Shown here one piece after another: positions 1 to 64,000 of a DNA stretch of 64,000 nt (positions are counted from its first letter, which is position 1; every line of letters begins with the position of its first letter). Under the pieces are notes generated by a model, which was not told the origin of the DNA, searched no databases, and saw nothing but the letters and a program-made list of their open reading frames with translations. This stretch comes from Candidatus Oleimmundimicrobium sp. Lineage in GTDB: Bacteria > Actinomycetota > Aquicultoria > UBA3085 > Oleimmundimicrobiaceae. The stretch is taken from NCBI RefSeq assembly GCF_030651595.1, contig NZ_JAUSCH010000004.1, positions 9,380 through 73,379 on the forward strand. Direction: 5' to 3'. Position numbers and translations under genes: made by a program.

Positions 1-24
1 AAGAAATCCTTCGGATTGTAGGGG

Positions 25-648
25 ATGAGAGTTAAATTGGAGGAAAAGAAAAACTTTTTTTATACTTTTATTATCTGCTTGTTTTTTGTTGTCTTAAAAC
101 TGTTTTACAGATTAAATATTATCGGCAAGAAAAACATTCCAAAGACCGGGCCGGTTATTTTAGTGTCAAATCACAAAAGTAATATTGATCCTTTTGTAGT
201 GAGCGCGGTATTGTATCCCCGTAAAATCCATAGCATGGCAAAAGAGGAACTGTTCCGAAATCCAGTGCTAAGTTTTTTTTTCAGGAAGCTCGGTGCTTTC
301 CCAATACACAGGGGAAAATATGATAGACAAGCTTTTAAAAATTCACTTGAAGTTTTATCAAAAGGTCAGGTTTTTGCTCTTTTCCCTGAAGGGAGAAGAA
401 ATCGTTTAGAGGATGATAAATTAGGGCCTTTGCACAAAGGAGCCGCCCTCATTGCGATTAAAAGCGGCGCCCCGATTATTCCTATGGGAATCAAAGGGAC
501 CGGAAAGATATTGCCTAAGGGGAAGTTGATACCAAGGTTCCCGAAGATTAAGGTTAAGATTGGTGAACCGATACCATTGATTGACGATAAAACAAAACTT
601 ACCGAAAAAATCGGTGAAGCAATTTCATCAATTTTAGGAGAGATATAA
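25..648 (+). CDS. plsC: 1-acyl-sn-glycerol-3-phosphate acyltransferase (LPLAT family)
   Basis: HxxxxD acyltransferase motif (NHKSNIDPF) and FPEGRR motif in the translated ORF; size ~207 aa. Confidence 0.85.
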   Translation: MRVKLEEKKNFFYTFIICLFFVVLKLFYRLNIIGKKNIPKTGPVILVSNHKSNIDPFVVSAVLYPRKIHSMAKEELFRNPVLSFFFRKLGAFPIHRGKYDRQAFKNSLEVLSKGQVFALFPEGRRNRLEDDKLGPLHKGAALIAIKSGAPIIPMGIKGTGKILPKGKLIPRFPKIKVKIGEPIPLIDDKTKLTEKIGEAISSILGEI

Positions 649-651
649 ACA

Positions 652-1485
652 ATGAAGGTAAAAGTAGCTAAAGAAGCAGGATACTGTTACGGGGTGGAGA
701 GAGCACTAAAACTTGCTCAAGAGGCAGTTGGTAAACTACCTGAACCAATTTGTACTTTGGGGCCGATAATTCATAATCCCCAGGTTGTTGATTGGCTTAA
801 AGGTAAAGGGATTGTGTCAGTAGATAGTTTAAATCAAATTGATAAAGGGACGATAATTATTCGTTCTCACGGTGTTGATCCGAAGGTAAAGATTGAGGCA
901 AAAAAGAAGGGGTTAGAAATTATCGATGCTACTTGTCCTTTTGTAAAAAAAGCTCAACATTGTGCCAGAAAGCTTATAGAAGAGGGGTATAATCTTGTAA
1001 TTGTCGGAGAGCGAAATCATCCTGAGGTAATTGGGATTTTTGCTTATGCCGGGGGTAAAGCGGTTGTGGTTGAGAACGTTAAGGACATTAAGCAGCTTTC
1101 TAACTTTAAAAAAGTAGGTATTGTTGTTCAAACTACCCAGCCGATTGAAAATTTAAAAAAAGTTATAAACGCGTTGATTCCAAAAACGGAAGAAATTAAA
1201 ATATTTAACACAATTTGTGATGCTACAGTTAAAAGGCAGATAGCTGCGAGGAATTTAGCACAAGATGCTGACTTGATGTTGGTTGTTGGTGGGAAAAATA
1301 GCGCCAATACTTCAAGGTTGACTCAAATTTGTGCTGAAGTTAATCCAAAAACATATCATATTGAAACTGCTTCAGAAATTAAAAAAGAATGGTTTAAGGG
1401 TGTTAATTTTGTTGGAATTACAGCTGGAGCATCTACTCCCAATTGGATTATTGATAATGTGGCAAAGGTTGTTAAAAAGCTGTAG
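652..1485 (+). CDS. ispH: 4-hydroxy-3-methylbut-2-enyl diphosphate reductase
   Basis: N-terminus AKEAGYCYGVERAL and conserved Cys-containing LytB/IspH blocks; 277 aa. Confidence 0.9.
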   Translation: MKVKVAKEAGYCYGVERALKLAQEAVGKLPEPICTLGPIIHNPQVVDWLKGKGIVSVDSLNQIDKGTIIIRSHGVDPKVKIEAKKKGLEIIDATCPFVKKAQHCARKLIEEGYNLVIVGERNHPEVIGIFAYAGGKAVVVENVKDIKQLSNFKKVGIVVQTTQPIENLKKVINALIPKTEEIKIFNTICDATVKRQIAARNLAQDADLMLVVGGKNSANTSRLTQICAEVNPKTYHIETASEIKKEWFKGVNFVGITAGASTPNWIIDNVAKVVKKL

Positions 1486-1529
1486 TGAGAAATTGTTTGA
1501 TTATTTTAATAATACAAGGGCGTTTAAAT

Positions 1530-2834
1530 ATGATTGCAAAAATTGATAAAGTAAGAAAAGGTAGTATCGCTGACATGGCCGGAGTTCGAGTCGGCAATAT
1601 TTTAGAGAATATAAATAATATTCCTCTGAGGGATATTATTGATTTTCAAATTTACTCTGACCCTTCAAAGCTTAATCTTAACATCTTACGCAACGGGCAA
1701 AAACTCTGCATTAAAATAGAAAAGGCGGAAGGCGAGCCGCTTGGGGTTAAATTTTCGTCATCAATTTTTGATAAATTAAAATTCTGCAAGAATAGGTGCC
1801 TTTTTTGTTTTATAGACCAACTGCCGCCTCGCGTTAGAAAAAGTTTGCTTATAAAAGATGATGATTATCGACTTTCTTTTTTGTATGGAAACTTTGTTAC
1901 GTTAACAAATTTAAGTGATTCGGAATTGGAAAGAATAATTGAACAGCGCTTAAGCCCGCTTTATGTTTCACTTCATTCTACCGATTTAGCGATTCGTTCT
2001 AAACTAATTAGACCAAGGGCTGGAGATAAGGCCCTTGAATACCTTAAACGTCTCTTAGACGCGGGCATACGTATTCACATACAAATTGTTCTCTGCCCAG
2101 GCATAAATGATGGTGACAACTTAATGCACACCCTTATTGATCTTTCCACTAATTATTCAGGGATTGAATCAGTGGGAATTGTACCGGTCGGGCTTACGTC
2201 TTATAGAGAAAAACTCTATCCATTGCGCTCCTTTACCCCAAATGAAGCTGGTTCGTTAATTGAAGAAATAGAAGTTTTTCAAAAAAAATTTTTAAAGACT
2301 AGGAATTTGTCCCGAGTTTTTCTTGCGGATGAATTTTATTTAATGAGTGGCAAAACTTTGCCCGACAAGGAACATTACGGGGATTTTCCTCAAATTGAAA
2401 ATGGTATTGGTTTAGCCCGCCTTTTTTTAAGCGATTTTGAGGAGGCATTAGCGAAACGCGCCAATGCTCTTAAGCCTTTAACCGGAACCGTGCTAACCGG
2501 AGAGATGCCGGAGTCAATATTAAAAGAGGCGTTTGCCAAACTAAAAAAGTTTAATATTTATTTAAAAGTAAAAAAAGTTCCTAACAAGTTTTTTGGCGGG
2601 GAAGTGAATGTGACCGGGTTGGTTACGGGCTCTGATATTTTAAATACTGCAAAAGATGAAGATTTTGAAGCGCCTCTTTTTTTACCTGATATTATGTTGA
2701 ATGAAGGTAAGTTATTCTTAGATGATATAAATCTCAACGAACTTGAACAAAAATTAAAGGTTCCGATTTGTTTGGTTTCGACCAACGGAAAACAATTTAT
2801 CGAAGATTTAATTAAAGTAAGCAATAGGAGTTGA
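1530..2834 (+). CDS. PDZ domain / DUF512 (radical-SAM-like) protein
   Basis: N-terminal PDZ-like region followed by CxxRCxFCF cysteine cluster typical of DUF512 proteins that sit upstream of der. ORF track starts at a GTG at 1485 that overlaps the ispH stop; the ATG at 1530 is more likely. Confidence 0.6.
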   Translation: MIAKIDKVRKGSIADMAGVRVGNILENINNIPLRDIIDFQIYSDPSKLNLNILRNGQKLCIKIEKAEGEPLGVKFSSSIFDKLKFCKNRCLFCFIDQLPPRVRKSLLIKDDDYRLSFLYGNFVTLTNLSDSELERIIEQRLSPLYVSLHSTDLAIRSKLIRPRAGDKALEYLKRLLDAGIRIHIQIVLCPGINDGDNLMHTLIDLSTNYSGIESVGIVPVGLTSYREKLYPLRSFTPNEAGSLIEEIEVFQKKFLKTRNLSRVFLADEFYLMSGKTLPDKEHYGDFPQIENGIGLARLFLSDFEEALAKRANALKPLTGTVLTGEMPESILKEAFAKLKKFNIYLKVKKVPNKFFGGEVNVTGLVTGSDILNTAKDEDFEAPLFLPDIMLNEGKLFLDDINLNELEQKLKVPICLVSTNGKQFIEDLIKVSNRS

Positions 2835-2840
2835 TGCGTT

Positions 2841-4136
2841 TTGTCTTTGGTCGCAATTGTGGGTAGGCCAAATGTTGGAAAATCTACCATAGTTAACAGA
2901 ATAGCGTCTGGCCAACCTGCCATCGTTGATGAATTAAGTGGAGTGACAAGAGATAGAAATTACATAAAGACGGACTGGTCAGGAAAATCTTTCACTATAG
3001 TGGATACGGGTGGTCTTATTTTTGATGATAAGGAGAATCTCATTGAATCTATTCGACAGCAAGCTTTTCTTGCAGTAGAAGAGGCAGATGCGATAATTTT
3101 TGTTGTCGACGGCAAAACTGGCCTTCTTCATGACGATAAGGAGATTGCTAACATATTACGTCAAAAAACAAAACCAATTTTTCTTGTCGTGAATAAACTG
3201 GATGATATTAGCAAAGAGCTTGATAAATTTTCTTTTTATTCTTTAGGGCTTGGTGAACCACATGCAATTTCAGCCATGCATGGATTAGGTATAGGAGATT
3301 TACTGGATGAGTTGGTGAAAGTTCTTCCTCCGGAAAAAGTGGAGAAAGTTGAAGGGGTTATTAATGTTGCCATAATTGGGCGGCCAAATGCTGGGAAATC
3401 ATCTATATGTAATCGATTACTTGGGGAAGAAAGAGTAATTGTAAGTAATATTCCCGGAACAACCAGAGACACCATTGACACAGTAGTTGAACGAGGCGGA
3501 AAGAGTTATTTGTTTATTGACACAGCCGGCCTTCGTCGTCGGAAAAAAATAAAAGGGGTAGAGTATTACGGGATGGTGCGTGTTCTCAGGGCTATTGATA
3601 GGGCCGACATTGTTTTACTTGTTTTGGATTCTTCAGAGGGGGTAACCGGGCAAGATCAAAAAATTGCAGAAATAGCTAATGACAGAGATTGTGGTGTTAT
3701 GGTTTTATTAAATAAATGGGATTTGATAGATGCCGAGAATCTTAACAATCTCTATCACAGTTTGGAAAAAAAATTAAGATTTATAAGTTATGCTCCCGTT
3801 CTTAAGGTTTCCGCTCTTAAAAATAAGGGGATAAGCAAAATTTATCCAATGATAGATAAAGTTGCCAATGAGTATTTTAGACAAGTTTCAACACCCCAGC
3901 TTAATAATTTAGTTCAAGCGATAAAAACAAAAGGTCATACGGTATCCAAAGGGAGGAAAAAACTTAATTTATTATATGCGACGCAGATTAAAACAGGCCC
4001 ACCGACTTTTTTATTTTTTGTCAATGAGCCAAGCTTAATTAATGTGTATTTTAAAAGATATCTGACGTCAGAGGTTCGTAAATTCTTTTCTTTTAAAGGT
4101 GTTCCCGTGAAATTGCTTTTTAGAAAAAAGAGTTGA
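2841..4136 (+). CDS. der: ribosome-associated GTPase Der (EngA)
   Basis: Two tandem GTPase domains with P-loops GRPNVGKST and GRPNAGKSS plus C-terminal KH-like region; TTG start 10 nt after AGGAG. Confidence 0.95.
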
Positions 4137-4273
4137 TTGTCATTATAAAAAACCCGGTAGGATAAACTAAAAGCAGAGAGGATAAAGAAGATTAATTAGC
4201 GAATTTGCAACCGGCAAAATCAAACTTTCGATTGAAAAATTTTAATTTTAAAAAGAAGGGACTTAAGTTTAAC

Positions 4274-4945
4274 GTGAGTATTTTAATAAAAGCATTATTT
4301 GTTATTGGTGTAAGCTATTTAATTGGCTCAATTTCATTTGCATTGCTAATTGGGAAAGGTTTTTATGGAATAGACATAAGAGAGCAAGGAAGCGGAAATC
4401 TTGGAGCCACCAATACCTTTAGGGTATTGGGCATCACCCCGGGTATTTTGGTGCTTATATGTGATATCCTGAAGGGTGTTGTCTCGGTTGGTCTTGCAAG
4501 CTTATTCTTCAGGGACGCGCCCACTCTCTTTAATTCTTTTCTTCAGACTGGAACAAGTTTTGCGAGCTATTCGATGCTGGACTCAACGGTTATTGTAGCC
4601 GCCGGGTTTGCTGTTATTGCCGGTCATAATTGGTCTATATTTCTTAGGTTTTCAGGTGGCAAAGGGATGGCCACTACTACTGGTGTTTTACTGGTTATTG
4701 CTCCAAAAATAGTTTTTGCTTTGTTTTTAATTTGGCTTATTGTTTTTGCTTTAACAAGATATGTTTCGCTCAGTTCAGTCATAGTAGCTGCTACATTTCC
4801 GTTTTTTATGATATATTTTTATCGGGGCAATTATCCTTACATAGCATTTAGTTTAATTGATGCTGTGGTCACAATTTATAAACATAGGTCAAACATGAAA
4901 CAACTTTTAAAAGGTAAGGAGTCTAAAATTGGCAAAAAAAGTTAA
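4274..4945 (+). CDS. plsY: glycerol-3-phosphate acyltransferase PlsY
   Basis: Signature GSGNxGATN and the typical N-terminus YLIGSISFALLIGK. ORF track begins at 4205; an in-frame GTG at 4274 gives the canonical PlsY N-terminus. Confidence 0.9.
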   Translation: MSILIKALFVIGVSYLIGSISFALLIGKGFYGIDIREQGSGNLGATNTFRVLGITPGILVLICDILKGVVSVGLASLFFRDAPTLFNSFLQTGTSFASYSMLDSTVIVAAGFAVIAGHNWSIFLRFSGGKGMATTTGVLLVIAPKIVFALFLIWLIVFALTRYVSLSSVIVAATFPFFMIYFYRGNYPYIAFSLIDAVVTIYKHRSNMKQLLKGKESKIGKKS

Positions 4946-5975
4946 TTTATTCAGGTTAACGGAGAAAAAAATTGCTGTTATAGGGGCTGGGAGCTGGGGA
5001 ACAGCTATTTCAATTCTTTTAGCGAAAAAGGGTTTTGTCGTTTCATTGTGGGCAAGGGATGAAAAGTTTGCCTGTGAAGCACAATCCAAAAGAAGCAATC
5101 CACGCTATCTTCCAAATGTGATTTTTCCCGAAAATCTGGATGTATCTTTTAAAATGGACGATGTTGTAAAAGGGGCCGAAGTTATAGCGCTGGTTGTTCC
5201 ATCGCACGGGATGAGAGAGGTTGTTAAAAAGTTAAAGAGTTTTCTTAAAGATCAAATTATTATAAGTCTTGCTAAAGGGATAGAAGTTGATACTCTCATG
5301 CGTATGTCTGAAGTTATTGCTAGTGAATTGCCCGAGAAATTTTTTGAGAAGATTGCAGTTATTTCGGGTCCCAATCACGCAGAAGAAGTAAGTCTTGAAA
5401 TACCGAGCACAACAGTTGTTTCGGCACATAAAAAAGAAGTGGCCTTAAAAGTTCAAAATATGTTTATGACACCTTATTTTAGAGTTTATACCAATCCCGA
5501 TATTATTGGGGTTGAAGTTGGGGGAGCTACAAAAAATATAATTGCTTTAGCTACAGGAATGTCCGATGGATTAGGTTATGGTGATAACACCAGGGCTTCT
5601 TTAATGACGAGGGGGTTAGCTGAAATGACTCGGTTAGGGTTAAATATGGGGGCTCAATCTTCGACTTTTGCCGGTCTTTCCGGGATGGGCGATTTGATAG
5701 CCACATGCACGAGCCGTCATAGCAGAAACAGAAACACCGGAGAAAAGATTGCTAAAGGAATGACATTGGAAGAAGTTACCGCAGAAACAAAGATGGTGGC
5801 CGAAGGGACAAAAACTACCAAAGCGGTATACAGACTGGCCGAAAAGAGATGTATTGATATGCCTATTACCAGGGCTGTTTATCAGGTTTTGTATGAAAAC
5901 AAGCGTCCTCTCAATTGTGTTTCCGATTTAATGATGCGTGGGGCAAAAGATGAATTGAAAGCATTTGGCTACTGA
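4929..5975 (+). CDS. gpsA: NAD(P)H-dependent glycerol-3-phosphate dehydrogenase
   Basis: Rossmann motif IAVIGAGSWGTA and GpsA C-terminal blocks; TTG start 8 nt after AAGGAG; 17-nt overlap with plsY. Confidence 0.95.
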   Translation: MAKKVNLFRLTEKKIAVIGAGSWGTAISILLAKKGFVVSLWARDEKFACEAQSKRSNPRYLPNVIFPENLDVSFKMDDVVKGAEVIALVVPSHGMREVVKKLKSFLKDQIIISLAKGIEVDTLMRMSEVIASELPEKFFEKIAVISGPNHAEEVSLEIPSTTVVSAHKKEVALKVQNMFMTPYFRVYTNPDIIGVEVGGATKNIIALATGMSDGLGYGDNTRASLMTRGLAEMTRLGLNMGAQSSTFAGLSGMGDLIATCTSRHSRNRNTGEKIAKGMTLEEVTAETKMVAEGTKTTKAVYRLAEKRCIDMPITRAVYQVLYENKRPLNCVSDLMMRGAKDELKAFGY

Positions 5976-6209
5976 TCAATCTCGTTACATGTGAAAAAAT
6001 ACACTGTTTATCCTTTTTAAATTGTTTGTCTTTTTGTTTGCCCAAAGAATTAATTTTTTGTGGGTTATTCTGGGCTCTTAATTCGAGCATTTTCCCTCGC
6101 CCTTGATGGAGGGGAGGGTGATGAGGTTTTGCTCTTAACATTTTTAATTTTTCTATTTCGTTTTCATTTTTATTTCTTATTTTGAAATAGCTGATAGAAA
6201 ATTCGAATA

Positions 6210-6239
6210 TTGGCAAATTGAAAGACGATTAGATATAAT
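6210..6239 (+). promoter_or_regulatory. putative sigma70-type promoter (TTGGCA-18-TATAAT) for the HTH gene
   Basis: Hexamers read directly from sequence ~50 nt upstream of the 6290 ATG. Confidence 0.35.
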
Positions 6240-6264
6240 GATATATAATTATATATCATTATAT
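6233..6264. promoter_or_regulatory. perfect 32-bp palindrome (candidate operator)
   Basis: ATATAATGATATATAA|TTATATATCATTATAT is a perfect inverted repeat (16+16 bp). It overlaps the -10 element and lies just upstream of the HTH gene. Confidence 0.6.
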
Positions 6265-6289
6265 AAACTAAGTTATAGTGAGGTTTGAG

Positions 6290-6718
6290 ATGGAAAAGGA
6301 AAATAAGCTTTATACTCCAAAACAAGTAGCCGAAAAATTAAACCTTAAGCCCACAACCATTCGAGAATGGTGCAAAACAGGGAAAATAGGTCGCATTAAA
6401 TTTGGGAAAGAATACCGTATTTCAGAAAAAGATATAGAGGATTGGATTTCGAAAAGAAAAAAGCAGTTTAAGCCCGATAAAGACCTCTTAGATCGGAATT
6501 TGTTATGTATTATGCTCTATCTTAATTTAAAGGAAAAAGGCGAAAGTTATATCGCAGATTTATATCGCGCCTACAAGGAAGAAAGTACCGCGAAAAGCAT
6601 ATATTATTTAGACGATATACTTGACATATTAAATAAATATGACGAAAAGATGCCGGGATTAACTGATGATGTTTTCAAATTATTGAGAGAAAATGGATTT
6701 TTAAAAACAGAAGATTAG
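6290..6718 (+). CDS. excisionase/MerR-superfamily HTH DNA-binding protein with unknown C-terminal domain
   Basis: N-terminus YTPKQVAEKLNLKPTTIREWCKTGKIGRIKFGKEYRISEKDIEDWI matches the excisionase-family HTH pattern. ORF track starts at GTG 6278; the ATG at 6290 follows a GAGGT RBS. Confidence 0.6.
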   Translation: MEKENKLYTPKQVAEKLNLKPTTIREWCKTGKIGRIKFGKEYRISEKDIEDWISKRKKQFKPDKDLLDRNLLCIMLYLNLKEKGESYIADLYRAYKEESTAKSIYYLDDILDILNKYDEKMPGLTDDVFKLLRENGFLKTED

Positions 6719-6861
6719 GTGATATAAAAAGCATAACCTCAGTTAAGTAGATATGTTGATTGAGTTGAATAATTGCTCTCTTTGGATGGTAATCAGGATA
6801 AATTGTTACATTCATTGTGTAGGGAAATTAACTTCCGGGGAATACAATGCCTAAAATCATC

Positions 6862-6890
6862 TTGAACGAAAATAGCGGCTTAGATATAAT
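6862..6890 (+). promoter_or_regulatory. putative promoter TTGAAC-17-TATAAT for tRNA-Pro
   Basis: Consensus-like hexamers with 17-nt spacer about 50 nt upstream of the tRNA. Confidence 0.45.
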
Positions 6891-6941
6891 GAGTTCGCTG
6901 TTTTTTATTGGCTCAAAAAGGATAATGTAAACTATTGTTAT

Positions 6942-7018
6942 CGGGGCGTGGCGCAGTTTGGTAGCGCACCAGGCTGGGGGTCTGGTGGCCGCTGGTTCGA
7001 ATCCAGTCGCCCCGACCA
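6942..7018 (+). tRNA. tRNA-Pro (anticodon GGG)
   Basis: Manually folded cloverleaf. Acceptor CGGGGCG/CGCCCCG, D-stem GCGC/GCGC, anticodon stem CCAGG/TCTGG, loop CTGGGGG (anticodon GGG), T-loop TTCGAAT, encoded CCA. Confidence 0.9.
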
Positions 7019-7151
7019 AAAAAAACGGTTGATAGTAAAATCAAAAAAAACCATAATATCTACCATTTTTCTCATTTGATGATTGTTTGTCTGTTATTTC
7101 TATCGAATTTGTAAAATTTCTTTTCCTGTTTTGTTATTGTAGAATTGAAAC

Positions 7152-8049
7152 ATGATGATTGTAGAAATATTAAAAAATACATGGGTCTTCACTTTAATGG
7201 CTTTACCTTGGCTGGCAGTTGGGTATTTATTTGCCGGCTTGCTTAAAGTTTTAATTCCGGTCGGTTTTTTAGAAAAACATATTGGCAGTGGCTTTAAGTC
7301 ATTGATTTACGCTACTTTAATTGGCATCCCTTTGCCTTTATGTTCTTGTGGCGTGGATTCCCATGGCAATGACTTTAAGAAGGCGTGGGGCGAGCTTGGG
7401 AGCGACTATCTCCTTTTTAATTGCAACTCCTGTCACTACTGTAACCACGTTATTTTTGCTTTATGCTTTCTTTGGTTGTAAATTCGTGATTTTAATGGTG
7501 TTTACGGGGTTTTTTATAGCCATTCTTACAGGTCTTTTTGTAGATATTTTCGTAGATTCATCGAATGTGGAAGTTAAGAAGAGAATTAAATGCTCTCATT
7601 GTGATGTTGTCTGTGAACATAAGCGCTATTTTGGGTTTACCGAGAAGCTCAAAGAAGTTTTTAGGTACGGGTTTTTGGAGATAGGAAGAGATACATTAGG
7701 TTGGATTTTTCTTGGTTTGCTGGGTGCGGGGATAATTGCTACCCTTGCCCCTAAAGAAATAATCGGTCATTATTTAGGGACGGGATTTTTGCCGCTTATT
7801 TTAATGGTTATTATTGGCGGTCCCATGTATATTTGTTCTACTGGTAGCATTCCTTTTGTTGCGGCTCTTGTTTCAAAAGGTTTAACCGTAGGTAGTGCCG
7901 TTGTTTTTCTGATAGTCGGCCCCGCAACCAACTTGTCTACTTTTTTTGTTTTAGCCCGCAAGCTGGGCAGAAAAACGGCAGTTATCTATATTGTTTCAAT
8001 AATAATGTTTTCTTTAATCTTGGGGTATTTAATTCAATTAATAGTTTAA
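7152..8049 (+). pseudogene. DUF318/ArsP-like permease (COG0701) disrupted by a +1 frameshift
   Basis: ORFs 7152..7481 and 7321..8049 are two frames of one gene. Family motif reads PLCSCGV then DSHGN in frame 1, and ...VAWIPMAMTLRRRGASLGATISFLIATP in frame 2. Removing one G near 7355-7356 restores CSCGVIPMAM... Confidence 0.6.
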
Positions 8050-8161
8050 GGTTGAATGAGTAAAATTATTTTTTATGTATCAGTTTCGGTTTTGAATGTA
8101 TTTTTAACTACTAGTAGGATTTTTTGCTGTTTTATCGAATTAAAGTTCCTGGAGGGGCGCC

Positions 8162-9124
8162 ATGATTAAAACTTTAGTATATGTTCCAGGCGAGGGGATA
8201 AAAGAAGGTGTTCCTTTTGGAAACATAAAAGAGTTTGTAGATAAGGATAGTTGTTCTATCTGGGTAGATTTAGAGGAGCCCACAGAAGACAATTTCAAAA
8301 TCCTTGCTGACATATTTAACCTCCATCCGCTTGCTATCGAAGATGCTAAAACGAAGTTCAATCTTCCAAAAATTGATGAGCATGTGGGATATCTTTTCAT
8401 TGTATGGCATGACCTTTTAGGTTCCTCTGGTTTAGATAAAATGGAGACTGCTGAAGTTGATATCTTCTTAGGTAAAAATTTTTTTGTAACAGTTCATGAT
8501 AGAAAGATGAAAAATCTCGACTTGATTTTCGACCACTGCAAACAAGCCCCCGATTTTATGAGCAGGGGAGCAGAATGGGTTTTGCATCACCTGCTTGATG
8601 TGATGGTCGACGGAGACTTCCTTTTGGTCGATAGAATAAGCAACGAGGTTGACGAGCTTGAAGATAGAATATTTGAGGTTCCCACGCAGGAAAATCTCAA
8701 AGAGTTGTTTTTATATAAACGTCAGCTTATCACCATACGTAAAATAGCTGCTCCACAAAGGGAAATAATTAGTGTTTTGTTGAGACACGAAACTTTTATT
8801 GAGAGACATGCTTATATCTATTTTCAAGATGTTGCTGACCATTTGATAAGAATCGTCGATTCTGTTGATACAGCTAGAGATGTTATAAGTGGAGCCATGG
8901 ATATCTATTTAAGCAACGTTTCCAACAGAATGAATGAGGTAATGAAGAAGTTGACTATAGTTGCGACGATTTTTATACCGCTTACTCTAATAACCGGTAT
9001 ATATGGGATGAATTTTAAGAATATGCCTGAGTTATACTGGACGTATGGTTATTTTATTGTTTTGATTGTTATGGTGTCTTTTGTTTTTGGAGTATTCATT
9101 TATTTTAAATCTAAACGGTGGTGA
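8162..9124 (+). CDS. corA: magnesium/cobalt transporter CorA
   Basis: YGMNF (GMN) motif before two C-terminal TM helices; 320 aa. Confidence 0.9.
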   Translation: MIKTLVYVPGEGIKEGVPFGNIKEFVDKDSCSIWVDLEEPTEDNFKILADIFNLHPLAIEDAKTKFNLPKIDEHVGYLFIVWHDLLGSSGLDKMETAEVDIFLGKNFFVTVHDRKMKNLDLIFDHCKQAPDFMSRGAEWVLHHLLDVMVDGDFLLVDRISNEVDELEDRIFEVPTQENLKELFLYKRQLITIRKIAAPQREIISVLLRHETFIERHAYIYFQDVADHLIRIVDSVDTARDVISGAMDIYLSNVSNRMNEVMKKLTIVATIFIPLTLITGIYGMNFKNMPELYWTYGYFIVLIVMVSFVFGVFIYFKSKRW

Positions 9125-9131
9125 TGATTTC

Positions 9132-9644
9132 TTGGGAATTGCGAATATCTTGACGATTATCCGATTAATTTTAATTCCCTTCTTTATCTATTTTTTTCTT
9201 TTAGGTTATAATTATATTGCTCTATTTCTGTTTACCCTGGCTGCGCTCACCGATTGGCTAGATGGTTATTTAGCGAGGGCTTTTTCTCAAGTAACTAGTT
9301 TCGGGAAATTTATCGATCCTCTTTCGGATCGCTTATTAATTATAAGTACCTTGGTTGTGTTAGTGGTAAAGGATTTCTTACCTTTACTTGCCGTGATTAT
9401 AGTAATTTCGAGAGATTTATTTACAATGATTGGTTATCAGTATATGCAATGGCGCGACAAAGAGGTGCCTGTAACTTACCTTGGAAAAACTGCAACTGCA
9501 ATCTTGATGAGCTCGATAATTTTAATAATAGCCGGTGTAAATTTTGGGGTTTTGCTTTTTTACTTTGGAGTTTTTCTATCTGTTGCGTCATTTATAGATT
9601 ACGTTCGAAGAGCAACTTTCGTGTTGAAGTATGAGGAGAGGTGA
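9132..9644 (+). CDS. pgsA: CDP-diacylglycerol--glycerol-3-phosphate 3-phosphatidyltransferase
   Basis: CDP-alcohol phosphatidyltransferase motif DWLDGYLAR...G...D...SD. ORF track start 9066 overlaps corA; the TTG at 9132 just after the corA stop is more likely. Confidence 0.85.
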
Positions 9645-9648
9645 TTTT

Positions 9649-12147
9649 TTGAAAGCAGTAGTTATGGCAGGAGGCGAAGGTACAAGGCTTAGGCCGATTA
9701 CAAGTAATCATCCAAAGCCCATGGTGCACATAGCAAATAAACCGATCATGGAACACATCATCGAGCACCTTAAAAAACACAAGATCACAGACATTGTAGC
9801 CACTCTACAATTTCTTCCAAGTGTTATTAAAAGTTATTTTGCCGAAGGGGAAGAGCTCGGTGTAAATTTAAGTTATGCAATAGAAGATGTTCCTCTTGGA
9901 ACGGCTGGCAGCGTAAAAAATGCTGAGGATTACTTAGATGATACATTCATTGTAATAAGCGGAGACGCATTAACTGATATTGATTTAACAAAAGTTGTTA
10001 ATTTCCATAAAAAAAACAAATCGATGGCTACCATAGCTTTAAAAAAAGTGGAAAATCCCTTGGAGTTTGGAATTGTGATAACTAATAAAAAAGGGCGTGT
10101 CGAGCGGTTTTTAGAAAAACCCTCATGGGGCGAGGTTTTTAGCGATACCATTAATACCGGAATTTATGTTTTAGAACCAGAAATATTTAAGTATATTCCC
10201 GAAGGTAAACCGTTTGATTTCAGTAAAGACCTTTTCCCCTATCTTTTAAAGAATGGGTTTCCGCTATACGGTTTTGTTGTCGATGATTATTGGTGTGATA
10301 TAGGGAACATTAAACAATACATCGAGGCCCAGCGAGACGTGTTAGACGGTAAAGTAAATATAAATATGCCCGGAATTAAGATGGGGGATAATATATGGAT
10401 TGGCGAGGGAGCTTCAATCGGTCCCAATGCAAAAATTTTAGGTCCGGCGATAATAGGCCATGACTCAATGATTGAGAATGACGCGGTTATAGGCAGGTAT
10501 TCTGTTATTGGGAACAATGCCATTGTTAGAGAAAAAGCTAAAATTTATAGAGCCATTGTTGGAGAAAATTCTTATATTGGTTCAAATGCTATTCTTAACG
10601 GATGTATTGTTGGAAGAAACTGCGATGTCAAGAAATCGGTTCGGTTGGAACAAGGAGTGGTTTTGGGTGATGATTGCCGTGTTGAAGATAGCGCTGTTAT
10701 CAATCCTGATGTAAAAATTTACCCTTTTAAAGTAATAGACGGGGGAGCTACCATTAACCGAAGTATTATTTGGGAATCTAAAGGGACTCGCACCCTTTTC
10801 GGCCGCAATGGTGTTTCAGGAATAATTAACATAGATGTTACTCCGGATACGGCTGCGCGGTTAGCTATGGCTTATGGGACTTCGTTAAAAAAAGGGTCTT
10901 ATGTTGCGGTAAGTAGAGATTCAAACCGGGCTTCACGAATGATTAAAAGGGCGATAGTTGCCGGTCTTGGTTCTGCGGGAATTCATTGTCAGGATTTGAG
11001 GATGTCTCCAACTCCAATAAATAGATTTGCAATTCGCTCTATGCGATGTGCTGGAGGAATTCACGTTCATATTTCACATTTTGACCCCCAATTAATTGAA
11101 ATTATATTTTTTGATTCAAACGGAATTAATCTTTCTAAAGGTGAACAGAGAAAAATCGAACGTTATTTTTACCGAGAAGATTTTAGGCGTGCTTTTCATA
11201 ACGAAATAGGAGAAACTTCATTTCCAACACTTACTTATGAGTACTATGCCAATGCACTATTAAAAAAGATAAATAAGACCGAAATAAGAAAGAAAAAGTT
11301 TAGAATTATAATAGATTATTCATATGGGAATTCTGTTCTGGTATTGCCCCAGCTAATTGGGAAGTTAGAATGTGAGGTAATTTCTTTAAACGCATTCACA
11401 GATGAGGATAAATCAACTTTGAGCATTAGAGAGTTCGGGCAATCACTTGAACAATTAGGCAGAACCGTTAATACATTTAAGGCCGATTTAGGTGTTTTAA
11501 TTGATGCCACATGTGAAAGATTGCTTATGATAGACGAAAAGGGAAACAGGATTAGCTATGACTCGTTATTGCTTTTACTTATTGATTTAGTATCTCGATT
11601 TGGGCAAAAAGGTAAAATAGCAGTACCGATTACTGTACCAAGTGCCGCTGAGAAAATTGCCGAGAAAAATAGGCGAAAAATTTTAAGAACCAAGCTAAGC
11701 GCAACTGATTTGATGACTACCGCCTTAAGAAAAGATGTTGTTTTTGCTGGAGCGCAAGGCGGACGTTTTATTTTTCCGCGATTTCTTCCAGCGTATGATG
11801 CGATGCAATCTCTTTGTTTGTCGCTTGAATATTTAGCAAAAGCAAAGACTCCGATTTCCAAATTAATAGAAGGTTTACCGAAATATCATCTTGCACAAAA
11901 AAATACGTTTTGTGCTTGGGAAAACAAAGGTTTGGTTATGCGTAGCTTGTTAGAAAAAACTAAAGGCAAAAAAATTGACTTAACTGATGGTATCAAAATT
12001 TTTGAAGATGACTATTGGGTACTTGTGATTCCCGATCCGGAAGAACCAGTTTGCAGAGTTTATTGTGAAGCCGAGTCAGATGAGGAAGCAATGGCCCAGG
12101 TAGATAAATATTTGAGCTTAATCAGCAAAATTATTTGCACACAATAA
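9649..12147 (+). CDS. sugar-phosphate nucleotidyltransferase (GDP-mannose pyrophosphorylase-like) fused to left-handed beta-helix and phosphomannomutase-like domain
   Basis: N-terminus [15 protein letters not shown] (NTP-transferase), central hexapeptide-repeat region, C-terminal PGM/PMM-like domains. Mutase motifs are degenerate: HISHFDP where TASHNP is expected, and DATCER where DGDGDR is expected. TTG 9649 follows a GAGGAGAGGTGA RBS. Confidence 0.8.
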
Positions 12148-12156
12148 GGAGGAAAC

Positions 12157-13569
12157 ATGCGGGACACTATAAAATTTGGGACCGATGGTTGGCGAGCTAT
12201 CATGTGCGATAGCTTTATCTTTAAAAATGTAAGAATAGTGACTCAGGCGATAGCCAATTATCTCCATAATTGTGGTTTATCCGAAAAAGGGGTGGTTATC
12301 GGTTACGATAATCGTTTTTGTTCTGAAGATTTTGCCGATGTTTGTGCTTCGGTCTTAATCGGAAACAAAATTCCTGTTTTTTTAATTAAAGACTCAACAC
12401 CGACACCTGTCACTGCATGCTCTATAAATTTTTTTAAGGCCGCGGGGGCAATTATGTTAACGGCTAGTCATAATCCAGCAAAATATAATGGCCTTAAGTT
12501 TGTTCCAGAATATGCCGGTCCAGCCACTTCGGAAATAACTTCGCAGATAGAGAAAGAAATAAACTTGATTTTTAAAAATAAAAAAGTATTTTTTGATGAC
12601 ACCAAAGGTAATGATTTGCTGCATGTTATCGACCCGGTTGATAGATATTTAGAGCACTTAAAGGGTCTAATTAATTTTGAAGTAATTCGAGAAGCCAAAT
12701 TGAAAATTGCTTTTGATCCCATGTATGGTTCGGGCCAGGTTGTGATGAAAAAAGTGCTTGAAGAAGCAGGTTGTGAGGTCTATCCAATTAATGATTATCG
12801 TGATGTGCTTTTTGGCGGCAGATTACCCGAGCCGTCTTTAGAAAACTTAAGCGAACTTCAGTCTTTAGTTTTAAGCAAAAAAGCTGACCTTGGTTTGGCG
12901 TTAGACGGAGACGCGGATAGGTTTGGCACAATTGACAATAAGGGGTATTTTCTTTCATCAAATCAAGGCCTCTCGGTTTTATGTTCATACTTACTTGGGG
13001 ATCGTAAATCAGACGGTAAGGTGGTTAGAACCATATCAACCACTCATTTACTTGATAAAATTGCGGCAAAATTTGGTGTAAAGTTTGAAGAAACTCCTGT
13101 TGGTTTTAAATATATTGGTCAGATAATGCTAAAAGAACCAGTAGTTATAGGAGGGGAAGAAAGCGGTGGTTTGAGTATATTGGGGCATGTGCCTGAAAAA
13201 GATGGAATATTGGCCGGCCTGTTGTTTTGTGAGGTTACCGCTAATAAAAATGAATCCTTATCGAATTTACTCGATGAAATTTATTCAGAATATGGACATT
13301 TTTATAATTACCGCTTAGACATTCATTGTTCACAAGACAAAAAAACAAAATTGTTGCGCGATTTGAAAAACAACCCCCCTTCTTCGATAAGTGGTTTGAA
13401 AGTTAACGAGGTTCTATTGAAAGATGGTGTTAAGTTTCTACTTGAGGGGGACAGTTGGATTTTAATAAGGCCATCAGGCACGGAACCCCTCGTTAGGATT
13501 TATATGGAAAGTTGTTCTACAAAGACCCTCGAGAATCTTCGTCAATACGCGGAAACTCTTCTTAATTAA
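12157..13569 (+). CDS. phosphomannomutase/phosphoglucomutase
   Basis: Canonical motifs TASHNP, DGDADR and GGEESGG all present; 470 aa. Confidence 0.85.
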   Translation: MRDTIKFGTDGWRAIMCDSFIFKNVRIVTQAIANYLHNCGLSEKGVVIGYDNRFCSEDFADVCASVLIGNKIPVFLIKDSTPTPVTACSINFFKAAGAIMLTASHNPAKYNGLKFVPEYAGPATSEITSQIEKEINLIFKNKKVFFDDTKGNDLLHVIDPVDRYLEHLKGLINFEVIREAKLKIAFDPMYGSGQVVMKKVLEEAGCEVYPINDYRDVLFGGRLPEPSLENLSELQSLVLSKKADLGLALDGDADRFGTIDNKGYFLSSNQGLSVLCSYLLGDRKSDGKVVRTISTTHLLDKIAAKFGVKFEETPVGFKYIGQIMLKEPVVIGGEESGGLSILGHVPEKDGILAGLLFCEVTANKNESLSNLLDEIYSEYGHFYNYRLDIHCSQDKKTKLLRDLKNNPPSSISGLKVNEVLLKDGVKFLLEGDSWILIRPSGTEPLVRIYMESCSTKTLENLRQYAETLLN

Positions 13570-13683
13570 AACAGTATTCCTCAAAATCTCTTTAGTAAGG
13601 AGCTATTATATCTTTTTACAATAGGGTTTTTATTGGTTATACTTACTTATTTATTAAATTAAAATTTTATTGAAGGTAAGATT

Positions 13684-14412
13684 ATGCAATTTACAAAATG
13701 GCGCATTTCTCTAATGGTTGGATTTATAGTTTTAGGGATACTTCTTGCAACCTCTTTCTATTCACAACAAAAGTTTAAGGAAACCGGTCCATCATCTAGA
13801 AAAGAGGGGCTTATGGAATCAGTTGAAGCACTGGAAGTAGAACGCGAACGATTAAAGAATGAGTTGTCAAAAACGCGTAAAGAAGTAGAAGATTACGAGA
13901 AGCAAGCCGCTGCCAACGAGGGCATTCTTACGTCTTTTACCCAAGAAAATGAAGAATTAAAAAAAGCGGCCGGATTAACTTATTTGACGGGGACCGGGGT
14001 GGAGATAACTCTTGCGGATAGTTCACAACTTCCTGAGTTTGAAAATCCCAATAACTATATTATCCATGATTATGATTTACGTCTAGCCGTTAACGCGTTA
14101 TTAAGCGGTGAAGCGCGGGGAATTGACGTAAACGGTCAAAGACTCATTTCTACCAGTGCCATTAGGTGTGCGGGAAATACGGTTATGATTAATTCCACTC
14201 GACTCTCGTCTCCCTACAAAATTAAGGCAATTGGGGAACAAGACAGATTACTTAAAGCTCTTCAAGAAGATGAAGGTTTCGCGCAGCTTTTGCAAAGTTA
14301 CGCAAAAGCTTTTGGTTTAATTGTCAAGGTTGATAAAATTTCTGAATTAAGATTACCGTCTTACAAAGGAAGTTTGCATCTTGAATATGCTGAATCTGTG
14401 GGGGAAAAGTAA
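13684..14412 (+). CDS. DUF881 (YlxW/YlxX-like) division/cell-wall cluster protein
   Basis: N-terminal TM helix, coiled-coil and C-terminal DUF881-like region; paired with a second copy flanking an Sbp-like gene. Confidence 0.7.
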   Translation: MQFTKWRISLMVGFIVLGILLATSFYSQQKFKETGPSSRKEGLMESVEALEVERERLKNELSKTRKEVEDYEKQAAANEGILTSFTQENEELKKAAGLTYLTGTGVEITLADSSQLPEFENPNNYIIHDYDLRLAVNALLSGEARGIDVNGQRLISTSAIRCAGNTVMINSTRLSSPYKIKAIGEQDRLLKALQEDEGFAQLLQSYAKAFGLIVKVDKISELRLPSYKGSLHLEYAESVGEK

Positions 14413-14759
14413 TGTTGCCATTAATTGGTTTGTTGATAGGGGTAGCACTTGGTTTAATTTTAAAAATTCCTGTGCCGCCTTCTTATGCCAAATATTTAGG
14501 AGTAGCGACCTTAGCTGCCTTAGATAGCGCGTTTGGCGGAATTAGGGCTAGCTTGGAAAAAGAGTTCAATGACAAACTGTTTATTTCGGGCTTCTTTAGT
14601 AATACCATTCTTGCGGCTTTTATTGTGTATATGGGAGATCGTTTAGGCGTTGAACCTCTTTATTACGCCGCTATCGTAGCTTTCGGTGTTCGCTTGTTTC
14701 AAAATATTGCGGTAATCAGACGTATTATTTTTGAAAGAAAGTATTGGGGACAAGAATGA
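14412..14759 (+). CDS. sbp: small basic membrane protein Sbp (DUF1290)
   Basis: 115-aa membrane protein between two DUF881 genes, the conserved DUF881-sbp-DUF881 arrangement. Confidence 0.6.
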   Translation: MLPLIGLLIGVALGLILKIPVPPSYAKYLGVATLAALDSAFGGIRASLEKEFNDKLFISGFFSNTILAAFIVYMGDRLGVEPLYYAAIVAFGVRLFQNIAVIRRIIFERKYWGQE

Positions 14760-15451
14760 AAGATATTTTTCATGTTTATAATGTTTATGATCGTTTACAG
14801 ACGAAAAGGATGCAGGTTGCTATAGCAGTTATTTTTGCTATCATTGGCATGCTTTTGGTGACCCAGCTTCAAATTCAAAGTGGTATCTCTAAAAAATTGC
14901 AGCAAGAATCTAAACAAGACCTGGGTGAAATTATTAGAGATTTGGATATAGAAGTAAGAGCATTGCAGGAAGAGAGAAGAGATTTAGAAATAAGACTTGT
15001 TAAATATCAGAACGCAACCGAAGACCAGCAATTAATTTTAAATGAAGCAGCTCATAATCTGGAGAATTTAAAGATATTTGCCGGGCTAATAGGGGTTAAA
15101 GGTGAGGGTGTTGAGGTGGTAATCGAAGACAAACAACAATTTTTAGACTGTTATGATCTTATAGATGTTGTCAATGAACTTAAAGCGGGAGGGGCTGAAG
15201 TTCTTTCAATAAACGGAATACGTATTACGGCTAATACAAGTTTTGCTAATGAATCAGGAGGTCAAATTGTTATTGATAAAAAGAAAGTTAGCCCCTCTTT
15301 TATTATTAAAGCAATAGGAAATTCAGAAACGCTTTCTCAGGCCGTTGGTTTATTAGGTGGGATTCAGTATACTTTGACTTCCTACGAAGGGGTGACTTTT
15401 GAGGTTGCAAGGATGGAGAGTTTAGAAATACCGCCAACCGATTTTAATTAA
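14756..15451 (+). CDS. DUF881 protein (second copy)
   Basis: Same architecture as 13684..14412. ORF track starts at 14744; the ATG at 14756 (MKDIFHV) is more likely. Confidence 0.7.
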   Translation: MKDIFHVYNVYDRLQTKRMQVAIAVIFAIIGMLLVTQLQIQSGISKKLQQESKQDLGEIIRDLDIEVRALQEERRDLEIRLVKYQNATEDQQLILNEAAHNLENLKIFAGLIGVKGEGVEVVIEDKQQFLDCYDLIDVVNELKAGGAEVLSINGIRITANTSFANESGGQIVIDKKKVSPSFIIKAIGNSETLSQAVGLLGGIQYTLTSYEGVTFEVARMESLEIPPTDFN

Positions 15452-15453
15452 AT

Positions 15454-17304
15454 ATGGATATATTAAAAGCAATTAAGTTATTTAAAATTAAAAACTTTTT
15501 TAAAGCCAACAAGAAAACCATTGTAGTTTTGGCGGCTTCAATTATAATGCTTGTGGCTTTGCCAACTTTGGCAGATGCTGTTATTCATTACGGTAAAATT
15601 CACCATGGCATAAAAATAAATGGCATCAACGTCGGTTATCTAACTCCTCAAGAATCCCAAAAAAAGGTTTCTCAAGAGATGGAGCATGTCTTAAGTAAAT
15701 CCGTTATTGTTCAGCACGAAAACATGGAGTGGAAATTAACGCCCACCGACATTAAAACAAACTTAAATGTTGCAAAAAGTGTCGAAAAAGCCTACAACGT
15801 CGGAAGGAAGGGAGGTTTTATCTCTTGCTTTAAGATAAGATTTTTAACTTGGTTTTCGCCAATTGAATCCCCGCTTATTTGTTACACGGATAGTCGACTC
15901 ATAAATTCTTTTATTAATAATATCGCTAAAGAGGTTGATAAAGAGCCGAGGGACGCGGGTTTAGAGATTAATGGAACAGATATTGAAGTTATAAAAAGTC
16001 AAATTGGAATAAAAGTAAAAAAGACAGATTTATTTTCTCAAATTAAAGATAAGGTTGTTTCACTTGAGAACAGGAAAATTAATCTTCCCACAAGTATTTC
16101 CCCGGCCGTTGTTGCTGATGATGGCGTTGAGCAGGCCAAGGCGGATCTTGTTAAGATGCTTCAAGCTTCTCTAATCTTAAAATATTCGGATAAGCGCTGG
16201 GAAGTTGGGCCTGAAAAAATAGGGGAGCTTGTTGCATTCAACAAGACAGATGAATTTTTTAATGAGAGGAAAAAAGTTGTTCTTAAAGCAGCTTTAGATA
16301 AAGAGAAAGTTGAGTCATACATAAAAGAAGTTACCCAGGATATTAGCAAAAAAGCAGAAGACGCAAAATTTGAAATAATTGGTAAGAAAGTAAAGATTAT
16401 TCCGAGTGTTGATGGGAATAAAATCGATACGGCTGTTGCATATTTAGAAATTGAGAAAGTTATAAAAAGTAATCCACCCCGTGAAATAATTTTAAAGATG
16501 AAAACAGTAAAACCAGATCTTGCTACCGAAGAAGCTCAAGCGATGGGGATTAAAGAACGAGTGAGTGTTTTTAAAACTTATTATAGTGCAGGCAATGCTC
16601 CGCGAGTGAATAATATTCATTTGCTTGCTGGGACCTTAGATGAAATGCTTGTTGCTCCAGGGGAGATTTTTTCATTTAATGAATTTGTGGGGCCACGGAC
16701 AACCGAAAAAGGTTATCAAGAAGCGGGAACCATAATAAACGGTGAGGTGGTTCCTACTATAGGCGGAGGGGTTTGCCAGGTTGGGACAACTATATTTAAT
16801 ACAGCATTTTTTGGTGGATATCCAATTATAGAGAGAAGCAATCATAGCTTTTATATAAGCAAATACCCAACCGGAAGAGATGCAACTGTATCCTATGGCG
16901 GTCCGGACTTTAGATTTAAAAATGATACCTCTGCCCATATTTTAATTAAAACTTCTTATTCAAATTCCTCTGTAACTGTTTCTTTTTACAGTACGGGTTT
17001 TGGGATTAATGTATCGTATGATACTTCTCAATTTTCAAATATAGTTTCATGCCCTATTGAATATGTTGAAGATTCAACTATTAATAAAGGAGAACAGAAA
17101 ATTGAGGAACAAGGAATTAATGGTTTTGATGTGACCGTATACAGAACTGTTACGAAAAATGGTGAGACAATACGGAAAGATAAATTTTTTAGCCGTTATA
17201 AACCCAAAAAAGCAGTCATTTTAATTGGGACAAAGGACAATTTTGAGCAAGAAGAAGATGGTGCAGTTCCAAAAGATTATGAGGAAACCACTTCAACAGC
17301 TTAA
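15454..17304 (+). CDS. VanW family protein with N-terminal peptidoglycan-binding/G5-like domains
   Basis: C-terminal VanW block GGGVCQVGTTIFNTAFFGGYPIIERSNHSFYISKYPTGRDATV; signal/TM N-terminus. Confidence 0.85.
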   Translation: MDILKAIKLFKIKNFFKANKKTIVVLAASIIMLVALPTLADAVIHYGKIHHGIKINGINVGYLTPQESQKKVSQEMEHVLSKSVIVQHENMEWKLTPTDIKTNLNVAKSVEKAYNVGRKGGFISCFKIRFLTWFSPIESPLICYTDSRLINSFINNIAKEVDKEPRDAGLEINGTDIEVIKSQIGIKVKKTDLFSQIKDKVVSLENRKINLPTSISPAVVADDGVEQAKADLVKMLQASLILKYSDKRWEVGPEKIGELVAFNKTDEFFNERKKVVLKAALDKEKVESYIKEVTQDISKKAEDAKFEIIGKKVKIIPSVDGNKIDTAVAYLEIEKVIKSNPPREIILKMKTVKPDLATEEAQAMGIKERVSVFKTYYSAGNAPRVNNIHLLAGTLDEMLVAPGEIFSFNEFVGPRTTEKGYQEAGTIINGEVVPTIGGGVCQVGTTIFNTAFFGGYPIIERSNHSFYISKYPTGRDATVSYGGPDFRFKNDTSAHILIKTSYSNSSVTVSFYSTGFGINVSYDTSQFSNIVSCPIEYVEDSTINKGEQKIEEQGINGFDVTVYRTVTKNGETIRKDKFFSRYKPKKAVILIGTKDNFEQEEDGAVPKDYEETTSTA

Positions 17305-17437
17305 TTTTTAAGAGGAAATTTGTAATTTAAAACAAGGAACTTAAATGAGTTGAGCCGAAGATGATTGAAAGAGGCGCGGGCAAATCAAAAGAGTTATTAA
17401 TAAATGAAAAGTTTAATTCAATACAAGGAGCAAAAGG

Positions 17438-17869
17438 GTGAAAGCGAAACAAATTTCGGTTTTTCTTGAAAATAAGTGGGGGAGACTTGCCGAAGCAACA
17501 AAAGTTTTGGGAGATAACGATATTAATATTCGCGCTTTAAGTGTTGCCGATACTGCTGATTATGGCGTACTAAGAATGATTGTCAATAAACCAGACAAAG
17601 CTTATACAGCTCTTAAAGATAAAGGATTTATTGCAACCAAAACAAACGTGTTTGGAATAAAGATTTCCGATAAGCCAGGTAGTTTAGCAGGGATTCTTGA
17701 GGAATTAAAGAAAAAAAGTTTAAATGTAGAATATATATATAGTTTTTCAGAAAAGAGTCATGATTCTGCTATCCTTATTTTGCGGGTTGAAGATATTGAT
17801 GAAGCGATTAAAACACTACAATCAGCGGGTGTAAAAGTTATTAGAGCTAAGGAATTATACACGCTTTAA
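17438..17869 (+). CDS. ACT domain-containing protein (two ACT repeats)
   Basis: Two ~70-aa repeats with ACT-like pattern (ISVFLENKWGRL... / IKISDKPGSLAGIL...). Confidence 0.7.
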   Translation: MKAKQISVFLENKWGRLAEATKVLGDNDINIRALSVADTADYGVLRMIVNKPDKAYTALKDKGFIATKTNVFGIKISDKPGSLAGILEELKKKSLNVEYIYSFSEKSHDSAILILRVEDIDEAIKTLQSAGVKVIRAKELYTL

Positions 17870-17895
17870 ATAAAATTATTTTTAGGAGGAGAAAG

Positions 17896-18315
17896 ATGGT
17901 TGTAGGTAGAGAAATTTGTTTTTTAACTAAAGGGAATGTAGATATTGTTGATTTAACGCAACAGATAGAAACAGTCGTCAAAGAAAGTGGTATATCAAAC
18001 GGAATGGTGAATATTTTTGTTCCGGGTGCAACGGGTTCGATAACTACCATAGAATGCGAAGCTGGTTTGTTGGATGATTTTAAAAATATCATTGAAGAAT
18101 TAATTCCTCAAAATCATCACTACTATAAACACAACAATGATTTAGGCGGACAAAACGCCCACTCTCATTTAAGGGCATCACTGCTGGGTCCTTCACTCAC
18201 GGTGCCAATTGTAGATAAAGAGTTAACTTTAGGAGCATGGCAGCAAATAATTTTTATAGACTTTGATGACCAGCCAAGAAACAGGTGTCTTAAGCTTCAA
18301 CTAATAGGTGAATAG
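17896..18315 (+). CDS. YjbQ/UPF0047 family (secondary thiamine-phosphate synthase-like) protein
   Basis: Characteristic GSITTIECEAG...NAHSHLRASLLG...GAWQQIIFIDFD pattern. Confidence 0.8.
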   Translation: MVVGREICFLTKGNVDIVDLTQQIETVVKESGISNGMVNIFVPGATGSITTIECEAGLLDDFKNIIEELIPQNHHYYKHNNDLGGQNAHSHLRASLLGPSLTVPIVDKELTLGAWQQIIFIDFDDQPRNRCLKLQLIGE

Positions 18316-18349
18316 GAAGCATATAATTTTAAATAAATTAGGAGATTTG

Positions 18350-18574
18350 TTGAAAAAAATAGCTTCAATTGACCGATTTGAAAAAGATGTTGCAGTTCTT
18401 CTTTTTGAGGGAGTTGAAGGGTCCTATGAATTTCCCAGAAAAATATTGCCACCTGAGTGTAACGAAGGAGACATTATAATAGTAGAAATTGCTCTTAAAG
18501 AAAACGAGTCAAAGAAAAGGTTAAAAAAATCACTTAATTTAATTAAGAGATTAACAAATCATAATGAAGAGTAA
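18350..18574 (+). CDS. DUF3006 family small protein
   Basis: IDRFEKDVAVLLFEG...EGDIIIVEI matches the DUF3006 pattern; the TTG at 18350 after GGAG is more likely than the ORF-track ATG at 18308. Confidence 0.55.
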   Translation: MKKIASIDRFEKDVAVLLFEGVEGSYEFPRKILPPECNEGDIIIVEIALKENESKKRLKKSLNLIKRLTNHNEE

Positions 18575-19736
18575 AAAATGCAAGTTTTTAACATTTATCA
18601 AATTTACTGCAGTTATCTTCCTAGCGTTTATTGTTTCTCTTTCTCAGCCATGGCCGGTTTTAGCAAGCGTTGACCCTCTGCAAACTAGCGCTTCTTCAGG
18701 ATTATTAATGGATGCAGAAACAGGACGAGTTCTTTGGGAAAAAGAACCGAATATTAAGCGTTCCGTGGCAAGCACAACCAAGATGATGACGGGTATTGTC
18801 ACCATCGAAAACGCTTCCTTTGATGAAATTATTACAATCAGCTCTTTGGCCGCAGATGTTGGTGAGGCGGAGATTTATCTTTCTCCTGGCGAAAAGAGAT
18901 CCGTTGAAGATCTTTTGTACGGAGTGCTTTTAAAATCGGGTAACGATGCTGCGGCTGCTTTAGCTGAGCATGTTGGAGGAAGCGTCGAAGATTTTGTGAA
19001 AATGATGAACGAAAAGGCCAATAAATTAGGGACAAAAAATACTCACTTTATGAACCCGACAGGCCTAGAACAAGATGGACATTATTCATCGGCCTATGAT
19101 CTTGCGTTAATAGCAAGATATTGCCTGCAAAATGAGAAATTTGCGGAAATTGTATCAACAGAAAAGCACACCATTCCTTGGCCAGATAATCCTTATCCTC
19201 GTGTTTTAACGAATCATAATAAGCTTGTTTTAGAATATGATTACATTAAAGGTGTTAAGACTGGATACACCAAAAAAGCAGGTTATTGTCTCGTAGCTTT
19301 GGCTACGAAGGATGGTAAAAAAGTAATTTCTGTAGTTTTAAATGCACCGACAAGCGAAGACTGTTATACAGATTCCAAGAAAATTTTAGATTATGGACTC
19401 AACGAGTTTGAAATGAGAAAAATTGTGAGAAAGGGAGAATCGGTTGAGTTAATACCGCTTATTGTATGGAAAGATAGATTAAACTTAGTTGCGGATAAAG
19501 ATTTTTATTTACTGACCAAAAAAGAACATCCTGAATTAATTAAAATCATTTCAGTTAAATACCCGAAACTTCCTGTTTCTAAAGGTCAAAAGATTGGAGA
19601 AATACAAATTTTTGATGAACAGCAAGAATTAGGCAAGGTTAGCCTACTGGCTGATAAAAATATTTTCAAAAGTGGTTTTTTAGAGCAATTTCTCGACCAC
19701 ATACAGTCTTTTTTTGAAATTTTATGGAAAAAATAA
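18564..19736 (+). CDS. D-alanyl-D-alanine carboxypeptidase (PBP5-type serine peptidase)
   Basis: SxxK (ASTTKMMT), SGN (KSGNDAA) and KTG (KTGYT) motifs; signal peptide. Confidence 0.85.
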   Translation: MKSKKCKFLTFIKFTAVIFLAFIVSLSQPWPVLASVDPLQTSASSGLLMDAETGRVLWEKEPNIKRSVASTTKMMTGIVTIENASFDEIITISSLAADVGEAEIYLSPGEKRSVEDLLYGVLLKSGNDAAAALAEHVGGSVEDFVKMMNEKANKLGTKNTHFMNPTGLEQDGHYSSAYDLALIARYCLQNEKFAEIVSTEKHTIPWPDNPYPRVLTNHNKLVLEYDYIKGVKTGYTKKAGYCLVALATKDGKKVISVVLNAPTSEDCYTDSKKILDYGLNEFEMRKIVRKGESVELIPLIVWKDRLNLVADKDFYLLTKKEHPELIKIISVKYPKLPVSKGQKIGEIQIFDEQQELGKVSLLADKNIFKSGFLEQFLDHIQSFFEILWKK

Positions 19737-19797
19737 GAAGTAGTTTTTTATAATAAGAAAAATGATATATACTTAGATATAAAGAGAGGTGAGATAG

Positions 19798-20061
19798 TTG
19801 ACCGAGACAAAAGGGTTTTTAAGTCAAGATGACATTCTAATTAATTTGGATAAAAAATCTAACGAAGAATTAAAAGAAATTCTAAGAAAAATAGGCGAAG
19901 AAGAAGAAAAGCTCTCATGTCAAAGAAGGATTTTGCATGGGAAAATAGATATAATTAGAGCTGAATTAGTAGATAGGCTTAAGAAGAACAAGGGCGATGT
20001 CTCCAAGAAAGATATTGACCGTTTGAGTGAGATTCTTGCTAAAGGTGTAAAAGGATTTTAA
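19798..20061 (+). CDS. hypothetical small coiled-coil protein
   Basis: 87-aa ORF (TTG start), first gene of a tightly spaced five-gene cluster; no recognisable family. Confidence 0.4.
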   Translation: MTETKGFLSQDDILINLDKKSNEELKEILRKIGEEEEKLSCQRRILHGKIDIIRAELVDRLKKNKGDVSKKDIDRLSEILAKGVKGF

Positions 20062-20092
20062 GATAAAGAAAAAGTTGAGTGAGGAGGTTTTT

Positions 20093-20317
20093 ATGGCTGA
20101 CAAAGATACTCAAAGAAACGTTCGTTCTAGCACTAAAGAAGCTTTTCTAACTCCAACGCAAAAGCACTTTCATTCCTTGAGCGAAAAAGGAAACGTGTTT
20201 TTTGGCAAACACCAAAACCAGGAGAAGATTGTAAAGAAAGATATCTTAAAAAAATTTAAAGAACGAGAAAAAGGTGTTAAAAAAAGCGAAAAACATGAAG
20301 GGAAAGAGGAAACTTAA
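20093..20317 (+). CDS. hypothetical small lysine-rich protein
   Basis: ATG at 20093 preceded by GAGGAGG RBS (ORF track starts 20075); 74 aa, highly basic C-terminus. Confidence 0.4.
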   Translation: MADKDTQRNVRSSTKEAFLTPTQKHFHSLSEKGNVFFGKHQNQEKIVKKDILKKFKEREKGVKKSEKHEGKEET

Positions 20318-20339
20318 GTAAAAAAGATGAATATTAAGC

Positions 20340-20639
20340 ATGATTGCAAATATATCAGAGGAGGTAGCAAAGTTGCCGGAAAGTAAGTTTTTTGAAGCAG
20401 TAAAAAAAGCGTTTGAAGAGATGAGTTTAAACATTATGGAGGAGAGGGTAATAAATTATGTAGTGAAAGAGCTCCACGCGGGAAGAAATCTCTCCTCAAT
20501 CTTGCAAGATGCTTATGTGAAAAATAGGGTTGATGAAGAAAGGTTAACTCACATTTTGGGAGACCCGGAAATTTTAAGAGCGATTGACGATGAGCTTAAA
20601 AAAGCATTCTTAGAGCAAGATTTCAAATTTAAGGAGTAA
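20340..20639 (+). CDS. hypothetical protein
   Basis: 99-aa ORF; an internal TTG at 20373 follows GAGGAGG and may be the true start; no recognisable family. Confidence 0.4.
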   Translation: MIANISEEVAKLPESKFFEAVKKAFEEMSLNIMEERVINYVVKELHAGRNLSSILQDAYVKNRVDEERLTHILGDPEILRAIDDELKKAFLEQDFKFKE

Positions 20640-20643
20640 AAAA

Positions 20644-21105
20644 GTGTTTTGCAAAAAGTGTGGATATAAAAACAAAGATTTGGATGAATTTTGCCAAAAA
20701 TGTGGCTCTCAATTAAAAGAAAACACAAACCCAGAAAAGACAATATCTTTTAAACCCATTACAGATAAACAAAAAGAAGTTGAGGTGGGGATTAATGAAG
20801 TGCCTGAAGAAGGGGCACTTTTGATAGTTAAAAAAGGTTCAACTGCCGGACAAAAATTTTTGTTGAATAAAGACAAAATCACGATTGGGAGGCATCTTGG
20901 AAGCGATATTTTCTTAGATGATATAACAGTTTCGAGAAAACATGCTGAGATAAATTTTGATTCCGAGGGGGCAATATTAAGAGATATGGGGAGCTTGAAT
21001 GGCACCTATATTAATAATGAGTTGGTAGAAGAAGTCAGATTAAAGAACACCAATGAAATTCAAATTGGAAGATTTAAGCTGGTTTTTTTAACTAAACCAA
21101 GATAG
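20644..21105 (+). CDS. FHA domain protein with N-terminal zinc ribbon
   Basis: CKKCGY...CQKCG zinc-ribbon followed by FHA core (ITIGRHLGSDIFLDDITVSRKHAEI...GSLNGTYINN); GTG start 8 nt after AAGGAG. Confidence 0.8.
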   Translation: MFCKKCGYKNKDLDEFCQKCGSQLKENTNPEKTISFKPITDKQKEVEVGINEVPEEGALLIVKKGSTAGQKFLLNKDKITIGRHLGSDIFLDDITVSRKHAEINFDSEGAILRDMGSLNGTYINNELVEEVRLKNTNEIQIGRFKLVFLTKPR

Positions 21106-21123
21106 TTGGAAGGTGATGATGAA

Positions 21124-21837
21124 GTGTTTAGGTCTTCCGAGAGAGATTATGCAACAATTAGCGAAGTTGTTAAGGAGCTTCGTAAAGATTACCCTGATCT
21201 TTCAATAAGTAAAGTTAGATATTTAGAGGAAGAAGGGTTGATTAAGCCGGAGAGAACCTCGGGCGGTTATAGAAAATTTAAACCAGTGGATGTAGATAAA
21301 CTTCGAACAATATTGCGACTGCAAAAAGACAATTTTCTTCCTTTAAATATAATAAAATCCAAACTTAAGTCGCTTTCGTTTGGCAAAGAAGTTTATTCGG
21401 ATACAGCAGAAAATTTAGCATCATCTTTAGATGAAGAGACTATTTATCAGGAACAAAAAGGGGTAAAAATAGACGATGTTCCCAATATATCTAATTTGTC
21501 TTTTGAGGAAATTAAAAGACTTGAGACATACAATATACTTCAACCCGAAGAAACCGAAGAAGGGAAAGTATATAGCTCCGTTGATGTAAAAATAATGAAA
21601 ATTGTAAAACAATTAGCAGATTTTGGCATAGAACCTCGTCACATACGTTTTTACGAAAATTTTGCCGAGCGAGAAGCTTCTTTTTACCAACAAATTCTCT
21701 TACCCAGTTTTAAGCAAAAAAGTGAGGAAGGTAAAATTAAAGCCATGGAGGAACTTTCTGCTCTTATAAAACTAACACAAGAACTTAAAAATTTACTTTT
21801 ACAAAAGTCCATAAAAAATTATTTTCAAACCTCTTAG
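21124..21837 (+). CDS. MerR family transcriptional regulator (FtsR-like architecture)
   Basis: N-terminal MerR HTH (YATISEVVKEL...SISKVRYLEEEGLIKPERTSGGYRKF) plus ~150-aa C-terminal domain. GTG 21124 preferred over the ORF-track TTG at 21106. Confidence 0.75.
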   Translation: MFRSSERDYATISEVVKELRKDYPDLSISKVRYLEEEGLIKPERTSGGYRKFKPVDVDKLRTILRLQKDNFLPLNIIKSKLKSLSFGKEVYSDTAENLASSLDEETIYQEQKGVKIDDVPNISNLSFEEIKRLETYNILQPEETEEGKVYSSVDVKIMKIVKQLADFGIEPRHIRFYENFAEREASFYQQILLPSFKQKSEEGKIKAMEELSALIKLTQELKNLLLQKSIKNYFQTS

Positions 21838-21857
21838 GTTAAAATTTCTCTAAAAAC

Positions 21858-22337
21858 ATGTTGAAAAATGTGGAAAGACCAAAATTTATCGTTAATCAGA
21901 TGTGCGGCCGTCTTGCTAAATGGTTGCGTTTAATAGGTTATGATGCAGTTTATTTTAGTGATATCGCGGGTCGAGAATTGATAAATATTGCCAAAAAGGA
22001 AAGTCGGATTATCTTAACTCGAGATACGGAATTAATAAAAAGAAGCATCATTGCAAAAGGTATCGTGAAAGCATTAATGGTAAATTCCGACAATTTGGAT
22101 GTTCAGCTTGCTGAATTGATTAAAAGTCTTAAATTAAACTGTTCCCAGAGTCTGAAAAGGTGTATTGAGTGTAATGTTGAGCTTAAACCAATTCCTAAGT
22201 CTGAAGTAAAAAGCGAAGTTCCTCTTCATGTTTATAAAACACAAAATAATTTCAGTGTTTGTCCATTGTGCGGGAGGTATTACTGGAAAGGGACACATTG
22301 GAAACATATTCAGAACAAACTTAAAAATATTTGTTAA
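21858..22337 (+). CDS. Mut7-C/DUF82 PIN-like RNase domain protein with C-terminal zinc ribbon
   Basis: N-terminus FIVNQMCGRLAKWLRLIGYD typical of Mut7-C (COG1656); C-terminal CxxC...CxxC. Confidence 0.7.
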   Translation: MLKNVERPKFIVNQMCGRLAKWLRLIGYDAVYFSDIAGRELINIAKKESRIILTRDTELIKRSIIAKGIVKALMVNSDNLDVQLAELIKSLKLNCSQSLKRCIECNVELKPIPKSEVKSEVPLHVYKTQNNFSVCPLCGRYYWKGTHWKHIQNKLKNIC

Positions 22338-22786
22338 AGAAAATGATGTAATTTAGAGAATATATTCAATACAAAAATATTAACACTCATGATGACAATC
22401 CCGCTTATCATCAGCCAAGAAGAGATGCTGGTCGTATTTTTCTTTTCAAAAAACGATAACCAGCCGATTGTCAGCAAGGTAACAAAATAATAAAACCACA
22501 AGATGACAGAACCTATTTGCTTAACATCCCAACTCCAATAAGCTCCCCACAAATTTTTAGCTTGTATTAGCCCTATGATAAAAGAGGTTGTAAAAAAAAG
22601 AAAGCCAATAATTAAACAGACAAGATTAAGTTTGTACTGTTTTTTTAAAAAAAAATCCTTTGAAGTGGAGTCTGGACTTGTCTTTTTTAAAATTAAATAC
22701 AAACCGCTTCCAAGGCCAGCTATTAATAGACTAATTTGACTCAGTGTCGCAAGGATGTAATGTGCAATGCATTTGTCTAGTGTCAT
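22334..22786 (-). CDS. half-size CcsA/ResC-like cytochrome c assembly (WWD-domain heme-handling) membrane protein
   Basis: Contains the WGAYWSWD tryptophan-rich WWD motif between TM helices, with His near both termini (IAHYIL, LHHFL); only 150 aa vs ~300 for CcsA. Confidence 0.55.
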   Translation of the reverse strand: MTLDKCIAHYILATLSQISLLIAGLGSGLYLILKKTSPDSTSKDFFLKKQYKLNLVCLIIGFLFFTTSFIIGLIQAKNLWGAYWSWDVKQIGSVILWFYYFVTLLTIGWLSFFEKKNTTSISSWLMISGIVIMSVNIFVLNIFSKLHHFL

Positions 22787-22866
22787 AAAGCACCATTTCT
22801 TTTTAACTTAATAAAATATTTTATAAGAAAAAATTATTAAGTTATTATAAGATATTGTTAAGGAGG

Positions 22867-23277
22867 ATGGAAGAATTGTCTGATAATTTAAAAGCTTTTG
22901 AGAAAAAAGAAGAGGTTGTTTTAAGGTTTATAAAGGCAGATGAAGTTAAGTTTGCTCATCCCAGCGAACGTGTTTGCGCAAGTATTCTTGATTTTTATCA
23001 CATTCGGTGGCTTTATGAGCCAAAAACATTCCCAATAGAATGGGACAAGAAGGGCAATGTTGTTCAGAGTTTTACTCCGGATTTTTATCTTTCTGATCTT
23101 AACTTATATATTGAACTTACAACGATGAATCAAAAATTAGTAACTAAAAAAAACCGAAAAGTAAGAAGATTAAAAGAGTTATATCCCGATGTTAATATAA
23201 AGATTTTTTATCAGAAAGATTTCAAAAATCTGTTGATAAAATATGGGTTTCATGGCAGCGAGAAAAACAAAAATTAA
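22867..23277 (+). CDS. DUF559/Vsr-like endonuclease-fold (PD-(D/E)xK) small protein
   Basis: FTPDFYLSDLNLYIELT resembles the DUF559 core (YIxDFYC..L.IELDG), followed by a basic KNRKVRRLKELYPDVNIKIFYQKD tail. ATG 22867 directly after AAGGAGG (ORF track TTG 22855). Confidence 0.45.
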   Translation: MEELSDNLKAFEKKEEVVLRFIKADEVKFAHPSERVCASILDFYHIRWLYEPKTFPIEWDKKGNVVQSFTPDFYLSDLNLYIELTTMNQKLVTKKNRKVRRLKELYPDVNIKIFYQKDFKNLLIKYGFHGSEKNKN

Positions 23278-23355
23278 TTTACTTCTTTGTTCCTAAACAC
23301 CTTCTATAGTAATATGTATTAAATTTATTAATTTTTTTTGTAAGGAGAAGCTAAA

Positions 23356-23943
23356 TTGGTTGAAAGTTTGCAAGGCAATAATTTAAGCGATGACATTGAG
23401 AGAGTTTTTTTTACGAAACAAGAAATTCAAGAGAAAGTTGATTTTTTGGGTAAGAAAATTAGCTGTGACTATAAAGGTAAAGACTTGCTTTTAATAAACA
23501 TATTGAAGGGTGGGGTAGTTTTTCTTTCTAATCTCATAATGAGTATTGATATAGGTATATCAATAGATTTTATGGCGATTTCAAGTTATGGCCCATCTTC
23601 AGAGACCACAGGTGCGGTAAAGTTAATCAAAGATTTAGAAGAAAGCATTGAGGGCAGGAATATTTTGGTTGTAGAAGATATAATTGATACCGGTTTGACG
23701 CTAAATTATCTGACTAATAATTTAAAAGCCCGACAGCCCGCAAGTTTAAAAATTTGTACTTTATTAGACAAATCAGTTCGTCGGATTGTCGATATGCCCA
23801 TCGATTACAAGGGATTTGATGTCCCTGATGTTTTTTTGGTTGGATATGGGCTGGATTATAAACAAAAATATCGAAATTTACCCTATATTGGAATTCTTAA
23901 AAAAGAAGTATATTTGGACAAAGATCCGATGTTAAATTATTAA
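23356..23943 (+). CDS. hpt: hypoxanthine-guanine phosphoribosyltransferase
   Basis: PRPP-binding motif ILVVEDIIDTGLT; TTG start 8 nt after AAGGAG. Confidence 0.9.
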   Translation: MVESLQGNNLSDDIERVFFTKQEIQEKVDFLGKKISCDYKGKDLLLINILKGGVVFLSNLIMSIDIGISIDFMAISSYGPSSETTGAVKLIKDLEESIEGRNILVVEDIIDTGLTLNYLTNNLKARQPASLKICTLLDKSVRRIVDMPIDYKGFDVPDVFLVGYGLDYKQKYRNLPYIGILKKEVYLDKDPMLNY

Positions 23944-25553
23944 AGTTTTGTTATTTCTCCTCGAGTTGCGTAACCAAGATTATTTGCAAGGTCTCCAATT
24001 CTTTCGTAATGATTTATTATATCTAAAAACATGATTCCGGCCTGAGTGAAGCAGACACCATCTTTTAATCTTTTTATGTGTTCAAGGTGAGCATTACGAG
24101 CTATCTTGTCAATTTTATTTTCAAGTCTTTGATATTTCTTGGCTTTTTCGGCATCATCTTCCTCGAAAGCGACTACCATATTGCTGTACATTGTTTTAAC
24201 GTGGGAGTGTATCTTTTGTATTTCATCCTCAGCATTTTTGGAAAATGGGATTTTTTCAATGTTTTTTTCGTCAACAATTTTCATGATATTCTCAGCATGG
24301 TCACCGATTCTTTCAACGTCATTCACAACATGCATAAGAATAGTAAATCTTCTTGATTGCTCGGGGCTCATTGAGCTTTGAGAAACCTTAGTAAGGTATT
24401 TTGTTATTTCGGCTGCTAAATTATCAACAGCTTCTTCTCTTTGCTCAACGTGTTTTCTTGAATTCTTCTTTGGATTAAACATAATCTCTAAATCATAATC
24501 GATCATTTCAAGAGTTAAGCGAGCCATTCGGGCAATCTCTTTAGTTGTTTGTCCTAGCGCGAACGATGGAGCGTTTAAAATATGAGGGTCTAAATAAATG
24601 GTTTTCCGCTCAACAATTACTTCTTCCCCGGGTACCAGAATGGTAACCACTTTTGAAAATAGGCCAACCAGAGGTAACCCTATCAAGGTACACATTATAT
24701 TTAATGATGTTTGAGCATTGGCTATTTGTCTGGCGATATTAGTGGAGGTAAAAGTTGCCATTTTAATAAAGAACGGTAAGATAGTTAAGAATATTACAGT
24801 TCCAAGAACATTAAACATTAAATGAGCTACGGCGGACCGCCGGGCAGCAAGTGATGTGCCAATGCTTGCCAGCATGGCTGTTATACAAGTACCGATTTCT
24901 GCTCCCAAGACAATGGGAATTGCGGAATTAATGGTAAGCAAGCCGGATGTTGCGGCAGCGATAACGAGGCCCATTGTGGCGCTGCTGCTTTGAATTACAG
25001 CTGTAATAAGCATTCCGGCAAGTACTCCTAAAAGTGGTTTTTGGCCAAAATTAGTTAGAAAGGCAATCAATTCGGTGCTTTGTTTTAATGGAACCACAGC
25101 ATCCTTCATAAGGTTAAGACCGAAGAAAAGTAAACCAAATCCTAAAATTGTTTCTCCGATAAATTTAAAAAGTTTTCGTTTGCTAAAAAAAGTTAAGGCA
25201 AAACCAATTGCGATAGCAGGAAGCGCAAATCGGTCAATTTTAAATGCAATCATCTGAGCGGTAATAGTGGTTCCTACGTTTGCTCCCATAATTACGCCAA
25301 TTGCTTGCTGAAGGTTCATTAACCCCGCATTTACAAAGCCGACCAACATAACCGTGGTAGCGCTACTGCTTTGAATGAGAGCTGTTACGCCAGCCCCAAC
25401 CATAGCCCCTCGCCATGGTTTGGTGGTTAAAACTTCCAATACTTTACGCATTCTATCGCCGGCTATTTTTTGGAGTCCGTCTCCCATTTTTTGAATTCCG
25501 TAGATAAAAAGGGCTAATCCTCCAACTAAACTCATAACTATTTGAGCGTTCAC
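23940..25553 (-). CDS. Na/Pi cotransporter family protein with C-terminal PhoU-like domains
   Basis: Duplicated Na/Pi-cotransporter repeats (QSSSAT... twice) and C-terminal PhoU-like helical repeats. Confidence 0.85.
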   Translation of the reverse strand: MNAQIVMSLVGGLALFIYGIQKMGDGLQKIAGDRMRKVLEVLTTKPWRGAMVGAGVTALIQSSSATTVMLVGFVNAGLMNLQQAIGVIMGANVGTTITAQMIAFKIDRFALPAIAIGFALTFFSKRKLFKFIGETILGFGLLFFGLNLMKDAVVPLKQSTELIAFLTNFGQKPLLGVLAGMLITAVIQSSSATMGLVIAAATSGLLTINSAIPIVLGAEIGTCITAMLASIGTSLAARRSAVAHLMFNVLGTVIFLTILPFFIKMATFTSTNIARQIANAQTSLNIMCTLIGLPLVGLFSKVVTILVPGEEVIVERKTIYLDPHILNAPSFALGQTTKEIARMARLTLEMIDYDLEIMFNPKKNSRKHVEQREEAVDNLAAEITKYLTKVSQSSMSPEQSRRFTILMHVVNDVERIGDHAENIMKIVDEKNIEKIPFSKNAEDEIQKIHSHVKTMYSNMVVAFEEDDAEKAKKYQRLENKIDKIARNAHLEHIKRLKDGVCFTQAGIMFLDIINHYERIGDLANNLGYATRGEITKL

Positions 25554-25641
25554 TTTGCCTCCAACTTGTTTTATTTTTTAAATCGAAAAAAGTATAACAT
25601 AAACAATTTTAAGGCAAAAATATTTTGTAGGTTAACTTAAA

Positions 25642-26712
25642 TTGCTTGCAGTTTCGTCTTGTAATATGATTATAATAATTTGCGAATCTTTGGAGGAGAT
25701 AAGAATTCGACAATCAAAAGTTTTTTTTGTTACGGTTATTTCTTTATTATTTATTTTATTAATTCCTTCTGTTGGGGCGTGTGTCACTTTAAGCAAACAA
25801 AAGCAAGCTGAAAAGTTTAAAGAGGAAGTTAATGGTTTGCAGACGCAACTTAACAGAATAACGAGGGAATATAATTCGGCTTATAACGAATATATCGAAA
25901 CAATTAACGGTGAAGAAGAGACAATGGTGAAACTTGAGTTGATTGAAAAAGAGCTCAAAACAAAAGAAGCATTATTAGATTTGCGATTAAAAGCTATTTA
26001 TACTCAGGAAAATCTGAGTTTCTTGAAAGTCCTATTGAATTCAACTGATTTTAACGATTTTTTAACTTGTTTTTATTTATGTGAGAGGGTTGGCGCGTGG
26101 GAAGCAAGGGTAATTAGAGAAGCAAGAGAGCTGAAGATTGAATTAAAAAAGCAGAAAGCAGAACTAGAAGAGAAACGAACTCAACAAAAGGCATTATTGA
26201 AGAAATTGGACAAAAAAAAGGAAGAATTGGATGAGAAATTTAAAAAATCAAAAAGCTTATTCTCTGTAATTGAAAAAGAGTTAAAGAGTGCTCCACGTGT
26301 TACTCCGCGCACCATTAAGGGAGTTAAGATAAGTTGTTTCCCTGTTTCCAGGCCTTACGCATACAGCGATACATGGTTGGCTCCTCGAAGAGGTCATCTT
26401 CACCAAGGATGCGACGTTTTTGCCGCAAAAGGGACACCTTGCTACGTTTGCGTTAGCGGGAGAGTAAAAATGAGTTCTAGTCGGAATGGGGGAAAAACCA
26501 TATATCTATCCGGCGATAGCGGGGATCTTTTTTATTACATGCACTTGGATAAGTGCGCTGTAGCAGGAGGACACGTGGAGGCCGGACAGGTTATTGGCTA
26601 TATTGGTGATAGTGGTAATGCGAGAGGCGGGGTATGTCATCTCCATTTTGAGGTTCATCCCGGCGGAGGAAGAGCAGTAAACCCGTATCTGATTTTAAGA
26701 AGCATTGAATAG
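25642..26712 (+). CDS. M23 family metallopeptidase (murein DD-endopeptidase) with N-terminal coiled-coil
   Basis: LytM-type motifs HxGxD (HQGCD) and HLHFE(V)H in the C-terminus; long coiled-coil; N-terminal TM/signal. Start codon uncertain (see findings). Confidence 0.8.
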   Translation: MLAVSSCNMIIIICESLEEIRIRQSKVFFVTVISLLFILLIPSVGACVTLSKQKQAEKFKEEVNGLQTQLNRITREYNSAYNEYIETINGEEETMVKLELIEKELKTKEALLDLRLKAIYTQENLSFLKVLLNSTDFNDFLTCFYLCERVGAWEARVIREARELKIELKKQKAELEEKRTQQKALLKKLDKKKEELDEKFKKSKSLFSVIEKELKSAPRVTPRTIKGVKISCFPVSRPYAYSDTWLAPRRGHLHQGCDVFAAKGTPCYVCVSGRVKMSSSRNGGKTIYLSGDSGDLFYYMHLDKCAVAGGHVEAGQVIGYIGDSGNARGGVCHLHFEVHPGGGRAVNPYLILRSIE

Positions 26713-26734
26713 GTTAGGTAACCGTTAGCCAGGT

Positions 26735-26763
26735 TTGACGGATACACGAAGTCGCGATAGTAT
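26735..26763 (+). promoter_or_regulatory. putative promoter TTGACG-17-TAGTAT upstream of the TPP riboswitch
   Basis: Hexamers read from sequence; places the transcription start just 5' of the aptamer. Confidence 0.3.
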
Positions 26764-26779
26764 TTAGTTATAATTTAAT

Positions 26780-26880
26780 AAGGATTGCAAGGGGAGCGTT
26801 TGCTGAGAGTTTTTCGTTGTAGTTTGGCGAAAAAGACCCTTTAAACCTGTTTGGATAATACCAGCGAAGGGATGCAGATA
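26780..26880 (+). promoter_or_regulatory. TPP (THI-box) riboswitch aptamer
   Basis: Conserved elements GGGGAGCG...GCTGAGAG...ACCTGTTTGGATAATACCAGCGAAGGGA match the thiamine-pyrophosphate riboswitch consensus; located upstream of thiE. Confidence 0.85.
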
Positions 26881-26895
26881 TTTAATAATGTGTAG

Positions 26896-26924
26896 TCCGC
26901 TGGTTAGCGGATTTTTTATTTTTG
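26896..26924 (+). terminator. riboswitch expression-platform intrinsic terminator
   Basis: TCCGCT-ggtt-AGCGGA hairpin followed by TTTTTTATTTTT, 10 nt before the thiE ATG. Confidence 0.7.
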
Positions 26925-26934
26925 TGAGGTTGAT

Positions 26935-27579
26935 ATGGATTTATCATTTTATGTAATTACCTGTGAAGTGCCCAATTTAAAAAGAAGTCAATTTGAGGTT
27001 GCCAAAGCGGCAACTGAAGGTGGCGCGACGGTTATTCAATATAGAGAAAAAAATAAATCTTCTAGAGAGTTGTTAGAGATGGCTTGTAAGATTCATAAAA
27101 TTACACAAAGAGCAAACATCCCCTTAATAATTAACGATAGGCTCGATATTGCCCAGGCAGTTAAGGCCGAAGGGGTTCATCTTGGACAAGGAGATATTTC
27201 TGTTAAGACTGCTCGTATGATACTTGGGCCAGAGAGCATAATTGGTGTGTCCTGTGGAAATATTGAGGAAGCAATTGAAGCTGAGCGTGATGGAGCATCT
27301 TATATTGGAGTTGGCCCGATTTTCCCGACTTCAACTAAGGATAATGCGCGTAAACCCATAGGGATTAAAGGGCTGATTGAAATCAAAAGAAGCGTTAACG
27401 TTCCGGTGGTAGGTATTGGTGGAATTTCAGTTGATAATGTGGGATCGGTATTAAAGTCAGGAGTGGATGGTGTTGCGGTTATTTCGGCGGTGGCTTTTGC
27501 TTCTAATATGAAAGGAGCCAGTTGTAATTTGTCTAAAAAAATAAAAAAGGTTAGGGAGGCTAATCATGAGTTTAAATGA
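26935..27579 (+). CDS. thiE: thiamine-phosphate synthase
   Basis: ThiE/TMP-TENI family pattern; first gene after the TPP riboswitch. Confidence 0.9.
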
Positions 27580-28339
27580 GGTTACAATCACTAAAGCGAT
27601 AGTTGAAGAATTTTTAAGTGTTTTTATAGAGTATTCTGAGGTCGATGTTGCCCTAGTTGGGGGAGGTCCGGCAAATTTAGTTGCAGCTACTTGTTTGGCC
27701 AAAGAAGGGGTCAAGACAGTTTTGTTTGAGAAAAAGTTATCTGTAGGAGGAGGAATGTGGGGAGGCGGTATGATGTTTCCTCGTATTGTAGTGCAGTCGG
27801 AAGCTTGCAGAATTTTAGATGATTTTGGAATACATTACACCGAATATAAGCCGGGTTATTACATTGCCAGCTCGGTGGAGTCGGTTGGAAAGCTTATAAG
27901 CCGGGCTTGCGATTTTGGAGTTCAAATTTTTAATTTAATGAGTGTTGAGGATGTAGTAATAAGAGAAAATGATGCTATTACCGGCTTGGTGATAAACTGG
28001 ACAGCAGTTGATATGGCCGGTTTGCATGTCGATCCTTTATCGATTTCCGCTAAAGTTGTTATAGATGGGACGGGACACGATGCCGAAGTTTGTCGGGTGA
28101 TTGAAAGAAAAATACCCGGGGTGAAGTTGAACGTTAAGGGCGAAAAACCGATGTGGGCTGATGTGGGTGAAAAAATTCTTTTGGATACAACCAAAGAAGT
28201 TTACCCCGGTCTTATTGTTGCGGGGATGGCAGCCAATGCAGTAGCCGGTGGCCATAGAATGGGGCCAATCTTTGGCGGAATGATGTTGTCCGGAGAAAAA
28301 GCGGCACAAATTGCTTTATCAAAACTGGGAGAGGATTAA
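27566..28339 (+). CDS. thi4: Thi4-family thiazole synthase (archaeal-type, His-containing active site)
   Basis: FAD-binding [22 protein letters not shown] block, and GTGHDAEV at the position of the yeast THI4 suicide Cys. Confidence 0.85.
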
Positions 28340-28340
28340 A

Positions 28341-29636
28341 GTGACCTTAATTAAGAGAATTCAAGCAGGCGAAGTCCCTGAAGTTGTAAAAAACATTGCT
28401 AAAAATGAATTAATCGAGCTCGAAATTTTATTGGAAAGAATTGCCGATGGGAGAGTAGTGATACCCAACAATATCAATCATTCTATTAGCAAGTTTGTTG
28501 GTATTGGCAAAGGTCTTACGACAAAAGTTAATGCCAATATTGGAACATCGGAAGATTATCCTTTTCTTGAAGAAGAGTTAAAAAAATTAGAAGTATCGGT
28601 TGAGGTAGGAACCGATACAGTTATGGACCTCAGCACGGGAGGAAATTTAGATTCAATTCGCAGGGAAATACTGAAAAAGTCAACCGTTCCAATTGGAACG
28701 GTTCCAATTTATCAAGCAGCCGTTGATGCTAAATTTAAACTTGGAAGCATTGTTGAGATGACTAAAGAGCATATTTTTGAAGTTATCAGAAAACAGGCAA
28801 AAGACGGTGTTGATTTTATGACTATCCATTGTGGGGTAACACGCAAAGCCTTAGATGCTTTAAATAAAGATGGTCGAATAATGGATGTGGTGAGTCGTGG
28901 CGGGGCATTTACAATAGGCTGGATTTTGCATAACAACAGGGAAAATCCACTTTATGAAGAATTTGATGAGCTGTTAAATATTGCGAAAGAATACGATATT
29001 ACCTTAAGTCTCGGAGATGGGATGAGGCCCGGTTGTTTAGCTGATGCTACTGACCGTGCGCAAATTCAAGAACTCTTAACGCTTGGGGAATTAGTGGATA
29101 GAGCTCGGGAAGCAGGAGTACAAACGATGGTTGAAGGGCCGGGCCATGTGCCTTTTGACCAAATTGAAATGAATATTAAACTGGAGAAAGAGATATGCAA
29201 AGGTGCTCCATTTTATGTTTTAGGACCCATAGTAACTGATGTTGCGCCGGGATATGATCATATTACTTCGGCAATTGGAGGAACTCTGGCGGCCTCGGCA
29301 GGTGCGGATTTTTTATGTTATGTCACTTCACGTGAGCATCTTGGCCTACCGACAGTTGGAGATGTAAGAGAAGGGGTGGTTGTTTCAAGAATAGCTGCTC
29401 ACGCAGCTGATATTGCAAAAAAGATTCCTGGAGCAAAAGATTGGGATTTGGAAATGGCTAAAGCCAGGCGGCGCTTGGATTGGGAAGAAGAAATAAAGCT
29501 GGCAATTGACCCCGAAAAAGCAAGAGAAGGATATGAGGAAAGAAAAAAGAAAGGTGAAGATGTTTGCACGATGTGCGGAGATTTTTGCGCTTTAAAGGTT
29601 ATTGATGAATATTTAGGAAAAACAAGACAAGGGTAA
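28341..29636 (+). CDS. thiC: phosphomethylpyrimidine synthase
   Basis: Short-form ThiC with C-terminal CTMCGDFCA cluster; GTG 28341 after GGGAGAGG (ORF track TTG 28311). Confidence 0.9.
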   Translation: MTLIKRIQAGEVPEVVKNIAKNELIELEILLERIADGRVVIPNNINHSISKFVGIGKGLTTKVNANIGTSEDYPFLEEELKKLEVSVEVGTDTVMDLSTGGNLDSIRREILKKSTVPIGTVPIYQAAVDAKFKLGSIVEMTKEHIFEVIRKQAKDGVDFMTIHCGVTRKALDALNKDGRIMDVVSRGGAFTIGWILHNNRENPLYEEFDELLNIAKEYDITLSLGDGMRPGCLADATDRAQIQELLTLGELVDRAREAGVQTMVEGPGHVPFDQIEMNIKLEKEICKGAPFYVLGPIVTDVAPGYDHITSAIGGTLAASAGADFLCYVTSREHLGLPTVGDVREGVVVSRIAAHAADIAKKIPGAKDWDLEMAKARRRLDWEEEIKLAIDPEKAREGYEERKKKGEDVCTMCGDFCALKVIDEYLGKTRQG

Positions 29637-29886
29637 AGGGTAATGGATAATGGGTAAAGCTGGAGATGAAGAATGAAAAATGAAGAACGAAAAACGATAA
29701 TGAAAAAATAAAAATGGTTTCCAAGCACAGCTTGCCTAACAACAGATGCTGGTCTAGTGATAAATATTATCTTTAAGGGTTTTCCGTTTAAATTATTCTA
29801 TACCGTGCTTATCGACAAGCAGGTAGTTTTAAATTTTTCACTTCTAATTTTTAATTTAAATAACTGAGAGTTGGGTGTAAAAGCAT

Positions 29887-30888
29887 ATGTATATTGAAGA
29901 TATTGGGGAAACAGGAATAATTGAGAAAATTGCCAATTTAGTTGGTGTTGAAGATGAAGATATAATTGTTTCCATTGGTGACGACGCAGCCGTTGTTCGC
30001 TCCCCTTCAAATTACTATACCGTTTTGACCACCGATTTTATGATAGAAAAAGTTCATTTTGACTTGTCCACCATATCCGCTTACCAATTAGGTCGCAAAT
30101 CGATGCTGGTTAACATCAGCGATATTGCAGCAATGTCGGCTATACCCACCTACGCTCTGATTTCTTTAGGTATCAAGCCCAAAACGAAGGTTAATTTTAT
30201 AGAAGAGTTATATGAAGGAATGGTTGATGTATCTAAAGAATACGATTTTAAAATAGTAGGCGGCGATACGGTTGCTTCTCCATGTTCCTTGTCAATTAAT
30301 ATAGCGATGGTTGGAAAAGTAGAGCCCCATCTTTTAAGAAAACGGGCTGACGCGAAGGTTGGTGACAAGGTCTTGGTAACCGGCAAGTTGGGTGCATCTT
30401 CAGCCGGCCTTTTTCTGTTGAATTCAAAAATTAAAGGTGACGAATATTTGATAAAATCTCACCTTGAACCAGTTCCTAGATTAAAAGAAGCAAGGCTTTC
30501 AGCAATTTGCGGAGCACACGCAATGGAGGATATAAGCGATGGCCTGGCTAGCGAAATCTATCATATTTGCAATGCTAGCAGAGTAGGGGCCGTTATCCAT
30601 GAAGAGAGTTTGCCTATTGCGAATGGAGTAAAAGGTGTCGCCGAAATTGCCAAAAAGCCATCTGAATATTTTGTTCTTTATGGTGGAGAAGATTATGAGA
30701 TTGTTTTAACGGTGGGCTTAGAAAAAATGGAGAAACTTATTCATCGGGTTTATTCTGAAACAGGAACAACATTAACTTTGGTCGGTGAAATTATTGATGA
30801 GCAAAAAGGTGTTTATGTCTTGAAAAAAGATGGCTCAAAAAGACCGCTAACCAAAGGATATGATCATTTTAGAAAAGAGGAGCTCTAA
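29887..30888 (+). CDS. thiL: thiamine-monophosphate kinase
   Basis: AIR-synthase-related fold, GDDAAV and TTDFMIEKVHF motifs. Confidence 0.85.
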   Translation: MYIEDIGETGIIEKIANLVGVEDEDIIVSIGDDAAVVRSPSNYYTVLTTDFMIEKVHFDLSTISAYQLGRKSMLVNISDIAAMSAIPTYALISLGIKPKTKVNFIEELYEGMVDVSKEYDFKIVGGDTVASPCSLSINIAMVGKVEPHLLRKRADAKVGDKVLVTGKLGASSAGLFLLNSKIKGDEYLIKSHLEPVPRLKEARLSAICGAHAMEDISDGLASEIYHICNASRVGAVIHEESLPIANGVKGVAEIAKKPSEYFVLYGGEDYEIVLTVGLEKMEKLIHRVYSETGTTLTLVGEIIDEQKGVYVLKKDGSKRPLTKGYDHFRKEEL

Positions 30889-31692
30889 TTGAAAGGAAAG
30901 AAGATATTGGTTATTGGGGGCTCGGACCCGAGCGGGGGAGCCGGAATTCAGGTAGATAGATTAACCTGTGCCGATTTAGGAGTATACCCTTACAGTATTT
31001 TAACTGCAGTTATTGCTCAAAATAGTTCTAAGGTGTTGAGCATAGAGAGATTGTCTTCTGATATAATTTCCAAACAGTTGGAAGCAGTCTTTCTTGATAC
31101 GCGAATTGACACTGTTAAAATTGGAGCTCTTACTTCTATAGAAGCAGTTGAAGTTGTTTCAAGTTTTTTTGAAGAGCTTAAAGTGAAAAATATTGTGATT
31201 GACCCCGTGATTCAATCTTCCAGTGGGACATCTTTTCTTTCACCATCGGCAGTATCTTTAATGAAGATTCGTCTGTTTAGAATCGCTCGGGTTGTTACAC
31301 CAAACATCCCTGAAGCTGAAAGACTTACTGGATTTTCGATAAAGAATTTTGATGACATGAAAAAAGCAGCTGAAGCGATAAAAACACTTGGCCCGGAATG
31401 GGTGCTAATCAAAGGAGGGCATCTTCAGGGCGATGAGTGCACGGATTTTTTATTCAACGGAAATATTGAGCGGAAATATTCAAGCAAACGAATAAATAAA
31501 AATGTCAAAGGGACCGGTTGTATCTTCTCTTCCGCATTGGCTTCTCAGCTTGCTTTAAATAAAGATGTACCTGAAGCGGTAGAGTTGGCTAAACTATATG
31601 TTACTGAGAGAATTTCAAAAGCTATTTCTCTTGGAAAGGGTAACTTTCAATCCATTCCGTCTTTTTTTGAAAATTTTGAAGTTAATTGGTGA
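30889..31692 (+). CDS. thiD: hydroxymethylpyrimidine/phosphomethylpyrimidine kinase
   Basis: N-terminal IGGSDPSGGAGIQVD (ThiD/PdxK family); TTG start after AGAGGAG. Confidence 0.85.
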   Translation: MKGKKILVIGGSDPSGGAGIQVDRLTCADLGVYPYSILTAVIAQNSSKVLSIERLSSDIISKQLEAVFLDTRIDTVKIGALTSIEAVEVVSSFFEELKVKNIVIDPVIQSSSGTSFLSPSAVSLMKIRLFRIARVVTPNIPEAERLTGFSIKNFDDMKKAAEAIKTLGPEWVLIKGGHLQGDECTDFLFNGNIERKYSSKRINKNVKGTGCIFSSALASQLALNKDVPEAVELAKLYVTERISKAISLGKGNFQSIPSFFENFEVNW

Positions 31693-31697
31693 GGTTT

Positions 31698-31895
31698 TTA
31701 AGCTTTTGTTACTTTGTTGGACTTGATACATCTTGTGCAAACATTTGTTTTTTTAGTTTCCCCGTCTTCAACTATCCGTATTTTTTGTATGTTGGCTTTC
31801 CACTTTTTTAACGTTTTTTTATGTGAATGGCTCACGTTTTTTCCAAATAACGGGCCTTTCCCACAAATTTCACATTTCTTTGACAATTTAAACAC
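31698..31895 (-). CDS. rpmB: 50S ribosomal protein L28
   Basis: MFKLSKKCEICGKGPLFGKNVSHSHKKT... matches the L28 pattern; 65 aa. Confidence 0.85.
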   Translation of the reverse strand: MFKLSKKCEICGKGPLFGKNVSHSHKKTLKKWKANIQKIRIVEDGETKKTNVCTRCIKSNKVTKA

Positions 31896-32035
31896 TCCTG
31901 TTTTAATATCTTTTATGCTCGAGAAATATTAGCATTGTAAAAAGTTTTTTGCAAGAAGGTTTTGGTTTTTATGTTTTTTTATTATATTATAATCATCAAA
32001 TATTATATATGATTTAGTTCAAGGTGGTGACTGCA

Positions 32036-32389
32036 ATGAACAAAAAAGAAGAGCATCTTGGGCAAATAAATGTTGCCAACGATGTAATAGCAGATCTAGC
32101 CGGTCATGTGGCGCTTGAAAGTTATGGCATTGCGGGGATGGCTAGTCCAAGCGCCAAAGTTGAAGTTGCTCAAATATTGACACGTGATAAATTAAAAAAA
32201 GGTGTCAATGTTAAAGTTTTAAACGATAAAGTTGAGATTGATTTATATATAATAATTGAACATGGAACAAACTTAAGCGAGGTTGCCCGGAATCTTGTTG
32301 AACGTGTTAAGTACGAGGTTGAGAAATATGTCGAACTTGAAGTAGATAATGTAGAAATTCATATCCAAAGAGTTAAAACAAGAAAGTAA
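32036..32389 (+). CDS. Asp23/Gls24 family stress protein (YloU-like)
   Basis: Asp23 pattern (IADLAGHVALESYGIAGM...); ATG 32036 after AAGGTGGTG; divergent from rpmB as in the Bacillus yloU locus. Confidence 0.8.
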   Translation: MNKKEEHLGQINVANDVIADLAGHVALESYGIAGMASPSAKVEVAQILTRDKLKKGVNVKVLNDKVEIDLYIIIEHGTNLSEVARNLVERVKYEVEKYVELEVDNVEIHIQRVKTRK

Positions 32390-32416
32390 CTTCACGAAAA
32401 GGCTCACATTGTGTTA

Positions 32417-33997
32417 ATGCTGACTACAAAAGACCTACCAAATCTAATAAGAGCTTCTTTAAGTGCTCTTAAACGACACCAAGAAGAGATAAACAAGCTC
32501 AATGTTTATCCTGTTCCTGATGGTGACACCGGAACAAATATGGTTCTTACAATGGAAGCTGTTTGCAACGAACTTTCAAAGACTAAACCTGACACGATGG
32601 AAAAAATCTGTAAAACGATTACATATGGTTCACTCATGGGTGGACGGGGAAATTCAGGCGTAATACTTTCTCAAATAATTAAAGGCTTTTGTGAAATTTT
32701 ATCTTCGAAAGAATTCGTTAATTCAGTTTTTCTGGCAGAGGCATTAAAGAATAGCGTGCAGGTTGCATACAGAGCTATTAGAAAACCCGTAGAAGGAACA
32801 ATGCTAACCGTAATTAAAGATACAGCCGCTGCTTCAAAAAAATTTGATAAGGAAGTTGAATTGGATGTGTTTTTAGAATATATCCTTAATGAGGCAAAGA
32901 AATCTGTTATGAGAACACCCGAGCTTCTGCCCGTTCTTAAAGAAGCGGGAGTTGTTGATGCAGGCGGTTGGGGATTAGCGATTATGGGAAGCGGCATTTT
33001 ATCTGCGATAAAAGGTGAGGCGGAACATGAGGAGCTGACAGAATTTAATGTGCCAGTTTTACAGCCCACAGAAGAGATTTTTTTAGAGTACCAATATTGC
33101 ACCGAGTTTATTTTAAAAAGCAGCGGAATTGAGCTTTCTAAATTTGAGGAACAACTTGCCCCTTTAGGGGATTCGCTCTTAGTTGTTGGTTCTGAAACAT
33201 TAACCCATGTTCACATACATACCAATGAGCCGGGCACGGTTTTAAGCTTGGCAACAAATAAAGGTTCTGTATCGGAAATTAAAATAAATAACATGCAAGA
33301 GGAGGCTGCGATAAGAACCGAAAAAATTATGGCAGATACAGGTAAAGTTGGACTGGTTGCGGTGGCAAGCGGTGAAGGTATTAAGAAAATACTCTCAAGT
33401 TTAGGCGTGCAAAGGATTGTAAACGGGGGGCAAACTATGAATCCAAGTACTGCCGATATTTTGAAGGCAGTTGAAGATGTTAACGCATCAAAGGTTATTA
33501 TTCTCCCAAATAATAAAAATATAATTATGGCTGCTCAAAGAGTTTCAGAACTTACAAAAAAAGAGATTGGTGTTGTTCCAACGAAATCTATTCCTCAAGC
33601 TTTATCGGCTCTTTTGGCTTTTGAAGAAGAAAAGCCCTTTGCTTTAAATGTTAAAAACATGATGAGTTCTTTGTCTAATGTAAAGACCGGTGAAATAACA
33701 AAAGCGATTCGGAATTCAAAAAATTCAATTGGTAAAATTAAAAAGGGTGACTTCATTGGTCTTATTGATCACGAAGTGAACGTTTCTGGAAAATCTTTTG
33801 TAAAAATAGCTACTAAGCTAATAAACAACATGCTTGATGACGAAAGTGAAGTGGTCACGCTTTTGTTTGGAGAAGGAGTAAAAGAAAAAGATTTAGAAGA
33901 GCTATCTAAAATTATTTCAAAAGAGTATCCCGACATAGAAATAGAAATTCATGAAGGAGGACAAGCTCTTTATCCTTTAATTATCGGAGTGGAATAA
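32417..33997 (+). CDS. DAK2 domain fusion protein (YloV-like)
   Basis: N-terminal DAK2 motif LNVYPVPDGDTGTNM; ~525 aa; follows an Asp23 gene as in yloU-yloV. Confidence 0.8.
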   Translation: MLTTKDLPNLIRASLSALKRHQEEINKLNVYPVPDGDTGTNMVLTMEAVCNELSKTKPDTMEKICKTITYGSLMGGRGNSGVILSQIIKGFCEILSSKEFVNSVFLAEALKNSVQVAYRAIRKPVEGTMLTVIKDTAAASKKFDKEVELDVFLEYILNEAKKSVMRTPELLPVLKEAGVVDAGGWGLAIMGSGILSAIKGEAEHEELTEFNVPVLQPTEEIFLEYQYCTEFILKSSGIELSKFEEQLAPLGDSLLVVGSETLTHVHIHTNEPGTVLSLATNKGSVSEIKINNMQEEAAIRTEKIMADTGKVGLVAVASGEGIKKILSSLGVQRIVNGGQTMNPSTADILKAVEDVNASKVIILPNNKNIIMAAQRVSELTKKEIGVVPTKSIPQALSALLAFEEEKPFALNVKNMMSSLSNVKTGEITKAIRNSKNSIGKIKKGDFIGLIDHEVNVSGKSFVKIATKLINNMLDDESEVVTLLFGEGVKEKDLEELSKIISKEYPDIEIEIHEGGQALYPLIIGVE

Positions 33998-34051
33998 ACA
34001 AGCAGAATGGATAATATTTGAAATTTAACGTAAAAAAAGGGGTTGATTGAG

Positions 34052-34903
34052 ATGGAGACAGAGAATGTTTCAATTGTAACAGACAGTACTGCTGATTTTG
34101 AACTTTCTTACTATAAAGAACATGATGTTTACATGGTGCCTTTAATGGTTCGCTTCAAGGAAGAGTCGTTTAAAGATTGGGTCGACATCAAACCAAAAGA
34201 ATTTTATAGGAAATTAAAGGCCTCAGATGTTCTTTCAAAGACATCTCAACCAACTGTTGCTCAATTTGAGGAAGTTTATAAAAAACTATCTCGTGACCAC
34301 ACACATATTATTTCAATTCATATTTCTTTAAAACTGAGCGGCACAGTTCAATCTGCTCAGATAGCCAGTGAAAATATAAATATACCGGTTACTGTAATTG
34401 ACGGAAAATCAGCGTCTTTATTAACCGGCATTTTAGTTGATTTGGCCGTTAAAGCGCGAGATGAAGGAAAAACTGCCGAGGAAATTGTTCAAATTGTTAA
34501 TAAAGCACGGGATAGAGCAAAGATTTTATTTGTTGTTGACACTTTAAAATATCTTCATTTGGGCGGACGCATTGGAAAAGCGCAAGCGTTAGTTGGTAGT
34601 TTGTTAAAAATTAAGCCGATTCTTACGCTGGAAGATGGCCTGGTGGCGCCTTATAAGAAAGCGAAAGGAACCAGAAAAGCCATACAAGAAATTGTTTCTA
34701 TTGCGAGAGAAAACATAGATCAAGACAAACCATATCGTTTAGTCGTTGCGCATGCCGATGCTCCTGACAATCTAGCGTATTTAAAGGAACTTCTCTTGAA
34801 AGAAGGATTTAAATCAAACCAAATAATCGAGGGCGAGGTTGGCGCTGTTATCGGAACATATACCGGTCCCGGTGCTGTCGCATTAGTTTATTACCAGGAA
34901 TAA
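34052..34903 (+). CDS. DegV family fatty-acid-binding protein
   Basis: DegV pattern (IVTDSTADF... SQPTVAQFEEVY...); ATG 34052 (ORF track TTG 34043). Confidence 0.85.
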   Translation: METENVSIVTDSTADFELSYYKEHDVYMVPLMVRFKEESFKDWVDIKPKEFYRKLKASDVLSKTSQPTVAQFEEVYKKLSRDHTHIISIHISLKLSGTVQSAQIASENINIPVTVIDGKSASLLTGILVDLAVKARDEGKTAEEIVQIVNKARDRAKILFVVDTLKYLHLGGRIGKAQALVGSLLKIKPILTLEDGLVAPYKKAKGTRKAIQEIVSIARENIDQDKPYRLVVAHADAPDNLAYLKELLLKEGFKSNQIIEGEVGAVIGTYTGPGAVALVYYQE

Positions 34904-34907
34904 TTTT

Positions 34908-37208
34908 ATGGCTGAAAAGTTTTTAAATAAGTTAGTAGAGCTTGAGGAAAAATTTGGTATAAATAATACCTCAGTAATTGGGGGACTCGCTAAGTACCTT
35001 CAAGGCATCGATTGCGCATTGCCCAATGTTAAATTTAATCCAGTTCCCAAGCAAACAAATAATTTAAAGGAGCTTAAGAATGTGGTTCCATCCTTTAAGA
35101 GTTCTTCAAAATTTGACTCAATTGAAAAAATTTTATTGCTTGATAAACCGATAGAAACGGTCAAGTATGTGGGAACCACAACCGGTAAACGGTTTAGGCG
35201 GTTGGGTGTCGAGACTTTGGGGGATCTTTTATTCCATTTTCCGCACAGATACCTTGATTTTACTAAGATAAAAAAAGTATCGAACGTTAAGGTTGAAGAA
35301 GAAGTTACCGTAGTCGGTATCGTTAAGAACATAAGAAAACATATTGGCCGAAACGGAACCCGGATTTTAAGCATTGGAATTTTTGACGGTACCGGTTACG
35401 TTTACGGTACGTGGTTTAACCAAAACTACATTGCCAATAAATTAAAAGAAGGCATGCAGGTTGCTTATAGTGGTAAGATTGTTTATAGGTTTGGGTTGAT
35501 GCAAATTCAAAATCCACTTTTCGATGTAATTGATGAGAGACAGGCTGAATCGGTTCATACCGGCCGCATTATCCCAATTTATCCAGCCACTCAAGACCTT
35601 TCACCGGTACTAATAAGAAGAATTATTAAAAATTTATTAACTGAGTTTCTCGATATTCCTGATTACATGCCCGTTGAATTAAGAAAAAAATTAGAGCTCT
35701 CAAATATCTCGTTTAGTTTACAAGAAATTCACTTTCCTTCGTCTAAATCCAACTTAGAAAAAGCAAAAAAGAGAATGCTTTTTGATGAGCTTTTTTTGAT
35801 GCAATTAGGGCTGGCAATTAAGAAAAAGAGATTTGAAAAAAATGTGGCTGGAATTAAGCATGTTATTAACGAAGAAAAACTTAACCAATTTTTTAAATTG
35901 TTGCCCTTTGAGTTAACTGCTGACCAAAAAAGAACCACTAATGATATTGTCAATGACATGGCAAGTTCGCGTCCGATGAGTCGCTTATTGCAAGGGGAAG
36001 TTGGCTCTGGCAAAACAGTGGTAGCTTTAGCTGTTTTACTCACGACGGTTTTTTGCGGTTATCAGGGAGCTATTATGGCTCCAACAGAAGTGCTTGCTAA
36101 TCAACATTTTCTTAAAACGAAGGAAATTTTAGATAAATTGAATATCGTCTCTGCAAATTTAACAGGAAGTATGCCTGCCAAAAAGAAGGAGGAGCTTCAA
36201 GAGGAGATACGTAAAGGAAATATTGATATTGTCATTGGCACTCACACCTTAATCCAAGAAAAAATTGAATTTAAAAATTTAGGAGCAGTTGTTGTAGACG
36301 AACAACACCGCTTTGGTGTTGAGCAAAGAATGAAATTAAAAGAAAAAGGAGCTTGTCCTGATGTTTTAATAATGACAGCAACTCCTATTCCGAGAACTCT
36401 ATCACTTACATTATATGGTGACTTAGATGTATCTATTATAAAAGAACGGCCCGGTGGAAGAGATTTTTCCGAACACGTTGAGACTTATATATGTAATAAC
36501 CGGCACAGAAAAAAAGCGTACGAAAAAGTGAGAAGCGAAGTAAAACAAGGCAGACAAACGTATATAGTTTGCCCTTTAATTGAAGAGTCCGATAAACTTG
36601 AAGTAAAAGCGGTCATGGACGAAGTTGTATATCTAAGAGAAAAGGTATTTCCGGATCTTAGGGTTGACGTAATTCATGGAAAACTTAAATCAGAAGAAAA
36701 AAATAGAGTGATGGAGAGGTTCCGCGAAGGTAAGGTTGATATACTTATTTCAACTACAGTTATTGAAGTTGGTATTGATGTACCAAATGCTTCTGTTATG
36801 TTAATTGAAAACGCGGACAGATTTGGCCTTTCACAGCTTCATCAATTAAGAGGAAGGATAGGTCGAGGTGAGCATAAGTCTTGCTGTATATTATTTGCCA
36901 ATCTTTCTACTGAAGAATCGAAAGCCAGAATGAAAGCTATAAAAGAAATAAAAGATGGCTTTAAACTGGCGGAGGTGGATTTAGAGATTAGAGGGGAAGG
37001 TCAACTTTTTGGCACACGTCAATCCGGTCTTCCTGATCTTAAATTAGCTAAATTAACACGGGACATTGATGTTCTTCTCAGGGCCAGGAAAGAAGCTTTT
37101 GCTATAGTGGAAGAGGACCCAGATTTAAGTTTACCCATCAATAAACCGTTAATGAGAACAGTTAAACAAAGATTTTCAAAAAACCTGGATTGGTTGTTTC
37201 AAAACTGA
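34908..37208 (+). CDS. recG: ATP-dependent DNA helicase RecG
   Basis: Wedge domain, helicase motifs GEVGSGKT, DEQHRFGV, and C-terminal helicase domain; 766 aa. Confidence 0.95.
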   Translation: MAEKFLNKLVELEEKFGINNTSVIGGLAKYLQGIDCALPNVKFNPVPKQTNNLKELKNVVPSFKSSSKFDSIEKILLLDKPIETVKYVGTTTGKRFRRLGVETLGDLLFHFPHRYLDFTKIKKVSNVKVEEEVTVVGIVKNIRKHIGRNGTRILSIGIFDGTGYVYGTWFNQNYIANKLKEGMQVAYSGKIVYRFGLMQIQNPLFDVIDERQAESVHTGRIIPIYPATQDLSPVLIRRIIKNLLTEFLDIPDYMPVELRKKLELSNISFSLQEIHFPSSKSNLEKAKKRMLFDELFLMQLGLAIKKKRFEKNVAGIKHVINEEKLNQFFKLLPFELTADQKRTTNDIVNDMASSRPMSRLLQGEVGSGKTVVALAVLLTTVFCGYQGAIMAPTEVLANQHFLKTKEILDKLNIVSANLTGSMPAKKKEELQEEIRKGNIDIVIGTHTLIQEKIEFKNLGAVVVDEQHRFGVEQRMKLKEKGACPDVLIMTATPIPRTLSLTLYGDLDVSIIKERPGGRDFSEHVETYICNNRHRKKAYEKVRSEVKQGRQTYIVCPLIEESDKLEVKAVMDEVVYLREKVFPDLRVDVIHGKLKSEEKNRVMERFREGKVDILISTTVIEVGIDVPNASVMLIENADRFGLSQLHQLRGRIGRGEHKSCCILFANLSTEESKARMKAIKEIKDGFKLAEVDLEIRGEGQLFGTRQSGLPDLKLAKLTRDIDVLLRARKEAFAIVEEDPDLSLPINKPLMRTVKQRFSKNLDWLFQN

Positions 37209-37248
37209 GGATTGTTTAATTAAATTTTTTGGAGACTGAATTTAAAAA

Positions 37249-37806
37249 ATGCGTGTAATTTCAGGTAGCACTAAAGGACACAAGTTAATAACACCGAAAG
37301 GATTAGGCACAAGGCCCACATCTGATAGGGTAAAAGAGGCGCTTTTTAACATAATTTCAGACAAAGTTGTGGGAGCGCGGGTTCTTGATTTGTATGCTGG
37401 TTCGGGAGCATTAGGTATTGAGGCCTTGAGCAGAGGGGCTCAAAAAGCTGTATTTGTTGATAGTAGCGCCAAAGCAGTTGAAGCAATTTGCGAAAATCTT
37501 AACAAAACCTTCTTATCAAAAAAAGCGGTAGCATTGAAGATGACTACACAAAGTTTCCTAAAGAATTTTTCTTCTGAAAAAGAACAATTTGAATTAATTT
37601 TTTTAGATCCGCCTTATAAAATTGAATCCGGTATGCTAAACTCCATATTTAAAGAACTTGTCTTGAAAGATGTTTTGAGCGAAAATGGTTTAATTATTTT
37701 GGAACATTCTTCGAAAAGAATTCCGGAGCAAACAGAAGAAAAATTAGGCCTTAAATTTACACGTAAATATGGAGACGCAAGCTTAAGTTTTTATGGATTA
37801 ACTTGA
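37249..37806 (+). CDS. rsmD: 16S rRNA (guanine966-N2)-methyltransferase
   Basis: LDLYAGSGALGIEALSRGA SAM motif and DPPY motif. Confidence 0.9.
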   Translation: MRVISGSTKGHKLITPKGLGTRPTSDRVKEALFNIISDKVVGARVLDLYAGSGALGIEALSRGAQKAVFVDSSAKAVEAICENLNKTFLSKKAVALKMTTQSFLKNFSSEKEQFELIFLDPPYKIESGMLNSIFKELVLKDVLSENGLIILEHSSKRIPEQTEEKLGLKFTRKYGDASLSFYGLT

Positions 37807-37816
37807 GAGGAGAAAT

Positions 37817-38305
37817 ATGAAAGTTGCTGTTTGTCCGGGTAGTTTTGATCCAATAACGAGCGGACACCTTGATGTTATTGAAAGAGGGGCCTATCTTTTT
37901 GAAAAAGTTGTGGTAGGTGTTTTCGAAAAAACCGAAAAAAATCCATTATTTTCTTTAGATGAGAGGATTGGTTTTATCGAATCGGCCATAAAAGAAAATT
38001 CGAAATTAAGCAATGTTGAAGTTGAGTCATTTAACTCACTTTTAATTGATTTTGCGCATAGACACAAAGCTTGTGCGATAATTAAAGGATTAAGGGCAGT
38101 TTCTGATTTTGAACACGAGTTTCAAATGGCTCAATTTAACCGTAAATTGGATAAGAGTATTGAAACAATATTTGTTATGGCAAGTCCAAAATATGCCTAT
38201 TTAAGCTCAAGTGCCGTTAAGGAAATTGCAAAATTTGGTGGTTGCATAGAAGGACTTGTTACCAAAGAAGTCGAAAAAGGATTTAGAAAAGTTTTCAAAC
38301 TTTAA
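37817..38305 (+). CDS. coaD: phosphopantetheine adenylyltransferase
   Basis: N-terminal VCPGSFDPITSGHLDVIERG (HxGH nucleotidyltransferase motif). Confidence 0.95.
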   Translation: MKVAVCPGSFDPITSGHLDVIERGAYLFEKVVVGVFEKTEKNPLFSLDERIGFIESAIKENSKLSNVEVESFNSLLIDFAHRHKACAIIKGLRAVSDFEHEFQMAQFNRKLDKSIETIFVMASPKYAYLSSSAVKEIAKFGGCIEGLVTKEVEKGFRKVFKL

Positions 38306-38327
38306 AATTTAGAATGGAGGATTTTGA

Positions 38328-38786
38328 ATGGATATAATGACTTTAATTGATAAAATTGAAGATATTATTACCACAGCACGAAGGCTTCCTTTAGGTAACT
38401 CAATAATGATAAATGAGCAGAAGCTATTTGATATCATAGACGAGATGCGTGCGTCTATACCCGATGAGCTTAAACAAGCAAGGTGGATTGTCAAAGAGAG
38501 ACAAGAGATGTTAGCTGAAGCTGATAAAGAAGCAAACGCAATCATTGAAGAAGCTCGTAAAAATGCTGAACAGGTTGCATCAGAGCAAGAAATAGTAAAG
38601 ATGGCCGAAGCCAAGGCCAATGAAATTATTTCAGATGCAAAAGAAAAGGAAAGAGAAATTCGTTTAGGTGCAGAAGATTATGCTGACGAGATGCTTGCAA
38701 ATCTTGAAGTTAACTTGGGAAAACTTCTTGCGGCAGTTCAAAGAGGTAGAGATAGGTTGCAAGGAAAGATACAGCCTAAATCTTAA
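38328..38786 (+). CDS. hypothetical coiled-coil protein (ATP-synthase-b/FliH-like helical repeats)
   Basis: 152-aa highly charged alpha-helical ORF with GGAGG RBS; conserved position between coaD and yceD; family not recognised. Confidence 0.45.
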   Translation: MDIMTLIDKIEDIITTARRLPLGNSIMINEQKLFDIIDEMRASIPDELKQARWIVKERQEMLAEADKEANAIIEEARKNAEQVASEQEIVKMAEAKANEIISDAKEKEREIRLGAEDYADEMLANLEVNLGKLLAAVQRGRDRLQGKIQPKS

Positions 38787-38813
38787 AGTTTGCTATGTAG
38801 TTTATAATTCAAA

Positions 38814-38848
38814 AGTTCTTGTAAAAAGACCTGCAAGAACTTTTTTAT
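38814..38848 (+). terminator. intrinsic terminator
   Basis: AGTTCTTG-(12 nt loop)-CAAGAACT followed by TTTTTT, 28 nt after the 38786 stop. Confidence 0.6.
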
Positions 38849-38896
38849 GTATTAGCTCAATTATGTTAAAATAACTAAGTTTAATTTAATAAAAAT

Positions 38897-39421
38897 ATGA
38901 ACACATTAATTATTGATGTATCTGATATTTTAACAACAGTAGGGACCAAAAAAGAGTTTAAGTTCGAGAATGAATTTAAGCCATTATATGCTGGAAAAAA
39001 ATTAAACTTTACCGGTCCGCTAAATTTCAATTTTTTTATAGAAAATGTTGGTTTAGAGCTGCTGGTTAAGGGAGATGTTCAAGGGAAACTGAGGTTTACA
39101 TGCAATCGGTGTTTAATAGAGTTTAAAGCTAAAGTGAAAGTAAACCTTGATGAAGTTTTTACACTCGAAAAAAATGAATTTGATACCAAAGAGACCTTTA
39201 AGGTTGTTGATAACAAAATTGATTTACGGGGTGCTGTTGAACAGGCCTTTTTGCTTGAATTGCCAATAAGGCCAATTTGCAAAGAAAATTGTAAGGGACT
39301 CTGCTTTAAATGTGGGCAAAATTTAAATTTAAGTAAATGTAATTGTTTAGATGAAAAGATTGATGTAAGGTTGTTAAAGTTGAAAAAACTCAAAGAAGAA
39401 TTGGAAAAAAACAGGGATTAA
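38897..39421 (+). CDS. yceD: YceD/DUF177 family protein (23S rRNA accumulation protein)
   Basis: Cysteine pairs CNRC and CKENCKGLCFKCGQNLN...CNC typical of DUF177; immediately upstream of rpmF. Confidence 0.8.
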   Translation: MNTLIIDVSDILTTVGTKKEFKFENEFKPLYAGKKLNFTGPLNFNFFIENVGLELLVKGDVQGKLRFTCNRCLIEFKAKVKVNLDEVFTLEKNEFDTKETFKVVDNKIDLRGAVEQAFLLELPIRPICKENCKGLCFKCGQNLNLSKCNCLDEKIDVRLLKLKKLKEELEKNRD

Positions 39422-39437
39422 GAAGGAGGTTTTTTAA

Positions 39438-39617
39438 TTGGCAGTTCCTAAGAGAAGAAAGTCTAGGGCGAAGCGTGATTCAAGGAGATCCCAGAATAAA
39501 AAAATTAAAATAGTTGTAACATCTGAGTGTCCTCAATGTCATCAACAAAAATTGCCGCATCATGTTTGTCCGGAATGTGGATATTATGACGGTGAACAAG
39601 TTTTGGAGGTTAAGTAA
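39438..39617 (+). CDS. rpmF: 50S ribosomal protein L32
   Basis: Not in the ORF track (59 aa). TTG after AGGAGG; translation MAVPKRRKSRAKRDSRRSQNKK...CPQCHQQKLPHHVCPECGYYDGEQVLEVK is classic L32 with a CxxC...CxxC zinc ribbon. Confidence 0.85.
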   Translation: MAVPKRRKSRAKRDSRRSQNKKIKIVVTSECPQCHQQKLPHHVCPECGYYDGEQVLEVK

Positions 39618-39620
39618 TAG

Positions 39621-40610
39621 GTGCATTGCTCTTCAGTTACTATCGCGGTTGATGCCATGGGAGGTGATTTTGCTCCCAGAGAGATAGTTAAAGGTTCCTA
39701 TCTTGCAGCTCAAGAGCCGGGAATTAATATAATATTGGTTGGCTTAGAAAGTCAAATAAAGAGCGAATTAAATAAACTTGGTTCAGCTAAAAATATTCGT
39801 ATTGAAAATGCCCCAGACATAATTAAAATGGAAGAACATGCAGCCAGAGCTGTTAAATCTAAACCCCATTCATCAATTTCAATTGCCGCTCAACTTGTAA
39901 AAGAAAACAAGGCTAATGCTATGGTGTCAGCTGGTAATACAGGTGCGGCCATGAGCGCTGCTTTGTTAAAAATTGGACGGATTAAAGGTGTTTCCAGGCC
40001 GGCAATTGCTGTTGTTGTTCCAACCTTAAATAAACTCGTTGTTCTTTTGGATGCTGGAGCAAATGTCGAGTGTAAGCCGCATAATATATTTCAATTTGCG
40101 GTAATGGGGAAATCATATGCATCAAAAGTTTTAGGAGTTAATAAACCGACAATTGGCTTGTTAAATATTGGGAAGGAACACGAAAAAGGGAGCGAATTTC
40201 TTCAGAAATCACATAAATTATTAGAATCTATTGAGGGTTTTGTGGGCAACATTGAAGGAAATGATATTCCTGAAGGAAAAACCGATGTAGTTGTATGTGA
40301 TGGCTTTATCGGAAATGTGGTACTAAAATTAATGGAAGGTATATCTTCGGTGTTTTTTTCTGAAGTAAAAAGAGTGGTTAACGCTTCTGTTTCTGGAAAA
40401 ATTGGCGGATTTTTAATTACTCCTTCTTTTAAAATGATTAAAAACAAGTTGGATTCCGAGGAATATGGTGGAGCTCATCTTTTAGGAATCAACGGAGTTT
40501 GTATTATTGGTCATGGAAATTCAAACGCAAAAGCTTTTAAAAATGCAATCATGGTTGCCAAGCGAGCTGTTTTGGAAAATATCGTTTCTGAAATCAAAAA
40601 AGATATTTAG
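39621..40610 (+). CDS. plsX: phosphate acyltransferase PlsX
   Basis: N-terminal IAVDAMGGDFAP motif. Confidence 0.9.
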   Translation: MHCSSVTIAVDAMGGDFAPREIVKGSYLAAQEPGINIILVGLESQIKSELNKLGSAKNIRIENAPDIIKMEEHAARAVKSKPHSSISIAAQLVKENKANAMVSAGNTGAAMSAALLKIGRIKGVSRPAIAVVVPTLNKLVVLLDAGANVECKPHNIFQFAVMGKSYASKVLGVNKPTIGLLNIGKEHEKGSEFLQKSHKLLESIEGFVGNIEGNDIPEGKTDVVVCDGFIGNVVLKLMEGISSVFFSEVKRVVNASVSGKIGGFLITPSFKMIKNKLDSEEYGGAHLLGINGVCIIGHGNSNAKAFKNAIMVAKRAVLENIVSEIKKDI

Positions 40611-40633
40611 GGGGAAACATTTTAAACAAAGAA

Positions 40634-41632
40634 ATGTCTGTCGGGATTATTGGAACAGGTTCTTATTTGCCAAGCAAGGTTCTTACCAATTTTGATTTGG
40701 AAAAAATTGTAGATACAAGCGATGAGTGGATTAAGACTCGTACCGGTATTTCAGAACGAAGAATTATTGATGATAATGCTAATATTTCTGATATGGCTGT
40801 TGAGGCGAGCAAGAAGGCTCTTTTGGATGCCGATCTTGAAGTTTCCGACATTGATTTAATAATCCTGGCAACCTGTTCACCTGAGACATTAATGCCCTCG
40901 ACATCTTGTCTTGTTCAACAAAAATTGGGAGCGAAAACTATTCCGGCTTTTGATGTATCCGCGGGCTGTACGGGATTAATCTATGCAATTACTATTGGAA
41001 CTCAATTTATAGAAACAGGCATGTACGAAAAAGTTCTGGTTATTGGAGCCGATGCTCTTTCGAGGCATCTTGATTGGACTGATCGTACAACGTGTGTATT
41101 ATTTGGTGATGGTGCGGGAGCCGTTATCCTTGGTAAAGTTCAAAAGGGTTATGGGATTATCTCAAATTATTTAGCAGCAGACGGAAAGGGAGCCGACCTT
41201 TTAAAAATTCCGGCTGGTGGATCAGGCTTGCCTGCGACTGAAGACTCATTTGAAAAAAAACTTCATTGTGTCCAAATGAGCGGAAGCGAAGTTTTTAAAT
41301 TTGCAACCAGAGCATTACCTCGGGCTACAAAAGCAGCACTTAAAAGAGCAAATCTAACAATAGATGACGTAAAATATATAATTCCTCATCAGGCAAATAT
41401 AAGAATACTTGAAAATGTTGCTAAGAAATTTGGGGTTGGTTTTGATAAACTCATCAAAAATATTGATAAGTACGGAAACACATCGACAGCTTCTATAGCA
41501 ATTGCTCTTGATGAACTTCAGAGGGCAAATAAGATACACGAGGGAGATATTTTGCTCCTTGTTGGTTTTGGTGCGGGCTTAACCTGGGGAGCTAACGTGA
41601 TTAAATGGGTTAAGTATAAAAAAAGTAAATGA
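40634..41632 (+). CDS. fabH: 3-oxoacyl-ACP synthase III
   Basis: Active-site Cys context AFDVSAGCTGLIYA, His/Asn blocks; 332 aa. Confidence 0.95.
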   Translation: MSVGIIGTGSYLPSKVLTNFDLEKIVDTSDEWIKTRTGISERRIIDDNANISDMAVEASKKALLDADLEVSDIDLIILATCSPETLMPSTSCLVQQKLGAKTIPAFDVSAGCTGLIYAITIGTQFIETGMYEKVLVIGADALSRHLDWTDRTTCVLFGDGAGAVILGKVQKGYGIISNYLAADGKGADLLKIPAGGSGLPATEDSFEKKLHCVQMSGSEVFKFATRALPRATKAALKRANLTIDDVKYIIPHQANIRILENVAKKFGVGFDKLIKNIDKYGNTSTASIAIALDELQRANKIHEGDILLLVGFGAGLTWGANVIKWVKYKKSK

Positions 41633-41650
41633 TGGTAAAGGGGTGCCGGT

Positions 41651-42808
41651 GTGGATTATTTTCTAACAGAAGAACAACAAATGATAAAGGAACTAGCAAA
41701 AAAAATAGCTGACGAAAAAGTGATTCCGGTAAGAGCCAAATTAGATGAAGAAGAGGAATTTCCTTGGGCTATTATGAAAGATTTAGCTCAGGCAGACCTA
41801 TTTGGTCTTTATATGCCGGAAGAATACGGAGGAATTGGTTTCGGTTGCTTTGAAACGGTTCTCGCGGTTGAAGAGTTGAGTAAAGCATGTTGTGGAGTGG
41901 CAGTAAGTTATGCGGCAAGTGTTCTCGGAGCGTATCCTATCCTTTTATTTGGCTCAGAAGACCAGAAGAAAAAGTATCTACCGGATTTAGCATCTGGTAA
42001 GAAGCTTGGAGCTTTTGGTTTAACGGAAGCCAATGCGGGAAGCGATGCTTCGGCAATTCAAACAAAAGCCGATAAAGATGGAGATTTTTACGTCCTCAAT
42101 GGAACTAAACAATGGATAACCAATGGTGGCGAAGCGGAAACTTACACGATAATCGCCATGACAAATAAAAACAAAGGAAGCCGAGGAGCCACTGCTTTTA
42201 TTGTTGAAAAAGGAACGCCTGGCTTTTCGTTTGGGAAAAAAGAGAAAAAACTTGGAATACGATGCTCGGCAACAAGAGAGCTGGTTTTTGAAAATTGTCG
42301 AATACCCAAGGAAAATATTTTAGGAAAAGAAGGAATGGGTTTTATAGTTGCCATGAGAACCTTAGATATGACCCGTCCGGGGATTGGAGCTCAAGGCGTT
42401 GGTGTTGCTCAAGGAGCCTTCGATGCCGCTCTTGATTATTCGCGTCAAAGGATGCAGTTTGGTAAGCCGATATCTTCATTTCAAGTAATCCAGCATATGT
42501 TTGCAGATATGGCTATTCAAATTGAAGCTGCGCGCGCGCTGGTTTACGCGACTGCAAAAATGATTGATGGTGGAGCTAAGAATTTTTCGAAAGAATCCGC
42601 CATGGCTAAAACCTTTGCTTCTGATATGGCGATGGAAGTTACCATTAACGCTGTTCAAATAATGGGTGGTTATGGTTATATGCGTGAGTACCCGGTTGAA
42701 AAAATGATGAGGGACGCAAAAATTATTCAAATTTACGAGGGGACAAATCAAGTTCAGAGGAATGTAATTGCCCGGCAATTAATTAAAGAAAATATGGGTA
42801 AAAAATAG
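41651..42808 (+). CDS. acyl-CoA dehydrogenase (butyryl-CoA dehydrogenase-like)
   Basis: ACAD N-, middle- and C-domain pattern (…GLTEANAGSDA…, …YEGTNQVQ…); 385 aa. Confidence 0.85.
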   Translation: MDYFLTEEQQMIKELAKKIADEKVIPVRAKLDEEEEFPWAIMKDLAQADLFGLYMPEEYGGIGFGCFETVLAVEELSKACCGVAVSYAASVLGAYPILLFGSEDQKKKYLPDLASGKKLGAFGLTEANAGSDASAIQTKADKDGDFYVLNGTKQWITNGGEAETYTIIAMTNKNKGSRGATAFIVEKGTPGFSFGKKEKKLGIRCSATRELVFENCRIPKENILGKEGMGFIVAMRTLDMTRPGIGAQGVGVAQGAFDAALDYSRQRMQFGKPISSFQVIQHMFADMAIQIEAARALVYATAKMIDGGAKNFSKESAMAKTFASDMAMEVTINAVQIMGGYGYMREYPVEKMMRDAKIIQIYEGTNQVQRNVIARQLIKENMGKK

Positions 42809-42825
42809 ATATTTGGAGGACGGTT

Positions 42826-43611
42826 TTGAACATTATCGTTTGTATAAAACAGGTTCCTGATACAACCAAAGTAAAGATAGACCCAGAAACCAATACCTTA
42901 GTAAGAGAAGGGGTAAAGAGCATAATTAACCCGTTTGATATGTATGCGTTGGAAGAAGCAATTAGAACAAAGGAGAAAGTTGGCGGAAATATTAGCGTGT
43001 TAACCATGGGTCCTCCCCAGGCCGCAGAGGCATTAAGGGAGGCAATTGCAATGGGTGTAGACGATGTTTATTTGTTATCGGATAGAGCATTTGCCGGGGC
43101 CGATACCCTCGCAACTTCTTATACTTTATCAAAAGGCATAGAAAAGATAGAGCAGTTTGACCTCATAATTTGCGGAAAACAGACAATAGATGGAGACACG
43201 GGACAGGTGGGCCCCGAGGTTGCTCAGAAATTAGGAATACCGGTTGTCACATATGTGAGCAAAATTGAAAATATAAAAAATGGTCAAATCAAACTTAAGC
43301 GAATGGTAGAAGACGGTTACGAAGTAATTGAGGCAGAAACACCTTTGTTGATAACGGTTGTAAAAGAGATAAATGAACCCAGGATGCCATCTCTTCGGGG
43401 GACAATGAAGGCAAAGAAAGCTGAGATACCAACATGGAACGCAAATGATATTGGGGCAGAAAGTGAGAGAGCGGGTCTTTCCGGCTCTCCAACCCAAGTC
43501 GTTCGAATTTTTGCTCCAGAGATTTCCAAAAAGTGCGAGATTTTAGAGGGAGAACCAACGGAAATTGCTGAAAAGCTTATTAAAAAGTTAAAAAAGGGAA
43601 AGGTTATCTAA
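42826..43611 (+). CDS. etfB: electron transfer flavoprotein beta subunit
   Basis: N-terminus MNIIVCIKQVPDT typical of EtfB/FixA. Confidence 0.85.
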   Translation: MNIIVCIKQVPDTTKVKIDPETNTLVREGVKSIINPFDMYALEEAIRTKEKVGGNISVLTMGPPQAAEALREAIAMGVDDVYLLSDRAFAGADTLATSYTLSKGIEKIEQFDLIICGKQTIDGDTGQVGPEVAQKLGIPVVTYVSKIENIKNGQIKLKRMVEDGYEVIEAETPLLITVVKEINEPRMPSLRGTMKAKKAEIPTWNANDIGAESERAGLSGSPTQVVRIFAPEISKKCEILEGEPTEIAEKLIKKLKKGKVI

Positions 43612-43618
43612 GTAGTTT

Positions 43619-44842
43619 TTGGGCCAAAACCTTATTTACCGGGAGGAATTTTTGAGTATTAAAGTTGATTTGAGCAAATGCAAGGGTTGTAAACTCTGCG
43701 CAAAAGCTTGTATGTATGGGGCAATTGATATTGTTGAGAAGAAAGCATATATAAACAACAACTGCACCCTGTGTGGCGCGTGTGTCTCGGCTTGTAAATA
43801 TGGAGCCATTTCTATCTCAAAGAAAAAGAAAACAGCTTTCAATGAAGGCGATTATGAGGGAGTTTGGGTTTTTGCTGAGCAGAAGCAAGGCAAATTAGCC
43901 GGAGTAGCTTTTGAGCTTCTTGGTGAAGGGAGAAAGTTGGCCGATGAGTTGGGAGTTAAGCTTTCTGCCGTCTTATTGGGAGAAAAAATTAGCGATTTAG
44001 CCAATGAACTTATATTTTATGGAGCAGATAGGATTTATATTGTTGATAACCCAATCTTGAAAGATCGTCTCGATGAACCTTATGCAAATACTCTTGTTCA
44101 ACTAATTCACGAGCATAAACCGGAAATTTTTTTAGCCGGGGCAACTTCTTTTGGGCGTTCATTAATTCCCAGAGTTGCGGCAACTTTGGAAACAGGGCTT
44201 ACTGCCGACTGCACAAGTCTTGCTATTGATAAAAAAAATAAATTTTTATTACAGACTCGCCCGGCATTTGGCGGAAATATCATGGCTACCATAATTTGCC
44301 CGAACAAGAGACCGCAAATGGCTACGGTTAGACCCAAAGTGATGAAGTGTGCTCAAAGAGACGACACGAGAAGTGGTGAAATAATTGAGGAGACAATATT
44401 GAAACCCACTTCTTTAAGGGTAAAGTTGTTGGACTTTATGGAGGAGCTAAATAATAAGGTAAACTTAGAAGAAGCAGAGATTGTTGTCGCGGGTGGAAGG
44501 GGTCTGGGTAAAGCCGAGAATTTTAAGCTTATTCACGAGATGGCCTCGATTTTAGGGGCAGCTGTGGGTGCTTCAAGAGCGGCAGTTGATGCTGAATGGA
44601 TACCCTATTCTCATCAGGTTGGACAAACCGGCAAGACTGTTTCTCCAAAACTATATATTGCTTGTGGAATTTCCGGAGCTATTCAACATCTTACCGGTAT
44701 GCAAACTGCCGATAATATTGTCGCCATAAATAAAGACCCGGATGCTCCAATTTTTAATGTTGCCAACTATGGTATAGTTGGTGACTTATTTGAAATAATT
44801 CCGGCCATCACAGCTAAACTAAAAGAGGTTAGCGGGGGTTAA
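43619..44842 (+). CDS. etfA: electron transfer flavoprotein alpha subunit with N-terminal 2x[4Fe-4S] ferredoxin domain
   Basis: Two CxxCxxCxxxC ferredoxin motifs followed by an EtfA/FixB fold; a TTG at 43652 after GGGAGG may be the real start. Confidence 0.85.
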   Translation: MGQNLIYREEFLSIKVDLSKCKGCKLCAKACMYGAIDIVEKKAYINNNCTLCGACVSACKYGAISISKKKKTAFNEGDYEGVWVFAEQKQGKLAGVAFELLGEGRKLADELGVKLSAVLLGEKISDLANELIFYGADRIYIVDNPILKDRLDEPYANTLVQLIHEHKPEIFLAGATSFGRSLIPRVAATLETGLTADCTSLAIDKKNKFLLQTRPAFGGNIMATIICPNKRPQMATVRPKVMKCAQRDDTRSGEIIEETILKPTSLRVKLLDFMEELNNKVNLEEAEIVVAGGRGLGKAENFKLIHEMASILGAAVGASRAAVDAEWIPYSHQVGQTGKTVSPKLYIACGISGAIQHLTGMQTADNIVAINKDPDAPIFNVANYGIVGDLFEIIPAITAKLKEVSGG

Positions 44843-44845
44843 TGA

Positions 44846-45799
44846 TTGAGTAAAAAAATTGCTTTCATCTTTCCAGGACAAGGTTCTCAATATATAGGAA
44901 TGGGAAAAGATTTAAAGGAGTCCATTAAAGAGTTAGCCGATATTTTTAGGCAAGCTGATGAAGTCTTAAAAAGGAAGATATCAAGTATTTGTTTTGAGGG
45001 TCCCGAAAGTGAGCTCGGCAAAACCATTAATACTCAGCCTGCGATTTTTGCAGTTAATCATGTTTGTTACGTTGCATTAAAATTAAATGGAATAGAGCCA
45101 GATATAGTGGCCGGACATAGCCTAGGAGAGTATAATGCTCTTGTTGCAGCTGATGTTATTGATTTTAAAACCGGTTTGCGGCTAGTTGAAAAAAGAGCGC
45201 AATTTATGGAGAAAGCGGCCTCAAAAAGACCAGGCAAAATGGCTGCAGTTATTGGATTAGATTCAAAAATTGTTGAAAAAATAATTGAACCACTAAAAAA
45301 GAGAGGAATAATTAATATAGCGAATTATAATTGTCCAGGGCAACTTGTGGTATCGGGAGAGAACTTGCTTATTAAAGAGGCTAGTTATCTCTTAAAGCAA
45401 AGTGGAGCAAAAAGGGTTATTGAACTTTCGGTAAGCGGTGGATTTCACTCTAAATTAATGGACGAAGCAGAAATTGAATTCTCTGAAGTTTTAAATGGAG
45501 TATCTTTTTCTAAACCCGGACGTGGCATAGTTTCAAATTATACAGCGGAAAGTTCAACCAATCCATTGGAGTTAAAAGAGGCCTTAAAATGCCAAATTAC
45601 AGGATCGGTTCGTTGGGAGCAATTAATTAAAAAAATTCAAACTTTTGGTGTCAATAAATTTATCGAAGTTGGTCCGAAAAAAGTTTTAACGGGTCTGGTT
45701 AGAAGGATTGCACCTGAAGCAATTTTATTTAATATAGAAGATGTTGATAGTTTAAAAGCCACCGTTTCCAAGATAAGGGAGGTGAAGAGTGACGTTTAA
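44846..45799 (+). CDS. fabD: malonyl CoA-ACP transacylase
   Basis: FIFPGQGSQ and GHSLGEY motifs. Confidence 0.9.
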   Translation: MSKKIAFIFPGQGSQYIGMGKDLKESIKELADIFRQADEVLKRKISSICFEGPESELGKTINTQPAIFAVNHVCYVALKLNGIEPDIVAGHSLGEYNALVAADVIDFKTGLRLVEKRAQFMEKAASKRPGKMAAVIGLDSKIVEKIIEPLKKRGIINIANYNCPGQLVVSGENLLIKEASYLLKQSGAKRVIELSVSGGFHSKLMDEAEIEFSEVLNGVSFSKPGRGIVSNYTAESSTNPLELKEALKCQITGSVRWEQLIKKIQTFGVNKFIEVGPKKVLTGLVRRIAPEAILFNIEDVDSLKATVSKIREVKSDV

Positions 45800-46532
45800 A
45801 AATAAAGTTGCTCTTGTTACGGGCAGCACAAAAGGAATAGGCAAGGAGATTTGCCTAAAATTTGCTGAATTAGGAGCGGATATCGTCGTAAATGCTCGCA
45901 GTAGCGAGGTTGAAGCGGAACCACTTATTAATAAGATAAAAAATTTGGGCAGGAAGGCAATTTTCATTCAAGCCGATGTTAGTGTTTTTGATGAAGCATC
46001 GTCCTTAATTGAACAAGCCATTCAAAAAATGGGCAAGGTAGATATTTTAATCAATAATGCAGGAATAACTCGTGATAACCTTATAATTAGAATGAAAGAG
46101 GATGAGTGGGACTCTGTATTGAATGTAAACTTAAAAGGGACATTCAATTGTATAAAAGCAGTATCGCGACATATGATAAAAAGGCGTGAGGGAGTAATAA
46201 TTAATCTCTCGTCTGTTGTGGGGCTTATCGGCAACGCGGGGCAGGCAAATTATTCTGCTTCAAAAGCCGGTGTAATAGCTTTAACAAAAACAGTGGCAAA
46301 AGAGTTTGCCTCTCGTGGAATTAGGGCCAATGCCGTTGCTCCGGGATTTATTCAAACAAAGATGACGGAGAGGTTATCGGATGAGGTAAAAAATAAAGTG
46401 TTGGAGAATATTCCGCTTGCTAAATTTGGTTCTCCTAGAGACGTGGCCAATGTAGTGGCCTTTCTTGCATCAGATGATGCAAGATATATAACCGGACAAG
46501 TTATAAGTGTTGATGGTGGAATGATAATGTAA
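45789..46532 (+). CDS. fabG: 3-oxoacyl-ACP reductase
   Basis: SDR motifs TGSTKGIG, NNAG, YSASK. Confidence 0.9.
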   Translation: MTFKNKVALVTGSTKGIGKEICLKFAELGADIVVNARSSEVEAEPLINKIKNLGRKAIFIQADVSVFDEASSLIEQAIQKMGKVDILINNAGITRDNLIIRMKEDEWDSVLNVNLKGTFNCIKAVSRHMIKRREGVIINLSSVVGLIGNAGQANYSASKAGVIALTKTVAKEFASRGIRANAVAPGFIQTKMTERLSDEVKNKVLENIPLAKFGSPRDVANVVAFLASDDARYITGQVISVDGGMIM

Positions 46533-46565
46533 CTTATATTTATTAATTCAAAGGAGGAGATTTAA

Positions 46566-46802
46566 GTGTCACAAGAAAATTTTGAGAAGGTTAAGGGAAT
46601 TATAGCGGAGCAATTAGGAGTCGATAAAGATATCATTAAAATTGAGACATCTTTTGTTGACGATCTCGGAGCAGATTCATTAGATATTGTTGAGTTGGTT
46701 ATGGCTTTAGAGGAAGAATTTGGTTTAGAAATATCTGATGAAGACGCGGAGAAGATAACAACTGTCGGCCAGGTAATTAAATATATAGAAAACAAGTCAT
46801 AA
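46566..46802 (+). CDS. acpP: acyl carrier protein
   Basis: [21 protein letters not shown] phosphopantetheine-attachment motif; 78 aa. Confidence 0.9.
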
Positions 46803-46813
46803 AGGAGAGAAGC

Positions 46814-47800
46814 ATGAAATTACCGGTATTGGAAATAGGTAAACTTCGAGCGCCTGTTCCCATTGTTCAAGGAGGGATGGCTGTCAGAATTTCTCTTGCA
46901 CCTCTTGCAGCGGCTGTAGCCAATGAAGGGGGAATTGGTTTGATTGCGGCTTCAGGAATTCACCCCCCGGAGGTTTCAGAGCAAATTAAAAAAGCGAAAA
47001 GATTGACCGATGGAATAGTAGGCATAAACGTAATGGTCGCGGTTAAAGAATTTAAAGATATTGTTACAACAGCCATACATGAAAAAGTTGATTTAATAGT
47101 TGCCGGTGCCGGTTTTTCTAGAGATATTTTTATTCTTGGAAAGGAAAACAATGTTCCAATTGTTCCGATTGTTTCGTCGGAAAGAGTAGCTCGTCTTGCA
47201 GAAAAATTTGGCGCGTCGGCTATTGTGGTTGAAGGGAAAGAAGCAGGCGGTCATCTTGGCACAGATAAACCTCTTTTATCGATACTGCCTGGAATTATTA
47301 ATAGTGTGAAGATACCGGTAATAGCGGCGGGAGGAATTCTTAAGGGTTCAGATATAGCCCGGGTGCTTTCTATGGGGGCGAAGGGTGTTCAAATGGGGAC
47401 TCGTTTCGCAGCTAGCGATGAGAGCAGCGCGGCTTCGGCCTGGAAAGAAGCATACGTGAACGCAAAAGCTGAAGACGTTGTCATTATTGAAAGTCCGGTT
47501 GGGATGCCCGGAAGAGCTTTAAGAACAAAATTTGTTAAAGATCTTTTTGCGAACAAAGTTCCTACCTTTAAAGATATAAAAAAATGTGTAACTTGCTTAA
47601 AACACTGCAAGAGAAATTATTGCATTATGCAGGCGCTTGAAAGTGCTCGAATGGGTGACCTGGAAAAAGGCCTTATTTTTTGCGGTGAGCGTGTAGGGGA
47701 AATAAATGATATTCTTCCGGTTAAAAAAATAATTGCTAATCTTATTAAAGAATTTAATGAAAGTGTTGGAGGTGCAAAGGAATGCCCCGAAGAGTTGTAA
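46814..47800 (+). CDS. fabK: enoyl-ACP reductase II (FabK-type, nitronate monooxygenase fold)
   Basis: [11 protein letters not shown]-binding N-terminus and NPD/TIM-barrel pattern; positioned in the fab operon. Confidence 0.85.
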
Positions 47801-49020
47801 TTACCGGCCTTGGGCCTGTTACTTCTATTGGTATAGGCAAAACTGCTTTTTGGGAATCGCTGATTAAGGGAAAATCAGGGATAGGAGAGATAACTTTTTT
47901 TGATTCAAACGATTTCAGCTCTCGAATAGCGGGCGAGATTAAAAATTTTGAACCGAAAGATTATCTCGAGGCAAAAGAAGCGCGAAGAATGGATAGATTC
48001 TGTCAATTTGCTTTGGCGGCTGCAACACTAGCTCTTAAAGATGCAAATTTAAAGATAACAGACTCAATTGCTGATAAAGTTGGAGTTATTATAGGGTCAG
48101 GCATAGGCGGGATAAAAACGTTAGAAGAACAACATAAAATTTTATTGCAAAAGGGGCCTAAAAGAGTTAGCCCATTTCTTGTGCCAATGATGATTTCCGA
48201 TATTGCGGCTGGCAATGTCTCAATTGCTCTGGGGGCAAAAGGTCCAAATTTTTGTACCGTATCTGCTTGTGCCTCCGCAACACATGCTATTGGGGAAGCA
48301 TTTGAGACTATTAGACGAGGTGCGGCTGAGGTTTGTATAACGGGTGGGGCAGAAGCCCCAATAACACCACTGTCTGTTGCAGGTTTTTGTGCGGCTCGGG
48401 CTCTTTCAACAAGAAACGATGAGCCAACCAAAGCAAGCAGGCCATTTGATGCAAAACGAGACGGATTTGTTATTGCAGAAGGTGCGGGAATAGTGGTTTT
48501 AGAAAGCTTTGAAAGCGCTGTAAACAGAGGAGCTCAAATTTATGCTGAGATAGTGGGTTATGGTGCTACAGGGGATGCCTATCACATGACGGCACCAGCT
48601 CCGTTTGGCGAAGGGGCAGCTCGTGCCATGCAAAAGGCAATTGATGGGTCGGGTTTGGACTTTAAAGAAGTGGATTATATAAATGCGCACGGAACATCAA
48701 CTCTCTATAACGATGAATTTGAAACTTCGGCTATTAAAAAGGTTTTTGGGGAGCATGCCTACAATCTCTTAGTTAGTTCAACAAAATCTATGACCGGTCA
48801 TACTTTGGGGGCAGCCGGGGGTATTGAGATGATTGCGTGTGCGCTTTCAATTGAAAAAAAAGTTATTCCTCCAACAATCAATTATGAATACGCCGATCCA
48901 AAATGTGACTTAAATTACGTTCCAAACAAAGCTATTAAAAAATCGGTTTCGGTTGTCATGTCGAATTCTTTAGGTTTCGGTGGCCATAACGCTAGTATAA
49001 TAATGAAAGCAATTGAGTAA
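47782..49020 (+). CDS. fabF: 3-oxoacyl-ACP synthase II
   Basis: Active-site Cys context TVSACASA, His-His blocks; 412 aa. Confidence 0.95.
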
Positions 49021-49189
49021 CAGATTTAATGAATTTAGAAGATGATTTGCCGGGGATTGTACAGTATGTCTAAGAGCAGATTATTTAATTATAAAATTAA
49101 AATTCGGCACAGTGATTGATGAATTAAAAATTGAAAACTTAATCTTAAACAAGTTAAAATGAGATTTTTTTAATAATGGTGGTGGCAGA

Positions 49190-49891
49190 TTGAATAACAA
49201 CGAGGCAAGTAGGGCTGAGCAGTGCTTAGGCCTTGTTTTTTTTAATAAAAATTTACTCAAAGTTGCTTTAACCCACAAATCATTTACTGCAGAGACAAAT
49301 GATGAAGTTGAAGTGAATGAACGATTAGAGTTTTTAGGCGACGCTGTTCTTGAACTTGTGATAACTGATTTTTTATACAATCACTATCCCAATCTTGAAG
49401 AAGGAAATTTGGCAATGCTTCGAGCTAATATTGTAAATGCAGAGGTATTAGCTAAATTAGCCAAAAACATAGGTCTCGGAAAATATATTTTTATGAGTAA
49501 AGGGACTGAACTTACAGGCGGTAGAAGACAGGTTTCAATTTTAGGTGATTGTCTGGAAGCAGTTTTGGGAGCTGTTTATTTAGACCAGGGGATAGAGAAA
49601 ACTAAGGAGTTTATTTTAACGATTTTTCAAGAAGAAATAAAGAGGCAGGCTTCTAAGGAAAAATATTTAGATTTAAAAACAAATCTTCAGGAATATACAA
49701 TGAAAAAATTTCAAATATTGCCTTTATATAAGATAACTCGAGAAGAAGGGTCTGTTCACGATAGAACTTTTTTTGCTGAAGTTGGTGTTGGAGATCATGT
49801 TTGGGGTAAAGGTAAAGGTAAAAGTAAAAAAAAGGCCGAACAAGAGGCGGCAAAAGAAGCCCTTCAAAAACTTCAGAAGCTACATGGTTAA
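49190..49891 (+). CDS. rnc: ribonuclease III
   Basis: RNase III signature ERLEFLGDAVLEL and C-terminal dsRBD. Confidence 0.9.
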   Translation: MNNNEASRAEQCLGLVFFNKNLLKVALTHKSFTAETNDEVEVNERLEFLGDAVLELVITDFLYNHYPNLEEGNLAMLRANIVNAEVLAKLAKNIGLGKYIFMSKGTELTGGRRQVSILGDCLEAVLGAVYLDQGIEKTKEFILTIFQEEIKRQASKEKYLDLKTNLQEYTMKKFQILPLYKITREEGSVHDRTFFAEVGVGDHVWGKGKGKSKKKAEQEAAKEALQKLQKLHG

Positions 49892-50099
49892 AAACAAAAG
49901 AATGAAATTTGTTTTTAAGATATTGATTAGAGGATAGCGGACAATGTAAAGCAGAACAATGTTCTTGGTTTTTAATATTAATAACGATTGTTTTTTATAC
50001 TGTTTGAGCAGGAATTTCGATGATTAAATCTCGTTATTATTTAATTTTTGCAGAAGTGTCATTATGTAAAAATAGTTTGAGATTAAAGGAGGAAGATAT

Positions 50100-53000
50100 T
50101 TGTATCTTAAATCTCTTTCCATCAGGGGTTTTAAATCATTTGCCGATAAAACAACATTAAAATTTGAACCAGGAATTACAGTTATTGTTGGGCCAAATGG
50201 TAGCGGAAAAAGTAATATAAGTGATGCTATTTTATGGGTTTTAGGTGAGCAAAGCCCAAGGTCTTTACGTGGCGCTGCAATGGAAGATGTAATATTTACC
50301 GGGAGCTCGACACGTCCGCTACTTGGTATTGCAGAAGTTTCATTAACTCTTGATAACACAGATAAGCAGCTTCCAATTGAGTTTTCCGAGGTAACAATAA
50401 CACGCAGAATGTCACGTTCAGGAGAGAGTGATTATTTTATTAATGGTTCTATCTGCAGACTTCTCGATGTTCAAGATTTATTGTCCGATTCAGGTTTGGG
50501 AAGACAAACTTACTGTATTGTAAGCCAGGGGAAGATTGAAGAAATATTAAACAGTAAACCTGAGGAAAAAAGACTTTTGATAGAAGAGGTTGCAGGTGTT
50601 TTAAAACATAGAAAAAGAAAAGAAAGAGCTATACGAAAGCTTCAGGCGATGGACCAAAATCTTTTAAGAATTCGCGACGTGCTTCGAGAAGTTGAGCGGC
50701 AACTTCGGCCCCTTCAAAAACAAGCCTCTGAAGCAGAAAAGTTCTTAAAATTATCACACCAGCTAAAAGACCTGAATATTGCTTTAGCTGCTACAGAGCT
50801 TAAAAAATTTCAAGACGATTGGAAAAGCGTAGCCAATGAAGATAATTGTTTAAACAACGAACTGACTGCTTTACGGAAAAGATTAAAGGATAAAAAAGAA
50901 GAAATTAATAAAATTCAGTTAGATCTTGAAGAAAAAGGCGACTACGTAGGCGATATTGGCGAATACCGACACAGGCTAAAAGGGATTATTGAAAGACTTA
51001 ATACGGGGCTCTTGCTTTTGGAAGAGAAGGGTAAGCATCTTATTGAAAAAATGAGTGATATTAGAGGGCAAATTTACCAGGACGAGAGGCACAAAAACAA
51101 CAAGTCTAAAGAGTTGGATGAAGTTATCTCTAGAATAAGCGAGATTAAGAAAGATATTGATGACGTTAGTGGTAAAATTATTCAAATAAAAAAAAGCAAT
51201 GAGATATGGCAAAAAAATACAGAACAAACAGATAAAAAATTAATTGATTTTAAAAAGAAAAACGGTGAGAAAAATAAGCAGTTAGAAAGCAATGAGAAAG
51301 AAATCAAGGTTTTATCGGATTCACTTAACGCAAGTAAAATGGAAGACAAGTTTGTCATAGAAAAAGTAGCGGTTTTAGAAAACGAAAAGAACACTTTATT
51401 TAAGAGTTTGGAAAAAAAGGAAAAAGAAAAAGTTTCAATTGAATCTAAACTAACCGAATTAAATAATTTTCTTCATGAAACCGAAAACAGGGCTTCAAAT
51501 TGTTTAGTTAATTTAAATGACCTTGAATCTCAGCTTAAAGAAAGAGAAGGGGATATTTACAAGATAAAAACAAAAATTTCCGCCTTAGAGGAAGTTGAAA
51601 AAAAATTAATTGGCTACCCGGAAAGTGTAACCTGGCTAATTCTTGAAAAAGAGACTTCAGGTTTAAACGGAATAGTGGGGGACCTGCTTGATATCGATAA
51701 AAGATACGAAAAAGCAATTGAGTCAGCGTTAAGTGAAAACATGTATGGTGTAATTGCAAATGATATTAGCGTAGCCAAGGATGTTATTAATGTTTTAAAT
51801 CAGTCCGAGCAAGATATCGTTTCCATAATCCCTTTAAAAGGTTTTAAACGAGCCCCTGTGTCGCTGACTGGAGATTTTAAAGCAATTTCAGCGATGGATG
51901 TTGTTAAGTACCCAAAAAAGATAGAATCTGCGGTTCAAGCAATTTTAGGAAATGTGTTTATAGTTGACAATTTGGATATTGCAATAGATGCAGTCGAAAA
52001 ATACTCTAACAACTCTCTGTTTGTTACTTTGTCTGGTGAAGTTGTTTCCCCTAAAGGAATAATAAAAGGTGGGAATCCACCTCGCACAACCCCACTTTAC
52101 CGCAAAAGGATTTTAGCAGAATTAAAAAAAGACGAAAAAACTTTAGCAAACAGCTTAACGAAGATGAAGAAGAAAATACAACAGTCTCAATTAGACCTTG
52201 AATTGGCTGTTAATGAGAAAGGCAATCTCATAGAAGAGGTGCGGCTAGTAAAAGACAAAAGGCAAAATATGGTTAGCGATTTGTTGTATTTAAAAGAACT
52301 AATTACGAAGAAGACAAAAGAGATGGAAGATCTTTTATTTCAAAATGAGCAAGCGAAAAAGAAGATTTCTTTTGATATGAAAAAAATTGAGGTTTTGAAG
52401 GACAAAAATAAGTTGCTAAAGAAAGAAATTGCTGTTATTGAGTCCTCTATTAAAAAAGCAGAGGCCGATAAACAAAAGTACTTTGTTGAGAAAAATAAGC
52501 TTAGCAATGAACATGCAAGATTTAGAACTGAGAAAGAATCATTTTTAGAGCAGTTAACTTTTATTGAAAAACAATGCAAGGTTATTGTAGACGATATCAA
52601 TGAATTTAATCAAACTCTTGAATCAAAGAATAAAACCGTTAAAATTATGGAGAATCTAAGGGAGCGGATTCAACCTCTTCACGAACTGTTTGTAACTTTA
52701 TTTAACGAGGCTAAAAAATGGGATAAAAAACTTGAATCTCTTGTGCTTGACGAAAAAATGGATACTAAAAAATTACGTGAAAAATACAAGTTATTACAAA
52801 CTGAAGTTATTCCATTAAGCAATGAAATTGATATTACTCAAAACAGAATTAAAGAAATTGAGGTTGAATGTGCTGAACTTAAACTCAAAATTACCGGATC
52901 AACCGATAAGATTGTTAATGAATATAATATCTCGCTGAAAAAAGCCTTAAAAGCTTGCCGGGAGAATTTAAATAAAAAAGAATGTAAAGAAAAAATAGAA

Positions 53001-53645
53001 AAAATTGAAGCAAAACTGGCAAGTTTGGGACCGACAAACCAAATTGCCGTTAGAGAATACTCAGCGCTTGAGGATAGGCATAAGTTCTTAAAAGACCAAA
53101 TTTCTGACTTAAAAAAAAGTGGAAAAGCACTTGAAAGAGTAGTTAAAATAATTGAACAAAAAATGAAAGACAGATTTTTAGAAACCTTTAATGAGGTGAA
53201 TGACAGCTTTCAAAATATTTTTTCATATCTTTTTTCGGGAGGAAGAGCCAGGCTTTTATTGACTGATGAAGAAAATCATCTAACAACGGGTGTCGAAATT
53301 GAAGTGCATCCTATGGGCAAACATCTTCAAAGGATGACTCTTTTATCCGGAGGGGAAAAATCGCTAGTTGCATTAACGCTTCTATTCGCGATTTATCACA
53401 CGAAACCAAGTCCATTTTATCTGCTTGATGAAGTGGAGCCTGCTTTGGATGATGTCAATTTACAGCGTTTTATCGCTCTTCTTGATAAAGAGAAGAGCGA
53501 TACGCAATTTTTAATAATTACTCATCAAAGAAGAACCATGGAGGTAGCGGATTGTCTTTATGGTGTTACCATGCAGGCAGATGGTGTTTCAAAACTTGTT
53601 TCTCAAAAAATGAATGATTTTGAAAGAGAAAACAAAGTTAGTTAA
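50100..53645 (+). CDS. smc: chromosome segregation protein SMC
   Basis: N-terminal Walker A GPNGSGKSN, long coiled coils with hinge, C-terminal LSGGEKSL signature and Walker B; 1181 aa. Confidence 0.95.
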   Translation: MYLKSLSIRGFKSFADKTTLKFEPGITVIVGPNGSGKSNISDAILWVLGEQSPRSLRGAAMEDVIFTGSSTRPLLGIAEVSLTLDNTDKQLPIEFSEVTITRRMSRSGESDYFINGSICRLLDVQDLLSDSGLGRQTYCIVSQGKIEEILNSKPEEKRLLIEEVAGVLKHRKRKERAIRKLQAMDQNLLRIRDVLREVERQLRPLQKQASEAEKFLKLSHQLKDLNIALAATELKKFQDDWKSVANEDNCLNNELTALRKRLKDKKEEINKIQLDLEEKGDYVGDIGEYRHRLKGIIERLNTGLLLLEEKGKHLIEKMSDIRGQIYQDERHKNNKSKELDEVISRISEIKKDIDDVSGKIIQIKKSNEIWQKNTEQTDKKLIDFKKKNGEKNKQLESNEKEIKVLSDSLNASKMEDKFVIEKVAVLENEKNTLFKSLEKKEKEKVSIESKLTELNNFLHETENRASNCLVNLNDLESQLKEREGDIYKIKTKISALEEVEKKLIGYPESVTWLILEKETSGLNGIVGDLLDIDKRYEKAIESALSENMYGVIANDISVAKDVINVLNQSEQDIVSIIPLKGFKRAPVSLTGDFKAISAMDVVKYPKKIESAVQAILGNVFIVDNLDIAIDAVEKYSNNSLFVTLSGEVVSPKGIIKGGNPPRTTPLYRKRILAELKKDEKTLANSLTKMKKKIQQSQLDLELAVNEKGNLIEEVRLVKDKRQNMVSDLLYLKELITKKTKEMEDLLFQNEQAKKKISFDMKKIEVLKDKNKLLKKEIAVIESSIKKAEADKQKYFVEKNKLSNEHARFRTEKESFLEQLTFIEKQCKVIVDDINEFNQTLESKNKTVKIMENLRERIQPLHELFVTLFNEAKKWDKKLESLVLDEKMDTKKLREKYKLLQTEVIPLSNEIDITQNRIKEIEVECAELKLKITGSTDKIVNEYNISLKKALKACRENLNKKECKEKIEKIEAKLASLGPTNQIAVREYSALEDRHKFLKDQISDLKKSGKALERVVKIIEQKMKDRFLETFNEVNDSFQNIFSYLFSGGRARLLLTDEENHLTTGVEIEVHPMGKHLQRMTLLSGGEKSLVALTLLFAIYHTKPSPFYLLDEVEPALDDVNLQRFIALLDKEKSDTQFLIITHQRRTMEVADCLYGVTMQADGVSKLVSQKMNDFERENKVS

Positions 53646-53661
53646 AGGATGGGAGAATTAA

Positions 53662-54561
53662 GTGTTCAACAAATTAAAAAACGGCTTAAAAAAGAGCAGA
53701 GAGGGCTTGCTGGGACAATTTACCGGCCTGTTTAGCCGGGCTTCAATTGATGAGAATTTTTGGGAAAATATAGAGGAAGCACTAATCCGAGCCGATATAG
53801 GAATCGGAGCAACTACAAAAATTCTAAATGAACTAAAAAATCAGGCTAAAAAACTAAATATAAAAAACCCGGAAGAATTGAAGGACTTATTTAAAAGAGA
53901 AATAGTAAAAATTTTAACTGTAAAGAATGATGGTGTTATAAATAAAGGCTCTTTAAATATTTTGCTCCTTGTTGGGGTAAATGGGGTTGGAAAAACCACC
54001 ACCTTGGCTAAGATGGCAAACAAATTTATTAATTCCGGAGATAAAGTAATTTTTGCCGCAGCTGATACTTTTAGAGCAGCTGCAATTGAGCAGCTGCAAG
54101 AATGGGGAACACGATTGGGCGTAGACGTTATTAAGCACCAAAGAGGCGGCGATCCGGCGGCAGTTGTGTTCGATGCAATAAGTGCGGCGCGGGCCAGGGA
54201 AGCCGATATTGTTTTAGTTGATACAGCTGGAAGATTACATACTAACATTAACTTAATGGAAGAGTTAAAAAAGATAAAAAAAGTTACCTTGAGAGAGGCT
54301 TCTGATGGCACAGTTAAGACAGTTTTAGTTATGGATGCTACAACTGGCCAGAATGGAATCTCGCAAGCTAAACTTTTTAATGATGCTCTTGACCTTGATG
54401 CCATAATATTGACAAAGTTGGATGGTACCGCTAAAGGTGGTATAGTTGTAGCTATAGAAGAGGAACTTAATATTCCAATTTGGTTTATAGGGGTGGGAGA
54501 AAAACCTGAAGATTTGCAAGATTTTAATCCTCAAGAGTTTGTAGATGCCTTCTTTGAATAA
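53662..54561 (+). CDS. ftsY: signal recognition particle receptor FtsY
   Basis: SRP GTPase NG domain motifs GVNGVGKTT, DTAGR, TKLDG. Confidence 0.95.
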   Translation: MFNKLKNGLKKSREGLLGQFTGLFSRASIDENFWENIEEALIRADIGIGATTKILNELKNQAKKLNIKNPEELKDLFKREIVKILTVKNDGVINKGSLNILLLVGVNGVGKTTTLAKMANKFINSGDKVIFAAADTFRAAAIEQLQEWGTRLGVDVIKHQRGGDPAAVVFDAISAARAREADIVLVDTAGRLHTNINLMEELKKIKKVTLREASDGTVKTVLVMDATTGQNGISQAKLFNDALDLDAIILTKLDGTAKGGIVVAIEEELNIPIWFIGVGEKPEDLQDFNPQEFVDAFFE

Positions 54562-54643
54562 ATAATTTTGTTTGACAGACACCTTATCCTTTTGTAATAT
54601 TTCAAGTTTGATAGCCAGGTAATTTTAATTTTTAGGAGAGTTA

Positions 54644-55987
54644 ATGTTTGAAAGTTTATCCGCGAAATTGCAGAACATATTTTATAAATTAAAAACACAT
54701 GGACGGCTTAATGAAAAACAAGTTGAAGAAGCTTTAAGAGAGATTAAGCTTGCTCTTTTGGAAGCAGATGTAAACTTTAAAGTCGTTAAAGACCTAATTG
54801 CAAAAATTAAAGAACGAGCTGTTGGGACTGAGGTTATGAAGAGTTTAGCTCCCGGCCAACAAGTTATTAAAATTGTTAATGAGGAGTTAACGGAGTTAAT
54901 GGGTGGAGTACCTAGCAAAATTACTTTTGCCTCAAAATCGCCCACGATATATATGCTGGTTGGGCTTCAGGGTTCTGGAAAAACTACTTCGGCTGCAAAA
55001 TTAGCCAGTTATTTAAAGAATATGGGTAAAATCCCCTTTCTTGTGGCTGCCGACATTTATCGTCCTGCGGCCATTGACCAATTAGAGAGTTTAAGCAAAG
55101 AACTGGGTGTTTTGGTTTATTCTGATAAAAAAAGTCGTAAATGTGAGGAAATTGCTCGTTCCGGTATAAAACAGGGAATTGCTCAGGGCAGTGATGTAAT
55201 CATAATTGATACGGCCGGAAGACTTCACATTGATGATGGAATGATGGAAGAATTAAAAACCGTAAAAAAGACAGTGCGTCCACATCAAATATTGCTTGTT
55301 GTTGATGCTATGACAGGCCAAGATGCTGTAAATATTGCCGTATCTTTTCAAGAAAAGATAGATTTTGACGGATTAATTTTAACAAAACTTGACGGCGATG
55401 CCCGAGGTGGAGCAGCCCTTTCCATAAGAGCGGTAACGGGCAAGCCTATAAAATTTGTAAGTTTAGGAGAAAAACTTGATAGTCTTCAAACTTTTTATCC
55501 TGATAGAATGGCAAGCAGGATTTTAGGCATGGGCGACGTTCTTACTTTAATTGAAAAGGCGGAGACGACTTTTAATGAGGAAGAGGCCGCATCCCTAGCT
55601 GAAAAAATTCGAAAACAGGAATTTACCTTGGACGATTTTTTATCTCAAATACAGCAAATTAAAAACATGGGCTCTTTTGACCAAGTTTTGAGTATGTTGC
55701 CAAAATCTCCGGGATTGCCCAAGAATGCACTTAGTGGGCTTAATGAGAAGCAAATTAAGAAAGTAGAAGCAATAATAAAATCAATGACTTTAGATGAGCG
55801 AAGAAATCCAAAAATAATGAGTGGAAGCAGGCGGTTGAGAGTTGCCAATGGAAGCGGGACAAACACTAGAGAAGTGAATCGATTATTAAAACAGTTCAAC
55901 GAAACAAAAAAAATGATGAAACAATTTAGTAATTTTGGTTCTCGTGCTAAAATTGGTAAAAAAATATTGCCCTTTTTCAATGTTTAA
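54644..55987 (+). CDS. ffh: signal recognition particle protein Ffh
   Basis: NG domain (GLQGSGKTT, DTAGR, TKLDGD) plus methionine-rich M domain. Confidence 0.95.
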   Translation: MFESLSAKLQNIFYKLKTHGRLNEKQVEEALREIKLALLEADVNFKVVKDLIAKIKERAVGTEVMKSLAPGQQVIKIVNEELTELMGGVPSKITFASKSPTIYMLVGLQGSGKTTSAAKLASYLKNMGKIPFLVAADIYRPAAIDQLESLSKELGVLVYSDKKSRKCEEIARSGIKQGIAQGSDVIIIDTAGRLHIDDGMMEELKTVKKTVRPHQILLVVDAMTGQDAVNIAVSFQEKIDFDGLILTKLDGDARGGAALSIRAVTGKPIKFVSLGEKLDSLQTFYPDRMASRILGMGDVLTLIEKAETTFNEEEAASLAEKIRKQEFTLDDFLSQIQQIKNMGSFDQVLSMLPKSPGLPKNALSGLNEKQIKKVEAIIKSMTLDERRNPKIMSGSRRLRVANGSGTNTREVNRLLKQFNETKKMMKQFSNFGSRAKIGKKILPFFNV

Positions 55988-56001
55988 AAGGAGGTGAAGA
56001 T

Positions 56002-56271
56002 TTGTCAGTTAAACTAAGACTAACTAGAGCAGGAAGCAAAAAAAAGCCCTTTTATAGAATTGTAGCAGCTGATTCCAGAATGCCACGAGATGGCAGATTT
56101 ATTGAAATCGTTGGTCGTTATAATCCTAGAAACGAGCCATCTTTAATAGAGTTAAATAAAGATAAGGCGTTGAAATGGCTTTCTCAAGGCGCGCAACCTA
56201 CCAATACAGTCGAAAAACTTTTGAATATTACGGGGATTCGCGAGGAATTCGAAAACAGTAAGTCCAAGTAG
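56002..56271 (+). CDS. rpsP: 30S ribosomal protein S16
   Basis: MSVKLRLTRAGSKKKPFYRIV pattern; TTG after AGGAGGTG. Confidence 0.9.
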   Translation: MSVKLRLTRAGSKKKPFYRIVAADSRMPRDGRFIEIVGRYNPRNEPSLIELNKDKALKWLSQGAQPTNTVEKLLNITGIREEFENSKSK

Positions 56272-56279
56272 GGGGTATT

Positions 56280-56513
56280 GTGATGAAAGAATTGTTAGAG
56301 ATTCTTGCTAAAGCTCTTGTTGATAAACCGGAAGAAGTAAAAGTAAGCCAAATAGAAGGTGAAAAATCTGTGATATTACAGTTACGGGTTGCTCCTGATG
56401 ATATAGGCAAGGTTATCGGAAAAGAAGGGCGAATTGCTAAAGCGTTGAGAACGGTAATTAAGGCGTCTGCAACAAAAGAAGGCAAGAAAGCAATGGTTGA
56501 GATATTAGATTAG
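56280..56513 (+). CDS. KH domain RNA-binding protein (YlqC/UPF0109)
   Basis: GKVIGKEGRIAKALRTV KH motif; conserved position between rpsP and rimM. Confidence 0.75.
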   Translation: MMKELLEILAKALVDKPEEVKVSQIEGEKSVILQLRVAPDDIGKVIGKEGRIAKALRTVIKASATKEGKKAMVEILD

Positions 56514-56542
56514 GAAAACGAATTTTTGGTTAAGGGGAGCCA

Positions 56543-57055
56543 TTGAAACCAACCTTTTTAACAATTGGCAAAATTGTTGGGGCGCATGGGTTAAGAGGCG
56601 AAGTAAAAATTTTAAGTCTTACAGATTTTCCTGCTCGTTTTAAAGCAGGTTTATCAGTTTATATTTATCCACCGTCACCTGAAATCGACAAGTTAAAAAT
56701 CGAATGGACCAAAGGGACCTCTAAAAATATTATCCTTAAATTTAATGGGGTAGATAATCGTAAAGACGCGGAGAAGCTTAAAGGGTTATTGCTCCAAGTT
56801 TTAGAGGAAAATGCGTGCTCTCTTCCAAAAGGGACATATTGGCAACATGAAATAATCGGACTAAAGGTTATAACTTTAAATAAGAAATTTATTGGTTATA
56901 TAACCGAAATAATAAAAACCGGCAGCAATGATGTTTATGTTGTCAAATTTAAAGGCAAAGAAAAATTTATTCCTGCCATTAAAGATGTTGTCAAGGAGAT
57001 CGATTTAAAGAATAAGCGAATGGTGATAGAGCCGTTAGAAGGCTTATTGGAGTGA
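56543..57055 (+). CDS. rimM: ribosome maturation factor RimM
   Basis: N-terminus LTIGKIVGAHGLRGEVKI and C-terminal PRC barrel. Confidence 0.9.
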   Translation: MKPTFLTIGKIVGAHGLRGEVKILSLTDFPARFKAGLSVYIYPPSPEIDKLKIEWTKGTSKNIILKFNGVDNRKDAEKLKGLLLQVLEENACSLPKGTYWQHEIIGLKVITLNKKFIGYITEIIKTGSNDVYVVKFKGKEKFIPAIKDVVKEIDLKNKRMVIEPLEGLLE

Positions 57056-57061
57056 CTGAAA

Positions 57062-57811
57062 TTGCAAATTGATATAATCACCATCTTTCCTGAAATTTTT
57101 AACTGTGCATTGAGTGCCGGAATTATCCCAATAGCTCTTAAAAAAAATATTTTAAAAGTTAACGTTCATAATCTCCGCGATTTTACACATGACAAACACA
57201 AACAGGTTGATGATGTGCCATACGGCGGTGGTCCTGGGATGGTTATGAAACCAGAGGCCTTTTTCGAGGCCGTTCAAGCAATTGCAGGGTGCAATTTAAA
57301 CGATTTAAAGAGATTTTGCAGAGTTATTTTATTTACCCCACAGGGCGTAACCTTAAAACAAAAGAAAATTGTGGAATTTTCCAAAGAGAAAAGGTTGATT
57401 TTGCTTTGTCCTCGTTATGAGGGGATAGATGAGCGTGTGCGGGAGAATTTAGTAACCGATGAAGTTTCAATAGGCGATTTTATAGTTTCCGGTGGTGAAT
57501 TACCTGCAATGATTTTTATGGACGCGGTGACTCGTTTGTTGCCGGGTGTTTTGGGAAGCGAGATGTCACTTAAAGAAGAGTCTTTTACCGATGGACTATT
57601 GGAATATCCCCAGTACACTCGCCCAAATAACTTTATGGGACTTAATGTCCCACAAATTTTATTGAGCGGCAATCATGCAGAGATTGCTAAATGGCGAAGG
57701 AAAAAATCATTGGAAAGAACACTAAAGAAACGTTCAGATCTTTTGGAAAAAGTGGTTTTAACTGAAGATGATAAAAAATTGTTAAGTGAGATAAAGAAAG
57801 AAAACTTATAA
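57062..57811 (+). CDS. trmD: tRNA (guanine37-N1)-methyltransferase
   Basis: TrmD SPOUT pattern (IDIITIFPE..., ...YEGIDERV...). Confidence 0.95.
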
Positions 57812-57815
57812 AATG

Positions 57816-57846
57816 TTGACATGAAAACCAACGGTTGTGTTATAAT
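57816..57846 (+). promoter_or_regulatory. putative promoter TTGACA-(19)-TGtTATAAT (extended -10) for rplS
   Basis: Hexamers read from sequence ~30 nt upstream of the GAGGAGG RBS of rplS; spacer slightly long. Confidence 0.4.
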
Positions 57847-57874
57847 TTTTTTTTATGATTTTGAGGAGGTAGAA

Positions 57875-58222
57875 ATGGCGAACATAATTGAATCTTTAGA
57901 GAATGAACAAATGCGTACTGATTTGCCAAATGTTCGAGTTGGTGACACAGTTAATGTTCACGTTAAAATAGCTGAGGGCGGGAAAGAAAGAATCCAGGTT
58001 TTTAAAGGGATAGTAATTCGTAAGCAAAAAGGCAAATCTAGAGAAACCTTTACAGTGAGAAAAATTTCTTTTGGCGTAGGGGTGGAAAAAACATTTCCTG
58101 TTCACTCTCCAAAAATTGTAAAAATTGAATCGTTAAGCAAAGGGCACGTTCGTCGCTCCAAATTGTATTATTTGCGAAACAGGATAGGTAAGCGTGCTAG
58201 ATTAAAAGAAAAAAGAATGTAA
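57875..58222 (+). CDS. rplS: 50S ribosomal protein L19
   Basis: ATG 57875 after GAGGAGG (ORF track begins at 57821); the [28 protein letters not shown]19 signature. Confidence 0.9.
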
Positions 58223-58264
58223 TTTGTAAGTCAGAATAGACGTTTAAAAACGAATAGATGTTTA

Positions 58265-58312
58265 AAAAGAACTCGAAATTAGCCAAATTAGGTAGAGTTC
58301 TTTTTTATTTTT
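58265..58312 (+). terminator. intrinsic terminator after rplS
   Basis: AAAAGAACTC-(20 nt loop)-GAGTTCTTTT followed by a T-run, 43 nt after the stop. Confidence 0.55.
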
Positions 58313-58575
58313 AGTTAAAGTTTTTTCATAAGTTATAATGTTGAATTTTTATAGACAATGAGCCAATTAGAAAAACTTATGATTTAAAGAAGAGAACATG
58401 AGTAATTATAGTTTCGTTAAAAATGAGAGTATTTTGGGAAGCGCGTTTGTTATTTATTGACCATTTTATACGGTAAATTTGATATATTAATATTGCATCG
58501 ATTTTCAGAAGGACGTTTTTGATATATATCGAATTATCATAATTAATAAGGGAACAAAAGTAATAACCAAAAGAG

Positions 58576-59250
58576 ATGGACAATTCTCAATTTAGCAACT
58601 ACGAAACGGACAGAGGAATGCCTGAAAACTTTAACGAACTTTTCAAATTCGAAAAACAATTACAGAAAGAAGAATTTTCACTAATAGCTGGTGCGGACGA
58701 AGTAGGCCGGGGTTGTATGGCCGGGCCATTGGTGGCCGCAGCAGTTATCCTACCCAAGGACGTTTATATTCCAAATCTTAAAGAGAGCAAACAACTTTCT
58801 CATAAGAAAAGAGTGCTCTTTTTTAATGAGATTAAAAAAATTGCAATTGCTACAAGTATAATCATTGTTCAACCAGAAGAAATAGATAGATTCGGTGTTC
58901 ATAAAGCGAACTTAAAAGCTCTCGGACAAGCTATTTTAAGTTTAAATCCGGAGCCCGAGTATTCGTTAATTGACGGTTTTTCACCTCTTGGTTTAAACGG
59001 TTCTTTTCTTGTACTTAAAAAAGGGGATGAAAGAAGTATTTCAATTGCGGCTGCTTCAATTATTGCAAAAGTTACAAGAGACGAGCTCATGTGTGAGTAT
59101 CATGAAAAGTATCCAAACTACGGATTTGATCGGCATAAAGGTTATTGCACCAAAGAACACTTAAACGCCATAATGAATTATGGGCTTTGCGATATACATC
59201 GAAAATCTTTTGCTCCTGTTCGGAGAGTTATCCTTCAACGCAGAGCATAA
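58576..59250 (+). CDS. rnhB: ribonuclease HII
   Basis: AGADEVGRGCMAGPLVAAAVIL catalytic motif. Confidence 0.9.
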   Translation: MDNSQFSNYETDRGMPENFNELFKFEKQLQKEEFSLIAGADEVGRGCMAGPLVAAAVILPKDVYIPNLKESKQLSHKKRVLFFNEIKKIAIATSIIIVQPEEIDRFGVHKANLKALGQAILSLNPEPEYSLIDGFSPLGLNGSFLVLKKGDERSISIAAASIIAKVTRDELMCEYHEKYPNYGFDRHKGYCTKEHLNAIMNYGLCDIHRKSFAPVRRVILQRRA

Positions 59251-59305
59251 GGGTATTACGGGTTTGCCTGTGGGACTCCATAAACAAATTTCAAAAGGAG
59301 GATTT

Positions 59306-59650
59306 TTGAGCTTTCTGGGCAATAAAGGGGAAAAATTGGCTTGCCGGTATCTTAAGCGTAAAGGATATAATATCTTACAATGCAACTATCGCTGCAAAAT
59401 TGGCGAGATAGATATAATTGCTCAAAAGAACGAGTATTTAATCTTTATCGAAGTTAAGACGCGTTCAAGCCGAGAATTTGGTGAACCTTTTGAGGCGGTA
59501 ACAATTTACAAGCAAGAACGTTTGCGGCGTCTTGCTGAAAGCTATATAGTCAATAATCAAGATGATAAATTAAACTATCGTTTTGATGTAATTTCTATCC
59601 TTTTTGAAGACAAGAAACCTGCAATTGAACATATTGAAAATGCATTTTAA
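59306..59650 (+). CDS. yraN: YraN family (UPF0102) endonuclease-like protein
   Basis: GEKLACRYLKRKGYNIL...IGEIDIIAQ...LIFIEVKTR pattern; TTG 59306 after AAGGAGG (ORF track 59180 overlaps rnhB). Confidence 0.75.
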   Translation: MSFLGNKGEKLACRYLKRKGYNILQCNYRCKIGEIDIIAQKNEYLIFIEVKTRSSREFGEPFEAVTIYKQERLRRLAESYIVNNQDDKLNYRFDVISILFEDKKPAIEHIENAF

Positions 59651-59664
59651 GGAGAGGGGCAACA

Positions 59665-61203
59665 TTGTTAGCAAAAATTGAGAGTTGTTCGGTTCTAGGA
59701 ATGGAAGCTATGTCAATCAATGTCGAAGTAGATATTTCAAAGGGATTGCCTGCCTTCAGTATTGTTGGATTGCCTGACACAGCTATACAAGAATCGCGTG
59801 AGAGAGTAAGGGCCGGAATTGCAAATTCCGAATTCGAATTTCCATTAAAAAGAATAACCGTAAATTTAGCCCCAGCTGACATTCGAAAAGAAGGTCCTTC
59901 TTTTGATTTACCTATTGCCTTAGGGATTTTATCAGCAACAAAGCAACTTTCAAGTGAGAAATTATCGGATTATTTATTTGTCGGAGAACTTTCTTTGACT
60001 GGCAAAATAAGGCCCGTAAATGGTGTTTTATCGATGGCTCTTTGTGCAAGAGAGGAAAAAAAGAAAGGGCTTATCGTACCAAAAGAAAACGCGAAAGAAG
60101 CAGCCTTAATTAAAGAGCTTGAGGTAATTCCCGTTTCATCATTGCGTGAAGTTGTTGATTATTTTTCCGGCAAAAAAGAAATTGTACCCATGAATGAAGA
60201 TTTTGATGAATTTTTCAAAAGTTCTTTACAGTACGAATTAGATTTTTCTGATATTAAAGGACAAGAGCAAGCTAAACGGGCTCTCGAAATTGCAGCCGCA
60301 GGTGGCCATAACGTTTTAATGATTGGGCCGCCTGGTTCGGGCAAAACTATGCTGGCCAAAAGAATGCCCAGCATAATGCCGAACATGACTTTTGAAGAAG
60401 CAATTGATGTAACTAAAATTTATAGTGTTGCCGGAGCGCTCTTGTCAAAACAGGCATTAGTGGCCACGCGGCCGTTTAGGTCGCCTCATCATACAATTTC
60501 TACGGCAGGATTAGTAGGAGGGGGACAATATCCCCGCCCGGGGGAGATAAGCTTAAGCCATAACGGAGTCTTGTTTCTTGATGAATTTCCAGAGTTTAGT
60601 AGAAATGCTCTCGAAGTTTTACGTCAACCCTTAGAAGATGGCCTGGTAACTATTTCACGTGCGTCATCTACTCTGACTTTTCCGGCAAGTTTTATGTTAG
60701 TGGCGGCCATGAACCCTTGCAGGTGCGGATATTTAGGCGATAAGGTGAGAGAATGTAAGTGTTTACCTTCTCATATTAGACAGTATGTCGGAAAAATATC
60801 AGGGCCATTATTAGACAGAATTGACATTCAAATTGAAGTTCCTCGTCTTACAAAAAAAGAGCTTGTCCAAACTTTGGCTGGCGAATCATCAGAAAAAATT
60901 AGAAGGCGAGTTCAAAAGGCACGTGAGCGTCAACAAGTGCGTGCTGGAAAGACAAACATCACATGTAACGCTCAAATGAACCCTCGTATTATAAAAAACC
61001 ATTGTAAGCCCTCAGACGCAGCGCAGGATTTTTTAGAAAATGCAATTGATAAATTAGGTTTAAGCGGTCGGGCTTACGATAAAGTTTTAAAAGTAAGTAA
61101 GACTATTGCTGATTTAGCGGGGGAAGAAATGATTGAAATTGAGCACCTGGCAGAAGCATTGCAGTACAGAAGTTTTGATAATATAACCAACTATTATAGT
61201 TAA
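59665..61203 (+). CDS. comM: YifB/ComM family Mg-chelatase-like AAA+ ATPase
   Basis: N-terminal Lon-protease-like domain, Walker A GPPGSGKT, AAA+ core; 512 aa. Confidence 0.9.
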   Translation: MLAKIESCSVLGMEAMSINVEVDISKGLPAFSIVGLPDTAIQESRERVRAGIANSEFEFPLKRITVNLAPADIRKEGPSFDLPIALGILSATKQLSSEKLSDYLFVGELSLTGKIRPVNGVLSMALCAREEKKKGLIVPKENAKEAALIKELEVIPVSSLREVVDYFSGKKEIVPMNEDFDEFFKSSLQYELDFSDIKGQEQAKRALEIAAAGGHNVLMIGPPGSGKTMLAKRMPSIMPNMTFEEAIDVTKIYSVAGALLSKQALVATRPFRSPHHTISTAGLVGGGQYPRPGEISLSHNGVLFLDEFPEFSRNALEVLRQPLEDGLVTISRASSTLTFPASFMLVAAMNPCRCGYLGDKVRECKCLPSHIRQYVGKISGPLLDRIDIQIEVPRLTKKELVQTLAGESSEKIRRRVQKARERQQVRAGKTNITCNAQMNPRIIKNHCKPSDAAQDFLENAIDKLGLSGRAYDKVLKVSKTIADLAGEEMIEIEHLAEALQYRSFDNITNYYS

Positions 61204-61220
61204 TTTTAGAGGACAATGAG

Positions 61221-62297
61221 ATGGAAAAAAAATATTGGCTTGGATTAAAACTTATGCCTGTGTTGGATTCGAGGGTTTCAAAAGTAATAGATTATTTTGG
61301 AACAGCAGAAGAAGTTTGGTCGGCCAAAAGTAGTGATTTTCTTAAGATAGAGGGGATAAATCTTAAAGTAGCAGAGGCAATAATAAAAGAGAGAGCAGAA
61401 GTTGATTTGGATTTTTGGTGGCAAAAATATAAAAATTTGGGAATTGATATTTTAACAATTTTTGATAAAGACTATCCCGCGCTACTTAAAGAAATACACA
61501 GTCCGCCACCTGTTCTTTTTTTTAAGGGTAATTTAATAAAAAGTTATTCGCAAGCTGTGGCTGTAGTTGGTTCAAGACGTGCTTCTGCTTATGGGAGAGC
61601 GTTTGCCGAAGAGCTGGCTTCAAATCTTTCAGAAATGGGCATAACTGTAGTGAGCGGGGTTGCGAGAGGGATCGATAGTGCGGCGCACAGAGGAGCCCTA
61701 AGGGGCAAAGGGAGCACGATTGGGGTTTTAGGGTGCGGGCTCGATGTTGTTTATCCATCTGAAAACAAATTAATTTATGAAGCCATCTCTAAACAAGGTA
61801 GTTTAATTTCGGAATATCGAATTAAAACTAAACCTTTAAAATGGAATTTTCCAGCAAGAAATCGAATAATTAGCGGACTAACGCGCGGGATAGTTGTGGT
61901 CGAGGCGTCTGAAAAAAGCGGCGCCTTAATAACTGCTGATTTTGCTTTAGAACAAGGTAGAGAAGTTTTTGCTGTTCCGGGAAATCCGAAAAATAATTTA
62001 GCTCGGGGTCCGCATAAGCTATTAAAAAGTGGGGCTTGCCTAATTGAAAGCGCAGAGGATATTGTTGAAGCATTAGGTTTAAATTATGTTTTAACTCCAA
62101 AAACAAAATCTGTTAAAGAACTTAGTGAAAAAGAAGAGAAGGTTCTGGGCTATATAGGTTGGGATCTAAAGCATATTGATGAGATAACAAGAGAGTTGGG
62201 TTTAAGTTCTTCTGAGGCAGCAATTGCGCTTACAACGTTGGAAATAAAGGGTTTCGTTAAACACGATATTGGGAAGAACTATCTTAGAATTTCGTGA
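61221..62297 (+). CDS. dprA: DNA-processing protein DprA
   Basis: Rossmann-like core VAVVGSRRASAYG...VSGVARGIDSAAH plus C-terminal winged-helix region. Confidence 0.9.
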   Translation: MEKKYWLGLKLMPVLDSRVSKVIDYFGTAEEVWSAKSSDFLKIEGINLKVAEAIIKERAEVDLDFWWQKYKNLGIDILTIFDKDYPALLKEIHSPPPVLFFKGNLIKSYSQAVAVVGSRRASAYGRAFAEELASNLSEMGITVVSGVARGIDSAAHRGALRGKGSTIGVLGCGLDVVYPSENKLIYEAISKQGSLISEYRIKTKPLKWNFPARNRIISGLTRGIVVVEASEKSGALITADFALEQGREVFAVPGNPKNNLARGPHKLLKSGACLIESAEDIVEALGLNYVLTPKTKSVKELSEKEEKVLGYIGWDLKHIDEITRELGLSSSEAAIALTTLEIKGFVKHDIGKNYLRIS

Positions 62298-62325
62298 GAT
62301 CAGTTGTTAGACCGATACATGACAG

Positions 62326-63240
62326 TTGACATCAATTCCAAAAAATTGGGAGCTTATGAACAAATTAATTGATACTTTTTTACAATATCTTTCCGCAGAA
62401 AGAAATATGTCGAGGCACACGATAAGTGCTTACGAGGCCGATTTAAAACAATTTTTGAGCTATCTACAAAGAGGAGGGCTTTCAATAAAGCAGGTTAATT
62501 ATCTTTCTTTAAGAAAATATTTAGCCTATTTACAAACCTTAGGTTACGCTAGAACAAGTATTGCTCGCAAGCTTACTGCGGTTCGTTCACTTTTTGGGTT
62601 TCTTCAACGAGAGGGTTTGGTACAATCTAATCCGGCACCTTTAATTTCTTATCCAAAACTAAATAAAAAACTTCCTAAGTCACTACGCATGGAAGTAATA
62701 GAGATTCTTTTAAATGCACCTAATAGAAATAAATCTTTTGGGCAAAGGGACAAAGCCTTGTTAGAGATTCTCTATGGAACAGGAGTAAGGGTAAGTGAAC
62801 TGGTTGGGTTAGATGTTGATGATGTTAATTTTAGTCAGCAAGAAATTAGGGTATTTGGTAAAGGAAGAAAAGAAAGAGTGGTTCCCATTAATCAAACAGC
62901 GCTAAACTCTGTCAAATATTATTTATCAAATGGAAGAAAGGAACTTTTAAAAAACAAGGAGAAGAAGGCACTTCTTTTAAATCGGTTAGGAGAGAGATTA
63001 TCGGATGGAGCAGTAAGGCGAATTTTAAAAAAATATGTTAAACAAACTGGGGTTGAAATTGGGATAACTCCTCATGTTTTGCGGCACACGTTTGCAACGC
63101 ATCTTTTAGAATCTGGAGCTGACTTGCGTTCAATTCAAGAGCTTTTGGGTCATGTTGATTTATCATCTACTCAAATTTATACTCAATTAAGCAAAGCTAA
63201 GTTAAAAGAGATTTATTTACAAACTCACCCAAGAGCTTAA
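62326..63240 (+). CDS. xerC: tyrosine recombinase XerC/XerD family
   Basis: Catalytic C-terminus HVLRHTFATHLLESGADLRSIQELLGHVDLSSTQIYTQL (R..H..R...Y). The ATG at 62356 (MNKLIDTFLQYL) is an alternative start. Confidence 0.85.
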   Translation: MTSIPKNWELMNKLIDTFLQYLSAERNMSRHTISAYEADLKQFLSYLQRGGLSIKQVNYLSLRKYLAYLQTLGYARTSIARKLTAVRSLFGFLQREGLVQSNPAPLISYPKLNKKLPKSLRMEVIEILLNAPNRNKSFGQRDKALLEILYGTGVRVSELVGLDVDDVNFSQQEIRVFGKGRKERVVPINQTALNSVKYYLSNGRKELLKNKEKKALLLNRLGERLSDGAVRRILKKYVKQTGVEIGITPHVLRHTFATHLLESGADLRSIQELLGHVDLSSTQIYTQLSKAKLKEIYLQTHPRA

Positions 63241-63260
63241 ATTTTAAATGGAGGGGTACG

Positions 63261-64000
63261 GTGGAAAAAAAAGAAAATTCTGCCATAGATGAAATTTGGT
63301 TTAAATATAAAGAAGAAAAGTCTCGAGACATTAAAGATAAATTAGTCTTAAATTATGCACCATTAGTTAAATATGTTGCTGGACGTGTTTCTATGGGTCT
63401 ACCTCGAAATATTGAGAAAGCTGATCTTATAAGTTATGGAATGTTTGGGCTTATAGATGCCATTGAAAAATTTGACCCCACAAAAAATATTAAATTTGAA
63501 ACATATGCTATCTCGCGAATTAGAGGAGCAATGATTGATGAGCTGCGTTCAATTGACTGGGTTCCCCGCTCAGTTAGACGTAAAGAAAAACAACTTGAAA
63601 AAATATACATTGACCTCGAAAACAAATTTAAACGTATGCCAACGGATGAAGAAGTTGCCGAAGAGATGGGGTTTTCGGTAAAAGATTTGCATGATACTTA
63701 CACCCAGCTAAGCTATACTTCACAGATTGCTTTAGAAGAATTCTGGCATATTGATGGAACGAAAGATGACCAAGTAAATTTAATTAACACATTAAAAGAT
63801 ACTAAAAGCAACGACCCCCTAAAGGTGCTTGAATTAGAAGAACTCAAACAAGTTTTAACCAAAGTTATTGAGGGTTTACCTAAAAGAGAAAAAACAATTA
63901 TTGCTCTTTATTATTATGAAGGATTGACCTTAAAAGAGATTGGTGAAGTTATGAGGGTTACTGAATCTAGAATATCTCAAATTCACACAAAAACCATAAT
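63261..64000 (+). CDS. fliA: RNA polymerase sigma factor FliA/SigD (sigma-28), 3'-truncated by window end
   Basis: Not in the ORF track (runs off the end). GTG 63261; region 2 pattern FETYAISRIRGAMIDELRSIDWVPRSVR and region 4 LTLKEIGEVMRVTESRISQIH are FliA-type. Confidence 0.8.
   Translation, partial: MEKKENSAIDEIWFKYKEEKSRDIKDKLVLNYAPLVKYVAGRVSMGLPRNIEKADLISYGMFGLIDAIEKFDPTKNIKFETYAISRIRGAMIDELRSIDWVPRSVRRKEKQLEKIYIDLENKFKRMPTDEEVAEEMGFSVKDLHDTYTQLSYTSQIALEEFWHIDGTKDDQVNLINTLKDTKSNDPLKVLELEELKQVLTKVIEGLPKREKTIIALYYYEGLTLKEIGEVMRVTESRISQIHTKTI

What the first reader, a model, noticed from the sequence alone, without database searches (positions are those of the whole stretch)
41651..44842. 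Acyl-CoA dehydrogenase plus EtfB plus ferredoxin-fused EtfA cassette inserted inside the fab operon
The operon is otherwise canonical (plsX-fabH ... fabD-fabG-acpP-fabK-fabF). Between fabH and fabD sit three genes with 5-20 nt spacing. They are a butyryl-CoA-dehydrogenase-like ACAD, an EtfB, and an EtfA carrying an N-terminal 2x[4Fe-4S] ferredoxin domain (CxxCxxCxxxC twice). This is the signature of an electron-bifurcating Bcd/EtfAB-type complex. Finding it co-transcribed with type II fatty-acid synthesis genes is atypical. It suggests either an enoyl-ACP/enoyl-CoA reductase role coupled to ferredoxin, or redox coupling of lipid synthesis. FabK is also present, so the cassette is not simply the missing enoyl reductase.
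Basis: partly seen in the sequence, partly recalled or inferred. Interest (0 to 1): 0.55.

Follow-up and report, generated by a model that had tools for sequence, protein, structure and literature searches.

The report
Likely new fatty-acid enoyl reductase
Three genes for an acyl-CoA-dehydrogenase plus electron-transfer-flavoprotein complex sit in the fatty-acid synthesis operon exactly where related bacteria carry the enoyl reductase FabK, and the same linkage recurs in anaerobes of at least five named phyla, which points to an undescribed and possibly energy-conserving way of doing the last reduction step of fatty-acid synthesis.

Summary
The cassette is real. ACAD (41651-42808), EtfB (42826-43611) and ferredoxin-fused EtfA (43619/43652-44842) lie between fabH and fabD in one tightly packed operon of an anaerobic actinomycete (Ca. 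Oleimmundimicrobium).

The Etf pair is of the bifurcating type and is closest to CarDE of Acetobacterium woodii. The ACAD belongs to its own highly conserved family, about 54% identical to Bcd.

The arrangement is not a recent insertion. Composition matches the host. Of 80 orthologue loci, 43 carry fab genes within the 10-kb flanks. The ACAD tree follows taxonomy.

The key correction concerns the gene read as "fabK". It is a separate four-cysteine NMO paralogue, NMO2, whose tail resembles the FabX Fe-S subdomain. In a sister order and in Heliobacteria and Halanaerobiales, the cluster is plsX-fabH-FabK-fabD-fabG-acpP-NMO2-fabF. A genuine FabK therefore fills exactly the slot held here by ACAD-EtfBA. 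No locus has both.

My best reading, at about 0.55, is that the cassette is the enoyl-thioester reductase of type II fatty-acid synthesis, probably coupled to ferredoxin reduction. No biochemical test was possible. I found no paper describing this.

The parts
41651..42808 (+). Acyl-CoA dehydrogenase-fold flavoprotein (385 aa) of a distinct, highly conserved family. Proposed catalytic subunit of an enoyl-thioester (enoyl-ACP) reductase.
   Evidence: Pfam Acyl-CoA_dh_N/M/1. Best NCBIfam hit is AcrC at 470 bits, below its cut-off of 640. Best PDB hit is C. difficile Bcd 5OL2_C at 434 bits. The YEGT motif that carries the catalytic Glu in other ACADs (role from my own knowledge) is present. The family is at least 63.5% identical internally, 54% to Bcd and 44% to MCAD.
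42826..43611 (+). EtfB, the small Etf subunit, of the bifurcating type.
   Evidence: PF01012. Best PDB hits are CarD 6FAH_B at 278 bits, then T. maritima, A. fermentans, A. woodii Lct and C. difficile EtfB at 234-244 bits. Non-bifurcating human and Paracoccus EtfB score 101-107 bits. The motifs SDRAFAGADTLATS and GKQTIDGDTGQVGP align with the bifurcating structures.
43619..44842 (+). EtfA, the large Etf subunit, with an N-terminal 2x[4Fe-4S] ferredoxin domain (about 43655-43843). The probable true start is TTG 43652.
   Evidence: PF01012 + PF00766 + Fer4 families. CarE 6FAH_A aligns from residue 13 to 404 at 420 bits, including the ferredoxin domain. RBS and start codon read. 36 of 40 orthologous EtfA carry both Cys motifs.
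39621..41632 (+). plsX (39621-40610) and fabH (40634-41632), immediately upstream in the same operon.
   Evidence: TIGR00182 at 359 bits and TIGR00747 at 427 bits, both above cut-off.
44846..46802 (+). fabD (44846-45799), fabG (45789-46532) and acpP (46566-46802), immediately downstream. The fabD start lies 3 nt after the etfA stop.
   Evidence: TIGR00128, TIGR01830 and TIGR00517 all above cut-off. Junction read.
46814..47800 (+). NMO2, a four-cysteine NMO-family flavoprotein. It is not a canonical FabK and is related to both FabK and FabX.
   Evidence: TIGR03151 scores 208 bits against a cut-off of 453. C258/C261/C265/C270 are invariant in 56 homologues and the motif is present in 79 of 80 loci. 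The C-terminal part aligns best with the H. pylori FabX Fe-S subdomain. It coexists with a true FabK in relatives. The AlphaFold model (pLDDT 92.8) matches FabK (TMq 0.81-0.84) and FabX (TMq 0.83-0.87) about equally.
47782..49020 (+). fabF, the last gene of the fatty-acid synthesis block.
   Evidence: TIGR03150 at 640 bits.
38811..38844 (+). Terminator-like hairpin (13-bp stem followed by a T run) that probably ends the preceding unit. The operon yceD-rpmF-plsX...fabF would start after it.
   Evidence: yceD at 38897-39421 by Pfam. rpmF at 39438-39617 was read, and Ribosomal_L32p occupies the same position in L085 and L086.

Best explanation
The ACAD, EtfB and ferredoxin-fused EtfA form a Bcd/CarC-Etf-type complex that serves as the enoyl-thioester reductase of type II fatty-acid synthesis in this organism. 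It replaces FabK.

Proposed mechanism:
1. NADH reduces the FAD in EtfB.
2. One electron goes through the EtfA FAD to the ACAD FAD and on to trans-2-enoyl-ACP (or the equivalent CoA thioester), giving acyl-ACP.
3. The other, low-potential electron leaves through the two [4Fe-4S] clusters of the EtfA ferredoxin domain to ferredoxin.

Each elongation cycle would then recover part of the energy of the very exergonic enoyl reduction as reduced ferredoxin.

Shown here: gene identities, Etf type, operon structure, conservation, and positional replacement of FabK.
Inferred: the reductive direction, ACP as the substrate carrier, and actual bifurcation.
For: 1. Positional replacement. In L167 (Ca. Aquicultorales, the same class as the window organism), L168, L169, Heliomicrobium modesticaldum (L085) and Selenihalanaerobacter (L086), the cluster is plsX-fabH-FabK-fabD-fabG-acpP-NMO2-fabF-rnc. 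The FabK there scores 488-513 bits against a cut-off of 453. The window has the same order with ACAD-EtfB-EtfA in the FabK slot.
2. Slot contents over all 169 loci. Between fabH and fabD there are 13 loci with ACAD-EtfB-EtfA, 9 with FabK, 1 with ACAD alone and 36 empty. No locus has both ACAD and FabK.
3. Conserved linkage. 43 of 80 orthologue loci hold fab genes and 38 have one within 600 nt of the ACAD(-Etf) block: Actinomycetota 3/3, Thermodesulfobacteriota and relatives 13/13, Margulisiibacteriota 3/3, Rokuibacteriota 1/1 and Nitrospirota 15/42. These fall into at least five different gene orders. Apart from NMO2 in five loci, no other candidate enoyl reductase lies in those clusters.
4. 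Chemistry. The only step of fatty-acid synthesis that an ACAD can catalyse is the enoyl/acyl interconversion. Bcd-Etf and CarCDE are established cases where a bifurcating Etf drives an ACAD in the reductive direction (PMC5691135 abstract; PMC9232219).
5. Etf type. The Etf is of the bifurcating type and has the CarE-like ferredoxin domain.
6. Not a butyrate or beta-oxidation gene. No thiolase, hbd or crt neighbour appeared in any locus examined. Non-fab copies sit among housekeeping genes.
7. Not a recent insertion. GC content and codon usage match the host, and the ACAD tree groups by phylum.
8. Constraint. The ACAD is the most conserved gene of the cluster: 70-77% identity across phyla, against about 50% for fabH, 42% for fabD, 57% for fabF and 65% for acpP.
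9. Pocket. The family lacks the one-residue helix-E insertion of both Bcds. It has Ala at the MCAD Glu99 position and Ser/Ala at the Gln95 position. From my memory of the MCAD and VLCAD structures, this predicts a deeper acyl pocket than a C4-specific enzyme.
Against: - No biochemical or genetic test exists.
- The ACAD is 54-57% identical to true butyryl-CoA dehydrogenases, and nothing in the sequence shows a switch from CoA to ACP.
- I could not check whole genomes for FabI, FabK, FabL or FabV encoded elsewhere.
- NMO2 is present in this operon and is the only reductase-like gene in 34 Clostridia-type clusters, most of them from human-gut metagenomes. It may itself be an enoyl reductase, which would make the cassette redundant here.
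- In 12 of 12 Bacillota loci and 27 of 42 Nitrospirota loci, no fab gene lies within 600 nt of the ACAD(-Etf) block.
- Etf proteins closely related to bifurcating ones can be non-bifurcating, as in the C. propionicum acryloyl-CoA reductase (PMC9232219).
- The locus sets were collected with ACAD and NMO2 as baits, so the mutual exclusion with FabK rests on a biased sample.
Confidence: 0.55

Rival explanations
1. The cassette is an enoyl reductase of fatty-acid synthesis but does not bifurcate. NADH reduces the enoyl thioester through Etf and the ACAD without net ferredoxin reduction, as in the acryloyl-CoA reductase AcrABC of Clostridium propionicum.
For: The best NCBIfam hits of all three proteins are AcrC, AcrB and AcrA. 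A non-bifurcating Etf that is closely related to bifurcating ones is documented (PMC9232219).
Against: All three Acr scores are far below the cut-offs: 470 against 640, 248 against 475 and 378 against 600. EtfA keeps a complete CarE-like 2x[4Fe-4S] domain in 36 of 40 orthologues. The known role of that domain is electron exchange between ferredoxin and the bifurcating FAD (PMC9232219).
Confidence: 0.15
2. The ACAD works in the oxidative direction on acyl-ACP. It would be a backtracking dehydrogenase, possibly also an isomerase, that introduces the double bond for anaerobic unsaturated fatty-acid synthesis, as FabX does. Etf would dispose of the electrons by confurcation onto NAD+.
For: FabX shows that a backtracking acyl-ACP dehydrogenase is used in fatty-acid synthesis (PMC8626469). 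ACAD-fold acyl-ACP dehydrogenases exist: MbtN is one, and its NCBIfam model gives a weak hit of 71 bits. Etf bifurcation is reversible, as in Ldh-EtfAB.
Against: The cassette occupies the FabK slot, not the NMO2/FabX-like slot, and it excludes FabK rather than accompanying it. This operon already carries a FabX-like candidate in NMO2. An oxidative role would leave the many fab clusters that have the cassette and no other reductase without an in-cluster enoyl reductase.
Confidence: 0.12
3. The cassette is an ordinary acyl-CoA-level enzyme of the butyryl-CoA dehydrogenase or chain-elongation type, or a supplier of saturated acyl-CoA primers for FabH. It would be placed in the fab operon only for co-regulation of lipid or redox metabolism.
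For: It is 54-57% identical to characterised Bcds. FabH, which uses acyl-CoA primers, is the upstream neighbour. In Bacillota the three genes stand apart from fab genes.
Against: No thiolase, 3-hydroxyacyl-CoA dehydrogenase or crotonase lies next to it in any locus examined. Several clusters have the ACAD but no adjacent fabH (L023, L063, L076, L077, L079). The family lacks the helix-E insertion of Bcd. Chance or regulatory co-location does not explain why it alternates with FabK in one slot.
Confidence: 0.13
4. The cassette is an electron-supply module for the Fe-S flavoprotein NMO2. Etf, through its ferredoxin domain, would deliver electrons to the [4Fe-4S] cluster of NMO2, and NMO2 would be the real enoyl reductase.
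For: NMO2 seems to have an Fe-S subdomain where FabK binds NAD(P)H. Both modules lie in this operon.
Against: The two modules are independent. About 35 fab clusters have the cassette without NMO2. 34 clusters have NMO2 without the cassette, and 11 loci pair NMO2 with FabK. This model gives the ACAD subunit no role.
Confidence: 0.05

Closest known systems
CarCDE, the caffeyl-CoA reductase-Etf complex of Acetobacterium woodii (PDB 6FAH)
   Same: Both have a three-subunit ACAD + EtfB + EtfA architecture. EtfA carries the same N-terminal 2x[4Fe-4S] ferredoxin domain. CarE and CarD are the best solved-structure matches, at 420 and 278 bits.
   Different: CarC is only the 26th-best ACAD match, at 320 bits. 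CarCDE reduces an aromatic enoyl-CoA in caffeate respiration. This cassette is embedded in the fatty-acid synthesis operon and its substrate is unknown.
Bcd-EtfAB, the bifurcating butyryl-CoA dehydrogenase complexes of C. difficile and A. fermentans (5OL2, 4KPU/4L1F)
   Same: These give the best ACAD structure matches, at 434 and 415 bits, with the YEGT catalytic-Glu motif present. The Etf is of the same type.
   Different: Identity is 54% against at least 63.5% within the family. The helix-E insertion is absent, and residues at the pocket floor are small. EtfA has an extra ferredoxin domain. There are no thl/hbd/crt neighbours, and the genomic context is biosynthetic.
FabK, the FMN- and NADH-dependent enoyl-ACP reductase II
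   Same: The cassette occupies the same slot between fabH and fabD in otherwise collinear operons, and it never co-occurs with FabK in the loci sampled. The proposed reaction is the same.
   Different: There is no homology: the cassette is an ACAD/Etf with FAD and Fe-S, and FabK is a TIM-barrel FMN protein. The cassette has three subunits. It would use two NADH and reduce ferredoxin.
AcrABC, the acryloyl-CoA reductase of Clostridium propionicum (non-bifurcating ACAD-Etf)
   Same: It gives the best NCBIfam models for all three proteins and shares the ACAD + Etf architecture.
   Different: All scores are below the equivalog cut-offs.
FabX of Helicobacter pylori (for the neighbouring gene NMO2, not the cassette)
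   Same: Both are NMO-family FMN proteins with a C-terminal Cys cluster. Three of the four FabX cluster cysteines align. TMq to FabX is 0.83-0.87.
   Different: The Cys spacing differs: CxxCxxxCxxxxC here, Cx3Cx3Cx11C in FabX. Identity is only 28%. The barrel is closer to T. maritima FabK, at 177 against 129 bits. The function is untested.

Membership tests
Bifurcating ACAD-Etf complexes (Bcd-EtfAB / CarCDE type) | ACAD subunit with FAD-binding fold and catalytic glutamate | tested here: met
   Three ACAD Pfam domains. The YEGT motif aligns with Bcd and MCAD.
Bifurcating ACAD-Etf complexes (Bcd-EtfAB / CarCDE type) | EtfB of the type that binds a second FAD and NADH instead of AMP | tested here: met
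   Sequence evidence only. The five best PDB matches are all bifurcating EtfB (234-278 bits), against 71-107 bits for non-bifurcating ones. SDRAFAGADTLATS and GKQTIDGDTGQVGP align with CarD and with A. fermentans and T. maritima EtfB. That these motifs mark the FAD site is from my memory of the literature.
Bifurcating ACAD-Etf complexes (Bcd-EtfAB / CarCDE type) | EtfA with the FAD-binding shuttle domain and, in the CarE subtype, an N-terminal 2x[4Fe-4S] ferredoxin domain | tested here: met
   PF00766 at 1e-38 and Fer4 families. CarE aligns over residues 13-404. Eight cysteines form two CxxCxxCxxxC motifs.
Bifurcating ACAD-Etf complexes (Bcd-EtfAB / CarCDE type) | NADH-dependent, enoyl-thioester-dependent ferredoxin reduction | not testable with these tools
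   Needs anoxic enzyme assays.
Enoyl-ACP reductases of type II fatty-acid synthesis (a functional class) | Encoded with, and co-transcribed with, the fab genes | tested here: met
   Gaps of 3-40 nt and no internal terminator or promoter above the shuffled expectation. Linkage is conserved in 43 of 80 loci. Co-transcription itself is inferred.
Enoyl-ACP reductases of type II fatty-acid synthesis (a functional class) | Substitutes for a known reductase in equivalent operons | tested here: met
   The slot between fabH and fabD holds FabK in 9 loci and ACAD-EtfBA in 13, and never both. One FabK locus, L167, is from the same class as the window organism.
Enoyl-ACP reductases of type II fatty-acid synthesis (a functional class) | Reduces trans-2-enoyl-ACP, and no other reductase is needed in the genome | not testable with these tools
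   No whole-genome access to the source or related genomes, and no assay.
Butyryl-CoA dehydrogenase (C4-specific, butyrate pathway) | Neighbourhood with thiolase, hbd and crt, and a Bcd-type shallow pocket (helix-E insertion) | tested here: not met
   No such neighbours appeared. The one-residue insertion present in both Bcd structures is absent from all family members. The meaning of the insertion is from memory.
Acryloyl-CoA reductase AcrABC (NCBIfam NF042970-NF042972) | Score above the equivalog cut-offs | tested here: not met
   378 against 600, 248 against 475 and 470 against 640 bits.
FabK (TIGR03151), for the gene at 46814-47800 | Score above the equivalog cut-off | tested here: not met
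   208 bits against a cut-off of 453. True FabK in related operons scores 488-513 bits.
FabK (TIGR03151), for the gene at 46814-47800 | FabK-type (NAD(P)H-side) C-terminal region | tested here: inconclusive
   The C-terminal part carries a four-Cys insertion that is absent from T. maritima FabK. That part aligns best with the FabX Fe-S subdomain rather than with FabK.
FabX (H. pylori dehydrogenase/isomerase), for the gene at 46814-47800 | C-terminal [4Fe-4S] subdomain with four ligand cysteines, and dehydrogenase/isomerase activity | tested here: inconclusive
   Four cysteines are invariant and three align with FabX C304, C308 and C320. The spacing differs and identity is 28%. The fold match is as good to FabK as to FabX. 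Activity is untested.

The most novel reading that the evidence does not exclude
A flavin-based electron-bifurcating enoyl-ACP reductase. In many strict anaerobes (Aquicultoria, Thermodesulfovibrionia, Thermodesulfobacteriota, Margulisiibacteriota, Rokuibacteriota and some Clostridia), the last step of every fatty-acid elongation cycle would be done by an ACAD-EtfB-(ferredoxin)EtfA complex acting on ACP thioesters. It would use 2 NADH and return reduced ferredoxin, so that lipid synthesis is partly energy-conserving. This would be a further, non-homologous class of enoyl-ACP reductase alongside FabI, FabL, FabK and FabV.
Probability: 0.35. Interest if true: 0.85.

Novelty: new variant of a known kind. 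Interest (0 to 1): 0.7.

Why it matters
The enoyl-reduction step has several non-homologous enzymes (FabI, FabL, FabK, FabV) and is a major antibiotic target. A further class built from an ACAD and a bifurcating Etf would matter in four ways.

- It would change how fatty-acid synthesis is annotated in large groups of uncultured anaerobes, where these genes are now labelled "butyryl-CoA dehydrogenase" and read as fermentation or beta-oxidation.
- It would show that biosynthesis, and not only catabolism, can be coupled to ferredoxin reduction. That affects the energy budgets of energy-limited subsurface organisms.
- It would give a natural ACAD that works on long-chain or ACP substrates in the reductive direction, which is of interest for engineered fatty-acid and reverse-beta-oxidation pathways.
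- The side finding concerns a four-cysteine FabK/FabX-like protein that is conserved between acpP and fabF, including in gut Clostridia. It bears on an open question: how clostridia make unsaturated fatty acids, or reduce enoyl-ACP, without the known enzymes.

Tried and rejected
- Exact-sequence look-up of the window ACAD found nothing. The organism was identified instead from the 100% identical hit P0001.
- Ten literature searches were run. Searches looked for any link between ACAD/Etf and enoyl-ACP reduction or fab operons and found none. One search found no paper on the genus. One search, on pocket residues, returned only irrelevant papers.
- The Etf classification paper and the VLCAD structure paper could not be read. 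One guessed PMC id was a wrong paper. The meaning of the EtfB motifs and of the MCAD Gln95/Glu99 positions therefore rests on my memory and is marked as such.
- Recent horizontal insertion is rejected. GC is 0.41 against 0.36-0.43 for neighbouring genes. Codon-usage correlation is 0.82-0.88, within the range of the other genes. The cassette is present in relatives, and the ACAD tree follows phyla.
- An own promoter or terminator is rejected.
- Genes lying between the ACAD and Etf in some loci, and the genes after fabF, were read by eye from their translated sequences (no family search was run on them). They look unrelated: a mechanosensitive channel, an HD-domain protein, rpiB, glyA, nrdR and ribD. 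None is a hidden reductase or FabZ.
- The fold search of NMO2 did not separate FabK from FabX.
- The family pI of about 6.0 says nothing about ACP docking.
- I did not find a sequence feature that separates CoA use from ACP use.

Full report
**What is in the sequence**

The window is a block of housekeeping genes from an anaerobic actinomycete. The ACAD is 100% identical to an NCBI protein of Candidatus Oleimmundimicrobium sp., which belongs to class Ca. Aquicultoria, order Ca. Subteraquimicrobiales.

On the + strand the genes run as follows:
- yceD (38897-39421)
- rpmF (39438-39617)
- plsX (39621-40610)
- fabH (40634-41632)
- ACAD (41651-42808)
- etfB (42826-43611)
- etfA (43619-44842)
- fabD (44846-45799)
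- fabG (45789-46532)
- acpP (46566-46802)
- an NMO-family gene (46814-47800)
- fabF (47782-49020)
- then rnc, smc, ftsY and ffh

Gaps inside the block are 3-40 nt or are overlaps. Shine-Dalgarno sequences precede the ACAD, etfB and etfA starts, and the fabD start lies 3 nt after the etfA stop. The etfA start is probably TTG 43652, not 43619. That start fits the CarE alignment and homologue lengths.

Promoter-like and terminator-like matches in 37-54 kb equal the shuffled expectation. The one hairpin inside the cassette lies in conserved coding sequence. A good terminator-like hairpin at 38811-38844 precedes yceD.

**What the three proteins are**

*EtfA.* The best solved relative is CarE of the A. 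woodii caffeyl-CoA reductase-Etf complex. It scores 420 bits and aligns from the first cysteine motif to the C-terminus. Next come the EtfA of T. maritima EtfABCX, A. fermentans, C. difficile and A. woodii Ldh-Etf, all of them bifurcating enzymes. Human and Paracoccus EtfA are far behind.

*EtfB.* The pattern is the same: 278 bits to CarD, 234-244 bits to the other bifurcating EtfB, and 71-107 bits to non-bifurcating ones. The motifs SDRAFAGADTLATS and GKQTIDGDTGQVGP are shared with the bifurcating structures.

*The ferredoxin domain.* In this family it relays electrons between external ferredoxin and the bifurcating FAD (PMC9232219).

*The ACAD.* The best structure matches are the Bcd subunits of the C. 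difficile and A. fermentans bifurcating complexes, and the YEGT motif that carries the catalytic glutamate is present. However, it belongs to a family of its own:
- Members from different phyla are 63.5-92% identical to each other, but only about 54% identical to the two Bcds and 44% to MCAD.
- The family lacks the one-residue helix-E insertion of both Bcds.
- It carries Ala (in at least 90% of members) at the position of MCAD Glu99, and Ser or Ala at the position of MCAD Gln95.

From my memory of the MCAD and VLCAD structures, those two residues form the floor of the acyl pocket, and small residues there deepen it. I could not check this against the papers, so it is a lead and not a test.

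All three proteins hit the AcrABC models best among NCBIfam models, but far below the cut-offs.

**Is it a recent insertion?**

No. Three lines of evidence agree.
- GC content and codon usage are like those of the neighbouring genes.
- A scan of one genome per species with the ACAD returned 80 loci with 68-92% identity.
- Mapping the window's proteins onto those loci and clustering their ORFs shows fab genes within the 10-kb flanks in 43 of 80. In 38 of 80, a fab gene lies within 600 nt of the ACAD(-Etf) block.

That close linkage holds in Actinomycetota 3/3, Thermodesulfobacteriota and Syntrophorhabdales 13/13, Margulisiibacteriota 3/3, Rokuibacteriota 1/1 and Nitrospirota 15/42.

The gene orders differ between lineages:
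- plsX-fabH-ACAD-etfB-etfA-fabD-fabG-acpP-(NMO)-fabF
- the same without fabD (Thermodesulfobacteriota)
- plsX-ACAD-fabD-fabG-acpP-fabF, without Etf or fabH (Syntrophorhabdales)
- fab...rnc-ACAD-x-etfB-etfA (some Clostridia and Nitrospiraceae)
- ACAD-etfB-etfA-fabD as a separate unit (Thermodesulfovibrionia)

The linkage has therefore survived repeated rearrangement. A neighbour-joining tree of the ACADs groups them by phylum, and the two Bcds sit outside on a long branch.

The ACAD is the most conserved protein of the cluster. It is more conserved than ACP or FabF.

Where the ACAD is not next to fab genes, it stands alone or with EtfBA among housekeeping genes. Examples are Dissulfurispira thermophila and Bacillota from biogas reactors. 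I never saw it next to thiolase, hbd or crt. The extra genes found between the ACAD and Etf in a few loci look unrelated when read by eye.

**The gene called fabK**

The NMO-family protein at 46814-47800 scores 208 bits on the FabK equivalog model, whose cut-off is 453. It has an insertion, [13 protein letters not shown], that T. maritima FabK lacks.

Its C-terminal part aligns best with H. pylori FabX. Three of its cysteines fall on FabX C304, C308 and C320. [quoted passage not shown]

The four cysteines are invariant in 56 homologues, and the motif is present in 79 of 80 loci found with this protein. An AlphaFold model (pLDDT 92.8) matches FabK (TMq 0.81-0.84) and FabX (TMq 0.83-0.87) about equally. 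I call this protein NMO2.

**The decisive comparison**

Five loci have the cluster plsX-fabH-NMO-fabD-fabG-acpP-NMO2-fabF-rnc:
- Heliomicrobium modesticaldum (L085)
- Selenihalanaerobacter shriftii (L086)
- a Ca. Aquicultorales MAG (L167)
- an Actinobacteria metagenome contig (L168)
- a Deferrimicrobium MAG (L169)

The first NMO in each is a genuine FabK, at 488-513 bits. The second is NMO2, at 211-239 bits in the three loci where it was scored. L167 belongs to the same class as the window organism.

The window's operon is collinear with these, except that ACAD-etfB-etfA stands where FabK stands. Over all 169 loci held, the interval between fabH and fabD contains the following:

| Content of the slot | Loci |
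|---|---|
| ACAD-etfB-etfA | 13 |
| FabK | 9 |
| ACAD alone | 1 |
| nothing | 36 |

No locus has both ACAD and FabK.

Two conclusions follow. NMO2 is not the FabK of these operons, because it coexists with FabK. And the cassette is the positional alternative to FabK. A strict anaerobe with FabK plus a FabX homologue has been described, namely Fusobacterium nucleatum (PMC11091888).

**Interpretation**

An ACAD can catalyse only one step of type II fatty-acid synthesis, the enoyl/acyl interconversion. Bifurcating Etf is the known device that runs an ACAD in the reductive direction with NADH. [quoted passage not shown]

I combine that chemistry with the positional replacement of FabK, the old and cross-phylum linkage with fab genes, and the absence of any other reductase in most of these clusters. 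The best explanation is then that the cassette is the enoyl-thioester reductase of fatty-acid synthesis. It most likely acts on enoyl-ACP and is most likely coupled to ferredoxin reduction through the EtfA ferredoxin domain. I put the reductase role at about 0.55, and the full bifurcating, ACP-specific version at about 0.35.

**What weakens this**

- There is no experiment.
- The ACAD looks like a CoA enzyme, and I found no sequence mark of ACP use.
- Other reductases may be encoded elsewhere in these genomes, which I could not check.
- NMO2 is the only reductase-like gene in 34 Clostridia-type clusters of the form fapR-plsX-fabH-fabD-fabG-acpP-NMO2-fabF, most of them from human-gut metagenomes. 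NMO2 may therefore itself be an Fe-S-dependent enoyl reductase. In that case this operon would have two reductases, as many bacteria do, and the replacement argument would still hold.
- The loci were gathered with the ACAD and NMO2 as baits, so the counts are not an unbiased survey.

The rivals are a non-bifurcating reductase, a backtracking acyl-ACP dehydrogenase for unsaturated fatty acids, an ordinary acyl-CoA enzyme or primer supplier, and an electron supplier for NMO2. They are set out separately with the results that would refute each.

**Novelty**

Five searches of the paper library for any link between ACAD/Etf and enoyl-ACP reduction or fab operons returned nothing relevant. The proteins are annotated only as "acyl-CoA dehydrogenase" or "butyryl-CoA dehydrogenase".

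The components are of known kinds, and the pathway role would be new. I rate it a new variant of a known kind. It has high interest for bacterial lipid synthesis and anaerobic energetics, and it is directly testable by complementation and anoxic enzymology.

Noticed in passing
window 46814-47800; L085-L169: A four-cysteine NMO-family protein (NMO2, motif CxxCLKxCxxxxC) sits between acpP and fabF in many anaerobes. In 34 Clostridia-type loci, most of them from human-gut metagenomes, it is the only reductase-like gene of the fab cluster. In Heliobacteria, Halanaerobiales and Aquicultorales it accompanies a true FabK. It could be an Fe-S-dependent enoyl reductase or a FabX-like enzyme for unsaturated fatty acids.
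   Followed up: partly
L001-L080: Across phyla the ACAD is more conserved (70-77% identity) than every other gene of the cluster, including acpP (about 65%) and fabF (about 57%). This suggests an unusually strong constraint, perhaps from several protein partners.
   Followed up: partly
L003-L034 and similar (Thermodesulfovibrionia): In many Nitrospirota the ACAD lies in a conserved phosphoribosyltransferase-PTPS-TldD context. EtfB-EtfA stay next to fabD, either directly downstream or about 8 kb away (L019; in L004 and L030 the locus ends after EtfA). Etf itself is therefore linked to fabD.
   Followed up: partly
L063, L076, L077, L079, L023: Syntrophorhabdales and related loci have plsX-ACAD-fabD-fabG-acpP-fabF (L023 lacks fabD) with neither fabH nor Etf adjacent. 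The ACAD takes the usual place of fabH.
   Followed up: no
window 32411-34903: A fatty-acid kinase pair, FakA (DAK2/FakA-like) and a DegV-family FakB, lies 5 kb upstream of the fab operon, after an Asp23-family gene. The organism can probably also incorporate exogenous fatty acids through PlsX.
   Followed up: no
window 26780-26889: A TPP riboswitch (64.7 bits) lies in front of a thiamine operon (thiE, thi4, thiC, an AIR-synthase-related protein that is probably thiL, and thiD) at 26935-31692.
   Followed up: no
window 38328-38786: A 152-aa ORF with no Pfam match lies between coaD and yceD and is followed by the best terminator-like hairpin of the region (38811-38844). The same ORF family (c69) is present in L001 and L002.
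   Followed up: no
window 39618-39621: There is no fapR between rpmF and plsX, unlike the collinear Firmicutes clusters (L085-L087, L169). plsX starts 3 nt after the rpmF stop, so the fab genes appear to be transcribed with yceD-rpmF.
   Followed up: no
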